From the NCBI GenBank assembly GCA_049314455.1, contig JBMOFC010000007.1, positions 631 through 64,630 of the forward strand: a DNA stretch of 64,000 nt, in the 5' to 3' direction. A model generated the notes under the pieces. That model made no database searches and was not told the DNA's origin. It worked only from the letters and a program-made list of their open reading frames with translations. The translations under genes were made by a program, and so were the position numbers. The stretch is from Chthoniobacterales bacterium. GTDB lineage: Bacteria > Verrucomicrobiota > Verrucomicrobiia > Chthoniobacterales > UBA6821. How positions within the stretch are numbered: position 1 is the stretch's first letter; every line of letters begins with the position of its first letter. Below are positions 1 through 64,000 of the stretch, piece after piece.

Positions 1-606
1 AAATTTTTTTTCAAGAAAGAGTCCAATACCAAACATCAGCAAACCATACAAAATAGGAACTGTTTTGTCGTAGCGGTTCAAAAAAACGAGTTCTGGATAG
101 CGGCTTAAGTCGCGGACTTTGTCATAAGGAGTTGGAAAATTCCTCATCGAGGTTAACCATCCGATATGGGACCACCAAAAACCTTTGGTTACGGGAGAAT
201 GTTTATCCTCTTCTTCATCGGAATGCGTGTGATGATGACGATGCGTGGCCGCCCACCACAAAGGGCCGCGCTGCATGGAGGTATTACCTAAAACAGCAGC
301 TGCAAACTGAAAAAAACGGGAGGTCTTAAATGTCCTATGAGAAAAATAGCGATGATAAAATCCAGTAATGGCAAACATCCGAATCACATAGAGCAAGAGT
401 GCAGTTTCCACGGAGAGTGGACTGAACCCAACCCAAAGAACGGCAAGACATCCTCCATGTAAAAAAAGAAAAGGGAGCGTACGCTGCCAGTTGATTTTTT
501 CTGGAAGTGTGGAGGGATCTGGGAGCTCTTCCCTTTTAAAATCAGCATCCAGAGACTGCGCAAGGGTTTCGAAGAAGACGTTGATAGGATGCGGTTTTTT
601 ATTCAC
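1..606 (-). CDS. Membrane fatty-acid (acyl-CoA delta-9-type) desaturase, N-terminal 202 codons; C-terminus lies beyond the window edge
   Basis: Not in the ORF track because it is open at position 1. Manual minus-strand translation from GTG (606-604) has no stop down to position 1. It reads ...VIRMFAITGFYHRYFSHRTFK...PLWWAATHRHHHTHSDEEEDKHSP...FWWSHIGW, giving the HRxxSH and HRxHH histidine boxes of membrane desaturases. Confidence 0.8.
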   Translation of the reverse strand, partial: MNKKPHPINVFFETLAQSLDADFKREELPDPSTLPEKINWQRTLPFLFLHGGCLAVLWVGFSPLSVETALLLYVIRMFAITGFYHRYFSHRTFKTSRFFQFAAAVLGNTSMQRGPLWWAATHRHHHTHSDEEEDKHSPVTKGFWWSHIGWLTSMRNFPTPYDKVRDLSRYPELVFLNRYDKTVPILYGLLMFGIGLFLEKKF

Positions 607-672
607 AGGGATGGATGATTGTCACGGCGTGACAGTTTCAGTTGGTAGTTTAAGTCGAAGTGCTGATTGGTG

Positions 673-705
673 AAAATATTTTCTCTGCTTCAACTTAAAC
701 TTTTA
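673..705 (-). repeat. Purine-rich GTTGAAG-type post-stop motif (copy sense with gspD)
   Basis: Minus-sense CTGTTGAAGTTAAAAGTTTAAGTTGAAGCAGAG begins 22 nt after the gspD stop. Closely related strings lie at 41284-41321, 46731-46770 and 47408-47442. Confidence 0.7.
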
Positions 706-727
706 ACTTCAACAGCCGCTTAGCGGC

Positions 728-3673
728 CTAATAATTTCCTTGTTTAGGCATTCCAAAAAGTTTGAATTTCTTTTTTTTAGGTGGTGGCGTTGGTGTGGGC
801 TGTAGCTTTTTCTCAAGGCCTTTGGCCTCGGTACCCAGATCAGAAGATCCTCCCTCAATATTGCTTGCTTTTTCCATAGAAGTGTTTGAATCAATCACAA
901 TGGGCTGAATCATTACCACCAGTTCGGTACGCACCTTATTTTTCTGGGTATGACCTCCTAGTAGTGGTCCAATAATGGGAATTTTATTGACGTAAGGAAT
1001 CCCTTTTTCTTCATTATTTTTTTCATCCTGGATCAATCCCCCTAGGACAATAGTAGAACCACTAGGAATACGGACACTTGTGGTTAATTCTTGCGTGTTA
1101 ATGACAGGAGCATTGATTCCCGTCTTAGCTTCATCAAGAGTCGCCTGAGTATCGACCGTTTGATTTTGCTGGGCAATGATGAGGTTGACTTCCTTATCGG
1201 AATTAATCAAAGGAATGACCTCTAGTTTTAATAAAACATCTTGGTAGGTAATATTGGCTGTGATCGAGTTAGCGGTCTGACTAGATGTTCCTGTTGCACC
1301 AGCATTGACCAAGCTATTTAAGGTCTGAGACTGATACGGAATACGACGTCCGGAGAGAATGGTGGCCTTCTTGTTATTACTCGTGTAAACGGTTGGGCGC
1401 GCGATAGTTTTAAATTTTCCAGTGCTTTCTAAAAATTTAGCGTACATATCCACAGAACCACCGATAGAACCAAAAAGAGTCAATCCTCCTTGGCTATTAC
1501 TAACGGCATTATTAATACCTGCCGTTCGTGTTAAACTAGAGCTTCCAAGGCTATTGGTTCCAGCGGCACCAGGAAAAGTAGAATTGATGCCATTGAGCAG
1601 AGCAGCTCCTGCGGCTTTTCCGAGATCACCTCCAAAAGTATTGGCGAGGGTATTGAATCCGTCATAGTGAAAAAGATAACTAGCCCCATACTCCATTCCT
1701 TCTTCCAGCCTCATTTGACCAATAACAGCTGCCAAGTAGACTTGTTGTGGGCGACGATCCAAGAGGTCGATGATTTGACGTGCCTTGGCTTTGCTTTCAG
1801 GAGGTCCATAAACAATAATGCTATTAGCAGTAGGATCTGCCACGATGCTGGTGGACCCGACGATTGCTGATTGCGGAGGTGATTGTCTTTGGGATTCATT
1901 CAAGCGATCTGCATGGTTACCTCCTGCGTTGACTCCACTACTTCCTCCAATGCTGCTAGAAGATCCATCCATTGGGTTTTGAGAACCTAGGAGTCCTGAG
2001 GAGGTACTACTACTACCGCTGTTATTAAAAGGATTCTGAGGTGTTGCTTGTGGTTTTATTTGATTTTGTGTGGTGTCATCATCTTTGTTTTTGAGCATGT
2101 CGACGAGCACAGGAAAAACATCAGTTGCAGACATGTAGTTCAAAGGGCGTACGAGCGGTTCTTCCGGAGCTTGAGCCTTATCGAGATTGGCAATTAATTC
2201 GCGAACATAGCGGTAGTTTTCAGCACGTGTGACGACAAGAATGCGATTGGTCCGCTTATCAGCAATGAATTGAACCTTGCCACTAAAGACACGTTCATCA
2301 CCCGGATTAGAATTATCGGAAGCAGGTGGAATGGGTTGCTGAGGTTGATTATTTGGTGTATTGGGACCACCAGGCTGCCCTGAACCTCCTTTAGCTGGAG
2401 TGGGTGCTGGGGTGCTACTTTCTTTTCCAAAAATTTGATTTAATGTCTCCACTGTTTTTTCTGCATCGGCACGTTGCAGGAGGACGAATTCAGTAATGAT
2501 TTGTGAAGATTCATGATCAATGACTTTAAGGAGTGCTAATGCTTTGCGAATGATAGGAGTCTTATCGGTGATGACGATGGCACTTGTGTTGGGAACAGCA
2601 ACAAGTGAGCCAAAGGGATTGAGCTGCACAACACCTTGAAGAATGGTAATAGCCTCGGTGGTGCTTAAAAAATGGAGAGGTTGATAAAAACTCACCAGTT
2701 GGTCTCCGTCCGTCGGAAGTTCCGATTCTTCGAGGTAGAGTGGAAGACCTTCTGTACGAGGAGGGCGGCTTGGTCCAAGTACCTTCACTGTTTTTTCATC
2801 AACAGGAATCAGGACGTATCCGTTGAGCAACATGGAGCTTTCCATGACATTGATTGCCTCTTTTTTCGAAATAGGATCGGCGATCATGACCGAGAGTTCC
2901 GGTCCAGCAAGATTGGAATCTCGAATGATGCGTTTGCCTGTTAATTTTTCATACAGAGCAAGAATTTCCATGATCGAAGTATGAGGAAATTGCATGCTGA
3001 TTTTTTCATTCAGATTGATGGGTGTTGGAGAAGCTGTAGGAGATGTGGTAGTAGCAGGAGAAACGAGGTTCGTTGAAGATGAGTCCGATATTGGAACAAC
3101 TGCTGGAGTAACTGCTGGAGTAACTGTTGGAGCGGCTGTTGGAGTAACTGTTGGAGTAACTGTTGGAGAAGCGGTTGAAGCTGCCTGCTCAGCAGAGAGG
3201 TTGGGTTGAGGAGAAGCAGCAGGTTGTTGTAGAGTCTCAGGAGCTTGTTTCATCGCCTGAAATTTTGCTCGTGCAGCACGAAGAGCTGAAAGAGCCGTTG
3301 CAGGCAAGGGACTCGTTTCTTTTTTAAGTGGTAACGTAGAGGCTTCTAGCTGATGCGGTCTTGCCGAAGCAGATGGTTTAAGATCTTTGGAAGATTCTGT
3401 GATCTCTAAAGGAGAATTTGGAAGTGACAGCCCTTCGTGAGTAACGGTAGGAGTTGGTGTCGCTGAAGCTGATGGTGTCGGCAACGGCGTCGCTGGCGTT
3501 GTCAATGATAGTGGGACGTTTGTAGTAAGAAGAGGCGTTGCTTTGACAACGGGTGTGGCGCTTGACTCTGGTACGGTTATTGTGGTTCTTGCTACAAGAG
3601 TGCTCTCCTCTGATAGCGCTACGGAGAAAGAACACAAAGCTAGGAAAGTGATCAGAAAGAGACGAGGGTGCAT
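728..3673 (-). CDS. gspD: Type II secretion system secretin (GspD family) with long Thr/Pro/Ala/Ser-rich N-terminal extension
   Basis: 981-aa ORF with signal peptide MHPRLFLITFLALCSFSVALS. It has a C-terminal secretin domain (VRIPSGSTIVLGGLIQDEKNNEEKGIPYVNKIPIIGPLLGG...TELVVMIQPIVI) and N-domain-like segments (SIIVYGPPESKAKARQIIDLLD). It is the last gene of the gsp operon. Confidence 0.9.
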   Translation of the reverse strand: MHPRLFLITFLALCSFSVALSEESTLVARTTITVPESSATPVVKATPLLTTNVPLSLTTPATPLPTPSASATPTPTVTHEGLSLPNSPLEITESSKDLKPSASARPHQLEASTLPLKKETSPLPATALSALRAARAKFQAMKQAPETLQQPAASPQPNLSAEQAASTASPTVTPTVTPTAAPTVTPAVTPAVVPISDSSSTNLVSPATTTSPTASPTPINLNEKISMQFPHTSIMEILALYEKLTGKRIIRDSNLAGPELSVMIADPISKKEAINVMESSMLLNGYVLIPVDEKTVKVLGPSRPPRTEGLPLYLEESELPTDGDQLVSFYQPLHFLSTTEAITILQGVVQLNPFGSLVAVPNTSAIVITDKTPIIRKALALLKVIDHESSQIITEFVLLQRADAEKTVETLNQIFGKESSTPAPTPAKGGSGQPGGPNTPNNQPQQPIPPASDNSNPGDERVFSGKVQFIADKRTNRILVVTRAENYRYVRELIANLDKAQAPEEPLVRPLNYMSATDVFPVLVDMLKNKDDDTTQNQIKPQATPQNPFNNSGSSSTSSGLLGSQNPMDGSSSSIGGSSGVNAGGNHADRLNESQRQSPPQSAIVGSTSIVADPTANSIIVYGPPESKAKARQIIDLLDRRPQQVYLAAVIGQMRLEEGMEYGASYLFHYDGFNTLANTFGGDLGKAAGAALLNGINSTFPGAAGTNSLGSSSLTRTAGINNAVSNSQGGLTLFGSIGGSVDMYAKFLESTGKFKTIARPTVYTSNNKKATILSGRRIPYQSQTLNSLVNAGATGTSSQTANSITANITYQDVLLKLEVIPLINSDKEVNLIIAQQNQTVDTQATLDEAKTGINAPVINTQELTTSVRIPSGSTIVLGGLIQDEKNNEEKGIPYVNKIPIIGPLLGGHTQKNKVRTELVVMIQPIVIDSNTSMEKASNIEGGSSDLGTEAKGLEKKLQPTPTPPPKKKKFKLFGMPKQGNY
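3098..3181 (-). repeat. Seven tandem 12-bp units inside gspD encoding (V/A)TP(T/A) repeats
   Basis: Plus strand reads AACTGCTGGAGT AACTGCTGGAGT AACTGTTGGAGC GGCTGTTGGAGT AACTGTTGGAGT AACTGTTGGAGA AGCGGTTGAAGC. This translates on the minus strand to ...PTVTPTVTPTAAPTVTPAVTPAV... Confidence 0.85.
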
Positions 3674-3727
3674 TATAAGAGTTGTTACGTAGGGGGACGA
3701 TTTTTGGGAAGAGATGTTTATTTTTGT

Positions 3728-4414
3728 TTACTGATAAAAATTATTAGGCCCTTGCATTGGCTGACCAGAAATAGGTGGTCGAGTAATAACACGATGATTG
3801 TTGGGGTTATTGGTATTAGGCATTGTGCCTGGAGCATGTGGGGCATTGGGTAATGTCTGTCCAGGATAGTAGGGAGCGCCCGAAGGATGAAATGTATTTT
3901 TTTGCAGATTGTTTCCACTATTAAGAACTCCAGGTCCATTAAAGCGCTGTGGTCCCATGGTCGGAGCATTGGTATTGAGCTCTGGACTTGTAATCACACC
4001 TGTTTCTCCATTCACAAGAATAGTAGCTTTTAATTTATTAGGATCCGTTTCCTTCATGATATTCACAAGGGACATCGATTTTTTATTTGGTTTTTTTGTG
4101 AGCAACTCTCGACTTTGGTCGTTTTTGTCTAAAACAAAAATTTCTTCTTCCCCATCAAGGGTAATGATGCCAGTAACGGCATAGCGCTCTGCGAGAGGAG
4201 AAGATTCTTCGGCAGTCGCTAAAGAAAAAGGAGAATGTTGAAGGAGTGATTGAAAACTAGAAAGCTGGCGAGGCTTCATCCATGGGGAGGGAGGAATTGC
4301 ATCACTTTCCGTTTTTGATGTGTTTTCCCTGCTGTAGAGAGAGGTTAGCATTCCTAAAAATACCAAGAAAATCACCATGTAAAAACGAGTTTTTGAGGAT
4401 GAGGAGAAAATCAT
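3728..4414 (-). CDS. T2SS-associated membrane-anchored protein of unknown family (GspC/GspN/PilP-like position), Pro/Asn/Gly-rich C-terminus
   Basis: 228-aa ORF with one N-terminal TM (FYMVIFLVFLGMLTSLY). It has a 4-nt overlap with the upstream gspM-like ORF and lies directly upstream of gspD. No diagnostic motif was found. Confidence 0.4.
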   Translation of the reverse strand: MIFSSSSKTRFYMVIFLVFLGMLTSLYSRENTSKTESDAIPPSPWMKPRQLSSFQSLLQHSPFSLATAEESSPLAERYAVTGIITLDGEEEIFVLDKNDQSRELLTKKPNKKSMSLVNIMKETDPNKLKATILVNGETGVITSPELNTNAPTMGPQRFNGPGVLNSGNNLQKNTFHPSGAPYYPGQTLPNAPHAPGTMPNTNNPNNHRVITRPPISGQPMQGPNNFYQ

Positions 4415-4968
4415 CGAGAGGAAGTCGTTTGAAAAAATTGTTTGATCTCAAGATCGACAATGACCTTCGTCGGTTCCGAATCACTTTTGATGGTAAATTT
4501 ATTGATGGCTCTCCATGCGGTAGGATTTTGCAAGGCAAAGAGAAATTTCACCAATCCATCGAAGGACCCAGAAATCTTGGCTTGAACGCTGACGGAGGAG
4601 CCATAAGAAGAGGTATGAGGTGGGAGTAAATTTTCTTCGATGATTTTAAGACCCGCTTTTTCAGCTTCGTTTCGTTCGCATTTTAGGAGTTCAGCACTTG
4701 CTTGGTCGTTGTTCCAATTAGGGAGAGGATGTTGATGAATCCATGTGGTGGCAGGTTGGAGCATTTCTGCCATCATGATTACAGAGCGTCCTTCTGCCAG
4801 TTGCGTATTCAGCGTACTAATCTTAGATTGCAAAACGCGATGCATGTTCAAAAACAATTTTAAACTGAAAAGATTGAGCGCTAAAAAAACGGCTCCGCAG
4901 AGCACGAAGAAGAGCGTTTTTTCACTCGGAGCTAGTTTTCGCATGGGGTAGTGATCCTTCTGTTTCAA
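4411..4968 (-). CDS. GspM/PilO-like bitopic T2SS assembly protein
   Basis: 185 aa with a single N-terminal TM (LFFVLCGAVFLALNLFSL) followed by a soluble domain. Size, topology and position after the GspL-like ORF fit; the call rests on position only. Confidence 0.45.
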   Translation of the reverse strand: MKQKDHYPMRKLAPSEKTLFFVLCGAVFLALNLFSLKLFLNMHRVLQSKISTLNTQLAEGRSVIMMAEMLQPATTWIHQHPLPNWNNDQASAELLKCERNEAEKAGLKIIEENLLPPHTSSYGSSVSVQAKISGSFDGLVKFLFALQNPTAWRAINKFTIKSDSEPTKVIVDLEIKQFFQTTSSR

Positions 4969-6373
4969 ATCGAACGCTGTTTTTTCCTGCCAACTTCGGC
5001 TGGCTGCTTGTCCATTGATATTCTTGGAGATCTGGAGCGGTTTTAATGGACTCTAAGAAGTGATAAGCCTGAGAAACATCCGTTGCCTCGCCACTGATTT
5101 GCAAGCGTCCATCGATAGAAGCCAGTGAGATAAGACGAATTTTTTCACCATGAAGTTGACTAGCAACAGCGGCAAGAAGATCGAGTGCATAGGTCCTTGG
5201 GTCAATAGCAAAACGAAATTCTTGCCACTCAGCAAGATCGTGGTTGGCTTTTTCAATAGGAGCCGAAGCTCTGGTCAATTGATGTGAAAAACGGGTCGCT
5301 AGAGATTCCTTCAAAAGAAGATTTACAGCTCCTGAAAAAATGAGGAAGCAATAACCCATGAGTGCAAATGTCACGATTTTTTTGATCTGATCTCGTTTTG
5401 CTTGAAGGACTCTTTCGTGGCGCGCCTGCTCTGAAGGAAGGTCTAGGAGTGGTTTTGGGATTACTGGAGAGGGTATATCTACATGATGATCACAAGATTT
5501 TTCTGCGATACCAAGCTCGCGTTGAAGTAATTCACATTCTTTAGTTGAAAAAGGGCCAATCATGCGCACGCTGCGTGGCATGTGATCTAACACCGATTCT
5601 GCATGAAGATGAAGAGCCATCCGCTTGATCAGGCCGATTAAAAATGAATTCACCTCGGTTTCGCTGCTACCCGAGAACCACAAGCATTGATTTTTTTTGA
5701 TAAATGCAAAACAGATTTCACCCAGTTCATGCCATAACAGAAGGTCCGTATTTTCTGTTGGCAAGAGTCGTGCTGCAGCTTCAAAATGTTCCGCAGTCTT
5801 AAGGTAAGATGCGGTAGCCATAGAAGGTATTGCTGCCGGGGCTAATACCACCACCAAGGTGCGGTCATCATGAATTTCAAGGGTGATGATTTTCAATCCT
5901 TCACTCATTCCGCGTCTCAGTAGATGTTTGCTGGAAAGTTCTAGCATGACCAGTTCCTCGAGATTGCCTTGAGAGGCTACCCAAAGGGGAACTGCAATGA
6001 GGTCACGTGTTGGGACACCAATAATCCAATCTGTTTTTGAGGATGCGAGAGGAGGAGGGACTGCAGGCTCGAGCAAGATAGGACCACTATGGAGCTCAGC
6101 GGTTTCTTCTTTTTTCGAAGGCATTTTCCAAAGCTGCCATGCTCCCTCTTGAGTGCCTGGTCTTAAAAGAGTGAGTATATGGGACTTCTTTCGAAACTCT
6201 ATTGCTGATGTGAATGACGGCGTTGCTCCAGTGCTCGCCTGCCTTACCCCATCAGGCTTCGCAGTTTCTTTATCACGATCAGTATGAAGTATCCGGGCTA
6301 GTGATGGAATCTTCGCAAAAATCAACGTTACCTTTTCTAAAAGTGAGGTGAGGGGTGGAGGAATCTTACTCAT
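4922..6373 (-). CDS. GspL-like T2SS assembly protein; N-terminal ~60 aa partly repeat-derived
   Basis: 483 aa with a single TM (IVTFALMGYCFLIFSGAVNLLL) about 110 aa before the C-terminus, matching GspL topology. It has a 4-nt overlap with gspK-like. Residues ~30-55 (HTDRDKETAKPDGVRQASTGATPS) come from the repeat at 6230-6300. Confidence 0.45.
   Translation of the reverse strand: MSKIPPPLTSLLEKVTLIFAKIPSLARILHTDRDKETAKPDGVRQASTGATPSFTSAIEFRKKSHILTLLRPGTQEGAWQLWKMPSKKEETAELHSGPILLEPAVPPPLASSKTDWIIGVPTRDLIAVPLWVASQGNLEELVMLELSSKHLLRRGMSEGLKIITLEIHDDRTLVVVLAPAAIPSMATASYLKTAEHFEAAARLLPTENTDLLLWHELGEICFAFIKKNQCLWFSGSSETEVNSFLIGLIKRMALHLHAESVLDHMPRSVRMIGPFSTKECELLQRELGIAEKSCDHHVDIPSPVIPKPLLDLPSEQARHERVLQAKRDQIKKIVTFALMGYCFLIFSGAVNLLLKESLATRFSHQLTRASAPIEKANHDLAEWQEFRFAIDPRTYALDLLAAVASQLHGEKIRLISLASIDGRLQISGEATDVSQAYHFLESIKTAPDLQEYQWTSSQPKLAGKNSVRFETEGSLPHAKTSSE
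6230..6300. mobile_element. End fragment of the 33486-33742 MITE-like element, embedded in frame in the GspL-like ORF
   Basis: AGTGCTCGCCTGCCTTACCCCATCAGGCTTCGCAGTTTCTTTATCACGATCAGTATGAAGTATCCGGGCTA aligns by eye with 33675-33742. Its end matches the terminal repeat TAGCCCGGATATTTCATGCTGATC (33486-33509, reverse complement). Confidence 0.7.
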
Positions 6374-7431
6374 TGTTCTTGCCAGCTTAACATACTCCCA
6401 CCCTGTGAGTCTCCTATGATGACAACAATATGATGTGTGATGCCATGATAGATTCCTTTGCTATCGATGCGTCGAATATTGCCAGTGACTCCAAAATAGT
6501 TCAGTAACAGTTGTTCTTGGAGACCCGAGACTCCCATGAGTTTTGCTGCCTGGTTGATATCATTAAAAATCAAATCATCCTCTGTACCCGAGATTCCATC
6601 AGGACCAGCGCATAACTTTACAAAAGCTTCTGTCTGCTGTGGAGTTAATCCGAGCAGATCTATGAACATTTCCGGACTGCAATAATTGATGTTAATTTTT
6701 CCTGGATTGAACGTCGAAAAATAGTGTTCCCACTTAGGATTTGCCTTCACTACTGATGCGAAGCCAATGACCATCCCCATTTCACGAGCATGAACAAAGG
6801 GAGCATTGGGAGGATATCCTTCAAGGCCGTGCTTTTCATATTCAGCTTGCTTGGCTCCATGAGCAGAACGGAGCTCTGTTCGGCTTTGCCAATCATAGAG
6901 CCCGTCAATGGCAGTCTCCTGATCTTTTTGAGAAACACCCCATTTTTCAAACAGTCGCTGAAAAATAACACGATCTGATTTGGCTAACCAAGTATTCGGG
7001 TTGATAAAACCTGATTCGTTGTTGAGATGCACGGAAAAACTTTCTCCTTCTTTGTCTGTGGGATCACCTTGAGTTAAAGCAGGGTCATTCGGTCTGATAT
7101 TCGGATTCATGCCGATGGCCAGTCCGCTTAGTGCCAACTGACGTGCATGGAAAAGACGCTCTGCATGACTTTCTTCATCAAGCCAACTGCTGACACTTCC
7201 TGCAACTAAAATGATAAGTCCTGCTAAAAAAGCGATAGCCCAGAGTACCATGGGAAGTGCGAAGGCATTGCTTCGCAATGCTAGTTGTCGGTTGTCAGTT
7301 GTCAGTTGACAGCCTGAGCCATTGCTGCGCAGCTGTAGTTCGCACGTCATTCCCGCGGAGGCGGGAAGTGCAGTTCGAACGTCATTCTCGCGGAGGCGGG
7401 AATCGCAGTTGTTGCTAGCTCGTTGTGGCAT
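6370..7431 (-). CDS. gspK: Minor pseudopilin GspK-like protein
   Basis: Hydrophobic N-terminus AFALPMVLWAIAFLAGLIILVAG and a GspK-like helix-hairpin-helix region (YCSPEMFIDLLGLTPQQTEAFVKLCAGPDGISGTEDDLIFNDINQAAKLMGV). The ATG-ORF N-terminus (7279-7431) is made of repeats. An in-frame TTG at 7278 gives MRSNAFALP... (303 aa) and is the more plausible start. Confidence 0.6.
   Translation of the reverse strand: MPQRASNNCDSRLRENDVRTALPASAGMTCELQLRSNGSGCQLTTDNRQLALRSNAFALPMVLWAIAFLAGLIILVAGSVSSWLDEESHAERLFHARQLALSGLAIGMNPNIRPNDPALTQGDPTDKEGESFSVHLNNESGFINPNTWLAKSDRVIFQRLFEKWGVSQKDQETAIDGLYDWQSRTELRSAHGAKQAEYEKHGLEGYPPNAPFVHAREMGMVIGFASVVKANPKWEHYFSTFNPGKININYCSPEMFIDLLGLTPQQTEAFVKLCAGPDGISGTEDDLIFNDINQAAKLMGVSGLQEQLLLNYFGVTGNIRRIDSKGIYHGITHHIVVIIGDSQGGSMLSWQEQ
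7265..7312 (-). repeat. Pseudopilin leader module (17-nt hairpin + CAACTGACAAC repeats), copy at gspK
   Basis: Plus strand GCATTGCTTCGCAATGC + TAGTTGTCGGTTGTCAGTTGTCAGTTGACAG. The same 48-nt composite occurs at 8299-8346 and 9508-9555. Confidence 0.85.
7341..7410. repeat. Two tandem copies of the GC hairpin repeat (GTCATTCCCGCGGAGGCGGGAA type)
   Basis: CGCACGTCATTCCCGCGGAGGCGGGAAGTGCAGTT followed by CGAACGTCATTCTCGCGGAGGCGGGAATCGCAGTT. In the long gspK ORF these translate as ...DSRLRENDV...LPASAGMT... Confidence 0.85.
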
Positions 7432-7571
7432 TAGGAAATGTAATCTTGTTTTTTAGTAATGCAAATGGGAAGCAGATGAAAAAATGCTACCGAATATCTT
7501 TTGTGATTGCTGTCAAAAATAAATTTTTTGTGTCTTGATTAAACCCGCTGATTTAAAAGTGAAGTGCAACA

Positions 7572-8369
7572 CTATCTTCCCCGTAGAGGCATACCATTCA
7601 TCGGAATGTTCCTATTAGGAGGTGCGTTGCCAGAGGGATTCATGCTTGGAGGATTTGGAGTGCCAGTATTATTGTTAGGAGGAATCATTGGAACATAGCC
7701 TGATGTCCCGAGGCTGTGCTTAGTCACAGCAGGAACATAGAAAATGCTTTCAAGTGGCTCTGGAATACCTGCAACCTCCATCTCCAGACGGACTAATTGA
7801 GGTCTTGGAGAGCCACGAGGCCATTCATCTACCCATTCACCTTTATTAAAAAAACTCCAATGAGGTTTTTGAACGTTGGGAAGAAGTTTTATCCATGATG
7901 CATTTTGATAAAGATGATTCAGATCGGTGCCTTGAACATTTTTAGGAATACGAAGGATCGAGAAAGTTCTACTCCCATTACTATTTGGCTGTGCTGAAAG
8001 CGTTAAGGTTCCACCGGCAAGACTAGCAATTCCAAAGAGGCCTGTGGCATTTTCAAATGTAAGATCAGGAATCGTATTATTGCTATCATTGCTCAAGAAA
8101 ACAGCTCCATTGGCAGGTAAATTTAAAAAGGCATTGCGCGTGATTTGTAGGAATCCTGCTAACCGACGTAGTGTGAACTGTTCTACAATGGCTTCTTTTG
8201 TCGACTCGATCGCAGCCGAAGAAATAGAGTAAATGGCTCCAGCCAGTAGAACCATAATAGCCATGGCTAAGATGACTTCTAGTAACGTAAATGCAGAGCC
8301 ATCGCGTTGCGATGGCAGTTGTCGGTTGTCAGTTGTCAGTTGCCAGTTTTTGTCAGCTTGTTGTGCCAT
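7572..8369 (-). CDS. Minor pseudopilin GspJ-like protein with Pro/Asn-rich C-terminus
   Basis: Prepilin-type motif ...QRDGSA|FTLLEVILAMAIMVLLAG. At 265 aa it sits between the I-like and K-like genes. Its 26-aa leader includes the repeat-encoded QLTTDNRQL. Confidence 0.6.
   Translation of the reverse strand: MAQQADKNWQLTTDNRQLPSQRDGSAFTLLEVILAMAIMVLLAGAIYSISSAAIESTKEAIVEQFTLRRLAGFLQITRNAFLNLPANGAVFLSNDSNNTIPDLTFENATGLFGIASLAGGTLTLSAQPNSNGSRTFSILRIPKNVQGTDLNHLYQNASWIKLLPNVQKPHWSFFNKGEWVDEWPRGSPRPQLVRLEMEVAGIPEPLESIFYVPAVTKHSLGTSGYVPMIPPNNNTGTPNPPSMNPSGNAPPNRNIPMNGMPLRGR
8299..8346 (-). repeat. Pseudopilin leader module, copy at gspJ-like
   Basis: Plus strand CCATCGCGTTGCGATGG + CAGTTGTCGGTTGTCAGTTGTCAGTTGCCAG. 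Confidence 0.85.
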
Positions 8370-8475
8370 GAGAAAAGAAATATTATTTTTATGATGTAGG
8401 CTTACAACTCATAGAAAAAAGTATGGAATTTTTATTCGCTATTTTTGGCATTATTTGAACCGCTGTTAATTTAGT

Positions 8476-8508
8476 CTGACAACTGACAACTGGCTCTGCA
8501 AAGCAGAG
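8476..8508 (-). repeat. Inverted partner of the leader module plus GC hairpin, immediately after the gspI-like stop
   Basis: Plus strand CTGACAACTGACAACTGG followed by hairpin CTCTGCAAAGCAGAG. It is complementary to 8316-8346, with a ~130-nt spacer between. Confidence 0.8.
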
Positions 8509-8511
8509 GCC

Positions 8512-9108
8512 TCACTCAGGCCGGTAGAGCAGTATTTCTGCAGAGTCAGTTATCTTCTCATATTCGGAAGTAATCTTAAGACGATAAATGCCACGGATTT
8601 CGTTGCCGTGAACATCCGTTAGATCAAGCGGAGTGAGTGATTCTGTAAAGGTCACTCCATGATTCGTAAGCGTGCGATCTCCTGAAACGGGAGGATCTAC
8701 CAAGTTATAAGCAAGACGTGATTCCAGTGATAACCGTGAAAAAACACGCTCCCGTGTTTCAAGCACAGCCTTCACCATCGAATCAAGCGCCATCACCAAT
8801 CCTGCCACCGAAAACGCAAAAACAGCGAGGGCGATTAGGACTTCGAATAATGTAAACGCCTTAGAACCCTTTTTAAATGCTACTGAGGCGGCGCAGAGCT
8901 GCGTTGCCTCAGTGCTCGTGTCCTCATGTATTAGATATACACTGTGGGACTGCGCGCTGAGGGTGCCTTGCTCTGCATCCGCCTCAGCGCATTTAAAAAG
9001 GGTTCTGATTTTTGTAGCGAGGTATGTTGTGAAGATCGAAAAGAGCTGCGTTGCCTCAGTGCTTCCATCTTCCATTTTCCATCTTCTATCTTCTGAAAAA
9101 ACCTTCAT
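8512..9108 (-). CDS. Minor pseudopilin GspI-like protein with an ~86-aa repeat-built leader
   Basis: Prepilin-type motif KKGSKA|FTLFEVLIALAVFAFSVAG. Its ATG overlaps the gspH-like stop (ATGA). No ATG, GTG or TTG codon lies in frame between residue 12 and the cleavage motif. Confidence 0.6.
   Translation of the reverse strand: MKVFSEDRRWKMEDGSTEATQLFSIFTTYLATKIRTLFKCAEADAEQGTLSAQSHSVYLIHEDTSTEATQLCAASVAFKKGSKAFTLFEVLIALAVFAFSVAGLVMALDSMVKAVLETRERVFSRLSLESRLAYNLVDPPVSGDRTLTNHGVTFTESLTPLDLTDVHGNEIRGIYRLKITSEYEKITDSAEILLYRPE
8864..9005. mobile_element. MITE-like insertion inside the gspI-like leader region (in frame)
   Basis: 27-nt terminal inverted repeats GAACCCTTTTTAAATGCTACTGAGGCGG (8864-8891) and CCGCCTCAGCGCATTTAAAAAGGGTTC (8979-9005). 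The core ...GTCCTCATGTATTAGATATACACTGTGGGAC... resembles the CCTCGAGTATCTCTTATACACTGCGGGT module of the 47131/30058 elements. A perfect 22-nt direct repeat AGAGCTGCGTTGCCTCAGTGCT lies at 8895 and 9042, 147 bp apart. Confidence 0.65.
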
Positions 9109-9638
9109 TCTTCGTCGTGGGTGACCTGACCTGTAATAGGGTCAAACTTGATGATGACTGGTTCTCTTCCACCTATAATGCGTAAGGTGAGTGGATCACA
9201 GATTCCTTCGCTATTGAATTGCCAGAGTTCATCAGGAAGCGGTGGGCGAAATTTTTGATCGATGAGGCGTTTAAGTTCGATTTTCCATCCTTTGGGTAAA
9301 AAGGTTGGATCATCAAGAGAGATGAAGTGTGTTTCTCCCGCCAGAATGGCTTGAGACCTAGTTTTTGTAGCTAAGTCCTCAATGGATTGTGTTACTTCTT
9401 CTGCTTGATTATTTTTCCAAGCATCAGCCATGTAGGGAGCAGCCGCAATCATCAAGATGGCAATGAGGGCGAGGGCTATAAGGACTTCTAGTAAAGTGAA
9501 ACCGTGACCATTGCTACGCAATGGCAGTTGTCGGTTGTTAGTTGATAGTTGACAGTTATTATTAGCTTGGAGTGTTGTCAGAAAAGCAGCCCTATTTTTT
9601 AATAGCACTTTAAGGAAAAATTCTGTCTTTTTAATCAC
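9105..9638 (-). CDS. Minor pseudopilin GspH-like protein
   Basis: Prepilin-type motif SNGHG|FTLLEVLIALALIAILMIAAAP. The long ATG-ORF leader (46 aa) is repeat-derived. An in-frame TTG at 9521 would give the canonical leader MRSNGHG|F (139 aa). Confidence 0.6.
   Translation of the reverse strand: MIKKTEFFLKVLLKNRAAFLTTLQANNNCQLSTNNRQLPLRSNGHGFTLLEVLIALALIAILMIAAAPYMADAWKNNQAEEVTQSIEDLATKTRSQAILAGETHFISLDDPTFLPKGWKIELKRLIDQKFRPPLPDELWQFNSEGICDPLTLRIIGGREPVIIKFDPITGQVTHDEE
9508..9555 (-). repeat. Pseudopilin leader module, copy at gspH-like
   Basis: Plus strand CCATTGCTACGCAATGG + CAGTTGTCGGTTGTTAGTTGATAGTTGACAG. Confidence 0.85.
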
Positions 9639-9659
9639 ACGAATTGCGTTAACTTTTAT

Positions 9660-9705
9660 GACAACTGAAAACTGGCAACCGAAAACTGAGGCTGCGAAGC
9701 AGCCT
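9660..9705 (-). repeat. Inverted partner of the leader module plus GC hairpin, immediately after the gspG stop
   Basis: Plus strand GACAACTGAAAACTGGCAACCGAAAACTG followed by hairpin AGGCTGCGAAGCAGCCT. The gspG stop is at 9708-9710. Confidence 0.75.
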
Positions 9706-9707
9706 CT

Positions 9708-10151
9708 TCATCGTCCAATATTTCCTTCGCCTTCTTTGCCTTGGGGTCCGAGCGAGTAAAGATCGTAGCCATCGGGTCTATATTTTCCTGGATTACGATA
9801 AACATAGGGGTTACCCCAGGGATCAATAGGAACCGACTCCATTAATTTTTTCCAATGAATGGGACGAGGATCTGCTGAGGGAGGTTGGACTAAAGCGGCA
9901 AGGCCTTGTTCGGTTGTGGGCTTGCGGAAGTTGAGCATTTCATAAGTGCGCAGCTGCATCGAAATCGCTTGGATATCACTTGTGACGCGTTGTTCCTTGG
10001 CCACATCAATGTTACCAGCGAGTGAGTAAATAGCAGCTCCTACAAGAACAGAGATAATACCCAACACAAGCATGATTTCAAAAAGGGTATACCCAGCCTC
10101 GCGGAGCGATTTTTTGGGGGATCTAAGGGAGAGAGACATAAAACAGGACAT
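9708..10151 (-). CDS. gspG: Major pseudopilin GspG
   Basis: 147 aa with LREAG|YTLFEIMLVLGIISVLVGAAIY and the GspG hallmark ...VPIDPWGNPYVYRNPGKYRPDGYDLYSLGPQGKEG. Confidence 0.9.
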   Translation of the reverse strand: MSCFMSLSLRSPKKSLREAGYTLFEIMLVLGIISVLVGAAIYSLAGNIDVAKEQRVTSDIQAISMQLRTYEMLNFRKPTTEQGLAALVQPPSADPRPIHWKKLMESVPIDPWGNPYVYRNPGKYRPDGYDLYSLGPQGKEGEGNIGR

Positions 10152-10195
10152 AATGTGAACAAGATAAACTATTTTAGGGGATAATCAAGGCAGGG

Positions 10196-11782
10196 TTATG
10201 GAAATGCTATTTTTTGATATTCTTTTTCAAGAAAGGTTCCGTATAGTACGAATTTTTCGAAAGGGGAAACAAAGGAAAACAGTCTTTTTCCTTCAGGTAC
10301 ATGGATTCTCGTTTGGTTATTTTTTATTCCCCATCCCCACATTAATAGTGTGCCATCACTTAAAAGGGCACTCATCCAAGAACAGTTCCCTATTATCTTT
10401 TGTACGTTTACTTCATTCCCCTCGCTGTCTCGAGGAAGCTCTGGTGTTTGACCTCCTCGGTTTATTTTTCCCCACGATTGAATTTTTCCATTTTCTAGTA
10501 AGGCAGTAAAACTCCCACCTGAAGGAACGATTTCAATGGCCTTATTGTTAGCAAGGTCAGGCGTTTTTCCGCCCTCTTCTTCATCGCCCCATGATAGCAC
10601 AGAACCATTATTGAAAAGAGCAGTAAAAGCGCTATCGCTAGCAACAATATATTTGAGCTCTAACGGTTGATTGTTCTTATTATTGGGCACTGCAATGTGG
10701 TCCGTTATTTGTTGTTTGTGAACATGCCATTGTCCTGATGTATCGCGACTGCCGGTAGTCTTGACTCGGGCTGTTAGGAAGCTGCCGTCTTGGAGTATTG
10801 CTGTGATGCCAGAGTAGTTTGAAATCAAAGAAACAGCATGGAGTGGCTGAGAGGATATCCATGGAATCCAAGTACCCTGACTATAGGGGAGTTCAGGTGT
10901 TTTTAAATCGCCCCAGCAGTGAAGGTTGCCATCGTCCAAGAGCGCTATAAAACTTTTGCCGGTTGCACAGAGAGAGCCTTCTTTCATGGAAACGCGCTTG
11001 TAAGAATCTCGCAGCGGTTCCTTCACGATGCTTTCTTTTTTTCCCCACAAGCGCAGTTTTCCATCATCTAAAAGAGCACAGAACCCCTCTTCATTACCAA
11101 TGATAGAAACAACTTTTTGTTTCCCTAGTGAAAACGGTGGGGTTTTTACCTCTCCCCAGGAGAATATTGTTTGAACGGCTTGTGTTTTGCCTAATTCCTC
11201 TTTTTCTAAGACGGCGCAAAAAGAGTGACCACTTGAAAAAAGAGAGAGCGCTTTTTGACCTGTAGGTAGTATGGGTGCTTGAAGTGTTCCCCAGCAAAGG
11301 ATGCTCCCGTTTTCTAAGAGCGCAGCAAAACTACCCCAATTTGAGGCCAGAGAGATCACGTGATGTCCTTGTGGTATTTCTGGTGTTGGATAATCAAGTG
11401 GAAAAAAGGGGGAGTTGGTTGTGATGAGTTGTTGATCATCGAACAACACGACAAATCCAGAGGCACTCGAAAAAATAGAGATAACATTTTTTTCTGGAGG
11501 TCTCTCAATAACGATTCCTAGATTGTTGTAATGTGATCCCCATACAAACAAACTCCCATCGTCGAGAAGAGCTGCAAAATTAGGATCATTCATCATTTCC
11601 TTGCTTGTCCATCTATTGGAAACAGCAGGAATATGAAAAAGAATGTAATCATGGAGCTGAGCTAGTTCTAGCGACTGGGAATGAGCCGGCGCGAGAGTGA
11701 GGACAAGAAAAAAGGAAAGAATCGATTTTTTAAAAAACCGGAAAAATACGGAGGTCACTTTTCTATTACTTTTTGCTTTCAA
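10196..11782 (-). CDS. Secreted RCC1-like / beta-propeller repeat protein encoded inside the gsp operon
   Basis: 528 aa with signal peptide (ILSFFLVLTLAPAHSQS). It has at least 7 repeats of ~45-55 aa ending in the xALLxDGxLxxWG pattern (ALLDDGSLFVWG, ALLENGSILCWG, ALLDDGKLRLWG, ALLDDGNLHCWG, ALFNNGSVLSWG, ALLENGKIQSWG, ALLSDGTLLMWG). It overlaps the upstream ORF by 17 nt. Confidence 0.6.
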   Translation of the reverse strand: MKAKSNRKVTSVFFRFFKKSILSFFLVLTLAPAHSQSLELAQLHDYILFHIPAVSNRWTSKEMMNDPNFAALLDDGSLFVWGSHYNNLGIVIERPPEKNVISIFSSASGFVVLFDDQQLITTNSPFFPLDYPTPEIPQGHHVISLASNWGSFAALLENGSILCWGTLQAPILPTGQKALSLFSSGHSFCAVLEKEELGKTQAVQTIFSWGEVKTPPFSLGKQKVVSIIGNEEGFCALLDDGKLRLWGKKESIVKEPLRDSYKRVSMKEGSLCATGKSFIALLDDGNLHCWGDLKTPELPYSQGTWIPWISSQPLHAVSLISNYSGITAILQDGSFLTARVKTTGSRDTSGQWHVHKQQITDHIAVPNNKNNQPLELKYIVASDSAFTALFNNGSVLSWGDEEEGGKTPDLANNKAIEIVPSGGSFTALLENGKIQSWGKINRGGQTPELPRDSEGNEVNVQKIIGNCSWMSALLSDGTLLMWGWGIKNNQTRIHVPEGKRLFSFVSPFEKFVLYGTFLEKEYQKIAFP

Positions 11783-12980
11783 ATTGAATTCTATGAAGCA
11801 CTTCCAAACAACTATTTTTCAAATGAACTTTAGAGCTGCTAGGATGAGCTCCTTCTCTTACGATAAACACAAGATGATTTGTTTCATCTTCAGTTTTTGT
11901 GTCTGTAGATTCTGATTTTTTTTCTTTCAAGCGATCGTTTGGAATGTAGATATAGGCCGTGCGCCAGCCTGCAAGTTGTAAGGAAGGCAGATCATCATTC
12001 TTCTTTGTTGCACAAAGGAGTTTCGGAGAATCGAGGTGAAAGCTAGCAATATTAAGCGGTCCCAGAGGAATGCCATTAAGTTCTACGTCAATGTGAGCTT
12101 CCAGATCGAGTCCTTGAATCTCTGTTCGAAACATGGTCGCTTCAGGATGTCCGGTGATAGGAAAATTAAATTCAAGATCCCCATCAAGTTGCTCAATGCA
12201 TGCAGAGAGTTCTGCAGAAGTAATACGACCATGGGTGGTATCTCCTTTTTTAAAGGGAAGTGCGTCTATACTGGACTCCTCTTTTTCAACGATTGTAGAT
12301 TCATCCATGATTATTGCAGGCATGAAATTCTCGCTAAGGACAGAGACCATAGAGGTGTGACCAGGGCACAGAATAATGGAGTGGATTTGGTCAAAGCGCC
12401 CTGTGTGACGCACAATGATTTTTCCTCCATCGAGGGCCACATCTTCGGGAATCGCAATAGTGCTGGAATTGAGTCCAAGAGGCGAGCCGCTGATGCCAAG
12501 TCGATAGGGAAGTAATGAAGGATTTTTTTCTTGATCGTTCTGTTTTTCTAAGATTGGTCCACCATCGCCTAGGTCTTCAAAGTTGACCGTGATGGCAAAG
12601 TTTTCAATATTGCATTCCCCCGTAAGAGATAGAGTAGTCAGTGAAGGAATAAAAATCTCTACGGTAGAAGATTCTTTGTTGATGATAGGAGCAGTTTTGA
12701 TCCACTTGGGTAGTGGGCCAATCTCGGTGTTTGGCTTCAAGATAATGTTGAGAGGCTCAAAAAGAGAATCACTCTGGGAGAGGCTTTGAGGCGCAGGTAC
12801 TGGAAGATGATTTCCGGAAATGGTCTCTGAATTCTGTCGGTCGGCAAGAAATTGTTGTTTAATGATCGAAGGGTCGAGAGCAAGCTGATCAGGCTCTGCT
12901 AGAAGTAAAGAAGCACAGTAGCAGGAGAGCAAAAATGCTACACAAAAATATGGGAGAAAAAAAGAGCCTCTGCTAAACAT
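11766..12980 (-). CDS. Secreted hypothetical protein, first gene of the gsp operon
   Basis: 404-aa ORF with an N-terminal hydrophobic signal (FFLPYFCVAFLLSCYCASLLLA). It is divergent from gspE. I recognised no family motif. Confidence 0.5.
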   Translation of the reverse strand: MFSRGSFFLPYFCVAFLLSCYCASLLLAEPDQLALDPSIIKQQFLADRQNSETISGNHLPVPAPQSLSQSDSLFEPLNIILKPNTEIGPLPKWIKTAPIINKESSTVEIFIPSLTTLSLTGECNIENFAITVNFEDLGDGGPILEKQNDQEKNPSLLPYRLGISGSPLGLNSSTIAIPEDVALDGGKIIVRHTGRFDQIHSIILCPGHTSMVSVLSENFMPAIIMDESTIVEKEESSIDALPFKKGDTTHGRITSAELSACIEQLDGDLEFNFPITGHPEATMFRTEIQGLDLEAHIDVELNGIPLGPLNIASFHLDSPKLLCATKKNDDLPSLQLAGWRTAYIYIPNDRLKEKKSESTDTKTEDETNHLVFIVREGAHPSSSKVHLKNSCLEVLHRIQFESKK

Positions 12981-13078
12981 AAAACGATCACGCAGAGTAA
13001 TCGATTTTTTGTAAAAAGCTAATCGCTTTTTATATCCAGTATTGCGAAATTTTATTTTGGAGTGATAGTTTCACTTCC

Positions 13079-14848
13079 ATGTCTTCCGATTCCCATCCCC
13101 TCACGCAGCAAGAGAGATCTTCCTCGACTTCTTTTTCAGCCCTCGCTGATCAGCTTTTACTGATTGCACAGAAAATAGGATGCACTGAAATTGCTCCTTT
13201 AAAAACAGCGCTTGAGCAAGCCTCCTTTTCTCAATGTTCCTTGATTGGAGCCATGATCGACACAGGTCTTGTTGCCGAGCGCGATTTTCTCTGTGAAGTA
13301 GCACATTCTTTTGGGCTGGAGTGGAGGGAAGAAGGAGAATTGGCTCCATCGCCTCATGTGCGTGACCGCTTTCCAGCACGTTTGGCGCTTGGTTTTAACG
13401 TCATTTGTGAAGAAGAAGATCTTGCGTCCAATAACAAAGAATTACGGCTGCTTACCTTTGATCCCTTTGATTACGGTGCATGGAAGGTGTTAACCATGTA
13501 CCACCATGGTCCGATTCGTTTTGTGATGACGACCCGCAGGCGCCTCATCGATGTGATCAAGTCAACGTACGGTGTCGGTGCAGAGACCTTTGAAGAGCTT
13601 ATGGAGGGACGTGAAGAAGAAACGGCTTCCTCTTCCAACGAAGAAATTAATGTGGTTGACGAAGAAGATTCAGAAGCCTCCGTCATGAAATTTGTGAATC
13701 AAATTCTGCGTGAAGCCCTCGAGCAAGCAGCTACCGATATTCATTTCGAGCCACTTGGGAGAGATCTCCGCATTCGTTACCGTATCGATGGAGTGTTGCA
13801 CGAGGCTCCTGTTCCTCCACGCATTAAAATGTTTCAAGATTCGGTTACCTCGCGTCTTAAAATTATGGCTGGTCTTGATATTGCCGAGCGACGACTGCCT
13901 CAAGACGGACGTATTGCCCTCGAGCATGGAGGGCACTCCATCGACGTGCGTGTGGCCACAATTCCTTGCGTTCATGGTGAAAATGTCAGCTTGCGTTTGC
14001 TAGGACAAGAACGGTTTGATTTCAAACGACTCGGTCTAGAAGCCGGTATTGAGAGTCGTATTCGCGAGCTTATTGCAATGTCGAATGGCATTGTGCTTGT
14101 CACCGGGCCAACAGGATGTGGTAAAAGCACCTCGCTCTACACTTTTTTAAGTCATCTTAATGTCAAAGAGCGACGCATTGTGACCATTGAAGATCCAGTC
14201 GAACACAAGTTAGATGGAGTAATTCAAATCGCAGTCAAGCCCGAGATCGACCTGACTTTTGCCAATGCGCTGCGCAGCATTTTGCGTGGTGATCCTAATG
14301 TGATCATGGTCGGTGAAATGCGTGATGCCGAGACAGCCGACATCGCGATTCGTGCAGCATTGACCGGGCACCTTGTTTTTAGCACGCTCCACACCAATGA
14401 TGCCGTTGGTGGTATCACGCGACTTTTGGATATGGGCGTCGAACCCTTTCTCGTCGGCTCCTCCGTGCGGGCCTTCCTGGCGCAGCGTCTGGTTCGGAAA
14501 TTGTGTCCTCATTGTTCCAAACCTTCGGAAATTACCGATGAAGAATTAATGAAAATTGGATTTCCGATGGAACTGAGAGGGGGCATTCGTCAACCCGTGG
14601 GATGCGACCAGTGTCGCCAAACCGGATATGCAGGGCGACTCGCGATCATGGAAATTTGTCCCATGACCTCTGATCTCCAAGAGCTCATTCAAAAACGAGC
14701 TACCGGAAAAGATTTTATGGCACAAGCGATCAAGGATGGGATGATCCCACTCCGCATCGATGGTTGGCAGAAAGTGGCTCAAGGGGTCACTTCGGTCGAA
14801 GAAGTGGTGAGGGTGACTTCAAGCGAGTTAGTGGCGCTCCATCATTAG
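13079..14848 (+). CDS. gspE: Type II secretion ATPase GspE (GspE/PilB family)
   Basis: 589 aa with Walker A GPTGCGKST, Asp box, Walker B IMVGEMRD, His box and a tetracysteine motif (CPHC...CDQC). The N-terminal GspE-N-like domain is present. Confidence 0.92.
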   Translation: MSSDSHPLTQQERSSSTSFSALADQLLLIAQKIGCTEIAPLKTALEQASFSQCSLIGAMIDTGLVAERDFLCEVAHSFGLEWREEGELAPSPHVRDRFPARLALGFNVICEEEDLASNNKELRLLTFDPFDYGAWKVLTMYHHGPIRFVMTTRRRLIDVIKSTYGVGAETFEELMEGREEETASSSNEEINVVDEEDSEASVMKFVNQILREALEQAATDIHFEPLGRDLRIRYRIDGVLHEAPVPPRIKMFQDSVTSRLKIMAGLDIAERRLPQDGRIALEHGGHSIDVRVATIPCVHGENVSLRLLGQERFDFKRLGLEAGIESRIRELIAMSNGIVLVTGPTGCGKSTSLYTFLSHLNVKERRIVTIEDPVEHKLDGVIQIAVKPEIDLTFANALRSILRGDPNVIMVGEMRDAETADIAIRAALTGHLVFSTLHTNDAVGGITRLLDMGVEPFLVGSSVRAFLAQRLVRKLCPHCSKPSEITDEELMKIGFPMELRGGIRQPVGCDQCRQTGYAGRLAIMEICPMTSDLQELIQKRATGKDFMAQAIKDGMIPLRIDGWQKVAQGVTSVEEVVRVTSSELVALHH

Positions 14849-14918
14849 TGCCAAGGCGCTTGTTGAGTGTGGAAAATATTTTATAACGTCAGGCGATTCT
14901 AACTATGGTCCTTCTTCC

Positions 14919-15917
14919 ATGAAAAAATTCTTCTTTCTCTTTTCATTAATCACGTTATTAGGATGTTGTTCTTCAAGCGTAGCAAACACTCAGCCTGTCT
15001 TAATTGCCGATCCGAGAGTGCTCTCGATTCCTATTTGTGACAATCAGGAGCCGCTCGTGGATCTTAGAAAAGAAGGCGGAATTGCCATTGGACCTTCCCC
15101 TGAAATTCCCAACAACACCGACTATACGTTTGTGAGAAAAAGTGTGGCTGAAAAATTACTCCAGGCACAAAAAAAATTACCACCTGGTCTTCAATTTCAA
15201 CTCTATGAAGGATATCGCAGCTTAGCTTTGCAAAAAAAACTTTTTGATACGTTCTTTGCGAAAATAAAAAAGGAACATCCTTCCTGGAGTTACAAACAAC
15301 AATTTTTAGAAACAACGCATTTGGTCTCTCCCGTTATCAATCTCGATGCGAGTCATAATATCCCGCCTCATTCTACGGGTGCAGCCATTGATGTTTATTT
15401 AGTCGATACCGCAGGAAAGTCAGTACCGATGGGCATCCATCCTAAAGATTGGATGCAGGATCTTGATGGCTCTCTCTCGTTGCCCCATTCTCAAAAAATT
15501 TCCGCTGAGGCGCGTCACTACCGAGCCATCATGAGTCGTGCTTTAAAGTCGGTAGGATTTGTTAATCTTGATACGGAATATTGGCATTGGTCTTATGGTG
15601 ATCGTTACTGGGCCTTCAAGAACCTGGATTCAAAGTCTGCTGAGACTGCGAATAAGAGTGTCGCGCCAAACGTCATCCCCGCAGAGGCGGGGATCGTCTC
15701 CTCGAGTACCTCTTGTACACTGCGGGACGGCGCGCCGTCGACTACTTGTTCTTCATCAGCCTTGAGTACTTTGAATGCAGGTTCTAAGAAAAAGAAACCA
15801 TGTGCCATTTATGGGACTACGTCTAAAAAGAGTGCGGCAGCAAATAACGCTAAGCCAGGAAAGCGTTGCGATGATTTCAAACCAAATAAGAGTTATCACA
15901 ATGATAGCTCACTTTGA
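14919..15917 (+). CDS. D-Ala-D-Ala dipeptidase (VanX/DdpX, peptidase M15D-like) lipoprotein with ~95-aa repeat-derived C-terminal tail
   Basis: Lipobox LLGC. It carries YEGYRSLALQKKLF, HSTGAAIDVYL and EYWHWSYGDRYWA, the zinc and catalytic motifs of the VanX family. The ORF continues through the element at 15629-15776. Confidence 0.75.
   Translation: MKKFFFLFSLITLLGCCSSSVANTQPVLIADPRVLSIPICDNQEPLVDLRKEGGIAIGPSPEIPNNTDYTFVRKSVAEKLLQAQKKLPPGLQFQLYEGYRSLALQKKLFDTFFAKIKKEHPSWSYKQQFLETTHLVSPVINLDASHNIPPHSTGAAIDVYLVDTAGKSVPMGIHPKDWMQDLDGSLSLPHSQKISAEARHYRAIMSRALKSVGFVNLDTEYWHWSYGDRYWAFKNLDSKSAETANKSVAPNVIPAEAGIVSSSTSCTLRDGAPSTTCSSSALSTLNAGSKKKKPCAIYGTTSKKSAAANNAKPGKRCDDFKPNKSYHNDSSL
15629..15776 (+). 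mobile_element. ~148-bp MITE-like element, in frame within the VanX-like ORF
   Basis: ...CAAAGTCTGCTGAGACTGCGA...GCGCCAAACGTCATCCCCGCAGAGGCGGGGATCGTCTCCTCGAGTACCTCTTGTACACTGCGGGACGGCGCGCC...TACTTTGAA. A homologous copy lies at 31978-32125. It translates to SKSAETANKSVAPNVIPAEAGIVSSSTSCTLRDGAPSTTCSSSALSTLNAGS. Confidence 0.8.
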
Positions 15918-15943
15918 AAAACAAACCCTAAACTACAAAAAAA

Positions 15944-16441
15944 ATGATAAAAAATAAAATAGCATCCTCCTTAATGACAGCCCTGCTTTTGATTGCTAGT
16001 GCTTGCATTGCTCGATCAGAAGACGCAGGAGAATCGATGGATGGTTATAAGAATGCCAATTTTTGCGTGAGCAAGGAGGTGATTTCTTCATTAGATCACA
16101 TATCGTTACCACAGTCTTTTTGTCCTCCTTATTCTGCTGAATATTGTTTTTCTGTTTCTCTTGATTTGGATGGTTACAATGAAATGACTCGAGATGAAAA
16201 AGAGGGATCTTGGAAACGCACAAATCCTAATGCTCTTCCTCCTGTCTACCTTGATTTGACGAAGACTGATCAGATTGATTCAGCTATTTTTACTAAAGTT
16301 TCTTCTTTCGGGTCTTTCGGGAAATATTACGTTTTTGCTGTAAAATCTTCAGGCCAGCTACGCCTTACCTTTGAGGGTGATGTTAATGCTGATGGAAAAA
16401 TCAGGCACATCGTCGTCGAGGAGACTGCTACGTTTGAATAG
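15944..16441 (+). CDS. Secreted hypothetical protein
   Basis: 165-aa ORF with signal peptide (LMTALLLIASACIARSED), followed by a clear terminator. Confidence 0.5.
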   Translation: MIKNKIASSLMTALLLIASACIARSEDAGESMDGYKNANFCVSKEVISSLDHISLPQSFCPPYSAEYCFSVSLDLDGYNEMTRDEKEGSWKRTNPNALPPVYLDLTKTDQIDSAIFTKVSSFGSFGKYYVFAVKSSGQLRLTFEGDVNADGKIRHIVVEETATFE

Positions 16442-16465
16442 TCATTTTATTTTTCAATGATTTGA

Positions 16466-18537
<2,072 letters not shown>

Positions 18538-18538
<1 letters not shown>

Positions 18539-18765
18539 AAGAAATTCACAGCGATGAAACAACAAAGAATTTAACAGAGATGGAAGGGATAAAAGGGATA
18601 AAAAAATGATAGAAATACAAAGCACGCATCTCGTTTTTAAAATTTCAACGCTAGCAGCAAATTTGAAAATCGATGTTTTAAATCTTTCAGTCATCCCTTT
18701 TATCCCTTCCATCCCTGTTCAATCTTATGAGTTTTTAATTTTTTATCTCTGTGAATTCTTTCTTC
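18538..18765 (+). repeat. Junction inverted repeat thiC -> next gene (purine-rich arm, 93-nt spacer, pyrimidine-rich arm)
   Basis: The inner arms are perfect 21-mers: GATGGAAGGGATAAAAGGGAT (18579-18599) and ATCCCTTTTATCCCTTCCATC (18693-18713). The outer arms AGAAATTCACAGCGAT and ATCTCTGTGAATTCT are near-complementary. The left arm starts at the thiC stop, and the right arm contains the GTG start of 18751. Confidence 0.8.
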
Positions 18766-19758
18766 CAAAAACTCACCGATTTTCTTGAGGAAGAAGTAGC
18801 GCCACGTGCTCATCGTCTCGATGAAGAGGAAGTTATCTTTCGTGAAGTTTATGATCGTTTTGTAAAGCTCGGTGGTCTCTATCTTCTGATTCCAAGAGAT
18901 CTTGGAGGTCTTGGTGGTGAGCGACGAGAGTGGATTGAGTACAATGTATTGATGGCTCAATATTCGGGAGCGCTGCTTTTTCTTCAAGCACAGCATCAGT
19001 TCTGCATCTCACGGCTTAAAAAATTATTGCCTCATGCTGGTGTTGAAGAACTATTCAGATTCCTATCCTCGAAAAATCAAGGGATTGGCTTGGCCTTGCA
19101 AAAAAACAAAAATCTTCTGCGTGTTGAAAAAACAGTAGAAGGATATCGCTTGTCGGGAACATTTCTTTGGGCCACAGGGCACGGTTTTTTTCCTAGGCTC
19201 TTGGTTTCCTTTGAACATGAGGAAACACTTTTTTACACATTGATTCCTTTTGGTGAAGCGGAAAAAGAAGGGGGATCGATCCGTCTCTCTTCGAAAATAG
19301 AAACTATTGTGTTTAACGCTGTGCCCAGTCATAGACTGATCCTGGATCGGTGGTTCATTACAAAGAATGATCTTCTGGCGATGCATCCTGTGTTGCCAAA
19401 GACTCCCGTCGAACATCCCTCCATCTATAATATGGCAGGCGTTTCAAAAGCATTGCTCCACCTCACTCTTCAAGGACAATACGGCTCTACTCCAGAGGTT
19501 CTTGAGAATCATGAGGTGTTACAAAAACGATGGAACGGCTATTATCAACAGATCTTAGAAGGAAGCCATGATCCTCTTATTATGCGTGTGACGGGACTGC
19601 GACTTGCTGAAGAATCTGCCTTGCTCGCACGATTTGCATGCGGGGCTGCGAGCATTTTAAAAGAGCATCCGATCAATAGACTGATTCGAGAAATCTGGCA
19701 ATACACTGTGGCGGGGTACTCGGAAGAGCAGCGTCAGGCTTATTTAAGAAACTTTTAA
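18751..19758 (+). CDS. Acyl-CoA dehydrogenase-like protein (divergent)
   Basis: 335 aa. The N-terminus EEVAPRAHRLDEEEVIFREVYDRFVKLGGLYLLIPRDLGGLG and the middle segment GYRLSGTFLWATG resemble the ACAD fold pattern. This is a weak, motif-level call with a GTG start. Confidence 0.4.
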   Translation: MNSFFQKLTDFLEEEVAPRAHRLDEEEVIFREVYDRFVKLGGLYLLIPRDLGGLGGERREWIEYNVLMAQYSGALLFLQAQHQFCISRLKKLLPHAGVEELFRFLSSKNQGIGLALQKNKNLLRVEKTVEGYRLSGTFLWATGHGFFPRLLVSFEHEETLFYTLIPFGEAEKEGGSIRLSSKIETIVFNAVPSHRLILDRWFITKNDLLAMHPVLPKTPVEHPSIYNMAGVSKALLHLTLQGQYGSTPEVLENHEVLQKRWNGYYQQILEGSHDPLIMRVTGLRLAEESALLARFACGAASILKEHPINRLIREIWQYTVAGYSEEQRQAYLRNF

Positions 19759-19842
19759 GCTTTTTCCGCTTATTCCGAGTAATGGTAAAAAAAAGAACGT
19801 TCCATTTGACAATGATTTTTTTTGTGTAATGTTCTACCCATC

Positions 19843-20742
19843 ATGAAACGACTGAACTCACTGACTACCCTCATTTTTGGACTCATCACATTCTTAGCTT
19901 CCTTTCTTCCCGTGGAGCTAAGAGCTCAAGCCGTCACAGTTCCTAAGCATGTCGGTACACAGAATCTATATAAAATTGGCACACAAGAGCATCCTGTGTA
20001 CGCTCTCGAGTACAACATTTTTTTAAATAAGCAGGCTGCTTATGATGATGAAATTTCTGAATATTTCGATAGGACCTTTATGACAGCTGAAAATCCTTAT
20101 CTTAAGGATGGCCAGATAAAACCAGGGATTGTAGCTTCTATTTACCGTTTAGGATTTGCCCCCAATTATACCTACGCTGTCATCAACGGACATGAATGCG
20201 ATATCATTGATGGTGTTTACTCAAACAAGATACAAAAAGAATTTAATGCATGGAGAGAGGGTCCTGAATGGACAAAAAATCCTACGCTTGCAGAAGATTG
20301 TCGTTATATCTGGTCCTTGATTCGTACAGGTTCTCATGATAGTGAAGATGCAAAAAATCTAAGGGATAAGTATCCACAAGCTCAGGATTTATTTCACAAT
20401 TTTGATACTGCTTGTTGCCCCGCTAAGTATTATACGACCGGACCTGATTCTGATTACTTAAGTTATGCCGATTGTTTTGCTAGTTGCGATGTTAATGCTC
20501 AAGTTTGGACAAAAAGGATTTTGATTCTTCCTGCCATTACTAAAAATTCGGAGGGGGATAATGAGCCACGTCCAAAAGATCAAATAACATCTATTGAGCC
20601 TGTTTCAGGGCAGCAAGAGCTTCGGTTTGGCTCAGAGCTAGACTTGGATACTAATCACTTTTCAGATCAGCAATTCAGTAATCGTACTTCTGAAGCATAC
20701 AAACCTTCTGATCTGGCTATTGGAAGAACTCCTGCCAAATAG
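19843..20742 (+). CDS. Secreted hypothetical protein
   Basis: ORF with signal peptide MKRLNSLTTLIFGLITFLASFLPVELRAQA and several Cys residues. Start is placed at ATG 19843 rather than TTG 19822. Confidence 0.5.
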   Translation: MKRLNSLTTLIFGLITFLASFLPVELRAQAVTVPKHVGTQNLYKIGTQEHPVYALEYNIFLNKQAAYDDEISEYFDRTFMTAENPYLKDGQIKPGIVASIYRLGFAPNYTYAVINGHECDIIDGVYSNKIQKEFNAWREGPEWTKNPTLAEDCRYIWSLIRTGSHDSEDAKNLRDKYPQAQDLFHNFDTACCPAKYYTTGPDSDYLSYADCFASCDVNAQVWTKRILILPAITKNSEGDNEPRPKDQITSIEPVSGQQELRFGSELDLDTNHFSDQQFSNRTSEAYKPSDLAIGRTPAK

Positions 20743-20777
20743 TAATACCCCTTGGTGATTAGGTTAAAGAGCTGCTT

Positions 20778-22646
20778 TTACCCGCAAACGATAAGATCAA
20801 TATCTTCAGGAATATTTTTTGAAAGATTTTTGATGACATCACCTCGAAGCATCTTGATGAAAGTTCCGCGTTGTGGAGCTCCAATGATGAGACGCTCTGC
20901 TCCTATGGTTGAGGCGATATCAATAATAGTATCTTGAGGAGAGTCGCTGACGGCATAGCAAGGAAAAATTGTTTCTCCTAATCCTTGGTCCTTTAAACTT
21001 TCAAAAATCACGCGCGCTTTTGGATCTTCTTGCCATTTTCTTTTTTGATCTTCAGCAGTGATGACCGGTTGCTGCCGTACAAACAAAACGTAAAGAGGAT
21101 GACCTGCTTCACGAGCTTCTCTTACTGCGAAATCGAGTGTTCGACCTTTTCTACGCACTGCTGCCAAAATAGGACGGACATGGTCTTTTATCTTTTTTTG
21201 CAGTTCATGGCTCATCTGAGCATCTCCGAAGCTGTGTTGCATGATAGGAACAAACGCATCATTGCTCTTAAAATGGGTTGTCTGATCTAACCCGGATATT
21301 TCAGTAGCTTTGCGTGCAGCATATTCTTTTGCGAGGCTTCGTAGGATGAGGCCAACAGCCAAAATAGTAATTGCAAAAAGACGCGCCTGTGGCTTTTCAA
21401 TAAAGAGGGTGACTTCAATCGAAAATAATACTCCAAAAGTCACCAGCATCAGTAAGCGTTCGCGTCTTGAAATGGAAAGTTTTGAGTCAGAGGCCGTGGC
21501 TCCTAAATTCGTAGCAATCGCTCCCACTACGCCAACAGCATAAAGGTCTGCTAGGGCTGCTACATCTCCCACAAAAACGACAAGTGCAGCAGGAAGAAGC
21601 GTCATCATCAGCAAGGCAATATGGGGAACGCCAAAGGGATTGAGCTTTGCAAAGAGAGGCGGTAGTTCTTTGTCCTGAGCCATCAAGAAAGAAATCGCAA
21701 TGAGATCAAGGATGGCGGTATTCACCGCTGAGAGTAGAAGAAGACCAAAGGTGATACTCACAGCCCAGCCTGCAATGATCCCACAAGTAGGTCCTAATGC
21801 GCTTCCCACAAAAATTTCTCCCATGTAGCGCAGCATGTAGTCACGGACTCCTTCTGCTCCAGGAGCATTGACATCACCATGAACGACGGTGAGACCAGGA
21901 AGTGCTAGCATGGCTATTCCCAGGAAGGAGGTGAAGATTACCACCTCTAGTAGCACTAATGAGATGGCTCTTGTAGATGTTTTTTTTACCGAAGGAGCGG
22001 CAAGAGAACTTCCAGGATCTAACTTCATGATTCCTGTAGAATTGGCCACAGCTTCCACTCCAGATAAGGCAAGTACTATGCCGACAAAACCAATCCAGTT
22101 TTGGTGCAGATTACCATGTAAGGGTTGGAGATGGGACCATGCTGCGCCCAAATGAGGCAGCGAAAAAAGCGCAAGCATCATGACAACCAGTGCGGTTGGT
22201 ACGGAAATCAGCAGAGCCAAGGATCCTGTTTTACGGGGTCCAAAAATATTTAAAAAACCAATGATCAAAATCACCCCTCCTGCACAGTAAGCGGGATGAG
22301 GAGTTCCTAAGTATTGAAACGCAGAGAGAGCACTCAAAGCAGCAGTGACGAGATAATCTGCAATTAAAAGAAAGGCCCCAACAATAGAAATCACCTCAGA
22401 ACGATGACGTACACTCGCATAGACACCACCGCCATTGGGATAGAGGCGGCAGATGGTCATGTAGTTGATTCCAACTAGTCCGGTCAGCAAACACATTGGA
22501 AGAATCAGCCAAAACGAGCTATAACCTGCAACAGCAAAGGCCAATCCTAGAACATAAGCCTTACTTGTTCCCCAGTCGCCATAGAGAATAGCAGCAGCTC
22601 GTGGCCAATCAACATTACGAGGACGAGATGTGCCAATAGTTGTCAT
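20778..22646 (-). CDS. APC-superfamily permease fused to a C-terminal universal stress protein (USP) domain
   Basis: 622 aa with ~12 TM segments (ILYGDWGTSKAYVLG, NGGGVYASV). The C-terminal ~150 aa look USP-like (ILAAVRRKGRTLDFAVREAREAGHPLYVLFV...LIIGAPQRG). Confidence 0.7.
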   Translation of the reverse strand: MTTIGTSRPRNVDWPRAAAILYGDWGTSKAYVLGLAFAVAGYSSFWLILPMCLLTGLVGINYMTICRLYPNGGGVYASVRHRSEVISIVGAFLLIADYLVTAALSALSAFQYLGTPHPAYCAGGVILIIGFLNIFGPRKTGSLALLISVPTALVVMMLALFSLPHLGAAWSHLQPLHGNLHQNWIGFVGIVLALSGVEAVANSTGIMKLDPGSSLAAPSVKKTSTRAISLVLLEVVIFTSFLGIAMLALPGLTVVHGDVNAPGAEGVRDYMLRYMGEIFVGSALGPTCGIIAGWAVSITFGLLLLSAVNTAILDLIAISFLMAQDKELPPLFAKLNPFGVPHIALLMMTLLPAALVVFVGDVAALADLYAVGVVGAIATNLGATASDSKLSISRRERLLMLVTFGVLFSIEVTLFIEKPQARLFAITILAVGLILRSLAKEYAARKATEISGLDQTTHFKSNDAFVPIMQHSFGDAQMSHELQKKIKDHVRPILAAVRRKGRTLDFAVREAREAGHPLYVLFVRQQPVITAEDQKRKWQEDPKARVIFESLKDQGLGETIFPCYAVSDSPQDTIIDIASTIGAERLIIGAPQRGTFIKMLRGDVIKNLSKNIPEDIDLIVCG

Positions 22647-22779
22647 AGTCTATTGCATCTCCATTTTTTTAAACAAATGAAGATGAGTTGAAGTTAAAAA
22701 TGGAAGCAGTAAGAAAACATCTATTCAGAATAGTGGATGCCAGAAAATTTCTTATATTGCGATTCTATTACGTCTATTT

Positions 22780-24135
22780 TCAAACTATTATTTTCTTGCC
22801 CATTCTCTTGAACGAGTGCGATGTAAGTTTAATGCATTCAAACTGTTTTAATTGTTGAGCCAGTTCCGGAGAAACGGTCGCATGTACAATGCTCATCCCT
22901 TCGTTGTAGTCTAGGCTAGTGACATAACCTGCACGGTAGATCTTGGCCAGGAGAGCACTTTCACTTGGAGGTAGGGCATAGCATCCATGTGTGTATTTTG
23001 CTGCAAGGCGATTTTGTAGAGCAGCTATGAATTCTTTCATGCCATAGCCTCTGAGGGCTGAAATGGCAACACTTCCAGGGAAGCGGGACAATTGTTTTTC
23101 GAGGAGCGCCGGATGAGGGAGTTGATCCATTTTATTAAAAACGAGTAACGTCTCTTTCTGAGCAGCGCCCAGTTCTGCAAGAATCTTTTCGACAGCCTCG
23201 ATTTGCTCGAGGTATTGAGGGTGGCTCAAATCGACTACATGAATCAAGAGGTCAGCAAGCTCCACTTCTTCCAAAGTCGCTTTGAAGGACTCGATGAGTG
23301 TGTGAGGTAATTTACGAATAAAACCAACCGTGTCCGTGATTAAAATTTTTTGATGATTAGGAAGAACAAAGTGCCGAGTCGTGGGATCAAGTGTAGCAAA
23401 GAGTTTGTCTTCTGCCAAAACTTCAGCGCGGGTGAGGAGATTGAGGAGTGATGATTTTCCGACATTCGTATAACCAACTAAAGAAACCAAAGGCCACGCA
23501 CGACGCAAACGACCTTCGCGCTGAGTGGTACGGACGCGGCGTACGCCACGAAGATCTTCTTTCAATCGAGAGATACGTTCTTGCACACGACGTCGATCGA
23601 CTTCCAGCTGTGTTTCTCCAGGACCACGTGTTCCAATCCCTCCCGTCTGACGCGAAAGATGTCCCCACATGCGTGTGAGGCGTGGTAATAAATATTGCAA
23701 CTGGGCAAGCTCCACTTGCAGGCGTCCTTCACGCGAGCGAGCACGAGCCGCAAAAATATCGAGGATCAGTTGGGTGCGATCCAGAACCTTGCGCGATAAA
23801 AGAAGCTCTAGATTACGTCCTTGAGCGGGTGTTAATTCGTCGTCGAAAATAAGAGAGGTCGCTTCGTGCTGTGTGGCAAGAGAGACGAGCTCTTCTGCTT
23901 TTCCTTTCCCGATGTAATAAGGAGCGCTCGGATGATCTAATTTTTGAGTAACGATTTCTACCACTTCAGCGCCAGCTGTGCGTGCCAATTCTCCGAGTTC
24001 TTGGAGCGATTCTAAGAGCTCCCATCTGGTACTTCCTGCGCGTTCTAATCCAACCAGGATTGTTTTTTCAACGGATGTTTTTTTAAAAGAGGGAAGTAAA
24101 TGTGATGGCATGCTTCTATTTGTATTCTCCTGCAT
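22780..24135 (-). CDS. hflX: GTPase HflX
   Basis: HflX N-domain and G-domain (VSLVGYTNVGKSSLLN, DTVGFI, NKMD). The start is uncertain (ATG at 24135 or 24111). The longest ORF from 24198 adds a hydrophobic stretch that is unlikely to be real. Confidence 0.9.
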   Translation of the reverse strand: MQENTNRSMPSHLLPSFKKTSVEKTILVGLERAGSTRWELLESLQELGELARTAGAEVVEIVTQKLDHPSAPYYIGKGKAEELVSLATQHEATSLIFDDELTPAQGRNLELLLSRKVLDRTQLILDIFAARARSREGRLQVELAQLQYLLPRLTRMWGHLSRQTGGIGTRGPGETQLEVDRRRVQERISRLKEDLRGVRRVRTTQREGRLRRAWPLVSLVGYTNVGKSSLLNLLTRAEVLAEDKLFATLDPTTRHFVLPNHQKILITDTVGFIRKLPHTLIESFKATLEEVELADLLIHVVDLSHPQYLEQIEAVEKILAELGAAQKETLLVFNKMDQLPHPALLEKQLSRFPGSVAISALRGYGMKEFIAALQNRLAAKYTHGCYALPPSESALLAKIYRAGYVTSLDYNEGMSIVHATVSPELAQQLKQFECIKLTSHSFKRMGKKIIV

Positions 24136-24248
24136 TGAAAAAGCGCTTGATCGTGTCGGGAAAAAAATTAGGCTTGGAAGAATCAGCTTAAAAAACACAA
24201 CTATCCTTACATGATAGTTTCAACATTAAAAACTAAACTCATTTATTT

Positions 24249-25058
24249 ATGAAACTTATTTCACGATTATCCTCCATGTTCTTAGCAGTATTAACCATGG
24301 CTCTCATGATGATGACTAGCTCTTCTTCTCAGGCACAAACAATACAGTCGTTAGATAAGAAAATCATTACCTTTACCGTTGAGGATTATCGAGAGTTCCA
24401 AAAAGCTACTAATCTAGATCAAGTGGATCAAGATAAGGATGATATTCTGGTAGACCTAAAAGCTGCTAAAACGGATTGGACTGCTCAGCAAGCAGAAGAT
24501 TTCCGTGAGTGGAAAAACAGTAACAAGCAAGGCGTTTTTTACAATTTTCTAGAAAAATCAGAACTCCTGAATGCTATTAAAAATCAAGAAGTATCTGGTA
24601 CTCTTTCTACCCAATGGATCTTAAGTGAAAATAAGGAAGGCGGCCTCCTCCTTTTTGATTCTTCTTCTGGTGATGTCGGTGCACTGAGCCTTTTACAAAC
24701 GAAGCTAATCATAAATAAGCCTAGTTCTAGAAATAATGATGACTCCAGTTCTGTAAATCATACTGATAAAACAACTGATTCATCGTCGAAAACGTCATCA
24801 TCAAATACCACTCAGACTGCTAGTAAAAGTACTACTTGGTTCACGACCAGAAATATGCTTATTGCAGCTGGTGTTACACTCCTTGTCGTTGGTGGTATTG
24901 CCTTTTTCGCGTTAGGAGGTGCTGCAGCTCTTGGTTTGGGCGCTTCAGGTGGAGCTGTAGGAGGAGCTGTAGGAGGAGCAGGAGGAGAAGGTTTAGGTGG
25001 TGCGGCTATTGAGAAAACAGTTGAAGGTGTAACTGATGTAATTGAAGGAGCTCTCTAG
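24249..25058 (+). CDS. Hypothetical protein with signal peptide, Ser-rich linker, one TM and Gly/Ala-rich tail
   Basis: 269-aa ORF with MFLAVLTMALMMMTSSSSQAQ, the TM segment MLIAAGVTLLVVGGIAFFALGG, and GGAVGGAVGGAGGEGLGG. Confidence 0.5.
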   Translation: MKLISRLSSMFLAVLTMALMMMTSSSSQAQTIQSLDKKIITFTVEDYREFQKATNLDQVDQDKDDILVDLKAAKTDWTAQQAEDFREWKNSNKQGVFYNFLEKSELLNAIKNQEVSGTLSTQWILSENKEGGLLLFDSSSGDVGALSLLQTKLIINKPSSRNNDDSSSVNHTDKTTDSSSKTSSSNTTQTASKSTTWFTTRNMLIAAGVTLLVVGGIAFFALGGAAALGLGASGGAVGGAVGGAGGEGLGGAAIEKTVEGVTDVIEGAL

Positions 25059-25215
25059 TGTAATCTACACTGGTATCTTCAAGTAAGCAGCCTAAAGCGT
25101 ACCCGTTCCTGTGAACGGGTGACTCAAAGCTCCATAACGACAGAGCTAACTATTTTTTCTGTTTGGATTCATTCGTGATGGGGTTAAAGCAGTGCTAACA
25201 GGCTAGCTTTAATGT

Positions 25216-26202
25216 TCAGTTTAAGTCCTCCATTCCGCTATTCGGAATGGAGGATTTTTTTTTGAGAAGGGATAAGGTAATAGCTGCTTTTTCAACCGCC
25301 TCCTCCATCGAAGAAAAATCGGAAAGGTTCCAGGGGAGAAAAGTATGTTGATTTTTAAACCAAGTGATCTGCCGCTTCGCATAACGCTTGGTGGCGTGTA
25401 TGATTTTTTCAATAGTGGTTGGCAAAGAAATTTCTCCCCGAAGATGGGTCTGGATCTCTCGTAATCCAAGTGCCATCGAAGCGGTTGCACTCAGGGTTAT
25501 GGATTCTAGTGCCTGAACCTCTTCAATAACTCCATGTTCGAACATGGTTTGAACATGTTTTTCAATGCGTTCATAGAGTTCTTCTCGTTCTCGAAAAAGG
25601 AAAAAACCATGGGCAGGAGGCGAAGATTCTTTTTTCTTTTTCCAGACTGTAGCGAGTGGAGCTCCTGATTGTATCACTATTTCAAGAGCACGTTCGACAC
25701 GACGACGATTTTTCAGATCAATTAAATGTTTGGCTTCGGGATCACATTCTTCTAGGTACGCTACTAATTCTTTGTGTGAATACGACACCAATGATGCTCG
25801 CAGCTCCAGATCTGCTGTAGGAAGAAGATCTAAAGGTAAGATGAGAGAACGAATGTAAAATCCTGTTCCACCAGTGATGATGGGCATGGAACCACGTTGC
25901 TGTATCTGTTGAATAGAGGCCAATGCCATCACACGATAACGAGCAGCATCACACCCCTCTGCGAGTGAAAGCGTTCCAATAAGATGATGAGGCACAACCC
26001 TCTGTTGTGCTTGGCTCGGTTGCGCCGTCAGAATGGGAAGACCGCGATAAAGTTGAAAAGCATCAGCTCCCACAATCTCACCACCAAGCTGGAGTGCCAA
26101 CAAGGTGGCAAATTCCGATTTGCCGACACCTGTTGGGCCGGCGATGTAGATGGGGGTTGTATCGGAAATAACCACTTCTTGGGAGGAGAGGTTTGAGGTC
26201 AT
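25216..26202 (-). CDS. miaA: tRNA dimethylallyltransferase MiaA
   Basis: IYIAGPTGVGKS P-loop and MiaA-like sequence throughout. Start is placed at ATG 26202 (MTSNLSSQ...). The 17 extra codons of the longest ORF (MNTILDPRLRGDDGREV) read through the hairpin repeat at 26215-26238. Confidence 0.9.
   Translation of the reverse strand: MTSNLSSQEVVISDTTPIYIAGPTGVGKSEFATLLALQLGGEIVGADAFQLYRGLPILTAQPSQAQQRVVPHHLIGTLSLAEGCDAARYRVMALASIQQIQQRGSMPIITGGTGFYIRSLILPLDLLPTADLELRASLVSYSHKELVAYLEECDPEAKHLIDLKNRRRVERALEIVIQSGAPLATVWKKKKESSPPAHGFFLFREREELYERIEKHVQTMFEHGVIEEVQALESITLSATASMALGLREIQTHLRGEISLPTTIEKIIHATKRYAKRQITWFKNQHTFLPWNLSDFSSMEEAVEKAAITLSLLKKKSSIPNSGMEDLN
25227..25263 (+). terminator. Rho-independent terminator (plus strand), overlapping the miaA 3' end
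   Basis: CCTCCATTCCG CTAT TCGGAATGGAGG followed by a run of T. Confidence 0.7.
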
Positions 26203-26214
26203 CACTTCCCTTCC

Positions 26215-26238
26215 GTCATCCCCGCGGAGGCGGGGATC
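26215..26238. repeat. Solo GC hairpin repeat GTCATCCCCGCGGAGGCGGGGATC
   Basis: Same hairpin as at 7341-7410, 15671-15694, 32060-32085, 47179-47204 and 55150-55175 (approximate coordinates). Confidence 0.85.
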
Positions 26239-26325
26239 CAGGATGGTGTTCATTTTGATGAGAGTAGGAACGTTACAAAACCCTAACCTCTCTCTTGCTT
26301 CCTAACACTGTTACTGAGCGGATAT

Positions 26326-26907
26326 TTAATGACTTTCCTCCAAGGAAGTTTCAGAATGGCTTTCAGAACGTGATTCTGTGCGATTTGCAGGAATGTCTTT
26401 GGCACCACTGACCACAAGCTTCCGCCCCATGTATTCTTTATCGTGAAGTTCTGTGACGGCACGTTTGGCTTCTTCAAGAACCGTCATTTGGACAAATCCA
26501 AAACCTTTAGAGCGATGCGTATCTCGGTTAGAAACGAGCTCTACGTTTTGAACCTGACCAATGCCACTAAAAAGTTCAAAGAGATCACTCTCTGTGGCAT
26601 CAAAGGAAAGATTGCCAATGTAGAGCCGTGGGCTTGTGACTTCGACACACTCTGGCTTACGAGGAGTCCGAGGTGCTCGTTCTTTGGTAGCACGGTTTGT
26701 TTTGGTGAAGGCTTCCTTTTTAGAGGAATCTTTTTTAGAAGAACCAATTCCAAAAAATCCTAGAATTTTACTAAAGAAACTCACCGGGACAGCCTTAGCG
26801 GGGGCATGATGAGCGGAACGTTGAGGCTTTTTTGACGGTCCTGAAGGACGGCGGCCACCACTGCGTGGACGTGGACTACGGCGTGAAGAAGAGTAGGAAG
26901 CTGACAT
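26326..26907 (-). CDS. RRM-type RNA-binding protein with ~95-aa Arg/Ser/Lys-rich N-terminal extension
   Basis: RNP-2 LYIGNL and RNP-1 KGFGFVQM motifs are present. The N-terminus reads MSASYSSSRRSPRPRSGGRRPSGPSKKPQRS... Confidence 0.8.
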   Translation of the reverse strand: MSASYSSSRRSPRPRSGGRRPSGPSKKPQRSAHHAPAKAVPVSFFSKILGFFGIGSSKKDSSKKEAFTKTNRATKERAPRTPRKPECVEVTSPRLYIGNLSFDATESDLFELFSGIGQVQNVELVSNRDTHRSKGFGFVQMTVLEEAKRAVTELHDKEYMGRKLVVSGAKDIPANRTESRSESHSETSLEESH

Positions 26908-27155
26908 AAGTAAGTATGTTAAATAAGGGAAGTAAGGTGATGATTACTACAGGTAAAAAAGTTTGTAACCACCCCAGTGAAGGTAATGATCAGGTGCATC
27001 GCACCCTTTGTTTTATCATCCCTCGAAAAATCATGAGGGAGTGCCAAAAAATAGGAAGGTCGATATGTTGGAAGATTTTTTTGCAAGAAACAAGAGATGC
27101 TGACTAGAACTGAAGAAAAACCTTAGCGTCCTAGTAAGCAAGCTGTTCGCATGCC

Positions 27156-27320
27156 TATACCTTTTGCGGATGATTTTGAGGAATTTTATAAGTAGGAGTT
27201 ATTGTTTCTGTCAAGGCGTTCCGAGCGAGACGCTATGCGAACATAACGTAAGCGAGGAGAACGCAGCCAGAGGCAATAAGAACTAGTAGAAAATCCTAAA
27301 AATCATTTGTGAAAGGTATA
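27156..27320 (+). ncRNA. Candidate structured RNA or MITE: long imperfect hairpin (55-nt and 53-nt arms, 57-nt loop)
   Basis: Arms are TATACCTTTTGCGGATGATTTTGAGG...TTATTGTTTCTG and CAGAGGCAATAA...CCTAAAAATCATTTGTGAAAGGTATA. A 22-bp basal stem and a 12-bp apical stem form. Within these two stems all six arm differences are G-U pairs if transcribed from the plus strand. Confidence 0.35.
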
Positions 27321-27617
27321 TAATCAAGTCTCACCAACAGAGACACCTGAAACGAAGCAAGTATCATGAAGTAAAAAGGGATAAGAACAAAGCAAAATAT
27401 TTTTGAGAATGCGATTTCAGCTTTCAAAAGCGATCTCAGTTAGCGCGTAATTTCTGAATATCTAAAACATCTTTGCGATGCCTACACATTCTGCGTGCAG
27501 AGCGTATTTTTTAAATTTTGTTGTGGATTGTACGACGCGCCAAAAACTTATTAATCGCAGTGCGTAAAAAAAACTTAAAACTCATTAGAAAAAGCTATGC
27601 TTTGAGACAATACGTTC

Positions 27618-29456
27618 TCAAGAAAATTGCTTCAGTGAAAAAGCCAGCACGAGGAACATCCAGATGAGTTCGTCTAAGCGTTGGTCGTTACGGGCTAGAT
27701 CAATCAATGTCGTGAGTCGTGTTGCAGAGAGTTGACCGTTTGTTAGGGAGGCGAGGGTGCTGGGAAGTTCTTCATAGATAGAAGTGAGTGATGAATGGTG
27801 GAGCCAGGCCCGCAACGGTGGATTAAAGCCACGCTTCGGTCCGAGTAATGCTTCGGGACCGATTTGTTGTTGCAGAAATTTTTTAGTAGGTCTTGTGAAG
27901 CGTTCGCTCGCTGGCATTCCTTGTACTGCTTCAAAAAAACGATGGTCTAGCATCGGGCTACGAAGCTCGAGTCCATGAGCCATACCACAGAGATCCGATT
28001 TTCTTAAAATGTATTCCGGAAGATAATTGAGTCGATCGCACTCCAGCATCCATGCTTGTGGAGAAAGAGAGTCCTCAGGGCGTCGCCAATAACTCGTCTG
28101 TACGGAAAAATCAGGTTGTAAAAAAGCACGTGAGAGCGGATCGAGTGCAGAAAATCGAAGAGCGTAGGCCTCTTCCCAGCCAAGTTGGTAGCCCAGTAAT
28201 GCTCGTCGCAAGCGCCCCCCACGCGTTGTTTTCAGGCATAACGCACGTGAGCTCCACTTTTTCTGAAGACCATGACGGGGAAGAAATGAAGCTCCACGTG
28301 TGTGCACCTGGTAACGTTTGTATCCTGCAAAGATTTCATCACCGCCATCACCAGTAAGTGCCACGACGATTTTTTGTACGGCTGCTTGGCAGAGATACCA
28401 GGTTGGAATAGCAGAAGGATCGGCAAAGGGTTCATCCAGGTCCTGAACAATAGTAGCCACATCTTCCACCTGCATCGTAATGGGTAAGGAAGTGTGCGGG
28501 AGTCCCAGACGTTGCGCAATTTCTTCAGCAGCCTGCGATTCATCAAAAGAATGATGATTCGGAAAAGAAGCTGTGAAGGTGGGAAGTTCTGGCAACATTT
28601 TTTCATGGGCCATGATGGAGGCAATCGCTTGAGAATCGATTCCACCACTGAGGAAGAGCCCTAACGGTCGATCTGAAACAAGACGCAGGCTTATTGATTC
28701 CTCTAGGAGAGCAGCAGGATCGGCTTCAGTCGTAGGACGTGGTTTCCAATATTCGTGTGGCTCTGTGGCTCTAGGCACTCCTTCTTCGAGCGAAACAACC
28801 AGTGAGTGGGCAGCCGGAAGCTTGTAACAATCCTTTAGGATCGATAGTGGAGCAGGAATGTAGCGATGTGTTAAAAAAGCATCGATGGCGGTTGGATTCA
28901 AACGAGGCGTTGTTCCAAGAAGTTTTGAGAGAGCTCCTGCCGTGCTAGCAAAAGCAAAATGTCCCTGATGAAACGTATAAAAAAGTGGCTTTTCTCCAAG
29001 CCGATCCCGCGCTAGGAAAAGACGACGTTGGCGCAGATCCAAGATGCAAAAAGCAAACATACCGCGAAGATGCTCTAGAATTGCATCTCCCCATTCTTCG
29101 TAACCATGCAAAATAAATTCCGTGTCCGTGTGACTTTTAAAACGATGTCCTCGTTCGCGTAAGTTTCTGGCTTCTTCCTCCCATCCATAAATTTCACCAT
29201 TATAGATGATCCAGAGAGAATCATCTTCGCTACTCATTGGTTGGGCTCCAGCAATTGAAAGATCTCGGATGCTAAGGCGTGTTTGAATCAAAGCAGCAGG
29301 GCCCACTGCAGCTTGATGCCATCCCTGTTTTGTAGAAAAAGAAAAAGAGTGAACTCCCCATCCATCGGGTCCACGTGAACGCAGTGATGCGCGTGCTCCT
29401 TCGATTTGATCAGGAGTAATCGATTGATCAGAAATGATGCCAGCAATGCCACACAT
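27618..29456 (-). CDS. asnB: Asparagine synthase (glutamine-hydrolysing) family amidotransferase
   Basis: N-terminal MCGIAGI nucleophile and the PP-loop LFLSGGIDSQ; 612 aa. Confidence 0.88.
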   Translation of the reverse strand: MCGIAGIISDQSITPDQIEGARASLRSRGPDGWGVHSFSFSTKQGWHQAAVGPAALIQTRLSIRDLSIAGAQPMSSEDDSLWIIYNGEIYGWEEEARNLRERGHRFKSHTDTEFILHGYEEWGDAILEHLRGMFAFCILDLRQRRLFLARDRLGEKPLFYTFHQGHFAFASTAGALSKLLGTTPRLNPTAIDAFLTHRYIPAPLSILKDCYKLPAAHSLVVSLEEGVPRATEPHEYWKPRPTTEADPAALLEESISLRLVSDRPLGLFLSGGIDSQAIASIMAHEKMLPELPTFTASFPNHHSFDESQAAEEIAQRLGLPHTSLPITMQVEDVATIVQDLDEPFADPSAIPTWYLCQAAVQKIVVALTGDGGDEIFAGYKRYQVHTRGASFLPRHGLQKKWSSRALCLKTTRGGRLRRALLGYQLGWEEAYALRFSALDPLSRAFLQPDFSVQTSYWRRPEDSLSPQAWMLECDRLNYLPEYILRKSDLCGMAHGLELRSPMLDHRFFEAVQGMPASERFTRPTKKFLQQQIGPEALLGPKRGFNPPLRAWLHHSSLTSIYEELPSTLASLTNGQLSATRLTTLIDLARNDQRLDELIWMFLVLAFSLKQFS

Positions 29457-29464
29457 GGGGAAAC

Positions 29465-29672
29465 AGGCTATAGGCTTGAGGCTGGAGGCTGGAGGCTGGG
29501 GAAGAGAAATAAAAAAAACATAACAACTGATGCAGAATCGTGACTACTAACGTTCCGTTGATAGCGAGAAGAAAGGGATTACGTGAAATCGTAAATAGAA
29601 GATTCAAAAAAGTGTATCTTTGTTTTCAAGTAATTTTAGTCTTTAGCCTCCAGCCTCCAGCCTCTAGCCTAT
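29465..29672. repeat. Inverted repeat with GGCTGGAGG-type arms filling the asnB/queD divergent region
   Basis: ATAGGCTTGAGGCTGGAGGCTGGAGGCT (29470-29498) pairs with TAGCCTCCAGCCTCCAGCCTCTAGCCTAT (29644-29672), about 27 of 29 complementary. The arms end 9 nt from the asnB ATG and 8 nt from the queD ATG. Confidence 0.85.
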
Positions 29673-29679
29673 CTGCACC

Positions 29680-30042
29680 ATGCACGCCTGTCTCACTAAG
29701 TCATTCACCTTTGAAGCCGCACAAACCATTCCGCATCTTGATGCAAGTCACAAATGCACTCGGATGCATGGGCATAGTTTTAAAATTGAAATTTCTGTTC
29801 AAGGGGAAGTCGATCCGCACATAGGCTGGGTCTACGATCACGCTAATATCACGAAAGCGATGACCCCATTACTGGAATTAGTTGATCATTCTTATCTCAA
29901 CGATATCCCAGGTTTAGAAAATCCAACCGTCGAAAATATGTGCTCTTGGTTCTGGAACAAACTCACGCCTCACTTGCCAGGTCTTTTTGAAATCGTGCTC
30001 CATGAGACGCCGACGGCTAGGTGTAGTTATCGGGGCAACTAG
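29680..30042 (+). CDS. queD: 6-carboxy-5,6,7,8-tetrahydropterin synthase QueD
   Basis: 120 aa with CTRMHGHSF and HETPT motifs typical of QueD/PTPS. Confidence 0.88.
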   Translation: MHACLTKSFTFEAAQTIPHLDASHKCTRMHGHSFKIEISVQGEVDPHIGWVYDHANITKAMTPLLELVDHSYLNDIPGLENPTVENMCSWFWNKLTPHLPGLFEIVLHETPTARCSYRGN

Positions 30043-30057
30043 TAAGAGCCTATCAAA

Positions 30058-30166
30058 TGCTACCGCTGAGGCGCAGGACGGAGTATCTGTTCCTGTAAAC
30101 GGGTACAGGACGGCGTCACTGCGGTACTCGCGTCCTCGAGTATCTCTTATACACTGCGGGTTTGCG
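30058..30166. mobile_element. Partial repeat element related to the 47131 MITE family
   Basis: AAATGCTACCGCTGAGGCGCAGG...GTTCCTGTAAACGGG...CACTGCGGTACTCGCGTCCTCGAGTATCTCTTATACACTGCGGGT. It shares modules with 8864-9005, 47161-47240 and 59821-59880. Confidence 0.7.
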
Positions 30167-30167
30167 T

Positions 30168-31205
30168 TCAGTTGCGTTTCTTCATCTCAGCAATCTGATG
30201 ATCCCGCTGTTCGATGATTTGGGAGAGATCGGCTGCAAGCTTAAATTTCTCCATAACTGTTTTGTTCAGTTCAATAATCGTTTTGAGTTGTTCGGTGTTG
30301 GTTTGGTGAAGCTCTTGGTTTGTCTTCATTAAGTTGTGAACGCGGTGGTTGTTCTGTTCTTCCAGGACAAGTAGGGATTCTAAAGAAAAGAACTGTTCTT
30401 TCCATTTTTTAAAAGAGGGTTGTAGGTCTTCAAAGCTGATTCGATCAGTGGCAACGGCAAGGAGTTTTTCATAAATTTCCAAAGCAAAGGTATGGCAGAA
30501 ACTATGGTGGGGCGTATTCTCTTTGCTTCCGTGAAAATGACGTAACGAGGAGTCGATGAAATCGCAGCTATACGATTGGAGTACGTTAGGATCAAGAGGA
30601 AGTTCGAATGTCTTAGCAAGACGTTCCATCTGATACTTCGGATTTTTTAAAAGCTCGTCGTAATCGACGATATGTCGCTTCTCTCCTTGGGAATGTTCGA
30701 GGCAGCTCAGTAGGTAGGAGATCCAAATCCACAATGATTTCTCTCGATGCTGATTTTTAAATTGTTCTTGGCAGGCAGCCACATTTAAAGGATTTCTGAG
30801 TGCTATCACAAAAGAGACCTCCACTTCACGCTCCTGAAGAACTTTTTTCCAAAAAGGAAGCAAGAGTGAAAAACGAGGGTCTTTGATTCCAAAGAGAGGA
30901 TACTGCTTACTTTTTTTACATAATAATTCCGAAGCTTGTTCAAAATAACCTTTCTGACACAAGAGCATGGTCTCTTCCTCCGTCAGTGGTAGAATCCGCC
31001 GCAGACGATCGTCAAAAAAATCAAGCATTTCTAAATTAAGCTTATGAAAATCGGAATCTTCCCAATACCCTTTTTCGTTAAAAATATTGGGTGCAATGAG
31101 AGCATGTCCTAAGGAGGCTCCCATCGTTTCAAGACCTTTGGTGATAGCGCTTGTTCCACTGCGATGGACACCAATGACGATGATAACTCTATTTCTTTTC
31201 ATCAA
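30168..31205 (-). CDS. Sulfotransferase-family protein with C-terminal coiled coil (paralogue 1)
   Basis: 5'-PSB-like VIIVIGVHRSGTSAITKGL and 3'-PB-like IALRNPLNVAAC. The C-terminal ~80 aa show a heptad-like pattern (LVLEEQNNHRVHNLMKTNQELHQTNTEQLKTIIELNK...). Confidence 0.65.
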   Translation of the reverse strand: MMKRNRVIIVIGVHRSGTSAITKGLETMGASLGHALIAPNIFNEKGYWEDSDFHKLNLEMLDFFDDRLRRILPLTEEETMLLCQKGYFEQASELLCKKSKQYPLFGIKDPRFSLLLPFWKKVLQEREVEVSFVIALRNPLNVAACQEQFKNQHREKSLWIWISYLLSCLEHSQGEKRHIVDYDELLKNPKYQMERLAKTFELPLDPNVLQSYSCDFIDSSLRHFHGSKENTPHHSFCHTFALEIYEKLLAVATDRISFEDLQPSFKKWKEQFFSLESLLVLEEQNNHRVHNLMKTNQELHQTNTEQLKTIIELNKTVMEKFKLAADLSQIIEQRDHQIAEMKKRN

Positions 31206-31230
31206 TTTGAATCAGTAATCAGACGATACT

Positions 31231-32457
31231 CTAACTTATTTTTAACTCGAGGTGTTTTGCATCATGATCCTTTTGCTTTTGGAGCAGAGCATTGATTCGA
31301 ATCTCACGTTGATGGATCTCTTGGCAATAGTGAGCGATAGAATATGTTTTTTGGTTAATCTCCTTGTGAAGTTCGTGAATCGATGTGTCAAGTTGTTGAA
31401 TTGTGCTTTTCAGTTTGTGAATTGTGGCGTTGTTTTTTTCCGCTAAGACTAAAAGAGATTGAGCTTCTACATACTCTTTTTTCCATTGTTGGAGAGGTTG
31501 CTTCAATTTCTGAAAATCGATTTTATCATGGGCCACTCTGAGAAGATACGTGTACATCTCAGTTGCAAGGTTTTGATAAAAAGGAAGGGATACTGAGACC
31601 TCTTTTTTTTCATGAAAATGGCGCAGTGTGGGATCAACATAACGATGGCAATAAGATGCCAACAGGTCTTGATCTATGTTTAGCTTGAGTTTCTGAGCGA
31701 TCCTTTCCATCTGATGTTTTGGATCGTTGAGCAGCGTATCATAGTCTACCAAAAGACGCTGGTGCCCCTCGGAATGTTCGAGACAGCTTAAAAGGTGCGA
31801 TATCCAAATCCAAAACGATTTTTCCATATGCTGTTTTTGAGCGGCGGCGACACTCCAAGGGTTTCGTAAAGCGATGATAAAAGAAGCTTGGATGTTGCAT
31901 TGCTGAAACACTTTTTTCCAAAAAGGAAGTAAGATTGAAAAACGAGGATCTTTGATGCCGAGAGGCTGAGAGCCTGTTTTCAAAGTCGCTGCGACTGATG
32001 AGGGAGAAGGAGCCTCCGGCGCGCAGTCCCGGAGTGTACAAGAAGTGCTCGATGGAGCGATCCCCGTTTCCGCGAGGATGACGTTCGGCGCGACGCAGTC
32101 CATCGCAGTCGCAGTAGACTTTGAAAATAGGTTCTTATTTTTTGGAAATTTTTCGAGTAGCAACTGAGATGCTTTTGTGAGGAACCCCTCCTTGGATAGG
32201 ATCTCTACTTCTTCTTCGGTGAGGGGAATAATCTCTCGAAGATGAGCTCCAAAAAAAGAGAGTATTTCCAAATTCAGTGTGTGTAATTCTGGATCTTCCC
32301 AAAGAAGTCGTTGCTCAAAAGGATCTTGAAATGTCAGCGCAGGACCTAGTGAGATCCCCATGGTTTCAAGCCCTTTTGTTAAGACGCTTGTGCCACTGTG
32401 GGTGGTGCCAGTCACTAAGATAAGATGTTTATGACGCTTCATGTTTATCTTGCTCAC
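31231..32457 (-). CDS. Sulfotransferase-family protein with coiled coil (paralogue 2), carrying a ~50-aa repeat insertion in the catalytic domain
   Basis: LILVTGTTHSGTSVLTKGL and ALRNPWSVAAAQ. The insertion ...SKSTATAMDCVAPNVILAETGIAPSSTSCTLRDCAPEAPSPSSVAATLKTGS... is absent from the paralogues. A likely alternative start is MKRHKH at 32442. Confidence 0.65.
   Translation of the reverse strand: MSKINMKRHKHLILVTGTTHSGTSVLTKGLETMGISLGPALTFQDPFEQRLLWEDPELHTLNLEILSFFGAHLREIIPLTEEEVEILSKEGFLTKASQLLLEKFPKNKNLFSKSTATAMDCVAPNVILAETGIAPSSTSCTLRDCAPEAPSPSSVAATLKTGSQPLGIKDPRFSILLPFWKKVFQQCNIQASFIIALRNPWSVAAAQKQHMEKSFWIWISHLLSCLEHSEGHQRLLVDYDTLLNDPKHQMERIAQKLKLNIDQDLLASYCHRYVDPTLRHFHEKKEVSVSLPFYQNLATEMYTYLLRVAHDKIDFQKLKQPLQQWKKEYVEAQSLLVLAEKNNATIHKLKSTIQQLDTSIHELHKEINQKTYSIAHYCQEIHQREIRINALLQKQKDHDAKHLELKIS
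31978..32125 (-). mobile_element. ~148-bp MITE-like element, in frame within sulfotransferase paralogue 2
   Basis: Gene-sense ends are TTCAAAGTCTACTGCGACTG and CAGTCGCAGCGACTTTGAAAA (~20-nt terminal inverted repeat). The core is homologous to 15629-15776 and includes the GC hairpin. Confidence 0.8.
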
Positions 32458-33466
32458 GTTGTAGAAAAGCTAGTTGAAGATTGCGTTGATGTAGGATGTG
32501 ACAGAGACCAGCGATCGAATGCGAACTTTTATTTGTTGTCTTATTAAGCTGACTCACTGTTTTTCTACGCTCCATCATCATCTGTTCGAGTTGCTGAATC
32601 GTGAAGTTATTTTTTTCTGTTAAGACTAAAAGAGAAATAGCTTTTGAAAATTGTTGTTTCCACTTTTTTAAAGGGATGTGAGCAGCATGAAATGGCGTTT
32701 GTCCCTTTGCAATAGGAAGGAGCGTCTCATAAACTTCCATGACAAATTGCTGATGGAAGCTGCGCGTATGAGGAGATGAATTTTCTTTCCGAAAATGACA
32801 CAAAGAGGAATCAATAAAATTATGGCAATAGGTTTATAGTGCTTTGGGTTGAAGGGTGAGTTTAAAAGCCTCAGCGATCCGTTGCATTTGATGTTCCGGA
32901 TGTTTAAGAAGCTCGCTGTAATCTACTAAAATACGTTCATGCATCTCCAAATGTTCCAGGCAGCTCAAAAGATAGGAGATATACATCCAAAGAGAGAGCT
33001 CTTCATGTTCTGCGTGACAATGAGGTTTATGAGAAGCAGTAACGCTTGAGGGATCCCTTAAGGCGATGACACAGGAAAAACGAATATGACATTTCTGAAA
33101 AACTTTTTTCCAAAACGGGAGTAGCAGAGAGCACTTGGGATCTTTGAATCCAACAAGATTTGAAGTGGAGGTTTTTTCATGCAAGAGGTTGCAAGCTTGG
33201 CTAAAAAAACCTTGCTGTGATAACAACGAGATCTCTTCCTCCGTCACAAGAAGGATTAGTCGGAGGCGCTCCCCAAGAGTATCTAGTGCGCTATCGGTAA
33301 AGTTGTGAAATTCTAAATTTTCCCAATAATCTCTAAAAGGATTTGTTGGAGTGAATGAGTCACCCAAAAAAACTCCCATGGTTTCAAGCCCCTTTGTTAA
33401 AGCACTTGTCCCACTTCGATACATTCCAAGAATAAGAATGACGCGTTTGTTATTTTTCAGCATCAC
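32429..33466 (-). pseudogene. Sulfotransferase paralogue 3 interrupted by a single in-frame TAA
   Basis: ORFs 32834-33466 and 32429-32803 are in the same frame (1038 nt = 346 codons). They read ...LQPKAL*TYCHNFIDSSLCHF..., where paralogue 4 has ...LQPKALQTYCHDFIDTMLCHF (CAA to TAA). Confidence 0.8.
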
Positions 33467-33485
33467 GTTTTGCGTGCTCTTGCGT

Positions 33486-33742
33486 TAGCCCGGATATTTC
33501 ATGCTGATCTATTGTGAAAGCCGGGAAGCCTTATGGATGCTGCGTTGGGCTCATGTTTTGACTTGGGTAACACCAGTGCTCGGGAGAGCCTGGGGCAGAC
33601 TGCCTTGAGGCAGCCAGAAGGGCGAGCCGAGCAGGTGCGAGCGAGTCAATATGTGCGCTACAGTCCGGTGCCAAAGTGCTCGTCTGCTTTATCCCATCAG
33701 CCTTCGCAGCTTCCTCATCACGATCAGCATGAAATGTCTGAG
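33486..33742. mobile_element. ~257-bp MITE-like element supplying the C-terminal ~70 aa of sulfotransferase paralogue 4
   Basis: Terminal inverted repeats are TAGCCCGGATATTTCATGCTGATC (33486-33509) and GATCAGCATGAAATGTCTGAG (33722-33742). Its right part is homologous to 6230-6300. The paralogues end where the element begins. Confidence 0.7.
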
Positions 33743-34757
33743 ATAGAAAACCAAGTTGGATATTCCGTTGATGTAATGTTTGGCAAAGGTTAGCAATCGA
33801 GCGTGTATTTTTATTTTTTATTTTATTGAATTCAAAAAGAGTGTGTTGACGGTCGAGGATCGTTCTTTGCAGCTCTTCCATGGTGAAGTCATTTTTTTCT
33901 GCTAGGACTAAAAGAGAGGTAACTTTTGAAAATTGTTGTTTCCATTTTTTTAAAGGGATGTGAGCAGCATGAAATGTTGTTTGGCCCTTTGCGATGGGGA
34001 GAAGCGTCTCATAAATTTCCATGGCACATTGCTGGTAAGAATTATTTGTGGAGAAATATTTTTTCTCTTCCTGAAAATGGCAAAGCATAGTGTCGATAAA
34101 ATCATGACAGTAGGTCTGTAGTGCTTTGGGTTGAAGCGTGAGTTCAAAAGCCTCAGCGATCCGTTGCATTTGATATTCCGGATGTTTCAGAAGCTCGTTG
34201 TAATCCACTAAAATGCGGTTGTATCCCTGGGTCTGTTCCAGACAACTGATAAGGTACGATATCCAATTCCAAAAAAGCTTTTCCAGATGTTCTGTCCTGA
34301 AAAGTTTGTGACGATTCGTTGTGGAGGCAGCAACGCTCCAGGGATCTCTTAATGAGATGACAAAAGATGCTTGTAGGCCGCATGCAGTAAAAACTTTTTT
34401 CCAAAAAGGGAGAAAAAGTGAAAACCTAGGGTCCTTGATACCGAAAACGTTGGAAGAAGAAGTCTTTTTCAACAAGAGTTCTGAGGCTGTGGTTAAAAAA
34501 TTTTGCTGACACAACAACGTCACCTCTTCTTCCGTCAGCGCGAGTACAAGACGCCGCCGCCCTTCCAGCGCATACAAGAGGGTTGTATTGAATTCCTGAA
34601 TGTCTACATCTTCATAGTCGCCCTTTGGATTATAAGAATTCGCTGGAATGAAGGAATTGCCTAAGCAGATGCCCATCGTTTCAAGACCTTTCGTTAAAGC
34701 GCTTGTGCCACTTCTAGGAACTCCAAGAACGAGGATCACTCTTTTATGGTTTTCCAT
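33531..34757 (-). CDS. Sulfotransferase-family protein with coiled coil (paralogue 4) and repeat-derived C-terminal extension
   Basis: VILVLGVPRSGTSALTKGL and SLRDPWSVAAST. The tail ...HADRDEEAAKADGIKQTSTLAPDCS... is encoded by the element at 33486-33742. Confidence 0.65.
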   Translation of the reverse strand: MENHKRVILVLGVPRSGTSALTKGLETMGICLGNSFIPANSYNPKGDYEDVDIQEFNTTLLYALEGRRRLVLALTEEEVTLLCQQNFLTTASELLLKKTSSSNVFGIKDPRFSLFLPFWKKVFTACGLQASFVISLRDPWSVAASTTNRHKLFRTEHLEKLFWNWISYLISCLEQTQGYNRILVDYNELLKHPEYQMQRIAEAFELTLQPKALQTYCHDFIDTMLCHFQEEKKYFSTNNSYQQCAMEIYETLLPIAKGQTTFHAAHIPLKKWKQQFSKVTSLLVLAEKNDFTMEELQRTILDRQHTLFEFNKIKNKNTRSIANLCQTLHQRNIQLGFLSQTFHADRDEEAAKADGIKQTSTLAPDCSAHIDSLAPARLALLAASRQSAPGSPEHWCYPSQNMSPTQHP

Positions 34758-34761
34758 GAAA

Positions 34762-36207
34762 TCACGTCATCTTCGAGGGAATAACCCATTTATCGAATTC
34801 TTCACTGCTTAGAAATCCTAAGGAGAGTGCAGATTCTTTAAGTGTGATGTTTTCACGATGGGCTTTCTTGGCTATTTGAGCGGCTTTGTCGTAGCCAAGA
34901 TGTGGGTTGAGCGCCGTGACTAGCATGAGCGAATTATTGACATGCTCTTCAATTTTTTGTTGGTTGGCCTCGATGCCTTCAATGCAGTGCGTGGTAAAGG
35001 AACGACAGGCATCACTCAAGAGGCGTACAGAGTGCAGAAAATTATGAATGATGACAGGTTTAAAAACATTGAGTTCAAAATTTCCAAGAGAGGCAGCCAC
35101 ACCAATGGCAGTATCATTTCCCATGACTTGGATAGAGACCATGGTGACTGCCTCGCATTGTGTTGGATTCACTTTTCCGGGCATGATCGAAGAGCCAGGT
35201 TCATTTTCTGGGAGCTTTAATTCTCCGAGCCCACAACGAGGTCCTGAAGCGAGCCAACGAAGATCATTAGCTATTTTCATGAGTGAGGCTGCCAGCGATT
35301 TGAGAGCGCCGCTTGCAAAAACAAATTCCCCATGACTTGCCAATGCGGCAAATTTATTTTCAGCAGAGGTGAAATGGATCTTAGTAAATTCTGTTAAGTA
35401 GTGTGCAACGCGCTCGCCAAAGCCGATAGGAGCATTGAGGCCTGTGCCGACAGCAGTTCCTCCGATAGCAAGCGCTGATAATCCGTGGAGAGACGTTTGG
35501 ATCTGGGTGAGGTCAGCATCCAGCATCGCAACATAACCAGAAAATTCCTGACCTAATGTTAAAGGAGTGGCATCTTGCAAATGAGTGCGTCCAATTTTAA
35601 CAATACTAGAAAACGTTTCTGCTTTTTGCTGCAGTGCGGCACGCAATTTTTGAATCGTGGGTAACAAACGTTCATGAATCATCATCACCGCAGCCAAATT
35701 CATCGCGGTGGGGAAGGTGTCATTGGAGGATTGTGATTTGTTAACATCATCATTCGGATGAATCGGTGTTTTAGAGCCGAGGTGGCCACCTGCTAATTCA
35801 ATTGCACGATTGGCAATGACTTCATTAGCGTTCATATTGCTTTGCGTGCCACTTCCTGTTTGCCAGATGCGCAGTGGAAAGTGGTCATTCAATTTACCTG
35901 AAATCACCTCATCAGCAGCTTGCACAATGAGAGCCGTTTTTTCTGGAGATAATTGTTTGAAATCACAGTTAGCGTGAGCACACGCTTTCTTCAGAAGTCC
36001 AAGCGCCTTGATCAGTTCCGGTGGTTTGAGATCGTTGCCAATATTGAAATGAATCAACGATCGCGCTGTCTGAGCTCCATAGTAACGATGATGCGGCACC
36101 ATGATGCTCCCCATGCTGTCGGATTCTTCTCGATGTGTGGTAGAGGAGGTAGGCTCCTGTTTGTTGGGATGGGAAAGCATAGACTGTTCTAAAAAAGAGT
36201 GGTTCAA
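34762..36207 (-). CDS. fumC: Class II fumarate hydratase FumC
   Basis: [11 protein letters not shown] signature and YGAQTARS near the N-terminus. The true start may be the internal ATG at 36177. Confidence 0.93.
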
Positions 36208-36324
36208 CTATTGTAAAGCAATTCGTGACTACCAATGTCTTTGGTTACGTTGGTATTCACAATAATTTAAGCTGGAGTGTTATTCTATTTTCTATAGATT
36301 GAAGAGCAACCAACATTTCATGCT

Positions 36325-37074
36325 ATGTCAAAAATTCTTTTTTACCTTTCTTTGACTCTGATCGTGGGAACCGCGGTATTAGGCTTTTTGAATAACCGTC
36401 GTTTGAATGGTATCATCGCGAACAAAGAAGCGACTATCCAACAGCAAAACGACACCGCCACAAACTTAGAAAAAGAACTCAAAGAACTTCAAGAGAGCGC
36501 TGCCTCACAAACGGCTGTTCAAGCGCAAAATAAAAAAGAAGTGAATGATGCTCAAGAAGCTCAGGCCAAAGCCTCCCATGATCTGACACAAGTTCAACAA
36601 CAATTAACAGATACAGAGGCCGAATTGACACAGGCAAAAAATGACCTTTCTGTTAAAGCCGCACGTATTCAAGAGCTAGAAGCAGCAGTTCAATTCCTCT
36701 CTCAACCCAAAGAAACATCCAAATCCAAAAATCTTTCTAACAAAGAAAAAGGAACCCATGCAGAGCTTAAAAAAGAAACTGTTAAAAACGATGTTCTCTC
36801 CAAAGAGGTAGGAGCTAGTTTTCAAGAAGGAAAAGTCGTGGCTATCAATACCACTTGGAATTTCGTAGTGATCAATCTTGGAAGCCAAGAGGGAATGGTT
36901 GCTGGGACAGAGATTTCTATCAAACGTAGCAATCAGCTGATTGCTAAGGCAAAAGTCACCTCAGTAGAGGCCTCAACTTCTGTGGCTGACCTGGTGATGA
37001 GCAGCCTTGCTGAAGGAACAACAGTACAAGTGGGTGATCAGGTTTTGGTCTCAGAAAAAGAGATTGGAAAATAG
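36325..37074 (+). CDS. Membrane-anchored coiled-coil protein of unknown function
   Basis: 249 aa with an N-terminal TM (ILFYLSLTLIVGTAVLGFL), a long Q/E/K-rich helical region and a beta-rich C-terminal ~80 aa. Confidence 0.5.
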   Translation: MSKILFYLSLTLIVGTAVLGFLNNRRLNGIIANKEATIQQQNDTATNLEKELKELQESAASQTAVQAQNKKEVNDAQEAQAKASHDLTQVQQQLTDTEAELTQAKNDLSVKAARIQELEAAVQFLSQPKETSKSKNLSNKEKGTHAELKKETVKNDVLSKEVGASFQEGKVVAINTTWNFVVINLGSQEGMVAGTEISIKRSNQLIAKAKVTSVEASTSVADLVMSSLAEGTTVQVGDQVLVSEKEIGK

Positions 37075-37135
37075 AGTAACTACCAACGTCATTTCATTTC
37101 TTCGAAATCAAATAACATTGGTAGTGTTGAGGAGC

Positions 37136-37306
37136 TAAACCTAAAAACGTGAATGGGAACAGAAAATCTGACGCAATATACGTGGTCTCAACTTGCTTTT
37201 TCAAATCGCTTACGCACCATCCAGGTCCGCTGCACGCTTTTAAAAACCAACCTTAGACCAAGTCCTTACCCCATATTTCCCATTTCGATTCACGTTTTTA
37301 GGTTAA
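37136..37306. repeat. Inverted repeat (~24-30-nt arms, ~118-nt spacer), MITE-like
   Basis: TAAACCTAAAAACGTGAATGGGAA (37136-37159) pairs with TTCCCATTTCGATTCACGTTTTTAGGTTAA (37278-37306). The ATTCACGTTTTAGG string recurs at ~46005-46020. Confidence 0.7.
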
Positions 37307-37480
37307 AAGGTTGAAGCGTTGAAAGGAAATATCACTCCTCGTTAACCATTCAGCCGACAAGTGACAGTAAAAAAATACCGATTCTTAAATTTGCGACACC
37401 ATCTTAGAATGCGCCTTATTTCAACCCTTCAACCCTTCAACCCTTCAACACTGCTAACGGTACGTTGGCAGTTATCAATA

Positions 37481-37645
37481 ATGTTTCTTTTTCTTATTGC
37501 GGCTACTTTAACGAGTTGTGAATCGCTTGAAAACGGTTCTCATGATAATTCTTCTGTTTCCGCAAGTGCTATCCCTTGGAACAAGCCAGCTTCCTGGGAA
37601 GGAGCCGGAGCACTAGGTGGCATGGGATTTCAGGGGACGCACTAA
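37481..37645 (+). CDS. Small putative lipoprotein
   Basis: MFLFLIAATLTSC lipobox. Start is placed at ATG 37481 because the upstream part of the 94-aa ORF reads through CAACCCTT repeats. Confidence 0.35.
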   Translation: MFLFLIAATLTSCESLENGSHDNSSVSASAIPWNKPASWEGAGALGGMGFQGTH

Positions 37646-37787
37646 GTAGCCTGGATGCTAGAATTCCAACATGTTCTTTTTTAGGAGAAAATAAGTTTGA
37701 AATTTCTTTGCCGTCAACAATTGCGAGTGAAAGGTAATAATGGATCTTCAGGTAAATGGTAGTGTGAAATTTTCTCTAGCCTTTTTT

Positions 37788-38330
37788 ATGCGCCTCCTCT
37801 CGATCGATCCTTCCCTACGTGGCACTGGGTTTGCAATTTTAGAAGAGCATGATACCAAAATTCGATGTTTGGAATATGGAGTCATTAAAAATCCTCCGAA
37901 GTGGAGTGTGGCGACGTGTCTCTTGTCTATTCATGATCAATTGCTCACTGTGGTTAACGAGCATCAGCCAGAGGTAGTCGTTTTAGAAAGTGTCATCTAT
38001 GTTCAAAGTTATGCCACAGCTATTGTCCTAGGAGCTGCTCGGGGAGTAGTTTTGCTGCTTGCAGCACAAAAAGGGTTACCGATTCATGAATATCCTCCGA
38101 AGCGTGTGAAGCAGGCTGTGGTGGGGCATGGAGGAGCAGTGAAAAATCAAGTCGCTTTTATGGTGCGAGCACTTTTGGGGTTAACAGAAACTCCTTCCAG
38201 TGATGCTGCTGATGCCATGGCCATTGGACTCACCCACCTACGTGCCGCTTCAACGCCTTTACCCAAAAAAAGAAAATCAAATACGGCCTCTTGGAAAAAA
38301 TTTGTGGAAGGAAATAGGGGGCAGAAATAG
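37788..38330 (+). CDS. ruvC: Holliday junction resolvase RuvC
   Basis: MRLLSIDPSLRGTGFAILEE... and DAADAMAIGLTH catalytic motifs. Start is placed at ATG 37788. Confidence 0.88.
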   Translation: MRLLSIDPSLRGTGFAILEEHDTKIRCLEYGVIKNPPKWSVATCLLSIHDQLLTVVNEHQPEVVVLESVIYVQSYATAIVLGAARGVVLLLAAQKGLPIHEYPPKRVKQAVVGHGGAVKNQVAFMVRALLGLTETPSSDAADAMAIGLTHLRAASTPLPKKRKSNTASWKKFVEGNRGQK

Positions 38331-38428
38331 GGGTCAGGCTAAGAATATTGACAGAAGTACAGTAATAAAAAAAATCGAACCTAAAAATGAAATCTTTTGT
38401 CAATGTTCTTAGCCTGACCCCTATTTCT
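38323..38428 (+). promoter_or_regulatory. 31-bp near-perfect stem bracketing the ruvC-lipB junction and enclosing the lipB start codon
   Basis: AGAAATAGGGGTCAGGCTAAGAATATTGACA (38323-38353) pairs with TGTCAATGTTCTTAGCCTGACCCCTATTTCT (38398-38428), 30 of 31 complementary. The single difference is a G-U pair in plus-strand RNA. The 44-nt loop contains ATG 38387. Confidence 0.75.
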
Positions 38429-39073
38429 AGTTATGAATCCTCTTGGCTCGGACGTATGGATTATGAAGATGGACTGCGTCTTCAAGAAAAACTAGTAGCT
38501 CAAAAAATCGCAGGTGATTCTAAAAACTATCTGCTGTTTTTGGAGCATGAGTCTGTTTACACCATGGGACGCAGGAAGGATGATTCGAGTCTTGGCAAAA
38601 TAGCATTGCCTCATCCCGTCCATCGTATCGGTCGTGGTGGGGAGGCAACCTATCATGGGCCTGGGCAGTTAGTCTGTTATCCGATTCTTGACCTCTCCCT
38701 GTTTCAACGAGATTTGCATGCTTACCTTCGCTTTTTAGAAGAGTTGCTTATTCAAACGTTAGCGCACTATAACATCGTGGCAGTGCGTCGCGAAGGACTG
38801 ACCGGAGTTTGGGTTCAAGATCGCAAGATCGCTTCCCTAGGTATTGGCGTTCGCAAATGGATCTCCTTTCATGGACTCGCCCTCAATGTCTCAGGGGACC
38901 TTTCTCCTTTTCAAAAAATCACTCCGTGTGGTATCAACGGAGTCACTATAACCTCACTGGAACAAGAAGCACAACGAGGCGATTTTGATTTTATTCCACC
39001 ATCACTCAAGGAAGTCGCAGACCAGCTAGCAGATATTTTTATAAGAATGATTTTCAACATCTCTATTTCATGA
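38387..39073 (+). CDS. lipB: Octanoyltransferase LipB
   Basis: RIGRGGEATYHGPGQLVCYPIL and KIASLGIGVRKWISFHG motifs. Codons 5-14 are encoded by the right arm of the junction stem. Confidence 0.88.
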   Translation: MKSFVNVLSLTPISSYESSWLGRMDYEDGLRLQEKLVAQKIAGDSKNYLLFLEHESVYTMGRRKDDSSLGKIALPHPVHRIGRGGEATYHGPGQLVCYPILDLSLFQRDLHAYLRFLEELLIQTLAHYNIVAVRREGLTGVWVQDRKIASLGIGVRKWISFHGLALNVSGDLSPFQKITPCGINGVTITSLEQEAQRGDFDFIPPSLKEVADQLADIFIRMIFNISIS

Positions 39074-39119
39074 TGGAGGAGTAGTTTGACTACATATCCT
39101 TGAGTCCATTTTTTCAGCC

Positions 39120-40700
39120 ATGTCATTTTCAATATCAGGACAGACACATCACTCCGAGTGGAGCTATCCAGAGAACGAAAAAATTCCTCAAGCCTCAACA
39201 ACTCCAAACCCAGAGGATCCCTTTTATCCAATTCTTAACTTGAGGCAGAGCGAGCTCAATAGGCTTCTTCCCTCTATTAGAGTCCGCGAGGAGAGTGGTG
39301 TTGAATCTTCTATAAAATCTATTGTTGAGCAGAGAAATTCTCCAGCGGGAGTCTCTGAAATAAAAGACCATCTTGCTACCTATGCAACGCCTTCTAAAGA
39401 GCACGTAGGAACGGGGGGGCTAAAAAAATTTTTAAGTCCTCGTGAAATTTTAAAAAAAGATATCGAAGCGAGTAAGACAGACGGGGAGGTTAAGGGTCTT
39501 TTAGCAGAGGAGGGGGGATCACTAAAACTCAATCTGAAAGGAAATATTAGCCAAGTAGATGCTGCCGGCACAATCACATCAGAATGTCGTGAATGCCTAG
39601 ATGCTTTTGGAATTGAGGTGAAAGGAAAAATAGGAGAGGGGGCATTTGGCGTTGTTCTAGATGCTTCTATTGAGGGAGATAATGGAGAATATGTCGTCAA
39701 ACTAGAAAAAGAAATAATCATGAAACCTCTTGTTGAAGCAGAAGGTTTGTCTTTCCATGAGCGAGGGGACATAGCGGCGAGTTGTGTCAAGAAACTCACC
39801 AATGTCACCAAACCAATCTTTGTGATTGTGGCACTTCAAAAAGAAGAAAATAGTGAAATAGAATACCACTATCTTTCAGTGATGGAGGCAGAATCATTTT
39901 CTAAAGAATTTGCATGTCGTTATCCAAAAGCAAAAATAGGTATCGTTGCTCAACTCATGGAGCGTGTTGCTGGCGTCGAATTAAATGATGCCATTTGGGG
40001 CTCCAGTAGTGTAAGAGCAATAAATTTCAAGCCTTCAGGAATGCATTTTAAGAATGTGATGAATTCACTTTTTGTGCACTTGGAACGTGCTATTCTTAGC
40101 AACTATGTGCATCGCGATATAAAACCTGAAAATATCATTTACAATCCAAAAACTGGAAGGGTGCAACTTATTGATGGAGGGCTAGCAGCTTTTGGACGCA
40201 GTAAACTTCAATTGAAAGAGTACCAAGGGACTGCTCTTTATATGTCACCCCGCGTCTCGGTTGCAGAAAAGAATGATAAGACATATGGCCCAGAAGTTGA
40301 TGCTTACAGCATCGCCATAACCTTGTTGCATATGATTGACCCCATTTCTTTTCATTCAATCCGTGATAGTATAACGCGTACAAATGACAATTTTACTAGT
40401 GCTTTAATTACTCATATTAATGATGAAGATATAGAATCAAAGTACGTTGAGGCCTACGTGAAGGCTGCTGGAATTTATGCAGATCTTCCTGGAGTTCGTA
40501 ATTCTAAAATTTTTCAAGAACTCAATAAGCCAGAAAATATCTTCATTCGAAAATTAATCAGCTTATGCTTTCAAGTCTCTGCAGGAGGAGAGCGAGGTGA
40601 AACAGCTTTTCAAGAATGGCAAACGGCTTTTCACTCGTGGCAATCAGAGAATGGTTTTTCTAAGGAAATAAAACTTCTTTCTGAGTTGGATTCAGAATGA
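39120..40700 (+). CDS. Eukaryotic-like Ser/Thr protein kinase with ~170-aa non-kinase N-terminal region
   Basis: Gly-loop GEGAFGVV, Lys in YVVKLEK, catalytic loop HRDIKPENIIYN, LIDGGLAAFG (DFG-equivalent DGG) and GTALYMSPRV (APE-equivalent). No TM segment. Confidence 0.8.
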   Translation: MSFSISGQTHHSEWSYPENEKIPQASTTPNPEDPFYPILNLRQSELNRLLPSIRVREESGVESSIKSIVEQRNSPAGVSEIKDHLATYATPSKEHVGTGGLKKFLSPREILKKDIEASKTDGEVKGLLAEEGGSLKLNLKGNISQVDAAGTITSECRECLDAFGIEVKGKIGEGAFGVVLDASIEGDNGEYVVKLEKEIIMKPLVEAEGLSFHERGDIAASCVKKLTNVTKPIFVIVALQKEENSEIEYHYLSVMEAESFSKEFACRYPKAKIGIVAQLMERVAGVELNDAIWGSSSVRAINFKPSGMHFKNVMNSLFVHLERAILSNYVHRDIKPENIIYNPKTGRVQLIDGGLAAFGRSKLQLKEYQGTALYMSPRVSVAEKNDKTYGPEVDAYSIAITLLHMIDPISFHSIRDSITRTNDNFTSALITHINDEDIESKYVEAYVKAAGIYADLPGVRNSKIFQELNKPENIFIRKLISLCFQVSAGGERGETAFQEWQTAFHSWQSENGFSKEIKLLSELDSE

Positions 40701-41263
40701 ATCACAATATTCAAAAAAATAAAATCATGAATAACCTCTCCACAACCGCTTATTTTCAGCTTCTCACAGCTTTTTTAAAAGCCATTGGCCAATCAGAAGC
40801 CATCGACTCGATCAACAAAGAAGAGGGAATCGTAGAGTGGGAAGTGGGTAACCTTCTGGTGCGCCTCATTCCTCATCGCCTGAGTGAGGAAGAAAATACG
40901 GGGGGGCTTCTAGAACCTGATGCGATCATTATCGAAGCAGATCTGATGCTCCTTGATTTAGAAAATCGACAGGTCAACCATGATCGTTTTCTTATCCTCC
41001 ATCAGCTTAATGCGGTGAGCCGCCTCACCACTGGGATCGTGGCTTTTATTACCGATGCTGGAATGCTCTCCATTAATAAAATTATTCCTCTAGAAAAATT
41101 AGATCAGGAAGGATTAGCTAATCAAATGGCCAAAGTCATCAAAGCAGCTGAAGAACTCTATGCAGGGTGGAATGAACTAGGTAATGCTTTCGATCCTAGA
41201 AATGCTTTTTTACAGAAAGAGGAAAAGTTTCAAGCAGAACCTACACTTGATCAGAAGGTGTAA
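40697..41263 (+). CDS. Secretion-chaperone-like protein (CesT/SycE/YbjN-type pattern), translationally coupled to the kinase
   Basis: ATGA overlap with the kinase stop. At 188 aa and acidic, its pattern FQLLTAFLKAIGQ...VEWEVGNLLVRLIP...IIIEADLMLLDL...FLILHQLNAV...GIVAFITDAGMLSINKIIPLEKL...AEELYAGW resembles class I type III secretion chaperones and YbjN-family proteins. This is pattern recognition only. Confidence 0.4.
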   Translation: MNHNIQKNKIMNNLSTTAYFQLLTAFLKAIGQSEAIDSINKEEGIVEWEVGNLLVRLIPHRLSEEENTGGLLEPDAIIIEADLMLLDLENRQVNHDRFLILHQLNAVSRLTTGIVAFITDAGMLSINKIIPLEKLDQEGLANQMAKVIKAAEELYAGWNELGNAFDPRNAFLQKEEKFQAEPTLDQKV

Positions 41264-41283
41264 GCACCCGTTTTGAACGTGTG

Positions 41284-41321
41284 CAGTTGAAGTTGAAAGT
41301 TGAAGTTAAAGCAGCAAAGAG
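41284..41321 (+). repeat. Purine-rich GTTGAAG-type post-stop motif (after the chaperone-like gene)
   Basis: CAGTTGAAGTTGAAAGTTGAAGTTAAAGCAGCAAAGAG, 20 nt after the stop at 41263. Confidence 0.7.
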
Positions 41322-41425
41322 ACGTATCTTTTTAAGTAATAGTGTTAGGAAAACCACTCTTTTTTGCGTTTCTTTTGAGGCGCCTTTTTATTTTTTCGGT
41401 CTTGTAAACGGGTGTAGGCTTAGGA

Positions 41426-42289
41426 TCATTCCTGCGCAAAAAAAGGATTCTTCGCGCGCTCCTCTTCAACTGTGGTGAGAGGGCCATGGCCTGGGGCTAA
41501 GAGTGTTGAGGGTGGAAGCATGAGAATGTTGGTGCAGATATTTTTCAAACCATTCATATATTCAGTGGGTGGTATTCCTCCTACCGAACGTGCAAAGAGA
41601 GCATCGCCCACAACAGCCACAGGCCGTGAAAGTCCACGAATCAGGTAGGTTGTTCCTCCCGGAGAGTGACCAGGAGTGGGGCGTGTTTCAATGCTGATGG
41701 AGTTATCGAGTTGGTAGGAAAAATGAAGTGGGAGCGCTTGAGCCTCTTCGAGGAGTTCCGCTGGATCGATCCAGGCAGTTGCCTCTGTTTTCTGGAGTAG
41801 CTCAGAGAGTTTTGCGATATGGTCGGCATGAGCATGCGTTAAAAAAATCGTATCGAGTCTTAGCTCGTGGTGATGAAGTGTTGCGAGGAGCTCTGAAATA
41901 TCTGCTCCCGTATCAAAGGCGACGGCTTTTTTATTCTGATCACTCCAAAGAAGGTAAGAATGAACCTCCATGTCATGATAGAGCGTTGTGAAGCATCGAA
42001 AATTATTGGGTGCTTCAGGAAAAAAGGAATCGGAAGTTCCTCTAGCGACCATGACCAACTCGCGTGGATGCAGTCCAAGGAGAGGAGCGATTGCCACAAG
42101 CGTCGCATCATGACAATGACCTTGCAGGAGGGAGGCGATTTTTTCTTCAGGTAAGCCGCTCAAGTGTGCCAGCGTTGCCACGTCGAGGCACAATCCTTTC
42201 ATTGCTTTGAGGATGATGTCGTGCCAGGTGTCTTCAAAGGGGTAGGAATAGGCTGGAGGCTGGAGGCTAGAGGCTAGAGGAAATTTCAT
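41426..42289 (-). CDS. Metallo-beta-lactamase-fold hydrolase (glyoxalase II-like)
   Basis: IFLTHAHADHI (HxHxDH) and downstream His/Asp ligands (TPGHSPGG, VGDALF, APGHG). Codons 3-14 (FPLASSLQPPAY) are encoded by a GGCTGGAGG-type repeat arm. Confidence 0.75.
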   Translation of the reverse strand: MKFPLASSLQPPAYSYPFEDTWHDIILKAMKGLCLDVATLAHLSGLPEEKIASLLQGHCHDATLVAIAPLLGLHPRELVMVARGTSDSFFPEAPNNFRCFTTLYHDMEVHSYLLWSDQNKKAVAFDTGADISELLATLHHHELRLDTIFLTHAHADHIAKLSELLQKTEATAWIDPAELLEEAQALPLHFSYQLDNSISIETRPTPGHSPGGTTYLIRGLSRPVAVVGDALFARSVGGIPPTEYMNGLKNICTNILMLPPSTLLAPGHGPLTTVEEERAKNPFFAQE

Positions 42290-42350
42290 AACAACGTTAG
42301 TTGTATCTGTTCATAGGAACCATTCAATCCTCCGGCCTATCTACCTCTCA
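42245..42350 (-). repeat. Junction inverted repeat ABC transporter -> MBL hydrolase (GGCTGGAGG-type arms)
   Basis: Plus strand GGAATAGGCTGGAGGCTGGAGGCTAGAGGCTAGAGG (42245-42280) pairs with CAATCCTCCGGCCTATCTACCTCTCA (42325-42350). The second arm overlaps the transporter stop and the first overlaps the hydrolase 5' codons. Confidence 0.7.
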
Positions 42351-45300
42351 ATGCGTCCCCACTTTTATTTGTCGTTTTAGAATAAAATAGAGGGCAAAAA
42401 AAGCACTCAGTGTCGAAATCAAGATAACACCTACATTGAAGGTCAAGATATCAATGGTTAAGCCGAGGTAATATTTAATGGGACCAAAAAACACGTTGGG
42501 ATGACGATGATCGCGATAGTCGGCTTGTTCCATTTCCGCTTTGGAAACAAGATCGACCATTTTTTGATTGGTGTAGAGCTGTTCAATATTGACTCCTGTA
42601 TGGCGACTTACCAGGTTTTTGCGACTGAAGGGAGCTCCTTGAATGACTTTGTCAATCAAGGAGAGACGATAATCGACTTCGGCCGCTGTTTTTCCGGTCA
42701 AGCCACTGAGGATGGCGAGTAGTTCTTTTAAATCATCTAAGCGATCTAATTGCGCGTCCGTTGGATTCTTAATAGCAGCAATTTGATTAATTTGATTTTG
42801 AATTCTAGATTGACGTACGCTCAAAGGATTGAGCTTAGCTTGTGCGTAGATTAAGGCTTCGTAAGACCAACGCATCGGCATGAATTCGCAAATGAAGGGA
42901 ACTTGCAAGTCGCTATGAGGTTCTATCGCAGAATCAGGATGGTGATTAAACCATTGTTGAATGGAATAAATAAAATCAAGATTTCGGTTCATTTCTTCGT
43001 ACTTAATCAAGGCACCACCCAGAATAATCTGTGGGATCAACACAATAGGAATGATATTGACGGCAGTTTTTCCTTCGGATGCTAGTGAGGAGATGAGGAG
43101 GCCAAGCGAAATACCGCTGAAGGCTGTTAAAAACATAGCGATGAATTCGATGTTAAAAAAACCACGAATGCCCAACATCTCATTTCCAATGAGTGTAAAC
43201 AAAGCACATTGCGCAATCGCAAAAATCCCTAACGTGCTCGCCTTGGCAAAAACGTAATAACCGAGTCTCACATTGAGGTTGCGCTCGCGTAAGAGGACGG
43301 GACGATCATGAATGATGTCATCCACGCTATTAGTCAGCCCTAGAAACATTGCAACGACTAAGGAGAGAAAAAAATAAGTCGGAATATGAAATGCAGAGGC
43401 AAAATCATAGCTGTTTCCTTCTGAATAACGTAAGACGGCTCCAATGAGAAAAGCGAGCAAGGGAGCTTCTACTAAGGTCGTAAGAAGATTTGCGCGATTG
43501 CGCAATTTGCTGATAAAAGAACGCTGTAAGAGGATGAGAAATTGAGAAACTTCATCACGCCAGCGCTGAGGCTCCCATTGAGGCATCATTAAAGGAGCGG
43601 AGTTGGCATCTAAGGTTCTAGAAAGCGGTTTGGAGGCTCCCAAAGAGTGCTGTACCTCCTTCATGAGTCGATGGGTTTCAAATTTATCTCTCCAATAATC
43701 AGGTGAAAAACGACGCGCGGGGACTAATTGTCCGCGATTATTTTCTTGGTAAATAAGATCACCGCTCAAATCACGTAAGGGTGTTTCTAAAACATCAAAA
43801 ACAAATTCCGGCCGTGTCGAACCACATGCCTTGCAACCTCCCAATTCCGTTCCAAAAAGCTGCTCATGTTCCGCTTCAGCAAAGTAAGAAAGCATTTCAA
43901 CAGGCGTTCCGAAAAAAACTAATTTTCCTCCGCGATCTAGGAGTAAAGCTTTTTGAAACATTTGAAAAAGTTTGGAAGTTGGTTGGTGGATGGTGACCAA
44001 CACAATTTTGTTGTGTGCAATTCCGCGGATAATTTCCATGACATGTTCTGAATCTTTAGAGGAAAGTCCTGATGTAGGCTCATCAAAGAGATAGACATCG
44101 GCAGTACTGATCATATCGAGTCCGATGTTGAGGCGTTTACGTTCTCCACCGCTCAAAATTTTTTGATGCGTGTCACCGACAACATTTTTGCGACGCTCAT
44201 TGAGCCCCAATTCTGCTAATTTACTATCGATACGACGGGCGCGTTCTCGTCGTGATAAGTGAGGAGCGCGCAAGGCTGCTGCAAAAGAAAGATTTTCTTC
44301 AATCGTGAGCTGCTCATCGAAAGCCTCATACTGAGGAATGTAGGTGATGTATTGACGCAGCATTTCGTATTGAGCGTAAAGAGAATGATCATTGAGGCGC
44401 ACTTCTCCTTGGGCGGGTTGAAAATCACCAGCTACTGCTCGCAGGAGGGTGCTCTTACCAGAGCCGCTGGCCCCCATGACACAAATCATTTCTCCGCGTT
44501 CTACCGCAAAGTTCAAATTGTCCAAGGCGATATCACCATTGGGAAAACGACACAGGACGTCTTTGATTTCTAGGCGATGAATGATATTGCGTTCTTCTTC
44601 GATAATCCGATCGGTAAAGTTACAGCGCAAGACTTGACCTGGATTAATGCCAATCGTATCGCCATCAACCAGTGGTGCTCCATTTCGCACAGGAAGATCA
44701 TGCACAATAATCGGACGATCTGCTTGAAGCACTTGGATATAACCAGTTCGCTCAGGATAGTTGCAGGAAATTTTAAGAAGAACTTCTCCTCCACTTCCAT
44801 GGGAGAGGAGAATATCATTTTCTTCTAGTAGTCCTGGATTATTAGAAACAAGGTACTCTGACTTGGAAGCTCTGAGTGGAAAGCGCCCTCCAAACGATCG
44901 GACATGTCTCTTGAGATCATTGAAATTGAGCTCTCCCCCATTGGTGAAAAGAATACGATCGTCTAGTTGGGCTTGAAGATGCACTCCTTTTTTCAGTGGA
45001 ATACCACCTAAGGTGGCTTCCAAATTTTGAAGTGCCGTCACTTGCACCTTCAGGCCAAAGGAGACTTCTAGGCTGCTATCACGATTTCGAGCTTTATCAA
45101 GTCGCACCTCTTTTTTACTAATAGCGACAAAGAGGTGAGGGAGAGAGACGTTTTTTTTGGCATTAAAATAAAAAACAAGATCTTGGCTTGTAATCACTTG
45201 CTCTCCGACCAAAATACGTTGTCCAGGATAGATGCGACAAAATTCCTGAGGTTTGAGAAGACGTCCTTGAACGATAATGGCGCGTTCGGTTTTATTTTTG

Positions 45301-45929
45301 AGAATAATAAAATCGTGGTAACGGTATGCAAGAAGACATTCTTCTTTTGGGACATCTCGAAGTCCTACATCGTAATAACTCGGGTGTCCGAAGCTCAGTT
45401 TTTCTAGCTGAGAGGAACTATCTTGGGTTTGTGTTGTTTCTGTTTCCTCATTGGCATTGAGTTGATAAACGATATCAATAGCTTGGCCGGCCATGCCAAG
45501 TTTTGTCATGAAATCATAATACGTGGCAACCTGTTCCTCCTTCATGCCAGAGCGGAAAATAAGATCATATAGTTGAACTCCTAGAAGAATCTTGCGATCG
45601 TTATTCAGACTGTTAGAGAGTTTTCCTGCCATGGCAGAAAGATCCTGTTGTTCTTCGAGTGCTTGACGAAAAAGCTGGCGAAGCTCCGAGTAGACGACTT
45701 CAGGATAGTCATAACGTAAAAATCCAAGGATAGAGTCAATTTCCTCTTCAAGCATTTCTCCATCAATTTGCGTAAAGGCAGCCAACACTTTGATGAGTGT
45801 TGGCAAGAGGTTAGGCGCTTCCGTAACCGTGCGAGGCTTGCGCCGCAAACGCCTCCAACCTCTATGGAGCGCATATTGTGTGCGCGAAAGAAATCTCAAT
45901 CCTTTTTCAAGAACGTGTTGTAGTATCAT
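42348..45929 (-). CDS. Multidomain ABC transporter: TerB-like N-domain, degenerate FHA-like modules, ABC ATPase, ABC-2/ABCG-type permease
   Basis: 1193 aa with Walker A GASGSGKST, signature LSGGERKRLNIG and Walker B VYLFDEPTSGLS. The C-terminus has ~6 TM segments. The N-terminus KVLAAFTQIDGEMLEEEIDSILGFL looks TerB-like. The beta-rich modules between show FHA-like strand patterns but lack the canonical GR / SxxH residues. Confidence 0.75.
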   Translation of the reverse strand: MILQHVLEKGLRFLSRTQYALHRGWRRLRRKPRTVTEAPNLLPTLIKVLAAFTQIDGEMLEEEIDSILGFLRYDYPEVVYSELRQLFRQALEEQQDLSAMAGKLSNSLNNDRKILLGVQLYDLIFRSGMKEEQVATYYDFMTKLGMAGQAIDIVYQLNANEETETTQTQDSSSQLEKLSFGHPSYYDVGLRDVPKEECLLAYRYHDFIILKNKTERAIIVQGRLLKPQEFCRIYPGQRILVGEQVITSQDLVFYFNAKKNVSLPHLFVAISKKEVRLDKARNRDSSLEVSFGLKVQVTALQNLEATLGGIPLKKGVHLQAQLDDRILFTNGGELNFNDLKRHVRSFGGRFPLRASKSEYLVSNNPGLLEENDILLSHGSGGEVLLKISCNYPERTGYIQVLQADRPIIVHDLPVRNGAPLVDGDTIGINPGQVLRCNFTDRIIEEERNIIHRLEIKDVLCRFPNGDIALDNLNFAVERGEMICVMGASGSGKSTLLRAVAGDFQPAQGEVRLNDHSLYAQYEMLRQYITYIPQYEAFDEQLTIEENLSFAAALRAPHLSRRERARRIDSKLAELGLNERRKNVVGDTHQKILSGGERKRLNIGLDMISTADVYLFDEPTSGLSSKDSEHVMEIIRGIAHNKIVLVTIHQPTSKLFQMFQKALLLDRGGKLVFFGTPVEMLSYFAEAEHEQLFGTELGGCKACGSTRPEFVFDVLETPLRDLSGDLIYQENNRGQLVPARRFSPDYWRDKFETHRLMKEVQHSLGASKPLSRTLDANSAPLMMPQWEPQRWRDEVSQFLILLQRSFISKLRNRANLLTTLVEAPLLAFLIGAVLRYSEGNSYDFASAFHIPTYFFLSLVVAMFLGLTNSVDDIIHDRPVLLRERNLNVRLGYYVFAKASTLGIFAIAQCALFTLIGNEMLGIRGFFNIEFIAMFLTAFSGISLGLLISSLASEGKTAVNIIPIVLIPQIILGGALIKYEEMNRNLDFIYSIQQWFNHHPDSAIEPHSDLQVPFICEFMPMRWSYEALIYAQAKLNPLSVRQSRIQNQINQIAAIKNPTDAQLDRLDDLKELLAILSGLTGKTAAEVDYRLSLIDKVIQGAPFSRKNLVSRHTGVNIEQLYTNQKMVDLVSKAEMEQADYRDHRHPNVFFGPIKYYLGLTIDILTFNVGVILISTLSAFFALYFILKRQIKVGTH

Positions 45930-46110
45930 GAAGTTTTATAAATAATGGTGATTAGCAACGTTCCGTTGGCTGCAAGAAGATAAAAGTTAGGAGATAGAAG
46001 ATGGAAATTCACGTTTTAGGCTAAAATAATATTTACCTAAATTCCATCTTCCATGATCAACGTTATTGGTGACGTTGGTACTTATGCCAAATCACACACA
46101 CAAACTCACT

Positions 46111-46749
46111 ATGAATATTTCTGATGCTATCTTAAATCGTCGTGCCATCAAACATTACGATCCGAATTATCACGTGTCGGAAGAGGAAATTCAAAAATTG
46201 CTTTTCTTAGCGATGCAGTCTCCAACGGCATTTAATATCCAGCATTGGCGCTTTGTCCTGGTGCGTGATCCAGAAATACGAAAGCAAATAAGAGCTGTGG
46301 CTTGGGATCAAGCCCAGATCACAGATGCATCGTTGTTGATTGTGCTGTGTGCCAAGCTTTCTGCATGGGAAGAACCACAGCGCTATTGGAAAAATGCACC
46401 ACAAGCTGTTCAAAATTTTATTATTCCTTCGGTCTTGGAATATTACCAAGGCAAACCGCAGGTCATTCGCGATGAAGCAATGCGTTCTTGTGGTTTGGCA
46501 GGACAAACCATCATGCTTGCCGCTCAGGAAATGGGACTTGATTCATGTCCCATGGATGGATTCGATTTTGAAGCTGTCGGGAAAATGATAAACCTACCTG
46601 AAGATCATCTCATTAGCTTCATGATTGCTGTCGGTAAAAAAACCAGCGATGCCTGGCCGAAGCCTGGGCAGATTGAGTACAAGGAGGCGGTGATTGTAGA
46701 TCGGTTTTTACCTATTCAAGGAACGAGTCCAGTTGAAGTGAAAAGTTGA
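46111..46749 (+). CDS. NAD(P)H nitroreductase family protein
   Basis: MNISDAILNRRAIKHYD...QSPTAFNIQHWRFVLV... is a typical nitroreductase fold signature. Start is placed at ATG 46111. Confidence 0.8.
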   Translation: MNISDAILNRRAIKHYDPNYHVSEEEIQKLLFLAMQSPTAFNIQHWRFVLVRDPEIRKQIRAVAWDQAQITDASLLIVLCAKLSAWEEPQRYWKNAPQAVQNFIIPSVLEYYQGKPQVIRDEAMRSCGLAGQTIMLAAQEMGLDSCPMDGFDFEAVGKMINLPEDHLISFMIAVGKKTSDAWPKPGQIEYKEAVIVDRFLPIQGTSPVEVKS

Positions 46750-46770
46750 AGTTGAAGTAGCAAAAAAGCG
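46731..46770 (+). repeat. Purine-rich GTTGAAG-type motif overlapping the nitroreductase stop
   Basis: AGTTGAAGTGAAAAGTTGAAGTTGAAGTAGCAAAAAAGCG. Its last 24 nt are complementary (23 of 24) to 47408-47431. Confidence 0.75.
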
Positions 46771-46840
46771 AATTCATTCAGAAAGTGGTCATTTCATTTT
46801 GGTCGAAGGATTCATTTTTCCTACAGCCTGCAACCTGATG

Positions 46841-46993
46841 CCATTTCCATTAAATAACTGAACTATCTAACTTGTTCTTTTGGTCCTGAACTTCGTTGTT
46901 AGAGCTTACGTTATGAGGTGTATCGCTGCACTCTTCCGTCTTGCTCATGACCAAAATCCTACGTTATATAACCCAGTTATTTAATGGAAATGG
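46841..46993. repeat. Perfect 20-bp inverted repeat with 113-nt spacer
   Basis: CCATTTCCATTAAATAACTG (46841-46860) pairs with CAGTTATTTAATGGAAATGG (46974-46993). Confidence 0.85.
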
Positions 46994-46994
46994 A

Positions 46995-47101
46995 TTTGTT
47001 CCTGTGAACGGAGTGCGCCGTAGACTGCGGCCCAGCTACTCTGCTGAACGGGTGCTTTTTTCTGAAAGGTTAACCAAGGTGTATCCGTTCACAGGAACGG
47101 A
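46995..47101. repeat. 15-bp inverted repeat GTTCCTGTGAACGGA / TCCGTTCACAGGAAC with ~72-nt spacer
   Basis: The same GTTCCTGTGAACGG string forms a local hairpin at 25101-25120 and recurs at ~30089-30105. Confidence 0.8.
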
Positions 47102-47130
47102 TAAGGCGGCAGACTATAGGCTGCAGACTA

Positions 47131-47373
47131 GAGTATTTTAAAAAATTCTGTAGCCGCGTCTTGTGGTGTCACTCCGAACATCATCCCCGCGAAGGCGGGG
47201 ATCGCGTCTCCTCGAGTATCGCTGGCTACACTGCGGGTCTGCGCTCCTCGTTTGACTCGCTTTGCGAAGCTCACCTCGCCCTTGCTGGGCTGCCTAACGG
47301 CAGTCTGCCCGACCGACTCCCGTCGGGTCGTGTTCTGACAATGCACCCAACTACAGAATTTTTTGAAACGCTC
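47131..47373. mobile_element. MITE-like element, full copy (243 bp)
   Basis: Terminal inverted repeats GAGTATTTTAAAAAATTCTGTAG and CTACAGAATTTTTTGAAACGCTC. Internal modules are CTTGTGGTGTCACTCCG, the hairpin ATCATCCCCGCGAAGGCGGGGATC, and TCTCCTCGAGTATCGCTGGCTACACTGCGGGT. It has no coding capacity. Confidence 0.85.
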
Positions 47374-47407
47374 TAAAGGTAAAATGAGGCCTTAGGTAAC
47401 AAATTGT

Positions 47408-47442
47408 CTTTTTTGCTGCTTCAACTTCAACCTGAAACTCAA
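47408..47442 (-). repeat. Purine-rich GTTGAAG-type post-stop motif (sense with glnK)
   Basis: Minus-sense ...TTGAGTTTCAGGTTGAAGTTGAAGCAGCAAAAAAG begins 4 nt after the glnK stop. Confidence 0.75.
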
Positions 47443-47446
47443 TGCT

Positions 47447-47797
<351 letters not shown>

Positions 47798-47806
47798 TTA
47801 GCTGCT

Positions 47807-49255
47807 TCATCCATTCATAGTGTATCCTTCTTCTCCATGATCGCTGATATCGAGTCCTTGTGATTCAGCTTCTTGTTCTGGGCGTAGGCCAATCATACAT
47901 TGAACGATAAGGGTGATGATAAGACTCGCAATAACGGCATAGAGGAAAGTAATACCAAGCGCTTTTGCTTGAATCAACCAAATGGTTTTATTTTCTAGGG
48001 CGTGTTGCAGTCCATTTTGAAGTGTTGTTGGAGAAATAAGATGGGGGTTGACGGTGGCTGTAGCAAAAATTCCAGTTAAGAGCGCTCCAATGGTACCCCC
48101 GATTCCATGGATGCCAAAACTGTCGAGAGCATCGTCATAGCGGAATATTTTTTTCAAAGTTGTACAGGCAAAATAAGGAACGATTCCAGAAAGGAGTCCT
48201 ATGCAAATAGCCCCAGTACTATCAATAAAACCACAAGCCGGAGTTACTACTACGAGTCCTGCGACGGCTCCTGAACAAAAACCCAAGACACTTGGTTTGC
48301 CACGAAATAAAAATTCCATTATTGGCCATGTCAGACAACCAGTGCCTGCTGCAAGGGTTGTTGTCATAAAAGCATTCGTGGCAATGCTATCCACGGCGAG
48401 GGCGCTTCCAGCATTAAATCCATACCATCCAATCCAGAGGATCCCAGTACCTACCACCGTTAAGACAAGGCTATGCGGCATCATCGGCTCTTTTCCATGC
48501 CCCAAGCGCTTTCCAAGAATGATGCAGAGAACAAGAGCGGACCAACCGGAAGACATATGAACTACGGTGCCACCGGCAAAATCAAGCGCAGGAATCCAGG
48601 CTTCTGGATTCAGAAGCCCACTCATGAAGCCATTATCGCCCCAAACCATATGGGCTAGCGGAAAATAGACGATGAACATCCAAAAAAAAGTGTAGAGGAG
48701 TACTGCTGAAAATTTCATCCGTTCTGCACTCGCTCCGAAAATCAGAGCTGGCGTGATGATGGCAAAAGCCAGTTCGTAGATACAAAAAATATTTTGAGGA
48801 ATCCAATACGCATAATTCGTATTTGGTAGAGCCGTGACTCCTTGCAAGAAAAAATATTCCGAGCCTCCTAAAAAGGGAGAATGAAAGTTATGGCCAAACA
48901 CAAGACTGTAGCCAAAAGCCCACCAGAGGAGGGTTACAAGACCAGCGATACCCAAGCACATTGCTAAAATAGAAAGAACATTTTTTTGCCGGACGAGACC
49001 GCCATAAAAAAGAGAAAGCCCTGGAAGCACCATGAAAAGAACCAAAATAGCTGCCACCATCATCCAAGCTGTATGCGCGGGAGATGCTACTGCAGCGATT
49101 CCCGTGGGTGTTGGATCATCATTATGCAGCATAGCCTCTAAGTAAGAAAGGCGCTGCTCTGGGGTCGAGGGTGGCGTTAGTTTTTCTGGAATAGAAGCTC
49201 CTTGAGAGATTCCCATCACCAAGAATGAAAAAAGAAGGAGAGCAATAAGGCGCAT
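47807..49255 (-). CDS. amtB: Ammonium transporter AmtB
   Basis: 482 aa with signal peptide and 11 TM segments. Amt family motifs are present (DFAGGTVVHMSSGWSALV, GFNAGSA, DDALDSFGIHGIGG). Confidence 0.92.
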   Translation of the reverse strand: MRLIALLLFSFLVMGISQGASIPEKLTPPSTPEQRLSYLEAMLHNDDPTPTGIAAVASPAHTAWMMVAAILVLFMVLPGLSLFYGGLVRQKNVLSILAMCLGIAGLVTLLWWAFGYSLVFGHNFHSPFLGGSEYFFLQGVTALPNTNYAYWIPQNIFCIYELAFAIITPALIFGASAERMKFSAVLLYTFFWMFIVYFPLAHMVWGDNGFMSGLLNPEAWIPALDFAGGTVVHMSSGWSALVLCIILGKRLGHGKEPMMPHSLVLTVVGTGILWIGWYGFNAGSALAVDSIATNAFMTTTLAAGTGCLTWPIMEFLFRGKPSVLGFCSGAVAGLVVVTPACGFIDSTGAICIGLLSGIVPYFACTTLKKIFRYDDALDSFGIHGIGGTIGALLTGIFATATVNPHLISPTTLQNGLQHALENKTIWLIQAKALGITFLYAVIASLIITLIVQCMIGLRPEQEAESQGLDISDHGEEGYTMNG

Positions 49256-49538
49256 TGTAAAAAAGGTGTTAGAATGCGACGTTATTAACCATAATATCCC
49301 TCAAAAAGGAAGAAAAATTAATCGTAACAACTCAGGTATCTAAAAAAAGCAAGCTATCTCAAGTTCTTACGTTGTTATTATCGCCTATTTCTAGGTTTAG
49401 GGGATATTTTCCTTTAACTCCCTCAACAGCTGCATTAGCAGCGGCTCACCCCCTAAACAAGGAGTTTGGTAATAATTACTGACAAAGTTATCTTGTTTTC
49501 CTAAGGCCTCTTAAGTATCTACAATTAATCCTTCATTC

Positions 49539-50375
49539 ATGAATCAACCTCAGATCATTGGCATTGTTCTTGTTCGTAATGAAGAATGCTTTGTGGAGCA
49601 GGTCATCTGCAATATCTTCTCATTTTGTGATCGGTTGCTTCTTGTGGATCATGAATCTTCGGATGGAACATTAGCCATTTTACAACGCTTCCAACAAGAG
49701 CATCCTGAAAAAATAGCACTGCACCGCATTCATCATCCAAGAGAATCACACGAGCTTTTAAAACCGTTTGTGGGAACAAGAACATGGGTCTTTGGTGTTG
49801 ATGGAGATGAGCTCTACGATCCAGAACGGCTCATGCTTTTTCGAGAGAGGCTTTTATCTGGAGAGTTTGATCGCGAGTGGATGATCTTGGGCAATGTGTT
49901 GCATGTGGAGAAACTTGAGGGCGCAACGGCCGCTGGTTATTTGACTCCTCCAAGTCGTAGCATCACCAAACTCTATAATTTTGGAGCGATTGAATCTTGG
50001 GAGGGAGAAACACTAGAACGCCTCCATGGCGGCAACCCTGTGTTTCGTCCCGGATTTCATGAGCAAAAAAAAAGAAAGCTCTTTGAGGAAGAAGCCTGGG
50101 ATGCGGCTTCTTTGCGATGTCTTCATCTCTGTTTTATTCCACGTAGTCGTAACACCCTAACCAAAGTACGGAAAAATATTATGGAGACCTATTCCAGAGG
50201 TCTTGTAACCAGCATGAAAAATAAAATAAGGCTCCTAGCAAGGGACCTTTTAGGAGTATCGGAAGATTCCTCCTGGAAAAATGAGCACTATGCACGGGGA
50301 GAACGGCATGTTAAAGATGCCACACCTTTTTTAAAAAATACTCGCAGGAATGGAAGGGATGAAAAAATGAAGTAA
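49539..50375 (+). CDS. Family 2 glycosyltransferase
   Basis: IIGIVLVRNEECFVEQVI...LLLVDHESSDGT is a GT-A N-terminus; the DxD-like motif is VDGDE. Confidence 0.7.
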   Translation: MNQPQIIGIVLVRNEECFVEQVICNIFSFCDRLLLVDHESSDGTLAILQRFQQEHPEKIALHRIHHPRESHELLKPFVGTRTWVFGVDGDELYDPERLMLFRERLLSGEFDREWMILGNVLHVEKLEGATAAGYLTPPSRSITKLYNFGAIESWEGETLERLHGGNPVFRPGFHEQKKRKLFEEEAWDAASLRCLHLCFIPRSRNTLTKVRKNIMETYSRGLVTSMKNKIRLLARDLLGVSEDSSWKNEHYARGERHVKDATPFLKNTRRNGRDEKMK

Positions 50376-50523
50376 AGAGTGAAGAGTAAAGGGGGAAGAG
50401 CAACTCATTCCGCAATTTATTCCATCAAGTTTTACTTTTAGAAAAAATCCCTGCTTAAAAAATATGGATTCCTAAAAATTGCTTGCTTTCACTAGCTACT
50501 CTTTACCCTTTACTCTTTACTTT
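50368..50523 (+). repeat. Junction inverted repeat GT2 -> next glycosyltransferase
   Basis: GAAGTAAAGAGTGAAGAGTAAAGGGGG (overlapping the stop at 50373-50375) pairs with CTACTCTTTACCCTTTACTCTTTACTTT (50496-50523). The arms are imperfect and the spacer is ~100 nt. Confidence 0.7.
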
Positions 50524-50543
50524 TTCAGTCATCTTCCATCCCT

Positions 50544-51530
50544 GTGAATTTCTTTTCTCGTTCTTCTCCAGTAGCCACCGTGGCTATCAACCTCGCCCCC
50601 CGCTCTGGTTCTTGGGGTGGTGCCAATCAATGGACAACTCAGCTGAGTCGTTGGCTCAACTATCATGGGTGGGCTGTTCGTTATGATCTCAAGAAACGTC
50701 CTGATGTGATTGTGATGACTCATACGGGTCTTGCTGCTGGTACCAGCTTTGGTGTTCGTGACGTTTTAGAATTGAGAAAAAAACATTCTAACGTTCTCTG
50801 CCTCCATCGCATTAATGATAATGATCTTCGTAAAGACTCTTCAGAGATGGATCATCTGTTAGCCGAGAGTAACCAGGTTGCAGATCATACTGTTTTTGTT
50901 TCAAGGTGGCTTCGGGATCATCATGCGGCCCGTTGGTTTGATGCCTCAAAACCTCACTCAGTCATTACTCCCGGAGCCGATCCTCGTTTTTTTCATCCCA
51001 TTGGAAATCGTCTTCCTCACGCTTCTGAGCCACTTCGCCTAGTGACGCATCATTGGTCTGATAACTGGAAAAAAGGATTTGATATTTATCAGAAAATCGA
51101 TGAATGGATCGCAGCGCAGCATTTAAAAACAGATTTTCAACAATATGAACTCTGGATCGTCGGACGTTGGCCTCAGGAAATTCAGTGGAAGAGCGTACGT
51201 ACATTTGCTCCTCAATCTGGCCAAAAATTAGCATCCCTCTTGCGTCAGTGTCACGGTTATGTAAGTGCTTCCCGCTACGAACCAGGTGCCATGCATGTGG
51301 CGGAGGGATTACAATGTGGTTTACCCCTTCTTTATCATCCTGAGACTGGCGGCACGGTTGAGCAAGGGTTGCGCTATGGTATGCAAATTCAAGATGATTT
51401 AGGCGCCACACTCGCTCAGTTTGCCGAGCAACTCCCACTGCTCCGATCCAAGCTCCTCAACGATCCTCCCTCAGGAAGCAAAATGGCTTTTGAGTATCAC
51501 CAGCTAATCCAGAAAATGATTGTACAATGA
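50544..51530 (+). CDS. Glycosyltransferase (GT-B, GT4-like)
   Basis: C-terminal ...VSASRYEPGAMHVAEGLQCGLPLLYHPETGG matches the E-x7-E region. The start is uncertain: GTG 50544 lies in a repeat module, and GTG 50580 gives MAINLAPRSGSWGGANQW. Confidence 0.6.
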   Translation: MNFFSRSSPVATVAINLAPRSGSWGGANQWTTQLSRWLNYHGWAVRYDLKKRPDVIVMTHTGLAAGTSFGVRDVLELRKKHSNVLCLHRINDNDLRKDSSEMDHLLAESNQVADHTVFVSRWLRDHHAARWFDASKPHSVITPGADPRFFHPIGNRLPHASEPLRLVTHHWSDNWKKGFDIYQKIDEWIAAQHLKTDFQQYELWIVGRWPQEIQWKSVRTFAPQSGQKLASLLRQCHGYVSASRYEPGAMHVAEGLQCGLPLLYHPETGGTVEQGLRYGMQIQDDLGATLAQFAEQLPLLRSKLLNDPPSGSKMAFEYHQLIQKMIVQ

Positions 51531-53254
51531 AGAAACAGTTATTCCTAAAAGTTCACTTCATGCCAGGTGACGGCCACGGTTGGGCTCTGGATGAGGACCG
51601 GAGACAGATGCGTCAGGCTTTGAAGGGGATTGTTCATGAGACGACTCTTGCGAAAGCCGAGATCATTCACACTCCTTTTTGGCAGGGATTGAGTGTGGTT
51701 CATCCCGAAATTTTAAAAAAAGCTTTTATCATTGCCCATGCGGATAACCCTCCGTTTTTTTATTTAAAGCAACCAGAATTTTTACAAGGTCAGCAGCAGG
51801 TCGATCTCTGGGTAGCACGTTCCCAAGAGGCTCTTAAGCAGTTCCAAGAGCTGAATCTCCCGGTGACCTACATTCCCTATACGATTGATGAAACGCTATT
51901 TTTTCCGATCGAGGATAAAAAATTTTTAAGAAAAAAATTTGGGATTCCTGAAAAAGCCTACGTCATTGCCAATTTTCATCGCGACAGCGAAGGATCTAAT
52001 TTATCCACACCTAAGTTTCAAAAAGCTCCGGAGCTGATGCTGGCGATTCTCAAAAAGCTTCAAGAGCGAGGTGTTCCTTTTCATGTGCTGCTTGCAGGGC
52101 CGCGTCGTCATTGGATTCGTGAGGCATTGAAACGCGAAGTAATCCCTTTTACATTTGTGGGCAAAAGCGAGTTAGAGGGAGATGACTTTGGAATCAATAT
52201 TTTAAATCGCTCCACGCTCAATGAACTCATGAATGCTGCTGATGTGATGCTGATTCCATCACGTTGGGAAGGGGGACCTCAATCTGTGATGGAAGGTGCT
52301 GCTAGTCGATGTAAAATCCTAAGCACCCCCCTCGGCTTAGCTAACGACATTTTAGAGCCACGATCGCTTTATCACTCTATTTCGGAAGCGGTCGATCGTA
52401 TTGCGGAAGATCAAGAGCGAGATGTTTTGCAATCAACACTCGAGACTCAGTGGGAGCGGTGGCATCGTTCACATACTATGGAATCGATGTGTGAGGGTCT
52501 GAGGCAGCTCTATCAACAACTTTCTAAAAATGATTGTATGCAAAAGAAAAATGCTGCTCGAGGTTCTTGGATTCAGGCTTGCGGGCAACAATTGGTGCAT
52601 ACGATACGTAGTAGATGGCTTCCCAAAAAAAGGCTACGTGTTGTAGGATGGAACCACCAGGTTGGGCAGGATTCTGATTTAGATGCCATTTTTTGTGAGT
52701 TGGAAAAAATTCTTGAGGCATGTCACATCACACGGCAAGCCGCTACGGGCGAGGGAATCGAGTTTATTGGCTGGCCTGAGGAGTCTCTTCCTTCAGCCGT
52801 AAAAAATGGCCAACGTTTCCAGTGGGTTGTTCCTTCTTTGCCATTATCATATGTGCTTTCGGAGGCTGCTGTGATTACTCCCGCGGTTCAAGATAGTGTG
52901 AATCTAAGGCGTGCAGGTCTTTTAAATCCTACGATAGTCCTTCCTGTTCCTTTTTTTGAGTATGAAGAAAAAATAGCTTCGGACGAACCGTTGCTCGTTG
53001 AAGAAGGAGATAGTACTGCATCCATCAAGATTTGGAAAGCTATGGCTACAGGACGTCCGATTATTTATCCAGCATTGTCGGCTTATTACGAACAAGTCTT
53101 TCACGGAGGTTTTTCTTATAAAAATAAAGAGGAGATTCCCGCGCTCTTGGAAATAGCTTGGAAAGAGGCTCCAGAGTTGAGAATGCTCGCAAAAGTTCCA
53201 ACTAGGGAGTCGGCAAAAAAAGCCATAAGGCAATTATTGGGAAATCTTCTGTAA
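51527..53254 (+). CDS. Glycosyltransferase (GT-B, GT4-like) with additional C-terminal domain
   Basis: ...LIPSRWEGGPQSVMEGAASRCKILSTPLGLANDIL motif. It has a 4-nt overlap with the upstream gene; 575 aa. Confidence 0.6.
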   Translation: MKKQLFLKVHFMPGDGHGWALDEDRRQMRQALKGIVHETTLAKAEIIHTPFWQGLSVVHPEILKKAFIIAHADNPPFFYLKQPEFLQGQQQVDLWVARSQEALKQFQELNLPVTYIPYTIDETLFFPIEDKKFLRKKFGIPEKAYVIANFHRDSEGSNLSTPKFQKAPELMLAILKKLQERGVPFHVLLAGPRRHWIREALKREVIPFTFVGKSELEGDDFGINILNRSTLNELMNAADVMLIPSRWEGGPQSVMEGAASRCKILSTPLGLANDILEPRSLYHSISEAVDRIAEDQERDVLQSTLETQWERWHRSHTMESMCEGLRQLYQQLSKNDCMQKKNAARGSWIQACGQQLVHTIRSRWLPKKRLRVVGWNHQVGQDSDLDAIFCELEKILEACHITRQAATGEGIEFIGWPEESLPSAVKNGQRFQWVVPSLPLSYVLSEAAVITPAVQDSVNLRRAGLLNPTIVLPVPFFEYEEKIASDEPLLVEEGDSTASIKIWKAMATGRPIIYPALSAYYEQVFHGGFSYKNKEEIPALLEIAWKEAPELRMLAKVPTRESAKKAIRQLLGNLL

Positions 53255-53267
53255 CTCTAAAGATAAA

Positions 53268-54121
53268 ATGATCTTCCCTTACACTCCGTATATTGCCTTG
53301 CTGCTCAGTGTTCTCTCCTTGTGGATTCCTTGCAAAGGTAGGATCTCATACTGGCAGATTTTTTTATTTCTTGGGCTTTGCTGTGGCGTTCTAACTCATG
53401 GAATCACCCTGTGGGGAGCGATGGTACTTGTTCTGGTTTATTTGCTGGTTGAAAAATATCAGAATTCTTCTTCAACGATCAAAAATATTTTATGGGGAGT
53501 CCTGCTATTGATTGGACTTATCCTGCTGATGCGACTCTCTCCTGTTGCTTTATTTTATAATCTTCCCGTTCTCACAAAAATCCAATTCACGCCAGATGCA
53601 ATTCCCTTTAGTCTCTCTTTTCATTTTGAAGGAGTAGCCATAGGAGTGATCATTATTGGCCTCACCCTAAAAGTGATCTCAACCTTAGAAGAGTGGAAAC
53701 AGCTGCTTCTGCAGGTTTTTCTAAGAGTGCCTGTGATGATTGTTGTCCTCTTAGCTTTGTCCTTGGCGCTTGGTTTTGTCAGATGGTATCCAAAGAATCC
53801 ACAGCATCTTGTTCTCTGGATGATGAGTAATCTTTTTTTTACCTGTGTGGCGGAAGAAGGTTTCTTCCGTGGTTTTTTTCAAGAATTTTTAACTAAAACA
53901 TTCCCTGCGCATCGCGTGATAGGAGTGGTCATTCCTGCGCTCTTTTTTGGAGTGATTCATTACCGAGGAGGTCCTGCTTATATGTTTTAGCGGCAGTAGC
54001 AGGGATGCTCTATGGTTGGGTCTATCACGTAACAAAACGAATTGAAGGAAGCATGCTTACTCATTTTTTATTAAATCTGACACATCTTCTTTTATTTACC
54101 TACCCTGCGCTTGCGCGTTAG
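53268..54121 (+). pseudogene. CPBP (CAAX-type) intramembrane protease, frameshifted near the 3' end
   Basis: The 53268-53990 frame carries EEGFFRGFFQ and FFGVIHY motifs and ends ...GGPAYMF*. A different frame, from about 53978 to 54121, encodes the missing last helix pair LYVLAAVAGMLYGWVYHVTKRIEGSMLTHFLLNLTHLLLF (H...N motif). Confidence 0.7.
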
Positions 54122-54253
54122 TTGAGTTAAATGGACTTACCTATTGAGCAACCTTCTTTTAAAAATTTTCTGATTAAAATATTCTTCTTTTTATTGATGA
54201 TGGCAAACATTCTTAACGTCTTAGAAGAGACCGTGTGGCAGTGTTTATAAGCA

Positions 54254-54850
54254 TCAATGCCTCGCAAGCCATACAGTGGCTCCACCACACTGCTCATCTT
54301 CTACTTGATGCGCGATGAGTTCAAATCCATGCGATTTCAGTAACTGCTTGTACTCATCAGGAGAGAGTGATGCATGATAAAGGTCCTCGCCTCCATTATC
54401 ACTCCACACTTCGCCAGCCTCAGATCCTGTAGTGAAGAGCAAAGCGCCACCATCCTTGAGATGCATTGCAAAAATGTTAAACATCGTGCGCTGATCTTCG
54501 TGAGGTAAATGAAAAAGACTATGCCAAGCGATGATGAGATCAAATTGTTCCTTCAAATTGAAGTTGCGCATATCGCCGAGGATAAATCTCGTTTGAGGAA
54601 AGCGTACTCTTGCGAGGTCAAGGAGCTTGTTGCTCCCATCAATACCGGTAACCTCAAATCCTTGCTCTATCAGGTAAGGAATAATGGGTTCACCCATGCC
54701 GCAGCCCAGATCCAAAACGGTTGCTCTCTTTGGAGGTAAGCCGATTGCTTTATCTAGCCACTCTTTTTCAAACAGATCGCGGCTGCGGTGCTCATCAAAC
54801 CATGTGCTTATTGTTTCATAGGATTGATAAGCAGTGTGTTTGTTGCTCAT
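54254..54850 (-). CDS. Class I SAM-dependent methyltransferase
   Basis: VLDLGCGMGEP motif I, with acidic residue motifs following; 198 aa. Confidence 0.8.
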   Translation of the reverse strand: MSNKHTAYQSYETISTWFDEHRSRDLFEKEWLDKAIGLPPKRATVLDLGCGMGEPIIPYLIEQGFEVTGIDGSNKLLDLARVRFPQTRFILGDMRNFNLKEQFDLIIAWHSLFHLPHEDQRTMFNIFAMHLKDGGALLFTTGSEAGEVWSDNGGEDLYHASLSPDEYKQLLKSHGFELIAHQVEDEQCGGATVWLARH

Positions 54851-55100
54851 GGGGTTAATGTTATAGTGTGTTAAATCGATAAAGGTACGCTATAAGCTGG
54901 ATCTTTTTCCTTATGACTACGTTCTCAGATCTTATGTTATCTTCAGATAGCGCCTCAATCTTCGGCCTTGTCCTAAGAAAAAATTTCAGCGCTTCTAGTG
55001 CGCCCTTTTCAATTTAAAACACTATAAATGACTGTAATTTTTTAGAATATAAACTGTTTTTCTTAGCGATACACAATGTGACTTCATTGATAACACATCT

Positions 55101-55347
55101 TAGCATTTTAAAAAATTCTGTAGCTGCGCATTGTGGCGTCATTCCGGTACGTCATTCTCACGAAGTCGGGAATCGCATTCTCGAGTATCGCTAGCTACAC
55201 TGCGGTTCTGCGGTTGATTCGCTTGCTCCCGCTTGGCTTCACCCCTAACGGGGCTTACCTTCGATAAGTCTGCCCAGCGGCCTTCCCTGCCAGCTACGTT
55301 CTCGTTCCTGACACTACATCGGCTGCAATATTTTTTTAAACGCTCTA
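55101..55347. mobile_element. MITE-like element, second full copy (~247 bp)
   Basis: TAGCATTTTAAAAAATTCTGTAGC...GTCATTCTCACGAAGTCGGGAATC...TCTCGAGTATCGCTAGCTACACTGCGGT...GCTGCAATATTTTTTTAAACGCTCTA. It is collinear with 47131-47373. Confidence 0.8.
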
Positions 55348-55373
55348 GTACGATTTGTTCGACAAAGGTAAGA

Positions 55374-57566
55374 TTACCATTCATCACCAAGATGCTGATC
55401 GTGATTGACTGAAATATCGTCGAACCCACTATAAAAAAGACCTGCGGTAGACAAAGCTTTTTTCGATAGATCGAGATACTCCTCCCCGACCAATTTGACC
55501 CGCACTTCCTTATAAGACGACTTCATCGTTCCCGCTTGATGCACTTTTTTTATTTCGAGTCTCTTGCCTTCATATGAGGCCTCAAAGCGCGTGAGGAGAT
55601 ATTCTCCATCGAGATAACCAAATCCATCTCCAGCGTCTTCATAAAGTGTGCCGCTCGCTTTTCCTTCCGCATCCAGATTGGTTAAGAGAGTGAGGACAGA
55701 GGATGATGCGCCACTGTGTTGGATTACTTCGCCAAGGGGGATAATGGCTCCGGGGCGGATTTTGAGACGAGCTTGGTAGCCATCCTCTTCCACATTTTCT
55801 TCGAGTAAATGTACCTCACGCCATGCTCCCCTGGGTAATGCTAAGGGTTTTGGCATTCCCCAGTACGATTTCTGTGACCATGCTGGAATCACCAAGAGAT
55901 CAGAGCCTAATAGAAAAGCGCGGTCTTCTTTTCGCAGATGTTGATCTTGAGAATCTGCAAAAAAGAGGGGTTGCATGATGAGATCACCCTGCAAAGAGGC
56001 GTAGTAAGCCAAGGTGTAAAGATAAGGAAGGAGCCGATAACGCCGTTCTAAGGAGGTTCGGGAGACGCGTTCTATAGCAGGACCAAAAGACCACGGTTCT
56101 CGTTCGGGGTTACTTACATCGGTATGAGCCCTAGCAAAAGGAAAAAAAGGAGCCATAGAAATCCATTTTCCAAAAAGATCAGGAGTGATTTTTCCAAAGA
56201 AGCCACCCAAATCAGGCCCGCTGAAGGCTTGTCCAGAAAGCCCTAAGTTCAAGCTCATGGGGAGAGACATTTTTAAAAATTTCATCGAAGAGGCATTATC
56301 TCCTGTCCATGTTGCTGCGTAACGTTGTCCTCCAATGTAATTAGCACGCGTGAGGACAAAAGGTCGTTTGGTGGGTGCGCTCTGGAGCATTCCTTCACGA
56401 GTGGCCATGGTCATGAGCATTCCATAGACATTGTGGTACATGGCATGCGGTCCTGCGGGTAAGAGACCACCGCCGCGATGCTGATTATCTTCTGGCATCG
56501 TACCACTTTTTGTTTTGAAAACAGCTGGTTCATTCATGTCATTCCAAACTCCATCCACTCCTTTGGAAATAAAGTCTTCATAATGCTTAGACCACCAGGT
56601 GCGTACTTCAGGAACCGTGAAATCAGGGAAGGTGCACATTCCTGGCCAGACTTCTCCTTGAAACTCTTCTCTTGTTTTTGTAGTGACCCAAGCGCGATGA
56701 CTGCTGCCGCTTTGATAAATAGGATCATGAGGATCGACCTTCACTCCAGGATCAATCATCCAGACGGAGTGAAATCCTTGCTGGTGCAGGTAGTCATTGG
56801 TGGCTTGAGCATCTGGGAAATGTTCAGGATGAAAACTGAAAATGCGATATCCATCCATGTAATGAATATCCATCCAGATGCCGTCACACGGGAGTTTTCG
56901 GCTGCGATATTCATTAGCAATCTCTCGTACTTTGGAATCTGGATAGTAAGAGTAGCGCGATTGATGAAAACCAAGTGCCCATTTTGGAGGGAGCGCCATG
57001 GTTCCTGTGAGGGTTGCAAGTCCTTGTAGAACACCTTGGGGAGACGCTCGATCAATCACGACCACACGGCACGGTCCACCAGCACTTTTGAAAATAATTT
57101 TTTGATGATCTGTTTTTAAGGAAGCCTTCCATGTTGTGTCAAAAAGGATTCCAAAAGCACTTCCATCCTCGCGAACTCCTAGCACCCAAGGATGGGATTG
57201 ATAGAGGCGACGTCCACCGGCTTTTTGATATTTTAAATTGTCGGTATTCCATAGTTCAATATGCTTTCCATTTCGCAAAAGAGGGCCAGTGACCTCTCCC
57301 GTCCCATAGAGACTCACTTTTGGAGGCAACGTGAGCGTCGTAATAGAGAAAGATCCCTTGATGAAAAATTGTGGGCTCCAGCGGTGATGATTTGTTGAAA
57401 GAACAGACTCTGTCGTCTCTACTAAGGGCTTCACAAAAGCAAGCGAGGGTGTTTGATTGGGATCATATCCTTCTGGAACAAAGAGCGTCATTCCGTCGCC
57501 TAGCGCCGAGCAGTTCTTAATACGGAGTTGACGAGATGGCTTTAGAAAATCAAAAAAAGAATTCAT
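55374..57566 (-). CDS. Glycoside hydrolase family 31 (alpha-glucosidase-like)
   Basis: 730 aa with the DGVWNDMNEP catalytic nucleophile region, WTGDN, and typical GH31 length. Confidence 0.88.
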   Translation of the reverse strand: MNSFFDFLKPSRQLRIKNCSALGDGMTLFVPEGYDPNQTPSLAFVKPLVETTESVLSTNHHRWSPQFFIKGSFSITTLTLPPKVSLYGTGEVTGPLLRNGKHIELWNTDNLKYQKAGGRRLYQSHPWVLGVREDGSAFGILFDTTWKASLKTDHQKIIFKSAGGPCRVVVIDRASPQGVLQGLATLTGTMALPPKWALGFHQSRYSYYPDSKVREIANEYRSRKLPCDGIWMDIHYMDGYRIFSFHPEHFPDAQATNDYLHQQGFHSVWMIDPGVKVDPHDPIYQSGSSHRAWVTTKTREEFQGEVWPGMCTFPDFTVPEVRTWWSKHYEDFISKGVDGVWNDMNEPAVFKTKSGTMPEDNQHRGGGLLPAGPHAMYHNVYGMLMTMATREGMLQSAPTKRPFVLTRANYIGGQRYAATWTGDNASSMKFLKMSLPMSLNLGLSGQAFSGPDLGGFFGKITPDLFGKWISMAPFFPFARAHTDVSNPEREPWSFGPAIERVSRTSLERRYRLLPYLYTLAYYASLQGDLIMQPLFFADSQDQHLRKEDRAFLLGSDLLVIPAWSQKSYWGMPKPLALPRGAWREVHLLEENVEEDGYQARLKIRPGAIIPLGEVIQHSGASSSVLTLLTNLDAEGKASGTLYEDAGDGFGYLDGEYLLTRFEASYEGKRLEIKKVHQAGTMKSSYKEVRVKLVGEEYLDLSKKALSTAGLFYSGFDDISVNHDQHLGDEW

Positions 57567-57609
57567 TTTAAAAAATTAACTTTGAGAAAAAGTCTGCCCA
57601 GATAGCCTG

Positions 57610-58542
57610 ATGGCCTTGCTACTCATGAGAACATCTTCTGAAAATTTAAAAAAACAAGATATTAAAAAGTATATTGCTATCACCGGTGGACGTGGTCGCT
57701 TGGCACAGCTTGCAGCAGCTTTTTTACGCAGTGTTGGATACGATGTTGTTCTTTTTTCACGAACAGGGGGAGAAGGATTTCAACGTTTGAACGATCTTTT
57801 AGATCCTGTGGTGATGGCAACTTTTGATGTGGTGATTCATGCTGCATGGAGTACGGTTCCCTTCACCAGTGAACATAATCCAGGGCAAGAAGAGCGCGAG
57901 GATTTACCACTGTTAGAACAATTATTAGAAAGCGTGACTCTTGCTGCAACACATGGGAATACACCTCGATTTTTATTTTTTTCTTCTGCTTCTATCTATG
58001 GAAATACCGGCGGAGAACCTGCAAGCGAAAAAGAGGCTCCACGTCCCATCAGCCGTTATGCGCATGCAAAGCTAGCTGCAGAAAAAATGATTTTTAAGAC
58101 TGCAGCGGATCATGCTTCCTTGCAGCCTCTGATTTTGCGGATCACCAATGTGCTTGGTTTTCTTTCCAACCCAAAATATCCACAGGGGATTCTTCCCAGA
58201 ATGATTGCAGCAGCAGGTACGCAAGAAATGCTTACAATCTGGGGTGATGGACGTTGTAGTAAAGACTATCTTTGGATTGATGATTTTCTCTTGGCATTGC
58301 AAGCAGCGCTAGAAAATCCCATCAGCGGCATCTTCAATGTGGGATCAGGAGAAAATTTCTCCATCTTGGAATTAGCATTTGCAGTAGAGCAGGCATTAAA
58401 TGTTGTTTTATCAGTGCAATACCGTGAGCGCTATGCCTGGGATGTAGCTCATTCTTACGTTGATTCTTCAAAATTTTCTGAGGCTACGGGATGGAAGTCT
58501 CAGAAAAATATTCCAGAAGAAATTAGAAACCTGCTCGCATGA
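57610..58542 (+). CDS. NAD-dependent epimerase/dehydratase (SDR family)
   Basis: ITGGRGRLAQ Rossmann motif and YAHAK catalytic YxxxK. The start may be ATG 57625. Confidence 0.8.
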   Translation: MALLLMRTSSENLKKQDIKKYIAITGGRGRLAQLAAAFLRSVGYDVVLFSRTGGEGFQRLNDLLDPVVMATFDVVIHAAWSTVPFTSEHNPGQEEREDLPLLEQLLESVTLAATHGNTPRFLFFSSASIYGNTGGEPASEKEAPRPISRYAHAKLAAEKMIFKTAADHASLQPLILRITNVLGFLSNPKYPQGILPRMIAAAGTQEMLTIWGDGRCSKDYLWIDDFLLALQAALENPISGIFNVGSGENFSILELAFAVEQALNVVLSVQYRERYAWDVAHSYVDSSKFSEATGWKSQKNIPEEIRNLLA

Positions 58543-59648
58543 AGGATCTTTTTTTATCGCTGCTGAGAGGATGTTTCTTTTTTCCACAGCGGCTTTTTTT
58601 TTGGTGGAAACGATCTGGTATTAAGCGTGCGAGTGCTTCGAAACTGGTGCTTGCTTTGGGTGGTGTTTTACAGAATCGTACGTTCATTCATGGCGGTGCA
58701 GTAAAGCTTCTAGCGTTACGCAATACTTTTCCCATTAATGAAAAAAAATATAATATTCTTTATTTGGTCAGCAGCGCTCAGCCTCCCTTTGCTCAGGATC
58801 TTGTGGAGAAGATACGCCGTCGTGGAATTGCCTTTATTTGGAATCAAAATGGGGTTGGCTATCCTGCATGGGCTGGTCAAGAAACCGAATGGCATAATGC
58901 TCCGATGCGGCGTTTACGTGGGATGGCGGACTATGTGATTTATCAAAGTGCTTTTTGCCGTGACTCGGCTGAGCACTTTCTGGGACCCTGTTCTGCACCC
59001 AGTGAAGTTCTTTTGAATCCGATTGATCTGGATACCTTTTTTCCACTTCCAGAGCGCCCCTCGTTTTCTCCCTTGCGACTCTTGACACTTGGGACGCATG
59101 GTTATGCCGAACGTGTTTTTTCCACTTTGCACTGTTTAAAAAATTTAAGCGACGCTGGATGTGATACCGTCCTGACCATTGCTGGAAAATGTCAATGGCC
59201 TCAAGGTCTCACAAGTGTCCAGCAAGAAATAAGCCGTCTAGGACTTGCCTCGCGTGTGACACTCCTACCTGCCTTTAGTCAAAAAGAGGCAGTGGCGCTT
59301 TATCAATCACATCATATCGTGCTCCATCCAAAATATCTCGATCCTTGTCCTACGGTGGTCATGGAGGCTTTGGCTTCTGGCTGTCCTATCGTCGGTTCAG
59401 CCACCGGAGGGGTTCCAGAGCTTGTTTGCGAGGGATCAGGAGTCTTAATCCCAGCGCCCCTTGATTGGAATAACATGGTGACGCCGACGGGAGCAGCCTT
59501 GGCATCAGGAGTTTTGAAAATCCTTCCTCATTTTGAAATCTACGCTTCTGCAGCACGCAAGCGTGCAGAGGCTCTTTTTGACCAGAAGCGGTGGGTGGCA
59601 CGACACCTGGAAATTTTTGAGTCTTTGCATGGCTGCCAACGTCAGTAA
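58539..59648 (+). CDS. Family 4 (GT-B) glycosyltransferase
   Basis: ...LHPKYLDPCPTVVMEALASGCPIVGSATGGVPELV matches the E-x7-E motif. It has a 4-nt overlap with the epimerase gene. Confidence 0.8.
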   Translation: MKDLFLSLLRGCFFFPQRLFFWWKRSGIKRASASKLVLALGGVLQNRTFIHGGAVKLLALRNTFPINEKKYNILYLVSSAQPPFAQDLVEKIRRRGIAFIWNQNGVGYPAWAGQETEWHNAPMRRLRGMADYVIYQSAFCRDSAEHFLGPCSAPSEVLLNPIDLDTFFPLPERPSFSPLRLLTLGTHGYAERVFSTLHCLKNLSDAGCDTVLTIAGKCQWPQGLTSVQQEISRLGLASRVTLLPAFSQKEAVALYQSHHIVLHPKYLDPCPTVVMEALASGCPIVGSATGGVPELVCEGSGVLIPAPLDWNNMVTPTGAALASGVLKILPHFEIYASAARKRAEALFDQKRWVARHLEIFESLHGCQRQ

Positions 59649-59793
59649 AGGCGCTGTTAGTTGTCTTTTCTAAGAAAAGAAGTTCTATTGGATTGTATGG
59701 ATCTTACAACAGCTTGATTATTTTTAATGGAGGTCAAGTTATTGATACGCTTGCCTACGTTGGTGAGGCAAGTTTCTCTTATATAGCGTATTA

Positions 59794-59880
59794 GAGCATT
59801 TTAAAAAAATCTGTAGCCGCGCCTTGTGGTGTCACTCCGATACTCGCGTCATCGAGTATCTCTTATACACTGCGGGTCTT
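59794..59880. mobile_element. Truncated MITE copy (left end only, hairpin module missing)
   Basis: GAGCATTTTAAAAAAATCTGTAGCCGCGCCTTGTGGTGTCACTCCGATACTCGCGTCATCGAGTATCTCTTATACACTGCGGGTC aligns with the left half of 47131-47373. Confidence 0.75.
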
Positions 59881-60072
59881 TTGGCGGAAGTGACACAGCA
59901 AGTATTTTGGAAGTAGGTAGCATCTCGTTTGGCGATGGAAGTAACGGGGCTATTAATTTTAATCAAACCAATACCTTTACTCTGACCTCTTTCTTTTTCC
60001 CTACAGCCTACAGTCTGTAGTCTGCAGCATTATCTGTTGCTTTAAAACGATGCATTGGTAAACGGACATTCG

Positions 60073-60504
60073 TTATGCCATCAACTGCACAATGGCTCCC
60101 ACAATAACCCCATAAAGCATGTGTGCTAGGAGTTGTGCGAATCCGGTCATAGGCCCTCTTGTGTGGTAGTAGGCAACGGGGTGATGTTCCATGATGGTGA
60201 TGGAAACAAGGAGCATGACGACGACTCCATGAAGTGCTCCCATGAGTAAACCGGTTAAAGCATTAAAGGGAATATGGGAGAAGGAGAGGATGAAATAATA
60301 AACATAGGCAAAAATAATGCCTGATAAAAAATGGAGGATTAATCCTGGAACGAATGAGTGATGTACTTTTCGTGTTAACAGCGTTCCGACTGCTCTGATG
60401 ACGTCAACTTGTCCAAAGCCTAACCACTTTGGCAAGAGGAGTGAAAATGTCATGATTGTGGTTCCAAGAAGACCGCCGAAGAGAGGTGAAAGCAAGGTTT
60501 TCAT
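60073..60504 (-). CDS. Small integral membrane protein (4 predicted TM)
   Basis: 143-aa hydrophobic ORF. I recognised no family motif. Confidence 0.5.
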   Translation of the reverse strand: MKTLLSPLFGGLLGTTIMTFSLLLPKWLGFGQVDVIRAVGTLLTRKVHHSFVPGLILHFLSGIIFAYVYYFILSFSHIPFNALTGLLMGALHGVVVMLLVSITIMEHHPVAYYHTRGPMTGFAQLLAHMLYGVIVGAIVQLMA

Positions 60505-60557
60505 TTGGTTACGCTAAAAGATGTTTAATAATGATCCAAGATCATTCTTAAGATTTC

Positions 60558-62717
60558 CTAATGAAATCCCAAAAAATGTCCTCCCTGATAGACCAGTAGC
60601 GAGGCCAGATAAGCCGCTCCTGTCATATAGCAAAACTGAAAGAGTGGCCAACGGAGGCTGTTGGTTTCACGACGGACGACCGCCAAGGTGCTCATACATT
60701 GCATTGAGAGGACAAAGAAAACAAGAATAGAGAGGCAGGTGAGGGGGGTGTAAACAAGCGTTCCATTGGGACGTTTTTCTTGGAGTAATGTGGTGCTGAG
60801 TGAGGAAGGATTTTCTTCATCACGTTCCACATGGTAAATAATAGCCAAGGTACTGACAAAAACTTCGCGCGCTGCTTGTGCTGCTACAAGGCCAATGCCA
60901 ATTTTCCAATCGAAGCCGAGTGGTGCAATCGCTGGTTCAATAAAATGACCCAAACGTCCTGCATAGCTATGCTCGAGTTGAGTCGCTTTTTCAGAGGTCG
61001 CTCTCATTTCCATCCCGATATGGTTCTTCGCAGCATTAGTAGAATTTGAAGATAGGTTCTTAGGGAAGCTTGCCAAGAACCAGAGCAATATCGAAATCCC
61101 CAAGATGACGGTGCCAGCTCGTTTTAAAAACATACCTGCGCGTTGGATCATTTGTAGCACTACCTGTTTGAATGCTGGGCAGCGGTAAGGAGGAAGCTCC
61201 ATTAAAAAAATAGGAGTCTCTCCGCGCAGGAGTGTTTTTTTAAAAAACCACGCAAAGGCGAGCGCTGCAAGGGTTCCAAAAAGATAGAGCCCCATCATGA
61301 GAGCTCCTTTGAGCCAAATGGAAAGAGTGCCTGCCGGAAAAAGAGCTGCAATCATCAGTGCGTAGACAGGGAGCCTTGCAGAGCAGGTCATCAGCGGTGC
61401 CACAAGAATCGTGACCAAGCGATCTTTGGAATTTTCGATCGTACGGGTGGCCATAATGCCGGGAATCGCACAGGCATAGGAGCTCAAGAGTGGGATGAAA
61501 GATTTTCCGTGGAGCCCTACCTTGCTCATCACACGATCCATGAGGAAAGCGGCACGGGCCATGTAGCCTGTGTCTTCGAGCAGTCCGATGAAAAAGAAAA
61601 GAACCAAAATCTGTGGTAAAAATGTCACGACTCCACCAATGCCGGCAATGATACCATCGGAAAGAAGATCTCGCAAATCCCCTGCAGGCATGCTTTCTCT
61701 AACCAGGTTTCCCAAGAACCCGAAGGTTGCTTCGATCCAAGACATCGGATAGGCAGCAACCACGAAAATGGAGAGGAACATCAGCCCCATGATCCCCAAG
61801 AATCCAAACCAGCCCCATAACGGATGAGTCAAGATTTCATCCAGATGATGTGTGACGGCGTTACGTGTCATGCTGCCACAGTCCTGAGCTGCTTGGCAAA
61901 GCTCCCCGATGCGTTCGTAGCGTGCAGAAACAAGAACTTCACGCCAGGAGGGTAACTCACGATCGAGCATGCTGCGTTGTGCTAGCGCGATACCAAGAGC
62001 CGCGCCTGCCTTCATCTCTTTTGCTAAAAGTTCTATTTCAGAATCAGGTGAAGCCAATAGAAGAAGTGCCTTCATGCGCACTAGAGGATCACGCTCGGCT
62101 GTTTTTTCTTCATCATGAGCCCAAATAGCGGCAACACCATCAATGGCACGAAGCAAGGTAGAAGGAAGTTTCAGTGACCAAGAACTACGTTTGATTTCAG
62201 CGCGACTGAGTGCAAGTTTTAAAGGAAGTAATGTTTCCTTATCTGTGGCTTTGCAAGCAATCACAGGAACCTCTAATTCTTCAGAAAGTTTTTGAATATT
62301 GATGGTGATACCTTGCGCTTCGGCAAGATCGATCATATTCAAGGCAATCATAGTGGGAAGCCCCAGTTCGAGGACTTGCGTGATGAAATAGAGATTGCGC
62401 TCCAAGTGAGAAGCATCGACCACGCAAAGAATACGATCTGGCCGTGGTGTGTCGCTGCGCAATCCCAGTAAAACATCACGAGTCACCCGCTCATCGGGCG
62501 CATGAGCACTCAGACTGTAGCTTCCAGGAAGATCGAGGAGTTCGATTTTTTCACCATGTTGTCCAATAAAGCTTCCCAGCTTTTTTTCTACAGTGACACC
62601 AGGATAATTGCCGACTTTTTGTCGCAAGCCAGTCAGTGCATTAAATAGGGTGGTTTTGCCACTATTAGGATTGCCAACGACAGCATAATGTTTGGGGCGG
62701 TTCATCGTTTCTTTCAA
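60558..62717 (-). CDS. feoB: Ferrous iron transporter FeoB
   Basis: N-terminal G-domain VVGNPNSGKTTLFNALTG, DLPG and a large polytopic membrane domain; 719 aa. Confidence 0.93.
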   Translation of the reverse strand: MKETMNRPKHYAVVGNPNSGKTTLFNALTGLRQKVGNYPGVTVEKKLGSFIGQHGEKIELLDLPGSYSLSAHAPDERVTRDVLLGLRSDTPRPDRILCVVDASHLERNLYFITQVLELGLPTMIALNMIDLAEAQGITINIQKLSEELEVPVIACKATDKETLLPLKLALSRAEIKRSSWSLKLPSTLLRAIDGVAAIWAHDEEKTAERDPLVRMKALLLLASPDSEIELLAKEMKAGAALGIALAQRSMLDRELPSWREVLVSARYERIGELCQAAQDCGSMTRNAVTHHLDEILTHPLWGWFGFLGIMGLMFLSIFVVAAYPMSWIEATFGFLGNLVRESMPAGDLRDLLSDGIIAGIGGVVTFLPQILVLFFFIGLLEDTGYMARAAFLMDRVMSKVGLHGKSFIPLLSSYACAIPGIMATRTIENSKDRLVTILVAPLMTCSARLPVYALMIAALFPAGTLSIWLKGALMMGLYLFGTLAALAFAWFFKKTLLRGETPIFLMELPPYRCPAFKQVVLQMIQRAGMFLKRAGTVILGISILLWFLASFPKNLSSNSTNAAKNHIGMEMRATSEKATQLEHSYAGRLGHFIEPAIAPLGFDWKIGIGLVAAQAAREVFVSTLAIIYHVERDEENPSSLSTTLLQEKRPNGTLVYTPLTCLSILVFFVLSMQCMSTLAVVRRETNSLRWPLFQFCYMTGAAYLASLLVYQGGHFLGFH

Positions 62718-62725
62718 CAGCTATT

Positions 62726-62971
62726 TCATGATGAAGATGTGTTCTTTTTTTCTACCAGAATGGTTGCTGCTTCACTATGACGAAGACTAAGACTATAGCC
62801 ACGCAGCCTGATTTCAAGAGGATCACCAAGGGGCGCGCGACGCACAAAAGTGATGGCTGTACCGGGCAAGAGCCCCATTTCACGCAGGCGCGTAGCCACA
62901 CGTTCCTCCTCGGGCAATTGCAGAACAATGGCTTCCTCTTGGGGTTGTAACTCAGAAAGGGAAAGGCTCAT
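62726..62971 (-). CDS. feoA: FeoA family protein
   Basis: 81 aa with an SH3-like FeoA pattern (RLREMGLLPGTAITFVRRAPLGDPLEIRLRGYSLSLR). Confidence 0.85.
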   Translation of the reverse strand: MSLSLSELQPQEEAIVLQLPEEERVATRLREMGLLPGTAITFVRRAPLGDPLEIRLRGYSLSLRHSEAATILVEKKNTSSS

Positions 62972-63237
62972 GAATTTTCAGGAGATGAGGAAAGCATAGA
63001 TAAGAACGGCTTAACCCAAATTTTCTTAGCTAACTTACGGCTCAGTGCTAGTCGTGTCCCACAAACATGACAAATCATCTGACCTCCACGACTCAAGAGA
63101 CGAATTTCCGCTTTTTCACAAAAACCGACTTCGCGCAGGCGTCGGCAGACTTGTTCATCAGCATCAAGTCGCTCTACCGACAAGATGGGCCCTGCTTCTG
63201 CTTCTGAGAGTGGGGTGAGGAATGCACTAGAACTCAT
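62968..63237 (-). CDS. FeoA-like protein (second copy)
   Basis: 89 aa reading RRLREVGFCEKAEIRLLSRGGQMICHVCGTRLALSRKLA. It has a 4-nt overlap with feoA. Confidence 0.7.
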   Translation of the reverse strand: MSSSAFLTPLSEAEAGPILSVERLDADEQVCRRLREVGFCEKAEIRLLSRGGQMICHVCGTRLALSRKLAKKIWVKPFLSMLSSSPENS

Positions 63238-63363
63238 AGAGGCCCCACATCATAGAAGGAAGAAGGAGCTCATGCAATACTTCGTGATTGCTAACCTGTG
63301 TTGTCTCAAAAACTCTTTAACTTAGCGCCATTCAAGCCTGACCTTTTTTTTCATTGCTTAGAT

Positions 63364-64000
63364 TCAAGAGAGACTCTGCTTTTCGTGTTTCCAGTATTCT
63401 TGATAAAAAACAAGGAACAGAGGGAGTATCCAAAACAGCATTGAGAGCATTGGTGTGATGCCGTCTAGCTCTCGGAGTGTCAAATTAAGACGAATGATAT
63501 AAGCGATGATAAGTCCCATCCAAATGGAGATCATCTTAAAGCCATGAATCGCCCATCCCCAACGGACCAAGAGTGATGGTCCTTGGAGTAAAATCCACAA
63601 ATCAAAAGCAACATAAAGGTTCGATTTGATTCCCTCTGCGAGAAAAAGTGCATAAAAAGGGTTGTTATGGGAAAAATCGATTCCGCCGATCCCTATCATC
63701 ATCCATCCAAAAAGAGAGAAGAGGACCATCAAGGCAATATCAAGAGCATTGTAGCTTGGAAGACCTTTTTTGATGGCAGCGATTCTTGACCAGATGCGAA
63801 TACCACTGATTGTTTGATAAAGCGCATTCATGATGAGCCATAAAAAGAGAATCGGTTCGTATAAGCTCGTTTTAAAAAAAGGAGCCCAATGGTATTTAGA
63901 AACACTCTGTACAAATTGATTCGGAAAAACCGGGTTAATCAACATCAAAAACCCAGTGGCACAAATCACATAAACAGCAGGAACAGCAAGGCGGCCTATT
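63364..64000 (-). CDS. Polytopic membrane protein, probably 5'-truncated by the window end
   Basis: The hydrophobic ORF's reading frame stays open from 63969 to 64000 (...IGRLAVPAVYV-ICATGFLML...). No family was recognised. Confidence 0.5.
   Translation of the reverse strand, partial: IGRLAVPAVYVICATGFLMLINPVFPNQFVQSVSKYHWAPFFKTSLYEPILFLWLIMNALYQTISGIRIWSRIAAIKKGLPSYNALDIALMVLFSLFGWMMIGIGGIDFSHNNPFYALFLAEGIKSNLYVAFDLWILLQGPSLLVRWGWAIHGFKMISIWMGLIIAYIIRLNLTLRELDGITPMLSMLFWILPLFLVFYQEYWKHEKQSLS

Follow-up and report, generated by a model that had tools for sequence, protein, structure and literature searches.

Several T2SS pseudopilin genes in a 64,000-nucleotide stretch of Chthoniobacterales DNA, hereafter the window, share a repeated 48-nt module directly before the prepilin cleavage motif, and this raises the question of whether the module is simply translated as an unusually long leader or whether it is part of an intercistronic RNA structure that controls initiation at a non-ATG codon within a hairpin. 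Both possibilities were put forward in an earlier sequence-only reading. The pseudopilin genes and the secretin all lie on the minus strand, and their identities are backed by Pfam:

10151-9708, minus strand: gspG (Pfam T2SSG)
9638-9105, minus strand: gspH (Pfam-supported)
9108-8512, minus strand: gspI (Pfam-supported)
8369-7572, minus strand: gspJ (Pfam T2SSJ below cut-off, plus N_methyl)
7431-6370, minus strand: gspK (Pfam T2SSK)
minus strand: M-like gene (Pfam-supported)
3673-728, minus strand: secretin (Pfam-supported)

Shine-Dalgarno sites precede 2 of 47 ORFs, against a background of 15%, and the genome is essentially without them. The genomes used for comparison are all uncultured assemblies.

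A palindromic unit between the genes

The composite of a heptad array and a 17-nt hairpin does adjoin the cleavage motif of the gspH-, gspJ- and gspK-like genes. A 27-nt array core, which gives 0 matches in shuffled sequence, is found at 7282-7308 (one mismatch), 8316-8342 (none) and 9525-9551 (three) and, inverted, at 9662-9688 (three), with a shorter but perfect inverted copy at 8476-8492. The 17-nt hairpins (hairpin 2; 9508-9524, 8299-8315 and 7265-7281) have stems of 7-8 bp, loops of 3 nt and RNA dG values of -8.6 to -12.5 kcal/mol. The common sequence runs ~30 nt further 5' than the 48-nt module and takes in the ATG of gspJ (8369) and gspK (7431), the homologous codon in gspH being CTG (9581). 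The module belongs to a larger, palindromic intercistronic element of ~200-250 nt that lies between T2SS pseudopilin genes, and it makes up the outer portion of one of the two arms, which are ~95 nt each. On the mRNA, the unit opens with the stop codon that ends the upstream gene, after which come hairpin 1, three or four heptads of the form AGTTNNN and an AT-rich centre, and the 3' part comprises CTTTTTCTG-ATG, six codons, (AACTNNN)4 plus AACTG, hairpin 2, zero to two codons and the G/A↓F cleavage site. Over ~95 nt the left arm repeats the right one in inverted orientation, as seen both from a covariance-model match on the opposite strand and from a collinear alignment. The individual parts are as follows:

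9688..9706, minus strand: hairpin 1 of the G-H unit, GAGGCTGC-TTC-GCAGCCTC (sequence; covariation across 8 junctions)
9660..9687, minus strand: inverted heptad array of the G-H unit, CAGTTTTC GGTTGCC AGTTTTC AGTTGTC (repeat matches)
9558..9659, minus strand: AT-rich centre of the G-H unit, with in-frame GTG at 9638 and 9608 and CTG at 9581
9501..9557, minus strand: gspH leader cassette (model R1 match 9495-9590, 86.5 bits)
8863..9006, minus strand: gspI structured cassette of a different type in the equivalent position (144-nt near-perfect palindrome)
8492..8511, minus strand: hairpin 1 of the I-J unit, GGCCTCTGC-TTT-GCAGAGCC, one bulge (sequence, folding, covariation)
8476..8493, minus strand: inverted heptad array of the I-J unit, CCAGTTGTCAGTTGTCAG (repeat matches)
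8292..8381, minus strand: gspJ start context and leader cassette (R1 match at 97 bits)
7264..7443, minus strand: gspK start and leader (R1 matches 7252-7312 and 7402-7443)

Hairpin 1 of the G-H unit starts 2 nt past the gspG stop codon and is terminator-like, passing the corresponding scan with a stem of 8 pairs (6 G-C) ahead of AGTTTTC (RNA dG = -14.9 kcal/mol). Inverted copies had been noted after the gspG and gspI stops and are present at both, although the one after gspG is not just an array and a hairpin: this left arm (9622-9718) gives a full-length match (37 bits) to the cassette model on the opposite strand, is collinear with the right arm and spans ~95 nt of cassette, and it is only after gspI that no more than the array-plus-hairpin part still matches. 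The gspH forward array (9525-9557; AACTGTC AACTATC AACTAAC AACCGAC AACTG) leads into hairpin 2 and then HG↓F, the mature protein beginning at 9500. In the I-J unit, hairpin 1 is immediately 3' of the gspI stop codon, the terminator scan found no U tract after it, and the inverted array pairs over 17 bp with 8330-8346 in both the minimum-energy and the centroid folds. The idea that both spacers are bracketed by complementary arms of at least 15 nt is borne out at I-J, but the G-H arms are complementary over only ~75-80%. The gspJ cassette consists of TTTCTTTTCTC-ATG, six codons, the forward array (8316-8348), hairpin 2 (CCATCGC-AAC-GCGATGG) and SA↓F, with the mature protein beginning at 8291, and its start context is in the 99th percentile among all NTG codons of the window.

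The ATG of gspK sits in the same shared context, and here two cassettes are in tandem, in which a GCGAACT-type array remnant interrupted by a 35-nt tandem repeat (7337-7410) is followed by a second cassette with an array (7282-7312), hairpin 2 (GCATTGC-GAA-GCAATGC) and then A↓FALPMVLW. The J-K and I-J spacers are homologous (z = 6.6), and the J-K unit is without the 5' arm. The palindrome of gspI has perfect terminal inverted repeats of 18 nt, stops two codons short of the cleavage site and is contained in the sole available reading frame, and the peptide that it encodes recurs elsewhere, in leaders of homologues of H, I, J and K. Many other heptamer arrays and palindromes occur in the window, some of the arrays 7-8 nt upstream of a certain start at 29456.

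All covariance-model matches and all AAC-periodic arrays of the window are confined to 7250-9720, and neither the covariance model nor the AAC-periodicity scan found cassette copies outside the T2SS cluster in the other 61 kb. Within the available sequence, the element is specific to the T2SS cluster of one clade of Chthoniobacterales (Verrucomicrobiota).

Start codons and leaders

Sequence comparison strongly indicates that translation of the right arm begins at the conserved ATG and provides the minor pseudopilins with leaders of 24-26 aa, and of the two original possibilities it is the long, repeat-encoded leader that is the better supported. Seven of eight homologous cassettes retain the ATG in its CTTTTTCTG context at a fixed in-frame distance, and P0003, P0191, P0193, P0209 and P0211 each have a leader of precisely 24 aa built on the same pattern. 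The heptads and the hairpin together set a leader consensus of N-x-Q/E-L-x-T-x-N-x-Q/E-L-P-L/S-R-x-x-G. The leader frame is free of stops, the other two frames hold 1-9, and the two CAACTGA-array units liable to an in-frame TGA read TGG/TGT and CGA instead. Leaders are 24-26 aa in GspJ and the typical cassette, 36-56 aa in GspH and GspK and 73-84 aa in GspI, and since the nearest canonical start of gspI is at least 73 codons away, long structured leaders are unavoidable in this operon. In the gspH of the window, where CTG 9581 stands at the place expected for the conserved ATG, the ATG has decayed and its role has probably passed to an in-frame GTG further upstream (9608 or 9638); the public gene call of this protein (P0190) begins at GTG 9608.

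Classical type IVa and T2SS leaders are 6-8 aa long. The cleavage sites themselves resemble class III prepilin signal peptides, with G/A at -1, F at +1, E at +5 in GspH, GspI and GspJ (GspK being of the variant type without E5) and Pfam N_methyl matches, but the leaders of 24-84 aa depart from the 5-16 aa found in distant homologues of the same families. Ala at -1, previously singled out in GspI and GspJ, is indeed present in both and also in GspK, but it is no peculiarity of this locus because it is common throughout the verrucomicrobial GspJ and GspK families.

The nearest known kind of sequence to the array is the TAACTGA heptamer direct repeats described next to start codons in Beggiatoaceae, Cyanobacteria and Bacteroidetes (MacGregor 2015, PMC4679880), together with the broader class of long simple-sequence repeats with 7-nt units. 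Both are tandem arrays (2-6 copies) of near-identical heptamers, CAACTGA here and TAACTGA there, at the 5' ends of genes in a genome poor in Shine-Dalgarno sites. CAACTGA translates to QLTTDN-stop (PMC4679880), and the QLTTDN peptide is also present here with the stop repaired to R. In contrast to those repeats, the array studied here lies 21 nt downstream of a conserved ATG with its frame kept open, always adjoins a covarying hairpin and has an inverted partner, is of fixed length and limited to one operon in the available sequence rather than dispersed, and has variable bases that differ by lineage.

Conservation and pairing of the two arms

Comparison with related genomes recovered the module and its complementary partner, in the same gap-free layout, at the G-H junctions of four other Chthoniobacterales genomes (L072, L073, L074 and L075), whose GspH proteins are 48, 72, 50 and 81% identical to that of the window, respectively. 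The I-J and J-K junctions of L005 have this layout too. The cassette is absent altogether from two relatives (L003 and L004), the first of which has a palindrome of the 144-nt type at its H and I genes; given these two genomes and the J-K unit that lacks a 5' arm, the cassette is dispensable.

Both hairpins covary. Hairpin 2 is paired in all eight cassettes, with four of its eight pairs compensatory in a homology-defined alignment, and in a 10-sequence set 92.5% of cells are paired with a covariation score of 0.60 (0.19 when shuffled). For hairpin 1 the values are 90.6% of cells paired and five of eight pairs compensatory across eight junctions. Structure prediction of the spacers, as had been suggested, gave a long-range helix between the two arrays in 7/7 (z -3.0 to -8.1; 0/200 shuffles as good). 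The conserved intercistronic structure anticipated in the sequence-only reading is therefore upheld, and it is the hairpin-embedded TTG as a general start, considered below, that is not.

The variable heptad bases differ among lineages and agree between both arms, the arms matching at -27 kcal/mol within a genome and -18 kcal/mol between genomes (25 of 5040 permutations reach the observed mean). An inverted array pairs equally well, however, with the forward array of the other junction, such that complementarity follows the genome and not the junction, and concerted evolution could thus give the match without selection for pairing. Perfect small palindromes are likewise maintainable by template-switch repair instead of selection. 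Folding energies are similar for the sense and antisense strands, which makes RNA-level and DNA-level roles inseparable, and the near-invariance of the AAC(T) heptad core is beyond what pairing alone explains.

Proposed function and its alternatives

We propose that the unit is a translated palindromic element that was spread by recombination and that controls the minor pseudopilins through RNA structure, an explanation to which, as a whole, we assign a probability of about 0.55. Recombination or gene conversion may have carried the cassette from one to another of the paralogous genes H, I, J and K, and within each genome the heptads would have been homogenised. In the polycistronic transcript, hairpin 1 could act behind the upstream gene either as terminator or as 3' stabiliser, and the two arrays, predicted to pair as a helix of 17-21 bp, would close the start region into a loop, so that hairpin and helix together might throttle or process the expression of the low-abundance minor pseudopilins relative to GspG. 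The unit probably serves to control the minor pseudopilins through RNA structure, and if so it would operate in a genome that is unable to tune translation by Shine-Dalgarno strength. How expression would be throttled is not obvious because the helix leaves the ATG unoccluded. There is precedent for processing by RNase III, whose substrates include a heptamer-repeat hairpin of the hmw 5'UTR, where the structure and not the sequence matters (PMC12721329), and Correia inverted repeats within mRNAs (PMC10969869).

In hmw1A of Haemophilus influenzae, as here, a 7-nt array upstream of a gene for a surface structure forms a long transcript hairpin with a complementary arm (PMC12721329), but there the repeat number is variable and drives phase variation, whereas here it is fixed, the array is coding and the partner arm is an inverted array after the preceding stop codon. 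Correia, ERIC and REPIN elements (PMC10969869; REPINs, PMC3116915) are similar in being ~200 nt long, with long inverted arms, between operon genes, co-transcribed and predicted to form a long hairpin, and they provide precedents for RNase III cleavage, terminator activity and promoter activity. They differ in that the 61 kb lying outside the T2SS cluster yielded no dispersed copies of the present unit, which keeps a syntenic position in divergent genomes, shows neither target-site duplication nor partner transposase and has arms made of heptad arrays.

It is possible, although we consider it unlikely, that the unit is a selfish or neutral MITE- or REPIN-like palindrome with heptamer simple-sequence arrays and no regulatory role, persisting since a cleaved-off prepilin leader and intergenic spacers are permissive sites, its hairpins kept perfect by template-switch correction and its arrays homogenised by slippage and gene conversion. 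The arms are, after all, inverted copies that covary by genome and not by junction, the distribution among relatives is patchy, repeats of another type occupy the same site (the 144-nt palindrome of gspI and of L003 H and I), other heptamer arrays and palindromes abound in the window, and the same design is found before unrelated signal peptides. Rickettsia palindromic elements are a case of tolerated in-frame palindromic insertions (PMC10969869), being translated within the host protein at a permissive place; here that place is a leader that is cleaved off, both the start codon and the residues preceding the cleavage site come from the unit, and the two kinds of element have no sequence relationship. 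A neutral origin fits poorly with the syntenic G-H position and gap-free geometry in genomes down to 48% GspH identity, with an array length fixed at four units plus AACTG despite the slippage-prone nature of 7-nt arrays, with the conserved ATG context and with the lack of a copy in the remaining 61 kb of the window.

Rather doubtful is a DNA-level operator in which the contiguous 7-bp AACTNNN/NNNAGTT heptads bind a sequence-specific oligomerising protein, for example of the ribbon-helix-helix type, and, inverted with respect to each other, flank an internal promoter in the AT-rich centre, such that H, J and K are transcriptionally regulated. An AAC(T) core that recurs unchanged every 7 nt in both arms, whatever the lineage, with variation in the other three bases, a heptad number fixed at ~4-5, the symmetric arrangement, the restriction to this T2SS operon and the equivalent sense and antisense folding energies would all suit an operator, and the pSM19035 ParB/omega protein requires at least four contiguous heptads, direct or inverted (PMC9499535). 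No candidate regulator was identified, however, promoter-like matches in the region do not exceed chance, and the two covarying hairpins and the position of one array inside a reading frame are left unexplained.

The TTG start is very unlikely. By this account GspH and GspK would be translated from a TTG in the 5' arm of hairpin 2 with canonical leaders of 5-7 aa, the array being an unstructured standby or enhancer site like the Beggiatoaceae TAACTGA repeats and the hairpin and long helix gating initiation. The in-frame TTG codons reported at 9521 and 7278 exist and would give MRSNGHG↓ and MRSNA↓, and L005 J and K, L073 H and L075 H have such a codon too; MRSNA↓FALP is close to MRSRA↓ and MKSRA↓, which are genuine short leaders in distant homologues of GspK; gspH of the window lacks the conserved ATG; the upstream context is G-poor like that of real starts (84th-91st percentile); and the start-context score fails to separate ATG from TTG. 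Heptamer arrays also directly precede starts in a Shine-Dalgarno-poor genome (PMC4679880), and arrays lie 7-8 nt upstream of the start at 29456. Yet the codon is TCG in three of eight cassettes, with a compensating A-to-G change on the opposite arm, gspJ of the window has no such start, and the codon is locked into a hairpin (-9 to -14 kcal/mol) that no Shine-Dalgarno site helps to overcome. Were the region a 5'UTR, there would be no explanation for why the ATG is conserved, why the leader is fixed at 24 aa and why stops have been removed from its frame. The TTG is probably a by-product of the stem consensus (..ATTGC) and not a general start.

Finally, a phase-variation switch, with slippage of the array shifting the leader frame to toggle individual minor pseudopilins, is hardly credible: a unit of 7 nt does not divide into whole codons, the array is placed after the ATG and before the mature protein, shifted ribosomes would meet out-of-frame TGAs and heptamer arrays do control Haemophilus hmw expression (PMC12721329), but there are just 4-5 units, interrupted by variant ones and identical in number in all eight cassettes of five genomes, and the contigs are identical across three samples.

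Anatomy of the intercistronic units

The window derives from an uncultured member of the Chthoniobacterales (Verrucomicrobiota) and carries a type II secretion (T2SS) cluster on its minus strand, in which the Pfam N_methyl domain was matched in G, H, I, and J.

Genes and hairpins of the T2SS cluster
11766-12980, minus: gene for a 404-aa protein that has no Pfam match
10196-11782, minus: gene for an RCC1-repeat (beta-propeller) protein
10151-9708, minus: gspG
9638-9105, minus: gspH-like
9108-8512, minus: gspI-like, its ATG overlapping the H stop codon as ATGA
8369-7572, minus: gspJ-like
7431-6370, minus: gspK-like
after the gspK-like gene, minus: L-like and M-like genes
3673-728, minus: secretin
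9508-9524, 8299-8315, and 7265-7281, minus: 17-nt hairpins in front of the cleavage motifs (hairpin 2), RNA dG −8.6 to −12.5 kcal/mol

The RCC1-repeat and 404-aa protein genes sit between the upstream genes and gspG; among the related loci, L003 keeps the former and a gene of L070 looks like the counterpart of the latter. The GspJ of the window had no record in an exact-protein look-up.

As the sequence-only reading had described, an array of heptads in H, J, and K is directly followed by hairpin 2 and then by the prepilin cleavage motif (HG|FTLLE in H, SA|FTLLE in J, and A|FALPMVLW in K, the bar marking the cleavage site). The array core, CAACTGACAACTGACAACCGACAACTG, is exact at 8316-8342 and recurs with one mismatch at 7282-7308 and with three at 9525-9551, and it had no match in 100 shuffles. 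The inverted copies said to follow the gspG and gspI stop codons are also there, the first at 9662-9688 with three mismatches to the core and the second at 8476-8492 as a perfect inverted 17-nt copy of the array. The likeness of the H, J, and K upstream regions extends ~30 nt 5′ of the array, where it takes in the ATG of J and K (start regions ATGGCACAACAAGCTGACAAAAACTG and ATGCCACAACGAGCTAGCAACAACTG; the matching place in H reads CTGACAACACTCCAAGCTAATAATAACTG), and the I-J and J-K spacers are homologous over their whole length (local alignment z = 6.6).

A covariance model built from eight homologous cassettes, R1, recovers the H, J, and K cassettes and also hits the opposite strand past the stops of gspG and gspI, the gspG copy fitting over the full length. 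Direct alignment shows the left arm of five units to be ~95 nt of the right arm copied in inverse orientation, reaching as far as the T-rich start context, and hence each junction carries one palindromic element of ~200-250 nt, the J-K unit lacking its 5′ arm. The unit runs from the stop codon through hairpin 1 (0-3 nt past that codon) and (AGTTNNN)3-4 to a AAAATTTAA-like motif and an AT-rich centre, and continues with CTTTTTCTG-ATG, six codons, (AACTNNN)4 + AACTG, hairpin 2, 0-2 codons, and G/A|F. The gspG gene has no cassette and a plain leader of 16-20 aa, while in gspI, as in other genomes, the corresponding place is taken by a different, strongly structured palindrome.

In the sequence available the unit is confined to one operon: all AAC-periodic arrays and all R1 matches in the 64-kb window lie within 7250-9720, and the other 61 kb contain neither. 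A metagenome scan with the conserved start region ATGNNNCAACRAGCTNNNNANAACTG returned 60 loci, all of them chance matches in unrelated genes. No Rfam family matched the region or the whole 64-kb window, which also has no tRNA genes. The intercistronic unit is conserved, is built of heptad arrays, and appears to be operon-specific.

Conservation and predicted RNA structure

Homologues of GspJ, GspK, and GspH were gathered and their contigs then compared; the four related loci retrieved with the GspK-like protein are all MAGs of Chthoniobacterales. The G-H junction has an identical gap-free layout in four other genomes, L075, L073, L074, and L072, whose GspH proteins are 81, 72, 50, and 48% identical, respectively, to that of the window. 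The same layout is present at the I-J and J-K junctions of contig L005, which is probably from the same genome as L075 (same sample) and in which two cassettes precede gspI. The cassette is absent from L003, where another palindrome precedes H and I, and from L004, which has short leaders or other arrays, and several GspH homologues have 10-aa leaders; hence the distribution of the unit is patchy and it is not essential.

Both hairpins are conserved as structures. Hairpin 2 is paired in all eight homologous cassettes, with double-sided changes in four of its eight pairs, and in a wider set of ten sequences 92.5% of cells pair and the covariation score is 0.60 vs 0.19 when shuffled, a value reached by none of 500 shuffles. 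Pairing in hairpin 1 is 90.6%, with compensatory changes at five of eight pairs. Within the heptads the core AAC(T) is constant and the remaining three bases depend on lineage, being GAC in the window, GCG/GCC in L005, L075, and L073, and TGC/TAG/TGG in L074 and L072, and the inverted array varies in step with the forward array. Folded in silico, all seven spacers have the two arrays joined in a long-range helix with the two hairpins on its flanks, with z-scores of −5.1, −4.0, −8.1, −5.0, −3.0, −5.2, and −5.0, and no shuffled sequence folds as well. The repeated intercistronic structure suggested from sequence alone is borne out, in that both hairpins covary and the arrays pair in every predicted spacer fold.

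The array helix gives no support to compensatory evolution specific to each junction, as the arms covary by genome, the mean duplex energy being −29 kcal/mol for pairs from other junctions of the same genome vs −18 kcal/mol for pairs between genomes. Neither G-U use nor the sense vs antisense duplex energy shows a clear strand asymmetry. The number of repeat units is equal in all eight cassettes, and contigs from three samples are identical.

We suggest that the cassette was copied among the paralogous pseudopilin genes and then homogenised within each genome, since it is common to H, J, and K of the window and to H, I, J, and K of L005/L075 up to the cleavage site, since the heptads are uniform within a genome, inverted arms included, and since gspK has a remnant of a GCGAACT-type array, the type found in L005 and L073, upstream of a complete GACAACT-type cassette. 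The conserved FTLLEV-coding sequence is plausibly the downstream anchor for such recombination. The older GCGAACT-type array is interrupted at 7337-7410, within the leader frame of gspK, by 2.1 copies of a 35-nt tandem repeat, and a small hairpin, TCCCGC-CTCC-GCGGGA, is present in each.

Leader peptides and start codons

The class III prepilin motif (G/A at −1, F/M at +1, E at +5, and a hydrophobic helix) is present, with KA|FTLFE in I and a GspK-type site in K. The Ala at −1, which had been pointed out, does occur in I, J, and K but is frequent in the family and so is not an oddity. Distant GspJ, GspK, and GspH homologues have leaders of 5-16 aa. In this clade the leader is exactly 24 aa long in five homologues, which come from several genomes and follow a common pattern (MNQQADNNCELRTANRELPLRSKG, MNQQANNNRQQPTANCLLPLQSKG, MEQLTDNNGERRTSNYELPLRRNG, MSEQSNHNLELATCNLQLPSLRDG, and MSERFNNNLELRIWNSELPSLRDG), to which the GspJ of the window, MAQQADKNWQLTTDNRQLPSQRDGSA, adds two residues. 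The 24-26 aa encoded by the conserved cassette are inside the type IVb range, class III leaders being short, basic, and about 5-30 aa in length, a span exceeded by the leaders counted from the nearest canonical starts in H (36-46 aa), K (56 aa), and I (73-84 aa).

Seven of the eight cassettes keep the ATG with its context, and the leader frame of the window is free of stops, with one to nine in the other two frames (shuffled sequences leave the frame open with a probability of 0.045 in H, 0.019 in I, 0.39 in J, and 0.12 in K). A pure CAACTGA array would place a TGA every 21 nt in each frame, and in all three window copies the would-be in-frame TGA units read TGG/TGT and CGA, while out-of-frame TGAs are retained in J and K; as the H, J, and K copies are paralogous, this loss counts as approximately one event. 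The conserved ATG, the fixed 24-aa leaders of the homologues, the open leader frame, and the replaced TGAs together favour the proposal of long repeat-encoded leaders.

The rival reading places initiation at a TTG within hairpin 2. These TTGs are indeed in frame at 9521 and 7278, with TCG at that place in gspJ, but as a general start codon the TTG is disfavoured. It is buried in a hairpin of −9 to −14 kcal/mol, on the 5′ arm, and three of the eight cassettes have TCG instead, compensated on the 3′ arm (pair 74/82 of the alignment). Where initiation is independent of Shine-Dalgarno (SD) sites, start choice should depend on unstructured start regions, and this should apply here because such sites are essentially absent, SD-like motifs preceding 2 of the 47 ORFs in the whole window vs a 15% background. 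The start regions of these ORFs are G-depleted and T/A-rich, and a start-context weight matrix from 41 ORFs, weak and mainly reflecting G depletion, puts the J ATG in the 99th percentile and the TTGs in the 84th-91st, which does not separate the candidates. For individual genes the TTG may yet be the start. The gspH of the window has lost the ATG and therefore must use GTG 9608 or 9638, CTG 9581, or the TTG (its public gene call begins at GTG 9608), and MRSNA|FALP, which the TTG of K would give, is similar to MRSRA|FALP, a genuine leader in distant GspK proteins. Overall, the original observation is confirmed and its interpretation is partly supported: long leaders and a conserved intercistronic structure find support, and the TTG as a general start does not.

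In gspI no canonical start is closer to the cleavage site than those 73 and 84 codons before it, and the intervening sequence is a 144-nt near-perfect palindrome, so that this operon must have long, structured leaders encoded by repeats unless its starts are non-canonical. This palindrome (8863-9006, minus, within the gspI leader region 8857-9108) has 18-nt perfect terminal inverted repeats, GCATTTAAAAAGGGTTCT, and lies inside the only available gspI frame, in a region whose folding gives z = −8.5. The peptide that it encodes (..EQG..AQ..S..ST.AT..VAFKKGSKA|FT) is found again in other genomes, in the leaders of GspH, I, J, and K homologues, where it always ends at the cleavage site, and a 21-nt perfect direct repeat, GCACTGAGGCAACGCAGCTCT, is present at 8895-8915 and 9042-9062.

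The gspG and gspH genes share a frame in the window, and their 207-nt spacer is stop-free (69 open codons; shuffle probability 0.025). Fusion of G and H by stop-codon readthrough was ruled out, as the frames differ in L075, and so was a −1 frameshift signal, as hairpin 2 is not preceded by a slippery X XXY YYZ heptamer.

Should the long leaders prove real, the prepilin peptidases of this clade would process heptamer-repeat and palindrome leaders, typically of 24 aa and possibly of more than 70, which would widen the accepted range of class III signal peptides and bear on how gene starts are annotated in Verrucomicrobiota.

Possible function and relation to known repeats

The unit is akin to known kinds of bacterial repeat element, and a search of open-access papers turned up no account of a cassette like it in pseudopilin genes. 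The nearest described elements are the TAACTGA heptamer arrays beside start codons in SD-poor Beggiatoaceae, Cyanobacteria, and Bacteroidetes (PMC4679880), where CAACTGA is also listed, as encoding QLTTDN-stop. The SD-poor host is shared, but the repeats (CAACTGA here, and AACTGCG, AACTTGC, or AACTTAG among the relatives) have the AACT core alone in common with TAACTGA. Moreover, those arrays are intergenic, forward, and end a few nt 5′ of the start, whereas here the array begins 21 nt after the ATG in an open frame, and the positions would agree only if the TTG were the start. Unlike the TAACTGA arrays, the unit is coding, coupled to hairpins, palindromic, of fixed length, and found in one operon in the sequence available. 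In-frame translation is common to the unit and the Rickettsia palindromic elements.

We favour the view that the unit works at the RNA level, where it would reduce minor pseudopilin expression in relation to that of GspG or uncouple the two. Hairpin 1 would terminate transcription or stabilise the 3′ end after the upstream gene, and the 17-21 bp array helix together with hairpin 2 would cause processing or hindrance. Pointing this way are the covarying hairpins, the fixed array length, the complementary arms, the place of hairpin 1, the exemption of gspG, and the palindrome in gspI. In a terminator consensus scan the hairpin after gspG passes (8 bp followed by AGTTTTC) and that after gspI has only AGTTGTC behind it; in total, terminator-like sites in the region do not exceed chance. 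As experimental precedents, RNase III cleaves a heptamer-repeat hairpin in the hmw 5′UTR (PMC12721329) and Correia inverted repeats inside mRNAs (PMC10969869), and the pairing of the array with a complementary arm in the hmw switch has its counterpart in the predicted folds here. However, several observations count against an RNA device: the ATG is outside the array helix, the J-K unit lacks the 5′ arm, pairing does not account for the invariant AACT core, sense and antisense energetics are equal, and concerted evolution equally expects covariation by genome.

The unit could instead be a selfish palindrome that is tolerated. MITE, REPIN, and Correia elements share its small size and terminal inverted repeats (here the ~95-nt arms of the five units), but they are dispersed at unrelated loci and no such copies were found in the 64 kb of genome examined, nor were flanking direct repeats indicating a target-site duplication obvious by eye. 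The contiguous heptads might also form a DNA operator. There is precedent in the ribbon-helix-helix operator arrays of pSM19035 (omega/ParB; PMC9499535), which have at least four contiguous 7-bp repeats, direct and/or inverted, and the forward array here has four units plus AACTG and the inverted array three to four. A Pfam scan of the T2SS genes found no DNA-binding protein among them, and promoter-like matches in the region were not above chance. Phase variation driven by array slippage would need a repeat number that varies between strains or within populations, as in the hmw case (PMC12721329), and the length is constant across the eight cassettes and three samples.

A more far-reaching possibility, to which we give roughly one chance in four, is that the unit is a dual-coded cis device dedicated to the T2SS, in which the same string serves as structured RNA (two hairpins and the heptad helix) and as prepilin leader peptide, is cut by RNase III or read by a dedicated heptad-reading factor, and sets the major:minor pseudopilin ratio without SD tuning, the heptads co-evolving genome-wide with their reader. 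The description is solid, and somewhat surprising for pilin and repeat biology, but the proposed function is an inference, in organisms that are uncultured. The unit is an example of a single sequence constrained both as nucleic-acid structure and as coding sequence, and a tractable case for the old question of what tandem heptamer repeats do near bacterial starts, especially without SD sites.

Other repeat elements are present elsewhere. Directly past the secretin stop, at 620-735, a hairpin (GCCGC-TAA-GCGGC), an AGTTGAA-type array, 28 nt, an inverted array, and a hairpin (TGTCAC-GCC-GTGACA) form a compact, symmetric element that looks like the pseudopilin unit without its centre. A cassette-like design also precedes other exported proteins: at 37410-37520 an ATG is followed by (TTCAACCC)x3.8, a hairpin, and a lipoprotein-like signal, MFLFLIAATLTSC, with the frame open across the array, and at 1790-1990 of L070 the signal peptide of the 404-aa protein's homologue comes after a hairpin, (CTACGAA)x4.5, and another hairpin. 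AGCCTCC/AGGCTGG heptamer arrays at 29465-29499 and 29645-29672 end 7-8 nt upstream of both divergent ATGs, one of which is a secure start (MCGIAG.., an N-terminal-Cys amidotransferase at 29456), and are thus true 5′UTR elements like the TAACTGA case; a third array of that unit is at 42250-42280. Short tandem arrays, with units including AAGGGATAA, AGTAAAG, AGTTGAA, and GAAGATG, are found at 18584-18716, 50371-50525, 41285-41311, 46731-46758, 9062-9093, and 45985-46006, where some inverted pairs flank intergenic spacers and the motif TTCACAGGGATGGAAG recurs near several. Lastly, a MITE-like element with terminal repeats TAGCCCGGATAyTTCATrCTGATC is present at 33486-33509/33722-33745, at ~6290-6310 in the gspL-like ORF, and at 1400-1600 of the related contig L001, and inside called ORFs it is translated as ..ARILHTDRDKE.AKPDG.., a peptide also found at the N-termini of the database proteins P0002, P0004, P0010, and P0124.

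Follow-up and report, generated by a model that had tools for sequence, protein, structure and literature searches.

The best-documented case of palindromic mobile elements settling in genes in frame is that of Rickettsia, where the phenomenon has been regarded as a peculiarity of reduced intracellular genomes. Rickettsia palindromic elements (RPEs) are found in frame in many unrelated, apparently functional genes, contribute a peptide conserved in one frame and are tolerated by the fold of the host protein (PMC10969869, PMC3733652). In-frame insertions of REPs and MITEs have been published as well (PMC3733652, PMC10969869). Among ORFs with REPs, repair genes were over-represented, and the two uvrA genes of Opitutus terrae, a verrucomicrobium, were among them (PMC3733652, Di Nocera et al. 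2013), and the intragenic GTAG/CGTC REP group includes Neisseria dRS3 and the R. conorii elements RPE-4 and RPE-6 (PMC3733652). CGTC-1 REPs are defined by a CGTC tag, an 8-bp stem starting with AT, a 4-nt loop and a CCA tail, and the survey of Di Nocera et al. reported none of the CGTC class from Verrucomicrobia (PMC3733652). Other small repeats, namely ERIC, QMITE1 of Coxiella, pneumococcal BOX, Anabaena MITEs and the Correia/NEMIS elements of Neisseria, are occasionally found in frame in genes (PMC10969869, PMC5896051).

The window analysed here is a 64,000-nt stretch from a Chthoniobacterales (Verrucomicrobiota) MAG, as a sequence-only reading of the DNA had guessed in calling it a PVC-type genome. 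It carries copies of a MITE-like foldback transposable element that is non-autonomous and restricted to one clade of uncultured Chthoniobacterales (Table 1). Two of these, copies A and B, lie within unrelated genes. The earlier reading had recognised them as a palindromic element of about 148 bp, which was correct as to its presence but not as to its boundaries and length, since both copies measured 165 nt; their common orientation and common frame relative to the host genes were borne out. A length near a multiple of three (147-150 bp) had also been proposed, and here the divisibility stood while the size did not: each insertion consisted of 165 nt plus a 3-nt target-site duplication (TSD), or 168 nt and exactly 56 codons. 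Likewise, the terminal inverted repeats of about 20 nt were present (GAACCTnnnTTCAAAGTC...GACTTTGAAnnCAGGyTC) but ran 9 nt further out than first noted.

Copies A and B were about 75-80% identical (approximately 80% in a pairwise alignment), with 129 of 171 positions equal in an ungapped, codon-aligned comparison. Their nhmmer E-values were 3.7e-58 and 1.2e-56, and a 19-nt motif common to both had no match in 100 shuffles. Copy A DNA folded into a single long hairpin (-41.4 kcal/mol, z = -6.25), and the RNA fold of copy B reached -66.3 kcal/mol (z = -4.47). Judged from sequence divergence, both inserts are old, with approximately 25% of positions different and the TSDs mutated.

Table 1. Coordinates of element copies, REP hairpins and host genes in the window
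Feature	Position	Strand	Context
Two solo CGTC-type REPs	7345-7368, 7380-7403	+	Upstream of, or in the annotated N-terminus of, ORF 6370-7431 (-)
Copy C, 142 nt, without REP	8864-9005	+	Opposite strand read as long N-terminal leader of minor pseudopilin gene 8512-9108 (-)
Host gene 1, M15 D-Ala-D-Ala dipeptidase (VanX-like), 332 aa, intact	14919-15917	+	Pfam PF01427/PF02557
Left target-site duplicate, copy A	15617-15619	+	Now CAA; ancestral TAA
Copy A, palindromic MITE-like element, 165 nt	15620-15784	+	GAACC-end subfamily; in frame within M15/VanX-like gene
Nested CGTC-1-type REP in copy A	15671-15694	+	CGTC + ATCCCCGC / AGAG / GCGGGGAT; translates as IPAEAGI
Right target-site duplicate, copy A	15785-15787	+	TAA
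Solo canonical CGTC-1 REP	26214-26237	+	CGTC, 8-bp stem starting AT, 4-nt loop GGAG, tail CCA
Truncated copy, core only	30094-30186	+	Between queD-like gene and sulfotransferase paralogue 1
Host gene 2, sulfotransferase paralogue 2, 408 aa	31231-32457	-	Pfam Sulfotransfer_1/3
Copy B, 165-nt element	31970-32134	-	Inside sulfotransferase paralogue 2; same host-relative orientation and frame as A
Nested CGTC-type REP in copy B	32060-32083	-	2 mismatches to pattern
Copy B flanks	32135-32137, 31967-31969		TAA, TCA
Intergenic composite copy, GAGCATTTTAAAA-end subfamily	47131-47373	+	REP and further nested GC-rich module of ~85 nt
Intergenic composite copy, GAGCATTTTAAAA-end subfamily	55100-55345	+	Just 3' of stop of gene 55374-57566 (-)
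Truncated copy, 5' half only, intergenic	59794-59880	+	
feoB remnant, 45 nt (15 codons), element 5' end	61013-61059	-	A/B subfamily context; in frame in feoB 60558-62717 (-); gives KNLSSNSTNAAKNHI

The M15 dipeptidase had orthologues of 251-263 aa (80-86% identity) that were without exactly the 56 residues, and the ancestral C-terminus KKKKPCAIYGT picked up in frame after the insert. The element is a clean internal insertion and not, as had been suggested, an extension of the ORF by some 95 aa; about 24 extra residues in the C-terminal tail form an extension unrelated to it. At the DNA level, the empty sites in the M15 genes of two related loci (L099 and L102) read TTTAAGAAAAAG, while the filled site reads TTCAA/GAACC...GGTTC/TAA/GAAAAAG, and relative to these empty sites the change of the left TSD from TAA to CAA was synonymous (TTT>TTC in a Phe codon). 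The host gene is still under constraint: dN/dS between the inserted gene and an orthologue was 0.10, like the 0.107 between two insert-free orthologues. Modelling of the M15 protein with AF2 from 119 sequences gave a core pLDDT above 90, values below 50 for insert residues 257-289 and 85 for the resumed C-terminal strand; an earlier run with 10 sequences had been uninformative (pLDDT 46). The insert thus models as a disordered loop, in answer to the structural check that the sequence-only reading had put forward. VanX (1R44) was the best PDB match of the model in a fold search, and a PDB sequence search with the M15 protein gave no match. Peptides predicted to span host-insert junctions include YWAFKNLDSK and LNAGSKKKKPCAIYG.

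The insertion claimed for the sulfotransferase was upheld by its three tandem paralogues, all without the 56 residues, and the paralogue alignment placed the insert in a variable loop ahead of the conserved GIKDPRF motif. The nearest homologues were 340-370 aa long, which is the insert-free length, compared with 403 aa for the window's own protein in a comparison of lengths only. The gene is one of four tandem paralogues, one of which is already split. Insert-free orthologues, paralogues and empty sites prove insertion for both A and B, and past each clean insert the ancestral frame continues. An assembly artefact was ruled out, as the flanks of each insert belong to one gene, TSDs lie at the junctions and the empty sites match precisely.

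Fifty-seven nhmmer hits were obtained for the family in the window and in loci from five related MAGs, and on these sequence matches the element occurs in five or more related Chthoniobacterales/Verrucomicrobia MAGs. The related loci were 8-kb blocks retrieved through the element-core pattern; chance matches in unrelated phyla were set aside from this genome scan, and real loci came only from five Verrucomicrobia MAGs, to which the MAG of the window does not belong. About 7 copies were in genes against 44 in total, figures that reflect the biased core-pattern sample and not a genome-wide census. The basic unit was 141 nt with ends GAG/GAA...CTC/TTC and, with a 3-bp TNA TSD, amounted to 144 nt or 48 codons. 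Its arms were complementary over most of their length and its asymmetric core was strongly conserved (..GGTGCTCGCGTCCTCGAGTAT....ATACACTGCGGGTCTG..). Copies measured 141-165 nt, those with nested modules reached as much as 245 nt, and none had a transposase gene. In most copies 14-16 of the 16 end positions were complementary, and the whole-length hairpins had z values between -4.5 and -6.3.

Perfect direct 3-bp flanks were present at 13 of 18 near-identical 141-142-nt copies of a GAGGGTG subfamily (MAG149 loci) and at the copies in uvrA and in an F5/8 type C domain protein, while a 19th copy of this subfamily, from MAG122 (L009), was flanked by TTA/TAA. The TSDs observed were TTA, TAA, TGA, TCA and ATA. 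One intergenic site was occupied by the element in one of the MAGs but empty in a second. The clear 3-bp TNA duplications and the young intergenic burst show transposition of the classical MITE type. TIR matching and a search for multi-copy segments of at least 300 bp turned up no autonomous IS with such ends in approximately 349 kb; an apparent TIR match at 19650 was a chance match.

Mobility as a single-stranded hairpin, through a RAYT/IS200-IS605-type tyrosine (HUH) transposase or hairpin-templated copying in place of an IS5-like DDE enzyme, would fit with the conservation of secondary structure rather than terminal sequence between subfamilies, with the CGTC-class REP nested in some copies, and with the DDE partner not found in the approximately 349 kb. 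Transposition of the IS200/IS605 type leaves no target duplication, whereas perfect direct 3-bp TNA duplications flanked most young copies as well as those in uvrA and the F5/8 protein. CGTC REPs also have no known dedicated transposase (PMC3733652), and this route is regarded as unlikely.

The GC hairpin noted earlier inside the element was present and is a separate repeat nested in A and B, a CGTC-1-type REP, which also stands alone at three places in the window. The solo REP at 26214-26240 reads ATCCCCGC / GGAG / GCGGGGAT / CCA and agrees with the CGTC-1 definition of stem, loop and tail, while the tail of the nested copies deviates from CCA. The CGTC tag was located at 15671, 26214, 32083 (-), 7345 and 7380, with a degenerate CATC at 47179. 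A metagenome scan with the MITE-REP junction pattern returned one real locus (L111) and 11 chance matches in high-GC genomes.

The RPE-like behaviour proposed for two genes proved general in the family, with further stop-free in-frame copies in uvrA, uppP, AddB-like, GT2, feoB and other genes and in a pseudopilin leader. In uvrA the copy (141+3 nt, TSD TAA) takes the place of an 11-residue loop of the UvrB-binding domain, and the remainder of the protein scored 933 bits to a solved UvrA. The copy in the F5/8 type C domain protein was in frame with a TSD of TGA. An exhaustive HMM search with the A/B peptide, a check suggested beforehand in similar form, gave 14 hits and added 11 proteins with the element peptide, and every one that carried a source name came from a Chthoniobacterales/Verrucomicrobia MAG. 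These included UppP with both catalytic motifs intact, a GT2 glycosyltransferase and an AddB-like nuclease with three element copies in one protein. A word-indexed search with the two 56-aa peptides gave no match, which was a technical false negative as the exact host protein was in that database. The motif ST.A..VAP[VN]...SS[ST]..TL[RS]..AP was recognisable in at least 15 different proteins.

Elsewhere in the window, copy C was not a clean insertion: it comprised 142+3 nt, and the leader region of the pseudopilin gene also contained a second element fragment; the N_methyl motif of the pseudopilin was at residues 80-104, and there was no in-frame start codon between copy C and this motif. The core-only copy overlaps the final codons and stop of sulfotransferase paralogue 1 (30168-31205, -). 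The feoB orthologue in MAG149 (L040) was without the 15 residues of the feoB remnant, which is a scar left by in-frame decay of the element.

Gene decay, in which the hosts are pseudogenes or outgoing redundant paralogues and their open frames short-lived accidents, was weighed against these hosts. Such decay is suggested by the sulfotransferase being in a set of tandem paralogues of which one is split, by a PDDEXK_2 host (L051) in which the insertion was not clean and the element was combined with a deletion of approximately 26 conserved residues, and by the abnormally long pseudopilin leader. It sits poorly with an M15 dN/dS equal to that of insert-free orthologues, with ORFs of 332, 408 and more than 795 codons that are still open despite inserts of considerable age, and with uvrA and uppP, both of them housekeeping genes present in single copy that retain every motif intact. 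Simple gene disruption had been named beforehand as the result that would overturn the proposal, and none of the sampled copies visibly breaks a gene with stops. Decay of the hosts is accordingly held to be highly improbable.

The observations are probably best explained by transposition followed by selection that spared only those insertions that kept the frame, contained no stop and lay in tolerant loops. A trans-acting transposase would cut TNA targets with a 3-bp stagger, giving rise to the TSD that was observed, and to judge from this TSD and the termini the enzyme may resemble those of the IS5/PIF-Harbinger superfamily. Insertion would never shift the downstream frame because the unit plus TSD, at 144 nt or 168 nt with the REP, is divisible by three. 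One forward frame of the element is free of stops, as is one reverse frame in some subfamilies. Insertions in an open phase are predicted to be translated as a Ser/Thr/Ala/Pro-rich loop of about 48-56 residues that is probably disordered, and the tolerant sites here would be surface loops, termini and cleaved leaders. Tolerated insertions would persist while disruptive ones would be purged by selection.

The in-ORF copies of the DNA sample were divided between two frames, with 4 of 4 forward copies in one frame and 3 of 3 reverse copies in another. This sharing of a frame follows from stop-codon content, which leaves that frame open, and the same frame was open in young intergenic copies too. 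A single frame in every forward in-ORF copy could also mean that the peptide was exapted as a module (such as a flexible linker, a signal for modification or targeting, or a loop with a regulatory role) retained by positive or purifying selection, as could the spread of the motif over so many proteins, the unusual conservation of the element core and the three copies in one AddB-like protein. The differences between A and B fell on codon positions 1, 2 and 3 in numbers of 15, 10 and 17; this distribution has no third-position excess and the peptide is not conserved as a protein, and amino-acid identity (63%) was below nucleotide identity. The hosts are functionally unrelated and the inserts occupy arbitrary loops or termini, the frame is intrinsically open in young intergenic copies, the M15 insert was modelled as disordered, and the feoB copy has decayed in frame to 15 residues. 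An exapted module is therefore very unlikely, and the insert peptide is most likely a neutral passenger.

Removal of the element before the mature protein is made, by RNA excision at the hairpin or by protein splicing, would leave the genes effectively uninterrupted. The transcript would form a very stable hairpin and compensatory changes maintain its pairing, although strict stop-lessness and lengths in multiples of three would be needless in an excised sequence. We know of no bacterial mechanism that religates mRNA after hairpin cleavage. There was no Rfam match, introns included, at the gathering score or at E up to 1, no intein motif was present and no NCBIfam family covered the insert peptides. 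Structured RNA, intron and intein identities were rejected on these grounds, and removal of this kind is considered extremely improbable.

The element core was more conserved than the termini and double changes were found in 9 of 22 consensus arm pairs. Neither core conservation nor arm covariation is required of a purely selfish MITE, and they could reflect a structural or RNA-level constraint. It is conceivable, if rather unlikely, that the family is adapted to intragenic life as a lineage-wide generator of loops, as its multiple-of-three unit plus TSD, its stop-free and disorder-prone frame and a core steadier than the transposase-binding ends might suggest. The elements would then have supplied new surface loops to the essential proteins UvrA, UppP, AddB-like, FeoB and M15 peptidase, and the core or peptide might act itself, for instance as an RNA structure that influences how the host mRNA is translated, or as a shared peptide signal.

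Compared with RPEs, the elements described here are similarly palindromic, multi-copy and in frame within intact unrelated genes, and are of comparable length (141-165 nt here, about 100-150 bp for RPEs). They differ in their occurrence, the window and all related copies being from Chthoniobacterales/Verrucomicrobia MAGs while RPEs are from Alphaproteobacteria, and in having clear 3-bp TNA TSDs, a young intergenic burst and a separate nested REP. Seven insert peptides matched no family in NCBIfam, which we take to include RPE domain models, at E up to 10. This agrees with the earlier view that the element differs from RPEs; as far as sequence comparison can tell, it belongs to no RPE family and represents a new family within a known kind, alongside RPEs, intragenic REPs and MITEs. 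The likeness to Rickettsia that had been drawn was sound, while the idea of a unique precedent was not, given the published REP and MITE cases (PMC3733652, PMC10969869).

The GTAG/CGTC REPs are matched by the nested hairpin, which fits CGTC-1, and by the insertion in uvrA; in contrast, the 141-nt carrier is neither a REP nor a REP dimer but is set apart by its long inverted arms, its unique core and its TSD, and here the REP rides in a MITE. Like other bacterial MITEs, the elements are small, TIR-bounded, TSD-flanked, non-coding, multi-copy and able to fold into hairpins. Their sequence appears unrelated; the share in conserved genes appears high in this biased sample, and the length of unit plus TSD is divisible by three. 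The TSD of the Correia element is TA. The 3-bp TNA duplications here differ also from the 7-9 bp of QMITE2 (PMC10969869). Canonical Harbinger elements have 3-bp TSDs, and the Harbinger and ISL2EU superfamilies have been analysed together with the prokaryotic IS5 family (PMC12730594). A 3-bp TSD likewise links the present family with IS5 (IS1031 group) and PIF-Harbinger-Tourist elements, from which it may derive, although no transposase gene or full-length IS with these ends was found in the approximately 349 kb. The IS1031 group has a TNA/TWA target preference and GAG termini.

These elements provide an independent second case in which an unrelated family, in uncultured Verrucomicrobia, has the same behaviour as RPEs. 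Young copies with intact TSDs, old copies in genes and decayed scars form a natural series for the gain of loops and their later trimming, and the features in common amount to a recipe for tolerance, namely a length divisible by three together with a frame that is open and encodes a disordered peptide. Such inserts can seed chimeric assemblies or gene fusions. They also inflate and confuse gene annotation and homology clustering of MAGs, and the inserted proteins found here were singleton clusters.

The sequence-only reading had placed two copies of one palindromic element of about 148 bp, in the same orientation and frame, in a VanX-like M15 peptidase gene (copy A) and in sulfotransferase paralogue 2 (copy B). 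The region around 15629-15776 on the plus strand was approximately 80% identical to the reverse complement of that around 31978-32125, and an HMM built from the two recovered both (E = 3.7e-58 and 1.2e-56) along with weaker relatives elsewhere in the window. The 19-mer common to A and B occurred in none of 100 shuffles, confirming two copies of one element. These borders were too narrow, as each copy spans 165 nt with GAACCT.../...AGGyTC termini flanked by three TNA-type bases. In-frame insertion and a length near a multiple of three therefore held while the size did not, each insertion with its flank being 168 nt or exactly 56 codons. The inserts translate to KNLDSKSAETANKSVAPNVIPAEAGIVSSSTSCTLRDGAPSTTCSSSALSTLNAGS and KNLFSKSTATAMDCVAPNVILAETGIAPSSTSCTLRDCAPEAPSPSSVAATLKTGS in one common orientation and frame, as had been read.

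Features of the element family, its hosts and neighbouring repeats (window coordinates unless a locus is named)
Feature	Position	Strand	Remark
Copy A	15620-15784	+	165 nt
Copy B	31970-32134	-	165 nt
Copy C	8864-9005		after the translationally coupled ATG at 9108, before the N-methylation motif
M15 D-Ala-D-Ala dipeptidase gene	14919-15917	+	host of A
Sulfotransferase paralogue 2	31231-32457	-	host of B
Minor pseudopilin gene	8512-9108	-	host of C
feoB	60558-62717	-	element remnant
A/B hairpin occurring alone	7345-7368; 7380-7403; 26214-26237		
GC-rich module	47255-47345; 55215-55320		nested in copies at 47 and 55 kb
Four tandem sulfotransferase paralogues	30168-34757		
Sulfotransferase paralogue 3	32834-33466; 32429-32803		two ORFs
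Sulfotransferase paralogue 4	33531-34757	-	
Partial element copy	30094-30186		
Piece akin to GC-rich module	33581-33615		35 nt
PDDEXK_2 (Rpn-like) genes	L051:5976-6944; L026:167-1099		loci from other genomes or metagenomes
Pseudopilin operon	6370-10151	-	
Pseudopilin leader repeat	7255-7312; 8289-8346; 9498-9555		one in each of three genes
Unrelated long palindromes	18569-18723; 29465-29672 (and 42248-42279); 37138-37304; 38323-38428; 46841-46993; 50364-50535		100-200 nt
Tandem repeat	3079-3186		period 12 nt, about 9 copies

The window derives from a Chthoniobacterales (Verrucomicrobiota) MAG, and copy A sits in its M15 family metallopeptidase MFZ4115557.1; exactly the 56 inserted residues were missing in five orthologues (80-86% identity, 251-263 aa). 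Downstream of the insert the reading frame returns to the conserved C-terminus KKKKPCAIYGT, so the element is not the mere ORF extension that had been proposed. In the DNA, empty sites have the sequence GGGCyTTTAAGAAAAAG and the filled site has GCCTTCAA / GAACC...GGTTC / TAA / GAAAAAG, which shows a TAA target-site duplication (TSD) whose left duplicate was later hit by a synonymous TTT>TTC change. The dN/dS of the inserted gene against its closest orthologue was 0.10, similar to the 0.107 between two insert-free orthologues, showing that the gene remains under selection despite the insert. An AF2 model from 119 homologues gave a VanX-like core with pLDDT above 90 (best PDB match VanX 1R44, E = 2.7e-8), values below 50 for insert residues 257-289, and a return to 85 in the resumed C-terminal segment. 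Named matches to this dipeptidase outside its own clade were mostly from Legionella/Fluoribacter plus one Coxiellaceae MAG (60-67% identity), a pattern that hints at gene exchange or a common lifestyle with amoeba-associated bacteria.

Copy B lies in a loop that differs among the sulfotransferase paralogues, directly before the conserved GIKDPRF motif, and the three other tandem paralogues lack the segment. Compared by length only, the closest homologues in a 5.8-billion-protein collection are 340-370 aa against 403 aa for the window's protein, the length expected without the insert. Elsewhere in this cluster, paralogue 3 is split in two ORFs, probably by a frameshift, and a partial element copy overlaps the last codons and stop of paralogue 1. 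A 35-nt piece akin to a GC-rich module lies in a C-terminal extension of approximately 70 residues in paralogue 4, and a second repeat type may thus also contribute coding sequence.

A core-pattern scan of species-representative genomes yielded loci from five related MAGs (JAIEQL01, JAIEQF01, JAPLTJ01, WBXG01 and JAIPKF01), the other matches being chance occurrences in unrelated phyla. Iterated nhmmer identified 57 matches in the window and 38 loci (349 kb). The canonical unit is 141 nt with complementary arms and an asymmetric, strongly conserved core (GGTGCTCGCGTCCTCGAGTAT....ATACACTGCGGGTCTG), and the ends define three subfamilies: one with GAGGGTGTCTTGAAAAG, one with GAACCnnTTnAAAnTCTACTG, to which copies A, B and C belong, and one with GAGCATTTTAAAAA, represented in the window at 47.1, 55.1 and 59.8 kb. 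The copies at 47 and 55 kb hold an extra GC-rich module of about 85 nt at the same nested position, with its own small hairpins.

One MAG contained approximately 18 nearly identical copies, most with perfect 3-bp flanks (TTA, TAA, TGA, TCA or ATA) that are direct rather than inverted and are therefore duplications, not part of the inverted repeat. This pattern is the hallmark of recent transposition events that duplicated 3 bp of a TNA target. One intergenic site carried the element in one MAG and lacked it in another, and together with the TSDs and recent copies this identifies the element as a MITE-like foldback transposon with the structure of a MITE, autonomous partner aside. No autonomous IS partner was found within the window and the 38 loci. 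The IS1031 group has GAG ends and a TNA target. The 3-bp length of the TSD is suggestive of the IS5 / PIF-Harbinger superfamily; Harbinger elements have a TSD of this length (PMC12730594). Every copy folds as a single long hairpin (z between -4.5 and -6.3) whose arms covary between subfamilies, both sides being changed in 9 of 22 consensus pairs. Conservation is higher in the core than at the ends and pairing is kept deep into the arms, features that would allow for a constraint on DNA or RNA structure or for mobilisation as a single-strand hairpin, although the TSDs speak against the latter.

Copies A and B exceed the 141-nt unit by 24 nt owing to the hairpin CGTCATCCCCGC-AGAG-GCGGGGAT, which also occurs alone and in the 47-kb copy. 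It agrees in every point with the published CGTC-1 REPs, namely in the CGTC tag, a stem of 8 bp that begins with AT, a loop of 4 nt and a CCA tail; that class takes in Neisseria dRS3 and R. conorii RPE-6. The REP survey lists no CGTC REPs for Verrucomicrobia (PMC3733652). The MITE-REP junction motif GTCGCGCCGAACGTCATCC(Y)CGC, which would encode VAPNVI(L/P) in the element's frame, turned up fortuitously in high-GC genomes at metagenome loci L103-L110 and L112-L114, so that searches by pattern call for care.

Seven of the 44 near-full-length copies in the window and related loci lay wholly within long stop-free ORFs; the others were intergenic or overlapped short ORFs only, and none of the 44 visibly split a gene. 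Simple disruption, with intragenic copies in all frames and frequent stops, was not the pattern in these loci. Four genic copies shared the forward orientation and one frame (A, B, L083 in a 477-aa ORF and L051 in a PDDEXK_2 gene; peptide ST.A..VAPV...SS..TL...APE), and three shared the reverse orientation and one frame (copy C, L023 and L007; peptide AQ[TS][RH]SVY). In L023, a uvrA gene, a 141+3-nt insert (TSD TAA) stands in place of an 11-residue loop of the UvrB-binding domain, and the inserted protein scores 933 bits against solved UvrA structures. In L007 the host protein has 803 aa and includes an F5/8 type C domain (TSD TGA). The copy C gene has no alternative in-frame start there, so copy C would lie in the leader cut off by prepilin peptidase, if the protein is made. 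In feoB, 15 codons from the element's 5' end persist in the frame of A and B; the orthologue lacks them, and they are an in-frame deletion scar. The L051 gene has the insertion and has lost about 26 conserved residues relative to L026 with its frame open, a case of insertion plus deletion rather than a clean insertion.

An A/B peptide HMM run exhaustively over 1.84 billion representative proteins, the wider peptide search that had been suggested, returned 14 matches, 11 with the element peptide and three REP-only in other bacteria. Those of the 11 bearing source names were all from Chthoniobacterales/Verrucomicrobia MAGs, and MFZ4115858.1 and MFZ4116002.1 very probably come from the window's own MAG, because they share the accession block of its proteins. 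Hosts included UppP/BacA with both catalytic motifs intact, a GT2 glycosyltransferase, an LNT_N-subtilase fusion, several hypothetical proteins and two AddB-like PD-(D/E)XK nucleases, one with three copies. In the AddB-like nuclease (P0134, 925 aa, and P0123, 321 aa) up to three in-frame copies or remnants occur in one protein. In P0133 (561 aa), a metagenome protein, a copy joins an N-terminal apolipoprotein N-acyltransferase domain to a full S8 subtilase domain, which is either a gene fusion mediated by the element or a chimera created at the repeat during assembly. The AddB-like and uvrA hosts recall published findings that intragenic REPs are enriched in DNA-repair genes; in the verrucomicrobium Opitutus terrae both uvrA genes were already reported to carry REPs (PMC3733652).

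An insertion adds 141+3 = 144 or 165+3 = 168 nt, both multiples of three, and so leaves the reading frame beyond it unchanged in every case; the 137-140-nt subfamilies were absent among verified genic copies. In young intergenic copies one or two forward frames are already free of stops, so the common genic frame follows from stop-codon content and selection, and targeted insertion is not required. Differences between A and B fell 15/10/17 at codon positions 1/2/3 and amino-acid identity (63%) was under nucleotide identity, a comparison suggesting that the element peptide is free of protein-level constraint. It is improbable that the family has become adapted to life inside genes and systematically makes new loops in proteins, or that its conserved core itself serves some function. 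We propose that an IS5-like DDE transposase would mobilise the element in trans, that purifying selection would spare only frame-preserving, stop-free insertions at tolerant positions, and that the insert would be translated as a disordered loop.

NCBIfam includes RPE (Rickettsia palindromic element) domain models, and no family there was matched by the insert peptides; with the differing host lineage, membership in RPE was rejected. The RPE-like interpretation is otherwise supported, with corrected anatomy, by in-frame inserts in otherwise intact genes, empty sites and TSDs. The element behaves like RPEs and like intragenic REPs and MITEs (PMC10969869, PMC3733652); both the family and the lineage are new, and the kind of behaviour is one already known.

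Other repeats were observed in the window. Three genes of the pseudopilin operon carry a leader-region DNA repeat with three GTTGTCA heptamers, which translates as '(C)QLTTDNRQL' immediately before the N-methylation motif, and their prepilin leaders are unusually long and repetitive. Further unrelated long palindromes, some with arms of short tandem motifs such as AGGCTGG repeats, may be more foldback/MITE families or bidirectional terminators. The 12-nt tandem repeat has CTGGAGTAACTG-like units.

Follow-up and report, generated by a model that had tools for sequence, protein, structure and literature searches.

What do four adjacent sulfotransferase-like genes do in a Chthoniobacterales bacterium in which their neighbours are housekeeping genes, and are they recent duplicates of one another? 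The window analysed here (64,000 nucleotides) contains four minus-strand open reading frames, P1 to P4, arranged head-to-tail at 30168-34757, each encoding a PAPS-type sulfotransferase domain followed by one C-terminal helix. P2, P3 and P4 are 47% identical to P1 over the full length, and a fifth, short-tailed paralogue is encoded on another contig (C6:42425-43312). The family tree contains three orthogroups (types A, B and C, each with at least 95% bootstrap), with P1 in type A, P2 in type B, and P3 and P4 in type C. The coordinates and strand given in a preliminary description of this DNA were borne out, as was its account of P1 as intact, the gene being uninterrupted and without an inserted element. 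From queD to fumC, the locus comprises:

29680..30042, plus strand: queD (6-carboxytetrahydropterin synthase family), conserved by synteny as the right-hand neighbour of the array
30168..31205, minus strand: P1, type A with stalk, 345 aa, intact, convergent with the adjoining queD
31231..32457, minus strand: P2, type B with stalk, 408 aa (Pfam, tree, residue table, AlphaFold)
31969..32135, no strand assigned: MITE1, 167 nt with 19-nt terminal inverted repeats
32429..33466, minus strand: P3, second type C copy, read as a pseudogene (TAA at 32834-32836)
32595..32754, minus strand: putative conversion tract 2 of P3, ~87% identical to P4 33877-34036
32811..32938, minus strand: putative conversion tract 1 of P3, 88% identical to P4 34093-34220, with the TAA inside
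33450..33488, minus strand: putative remnant of the native P4 3' end (..QEHAKRDAEK, stop; frame-0 translation), overlapping the P3 start
33489..33740, no strand assigned: MITE2, 252 nt, from the alignment of six full-length copies
33531..34757, minus strand: P4, type C with stalk, 408 aa (Pfam, tree, residue table)
34762..36207, minus strand: fumC (class II fumarase), an open reading frame that immediately precedes the array in the same orientation

The gap of 4 nt between fumC and the P4 start, on a shared strand, makes fumC a probable operon partner of the array; co-transcription is probable on spacing only, and a promoter and terminator scan of the array gave signal at chance level. On the other flank, the L007 orthologue of queD is assigned to PTPS by Pfam.

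The top Pfam match of all four copies is Sulfotransfer_3 (PF13469, gathering cut-off 27) or Sulfotransfer_1 (PF00685, gathering cut-off 22), at or slightly over the gathering score, as the preliminary description had expected. On PF13469, P1 scores 28.6, the N-terminal part of P3 35.2 and P4 39.2 bits, while P2 scores 21.4 there but 22.8 on PF00685. Sulfotransferases are the sole matches in a PDB sequence search, and they make up the best 50 of 50 Foldseek matches in the PDB to the AlphaFold model of P1 (pLDDT 92.8), with probability 1.00. The best of these are TPST1/2, followed by the sulfotransferase domains of CurM and olefin synthase; at TM-scores of 0.4-0.5 and identities of 14-17%, the fold is uninformative on substrate. 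Profile matches and the predicted model show the N-terminal domains to have the family and fold of PAPS sulfotransferases, as had been claimed, and P1-P4 are predicted cytoplasmic PAPS-dependent enzymes with the Sulfotransfer_3 (TPST/NodH-like) fold. Identity as another P-loop NTPase or kinase, for which there is one weak AAA_18 match to the N-terminal part of P3 (E = 0.098), is refuted to near certainty by the Pfam, PDB sequence and fold matches: the searches that could have placed the domain in a non-sulfotransferase P-loop family returned sulfotransferases.

Motifs common to the array are GxxRSGTS (HSGTS in P2), IKDPRFS, LLPFWKK and LR(N/D)P. Across 58 relatives, the Arg-Ser-Gly-Thr-Ser of the PSB loop, Glu49/Asp50, Lys108 and the 3'-phosphate-binding Arg137 are conserved. 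The GxxRSGTS motif earlier ascribed to every copy is present in P1, P3 and P4 but not in P2, whose HSGTS lacks the Lys/Arg of the 5'-PSB loop that has a catalytic role (PMC11625862); this Arg is replaced by His in four of five type B orthologues. The 3'-PB Arg (R137) is invariant, and the Ser following it is kept in P3 and P4, whereas P1 has Cys, as does type A throughout, and P2 has Ala. Given the changes at the 3'-PB Ser in P1 and P2 and at the PSB Arg in P2, some copies may be weak or inactive.

The age of the array can be read from its relatives. The order ruvC-cc249-fumC-[C-B-A]-queD-asnB is kept in four related lake Chthoniobacterales genomes (G001, G005, G010 and G003), and a fumC-sulfotransferase adjacency occurs in two further metagenome contigs, their fumarase being identified by Pfam (Lyase_1/FumaraseC_C). 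Type A is the best-conserved orthogroup (P1 orthologues are 65-73% identical), dN being ~0.2 for type A, 0.32 for type B and 0.43 for type C, and pN is well below pS, which indicates purifying selection on the triad genes. By phylogeny and synteny, the checks proposed at the outset, the array is an ancient conserved C-B-A triad, in an order found in at least four relatives, with one extra type C copy, and not a set of four recent duplicates.

The extra copy is P3, in which the TAA falls at residue 211 and Asn replaces Asp50, a residue invariant in 58 family members; judged from sequence, P3 is a pseudogene, and recently so. The in-frame stop was placed correctly in the preliminary description, but the codon opposite it in P4 is CAG, not CAA. 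P4 keeps its key residues except for W48Y. The two copies are 87-88% identical in two tracts compared with 59% elsewhere, and none of 5000 codon-wise permutations reached the observed maximum of tract identity, which supports the exchange of two short gene-conversion tracts between P3 and P4. The pair-wide dS is ~1.45, and outside the tracts synonymous sites have diverged almost to saturation, so that, of the duplication or conversion suggested earlier, conversion stands while recent duplication is unsupported.

The 50-residue insertion noticed in P2 is real and corresponds to MITE1, which is read in frame and adds about 56-62 residues; element and flanks together account for P2 residues ~104-165. 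This element gives 53-70 blastn matches in the 2.0 Mb genome; of 13 near-full-length copies, 10 are embedded in reading frames that stay open for 260-1063 codons, and 8 of 11 copies have the orientation and frame seen in P2. Being short, bounded by terminal inverted repeats, dispersed in many copies and read through within genes, MITE1 has the characteristics of an in-frame (RPE-like) MITE. In the AlphaFold model of P2, the encoded segment (pLDDT 41-48) forms a loop between helix 92-103 and strand 166-169 and the sulfotransferase fold is kept, and the P2 fold is thus predicted to tolerate MITE1 in a surface loop. The repeat-derived tail reported for P4 was confirmed as MITE2 (98-164 blastn matches genome-wide), with terminal inverted repeats (..ATTTCATGCTGATC / GATCAGCATGAAAT..). 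The last 64 codons of P4 come from this element, which appears to have taken the place of the last ~10 native codons, the native end being inferred from the downstream frame-0 translation.

An old triad, a broken extra copy and two copies with MITEs together clearly exemplify turnover within a gene family whose enzymes are uncharacterised, although the kind of system is not new. In the ancestral state, three diverged paralogues in the order C-B-A would have stood between fumC and queD in the lake Chthoniobacterales lineage. Here type C would have doubled, leaving a catalytically plausible P4 and a newly formed pseudogene, P3, trading conversion tracts with it; P2 would have gained MITE1 in frame and P4 lost its native end to MITE2, with P1 intact and the most constrained. 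The differing states of decay and remodelling described earlier are therefore seen in P3 (pseudogene) and in P2 and P4 (MITE-remodelled), and the pattern reaches across the genus.

A helical linker joins the catalytic domain to the long terminal helix, which is predicted as one helix of 69 residues in P1 (276-344) and 93 residues in P2 (AlphaFold, pLDDT >90). The heptad-rich tail of ~80-100 residues described previously is hence retained as a predicted helix with amended lengths; a crude heptad score of the tails is weak. The helix is probably a coiled-coil oligomerisation stalk; in analysis of the tail sequences its ends are charged and a membrane- or polymerase-binding segment is not evident. 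With P1 as a single query, 301 metagenome proteins were matched, among which the stalked architecture is common. A literature search for a characterised sulfotransferase with a coiled coil found none, in agreement with the initial impression that the architecture matches no characterised enzyme.

The window lacks PAPS-synthesis genes, as already observed, though they are present elsewhere in the genome: CysC scores above the NCBIfam cut-off, a CysN-like protein has CysN as its best match, and a CysD-like open reading frame is also encoded. NIR_SIR gave no match in the 97%-complete genome and PAPS_reduct gave one match only. With CysD, CysN and CysC encoded and sulfite reductase not found, the PAPS of this genome probably serves sulfation, and the three proteins would supply it to the array enzymes.

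For the acceptor, the clue comes from distant relatives, since no glycan genes adjoin the array itself, as the preliminary description had remarked. In three of four long contigs examined, homologues at 30-38% identity directly adjoin wzm/wzt and glycosyltransferase genes, and one such contig also encodes APS kinase. In G011, of the same genus, the gene of a tail-less family member comes after that of a second Wzt with a carbohydrate-binding domain. Fusions to GT2 or WbsX also occur in the family, and the source label of some members reads 'O-antigen biosynthesis protein'. The present genome has a wzm/wzt(Wzt_C)/rml/RgpF locus (wzm/wzt at C2:54611-57529; Wzt_C 132 bits), and a strong Wzt_C match occurs in 9 of 11 sulfotransferase-positive compared with 1-2 of 14 negative genomes of family f1, which are not phylogenetically independent. 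The association of distant members with wzm/wzt exporters favours surface-glycan sulfation, and an exported surface glycan is our favoured acceptor. With moderate confidence, we read the locus as an old, remodelled sulfotransferase array acting on a sugar polymer; this would probably be a surface glycan, lipid-linked and exported by the Wzm/Wzt ABC transporter after sulfation; types A, B and C would provide different positional specificities or a stalk-mediated complex. Against this stand the housekeeping neighbours of the array, the low identity (27-38%) of the relatives that supply the context, protein-tyrosine sulfotransferases as best fold matches, and the substitutions at the 3'-PB serine (P1 Cys, P2 Ala) and PSB arginine (P2 His).

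A non-glycan acceptor, such as a lipid or isoprenoid, a small metabolite or a protein tyrosine (TPST/RaxST-like), would accord with the ranking of TPST1/2 and then CurM and olefin-synthase domains among the fold matches, with family copies amid housekeeping genes elsewhere in the genus, and with an overlap, in one relative, between the type A gene and the stop of a squalene/phytoene synthase gene. We regard it as unlikely: TM-scores and identities are too low for the substrate to be read from the fold, the squalene-synthase neighbour occurs in one rearranged contig only, and RaxX/RaxAB-like, polyketide or lipid genes are not conserved beside the array, whose conserved neighbourhood contains no peptide or type I secretion genes; the more distant relatives, moreover, lie repeatedly inside glycan loci. 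A more specific glycan role, in which the enzymes act as WbdD-like terminators and rulers, placing a sulfate cap at the non-reducing end for recognition by the Wzt domain while the stalk sets chain length, is doubtful. The order of catalytic domain and long helix is that of WbdD, a 35%-identical homologue of 465 aa stands exactly where wbdD would be, behind wzm-wzt(Wzt_C), and is the sole terminator candidate of its locus, the first Wzt of G011 is paired with a methyltransferase-GT fusion and the second with a sulfotransferase of the P1-P4 family, and the genome itself encodes a Wzt with a strong Wzt_C match. However, the array (contig C7, fumC-queD) is unlinked to wzm/wzt on contig C2, where a methyltransferase and a methyltransferase-GT1-RgpF protein of 1244 aa, the type of protein that usually acts as terminator, are already encoded; their presence also counts against the broader glycan reading. 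For one glycan, three to five paralogous terminators would be superfluous, the stalks, at 69-93 residues, are short and have charged ends and no evident membrane- or polymerase-binding segment, and the Wzt-adjacent member in G011 has no stalk; a chain-terminator role at the array locus is not supported.

The graded divergence of the three types could also mean that only P1 works and that types B and C are decaying relics, open by chance, of a family leaving a streamlined genome. The His at the PSB position in most type B genes, the loss of several invariant residues from type C of G005 and G003 and type B of G010, the P3 stop codon and the MITEs in P2 and P4 would fit such decay. At least five species nevertheless have types B and C full-length and in an unchanged order despite saturated synonymous sites, and open frames with pN well below pS are hard to reconcile with neutrality; with W48Y as the sole key-residue change in P4 and the predicted P2 fold intact around its insert, this explanation is improbable. 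Since types B and C repeatedly lose catalytic residues yet stay full-length across species, they might instead be non-catalytic partners, the triad forming one hetero-oligomeric machine through its C-terminal helices, with A as catalyst and B and C as pseudoenzyme stalk partners that position or regulate it; we think this very unlikely.

Very few bacterial polysaccharide sulfotransferases have, to our knowledge, been characterised, and the array offers a compact natural series (intact A, altered B, eroding C and a fresh pseudogene) for studying the roles of stalk and paralogues. The apparent retention of sulfate activation for sulfation alone suggests that sulfated surface material matters to these abundant lake bacteria, and the locus illustrates clearly how RPE-like in-frame MITEs, together with gene conversion, reshape proteins in a streamlined free-living genome. 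Current ideas are not overturned; the value lies in the groundwork.

Among known systems, NodH is placed in PF13469 by Pfam on account of its RxG PSB motif (PMC11625862). With NodH of Sinorhizobium and with TPST1/2 the array has in common the fold, a strand-loop-helix PSB loop with Arg-x-Gly-Thr/Ser, and a 3'-phosphate-binding Arg on the next strand-turn-helix. It differs from PF13469 members in being only 14-17% identical to them, in its own motifs (YWED, IKDPRFS, LLPFWKK), in the added helical linker and terminal helix of 69-93 residues, and in the replacement of the usual 3'-PB serine by Cys (type A) or Ala (P2). WbdD of E. coli O9a and Klebsiella O3 is a kinase-methyltransferase chain terminator with a coiled-coil molecular ruler (PMC3482155). 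Both are cytoplasmic modifying enzymes with a long helical stalk, localisation and stalk being predicted for the array, and distant members of the array's family stand in the wbdD position after wzm-wzt(Wzt_C). The chemistry, however, is that of sulfate in the array and of phosphate and methyl in WbdD, the array stalk is much shorter and its C-terminus has no visible membrane- or polymerase-binding segment, and the array lies outside the wzm/wzt locus with three to four paralogues. For MITE1, the comparison is with the Rickettsia palindromic elements (RPE), reportedly described by Ogata et al. in 2000, and the Coxiella QMITEs, which we take to be comparable in-frame MITEs. Like RPE, MITE1 is short, has terminal inverted repeats and dozens of copies mostly within long open frames, is usually read in one orientation and frame to give a similar peptide of ~50 residues, and in P2 occupies a surface loop, whereas its sequence family differs and its host is a free-living freshwater Verrucomicrobium.

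Four head-to-tail sulfotransferase genes, P1 to P4, lie on the minus strand between queD and fumC, each encoding a catalytic domain followed by a C-terminal stalk.

Sulfotransferase genes of the array, from the ORF listing
P1: 30168-31205, minus strand, 345 aa
P2: 31231-32457, minus strand, 408 aa
P3: 32429-33466, minus strand, broken by a single TAA at 32834-32836
P4: 33531-34757, minus strand, 408 aa

The array follows fumC (34762-36207) after a 4-nt gap, and its other end is convergent with queD (29680-30042). P4 and P3 are 64 nt apart, P3 and P2 overlap, and P2 and P1 are 25 nt apart. Full-length alignment of the four proteins (47% identity to P1) gives ∼100 invariant columns, with motifs including GxxRSGTS, IKDPRFS, LLPFWKK and LR(N/D)P. 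The ORFs and alignment bear out the preliminary description of the array overall, but the P4 codon facing the TAA of P3 is CAG, not CAA. A promoter and terminator scan gave signal at shuffle level and is uninformative on transcription units. The neighboring genes in the window encode HflX, MiaA, an RRM protein, AsnB, QueD, FumC, RuvC and LipB, and offer no clue to the acceptor. The asnB-queD intergenic region contains an inverted repeat of AGGCTGG/CCAGCCT heptamer runs (29479-29527 and 29622-29670) around ∼94 nt. Elsewhere in the window, a 58-nt repeat ending GTTGTCGGTTGTCAGTTGTCAGTTG occurs in three copies ∼1.0-1.2 kb apart (7255-7312, 8289-8346 and 9498-9555), with copies sitting inside a larger 131-nt repeat pair (8260-8390 and 9469-9599).

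P1-P4 belong to the PAPS sulfotransferase superfamily. The top Pfam matches of every copy are Sulfotransfer_3 and Sulfotransfer_1, at or just above the gathering score, while an NCBIfam profile search of each paralogue gave no meaningful match, and a PDB sequence search yielded nothing beyond weak matches to the CurM sulfotransferase domain and TPST1. The AlphaFold model of P1 (58 relatives in the alignment; pLDDT 92.8, pTM 0.85) comprises an alpha/beta domain (residues 6-216), two linker helices (236-273) and a single unbroken helix (276-344). The best 50 Foldseek matches of this model in the PDB are all PAPS sulfotransferases (TPST1/2 at the top, then the CurM and olefin-synthase sulfotransferase domains and cytosolic SULTs), which together with the Pfam matches excludes assignment to a different P-loop family, the case that the preliminary description had named as refuting it. 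Residues with little or no variation across the 58 aligned sequences include R15, S16, G17, T18 and S19 of the 5'-phosphosulfate-binding (PSB) loop, W48, E49, D50 and K108, and R137 and P139 involved in 3'-phosphate binding (PB). The roles of the PSB Lys/Arg and PB-helix Ser are described in a review (PMC11625862). The proteins thus show the fold, profile match, PSB loop and PB Arg of the superfamily, apart from deviations in P2 and at the PB Ser. The tail is a predicted long helix and a probable coiled coil, a cautious wording adopted because a crude heptad score does not clearly set it apart from the remaining protein. A literature search turned up no characterized coiled-coil sulfotransferase.

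The array comprises a long-established triad and a single additional copy. The genome assembly (2.0 Mb, 86 contigs, 97% complete) was compared with its relatives, MAGs from lake water that bear the labels Spartobacteria, Chthoniobacterales or 'Xiphi'. P1 has 2-6 matches per genome in 11 of the 13 genomes of the genus (the window's own counted), and matches in none of the 12 genomes of the sister genus. A maximum-likelihood tree resolves well-supported orthogroups A, B and C, plus groups D and E. Orthogroup A contains P1, its counterparts in the related genomes G001, G005, G010 and G003, and one ENA contig (end branches 0.14-0.31); orthogroup B contains P2 and four orthologues; and orthogroup C contains both P3 and P4 with four orthologues (end branches up to 0.79). 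Group D is short-tailed and takes in the genome's fifth copy, on contig C6, and group E occurs in the other clade of the genus.

G010 retains the order ruvC, 249-aa protein, fumC, [C, B, A], queD, asnB, RRM, miaA, as do G001, G005 and G003 as far as contig ends permit; sulfotransferases directly follow fumC in two more metagenome contigs. The group E clade has queD directly upstream of fumC and no sulfotransferase there. A simple fumC-queD 'empty site' was sought in sulfotransferase-free relatives and not found; the placement of queD upstream of fumC on the same strand indicates that the region is rearranged there. In a further related locus (L007 10001-11029, ENA contig NODE_223) only a type A gene is present at the site, and the neighbor whose stop it overlaps at its start is a squalene/phytoene synthase gene rather than a type B gene, so the left flank is rearranged. 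Among orthologues, synonymous sites are saturated and pN is 0.16-0.35. Saturation of dS makes orthologue dN/dS unreliable, and selection was therefore read only from pN versus pS and from the dN ranking, in which type A (∼0.2) is lower than B (∼0.32) and B lower than C (∼0.43).

The copies differ in their state of preservation. P1 retains all key residues, with the usual PB-helix Ser replaced by Cys as throughout type A, and its tail is conserved to the same degree as the catalytic domain (mean identity among type A orthologues 67% versus 70%). In P2 the PSB Arg is replaced by His, as in four of five type B genes. W48Y is the sole departure of P4 from the family consensus among key residues, and P3 has an Asn at the invariant D50 in addition to its stop codon. 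Several invariant residues are also lost, from frames that are still full-length, in the type C genes of G005 and G003 and the type B gene of G010. The 'different states of decay' described earlier thus characterize the array as a whole across this lineage.

P3 and P4 are 68% identical in nucleotide sequence overall, with two tracts of much higher identity: P3 32811-32938 versus P4 34093-34220 (88%, with the TAA inside) and P3 32595-32754 versus P4 33877-34036 (∼87%). Outside these tracts identity is 59%. Over those columns P1-P4 and P2-P4 reach only 47-70% identity, which shows that the tracts are more than conserved regions, and none of 5000 codon-wise permutations reached the observed 120-nt maximum of 90%. 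Of the two origins proposed earlier for this similarity, gene conversion is upheld by the tracts and permutations, while recent duplication is ruled out by the 59% identity outside them and a pair-wide dS of ∼1.45. The location of the nonsense codon inside a converted tract suggests that it probably arose after conversion.

Two of the genes have been remodelled by MITEs. The P2 insertion, correctly attributed to an element in the preliminary description, is a 167-nt MITE (MITE1, 31969-32135) with 19-nt terminal inverted repeats (AGAACCTnTnTTCAAAGTC and its complement). The AlphaFold model of P2 retains the fold (pLDDT >90) and a tail forming a 93-residue helix, and places the element-encoded residues ∼104-165 (pLDDT 41-48) in an unstructured loop that joins helix 92-103 to strand 166-169. 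Of 13 near-full-length MITE1 copies, 10 are located within stop-free frames of 260-1063 codons, and 8 of 11 examined share the orientation and frame of P2 and encode a similar peptide. In these respects (in-frame copies, shared orientation and frame, similar peptide) MITE1 behaves like a Rickettsia palindromic element (RPE), and at the sequence level the P2 insert has the features of an in-frame, RPE-like MITE. Copies are found in the window (31969-32135 and 15619-15785) and on contigs C31, C14, C19, C3, C1 and C62 of the genome; the element adds a similar ∼50-residue peptide (..CVAPNVIPAEAGI.SSSTS.TLRDCAP..) to unrelated proteins of up to 1063 codons. The P4 tail is likewise repeat-derived, as first described, and comes from a 252-nt MITE (MITE2, 33489-33740; 98 matches) into which the frame continues for 64 codons. 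Past MITE2 the P4 frame reads ..QEHAKRDAEK and then a stop, overlapping the P3 start. This resembles the native P4 end, in which case P4 would have lost only ∼10 native residues.

The genome encodes a CysC adenylyl-sulfate kinase (245 bits versus a cut-off of 163) on contig C47 (C47:4-2311), where a CysN-like GTPase gene directly precedes it at the contig start. A CysD-like ORF near the end of contig C27 (C27:23359-24210), which we take to be CysD from its motifs, is the sole PAPS_reduct-family match. A NIR_SIR (sulfite/nitrite reductase) profile search of this 97% complete assembly gave no match, and with no second PAPS_reduct-family gene found, sulfate activation appears to serve sulfation rather than assimilation. 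Besides the five genes of the array family, the genome encodes one unrelated sulfotransferase domain, on contig C35, which rules out the array family as the only users of PAPS. The C35 protein (C35:14709-17540) is a 943-aa fusion with a C-terminal Sulfotransfer_3 domain by profile search and, by eye, an N-terminal alkaline-phosphatase/phosphodiesterase-like region and TPR-like repeats.

Distant homologues place the family beside Wzm/Wzt ABC glycan exporters. P0090, with 35% identity across 99% of P1, comes directly after wzm-wzt, with the carbohydrate-binding domain Wzt_C, and ahead of DegT, acetyltransferase and three GT2 genes. P0115 also comes after wzm-wzt, in a locus that contains WbsX, methyltransferases, MBOATs and an APS kinase, and P0119 precedes wzm-wzt(Wzt_C) and adjoins another sulfotransferase and GT2 and GT9 genes; P0107 has no wzm/wzt-type glycan context. 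G011, another genome of the genus, has the arrangement rmlA-rmlC-wzm-wzt1-(methyltransferase-GT2-GT2)-wzt2-(331-aa sulfotransferase)-(WbsX-GT2-GT1), which resembles two adjacent exporter/modifier pairs. This sulfotransferase lacks the stalk and is 27% identical to P1 over the whole catalytic domain and linker. Both Wzt ATPases of the locus (L050, G011:C55:46000-64000) carry Wzt_C domains. Other family matches carry fusions to GT2 or WbsX domains or are labelled 'O-antigen biosynthesis protein' in the source, and in Aeromonas salmonicida a sulfotransferase-domain ORF of unassigned role follows wzt (PMC4483657).

The only Wzm/Wzt(Wzt_C) locus in the window's genome (C2:51928-71767) encodes, by Pfam, Wzm, Wzt, a 228-aa methyltransferase, a 1244-aa methyltransferase-GT1-RgpF protein, a 788-aa GT1-RgpF protein, a GT2 and an amine-oxidase-family flavoprotein, and looks like a methyl-capped rhamnan-type pathway. 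The rml genes (rmlBAC), two large membrane proteins and two epimerases were recognized there by eye only. Given this locus and the wzm/wzt context of the distant relatives, we favor, at roughly even chances, sulfation by the array enzymes of a cytoplasmically assembled, ABC-exported glycan. A narrower role as a sulfate cap and ruler, modelled on the glycan chain terminator WbdD with its coiled-coil ruler, is improbable: the array is not linked to wzm/wzt, the export locus comes with methyltransferase-type candidates of its own, three to five terminators would not be needed, and the stalks are short.

The locus thus represents an uncharacterized family of stalked sulfotransferases, in which a conserved triad is subject to pseudogenization, gene conversion and MITE remodelling, and the questions it raises are testable by ordinary biochemistry. 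The array proteins resemble WbdD in layout only, as the genomic context that defines WbdD is absent at the array.
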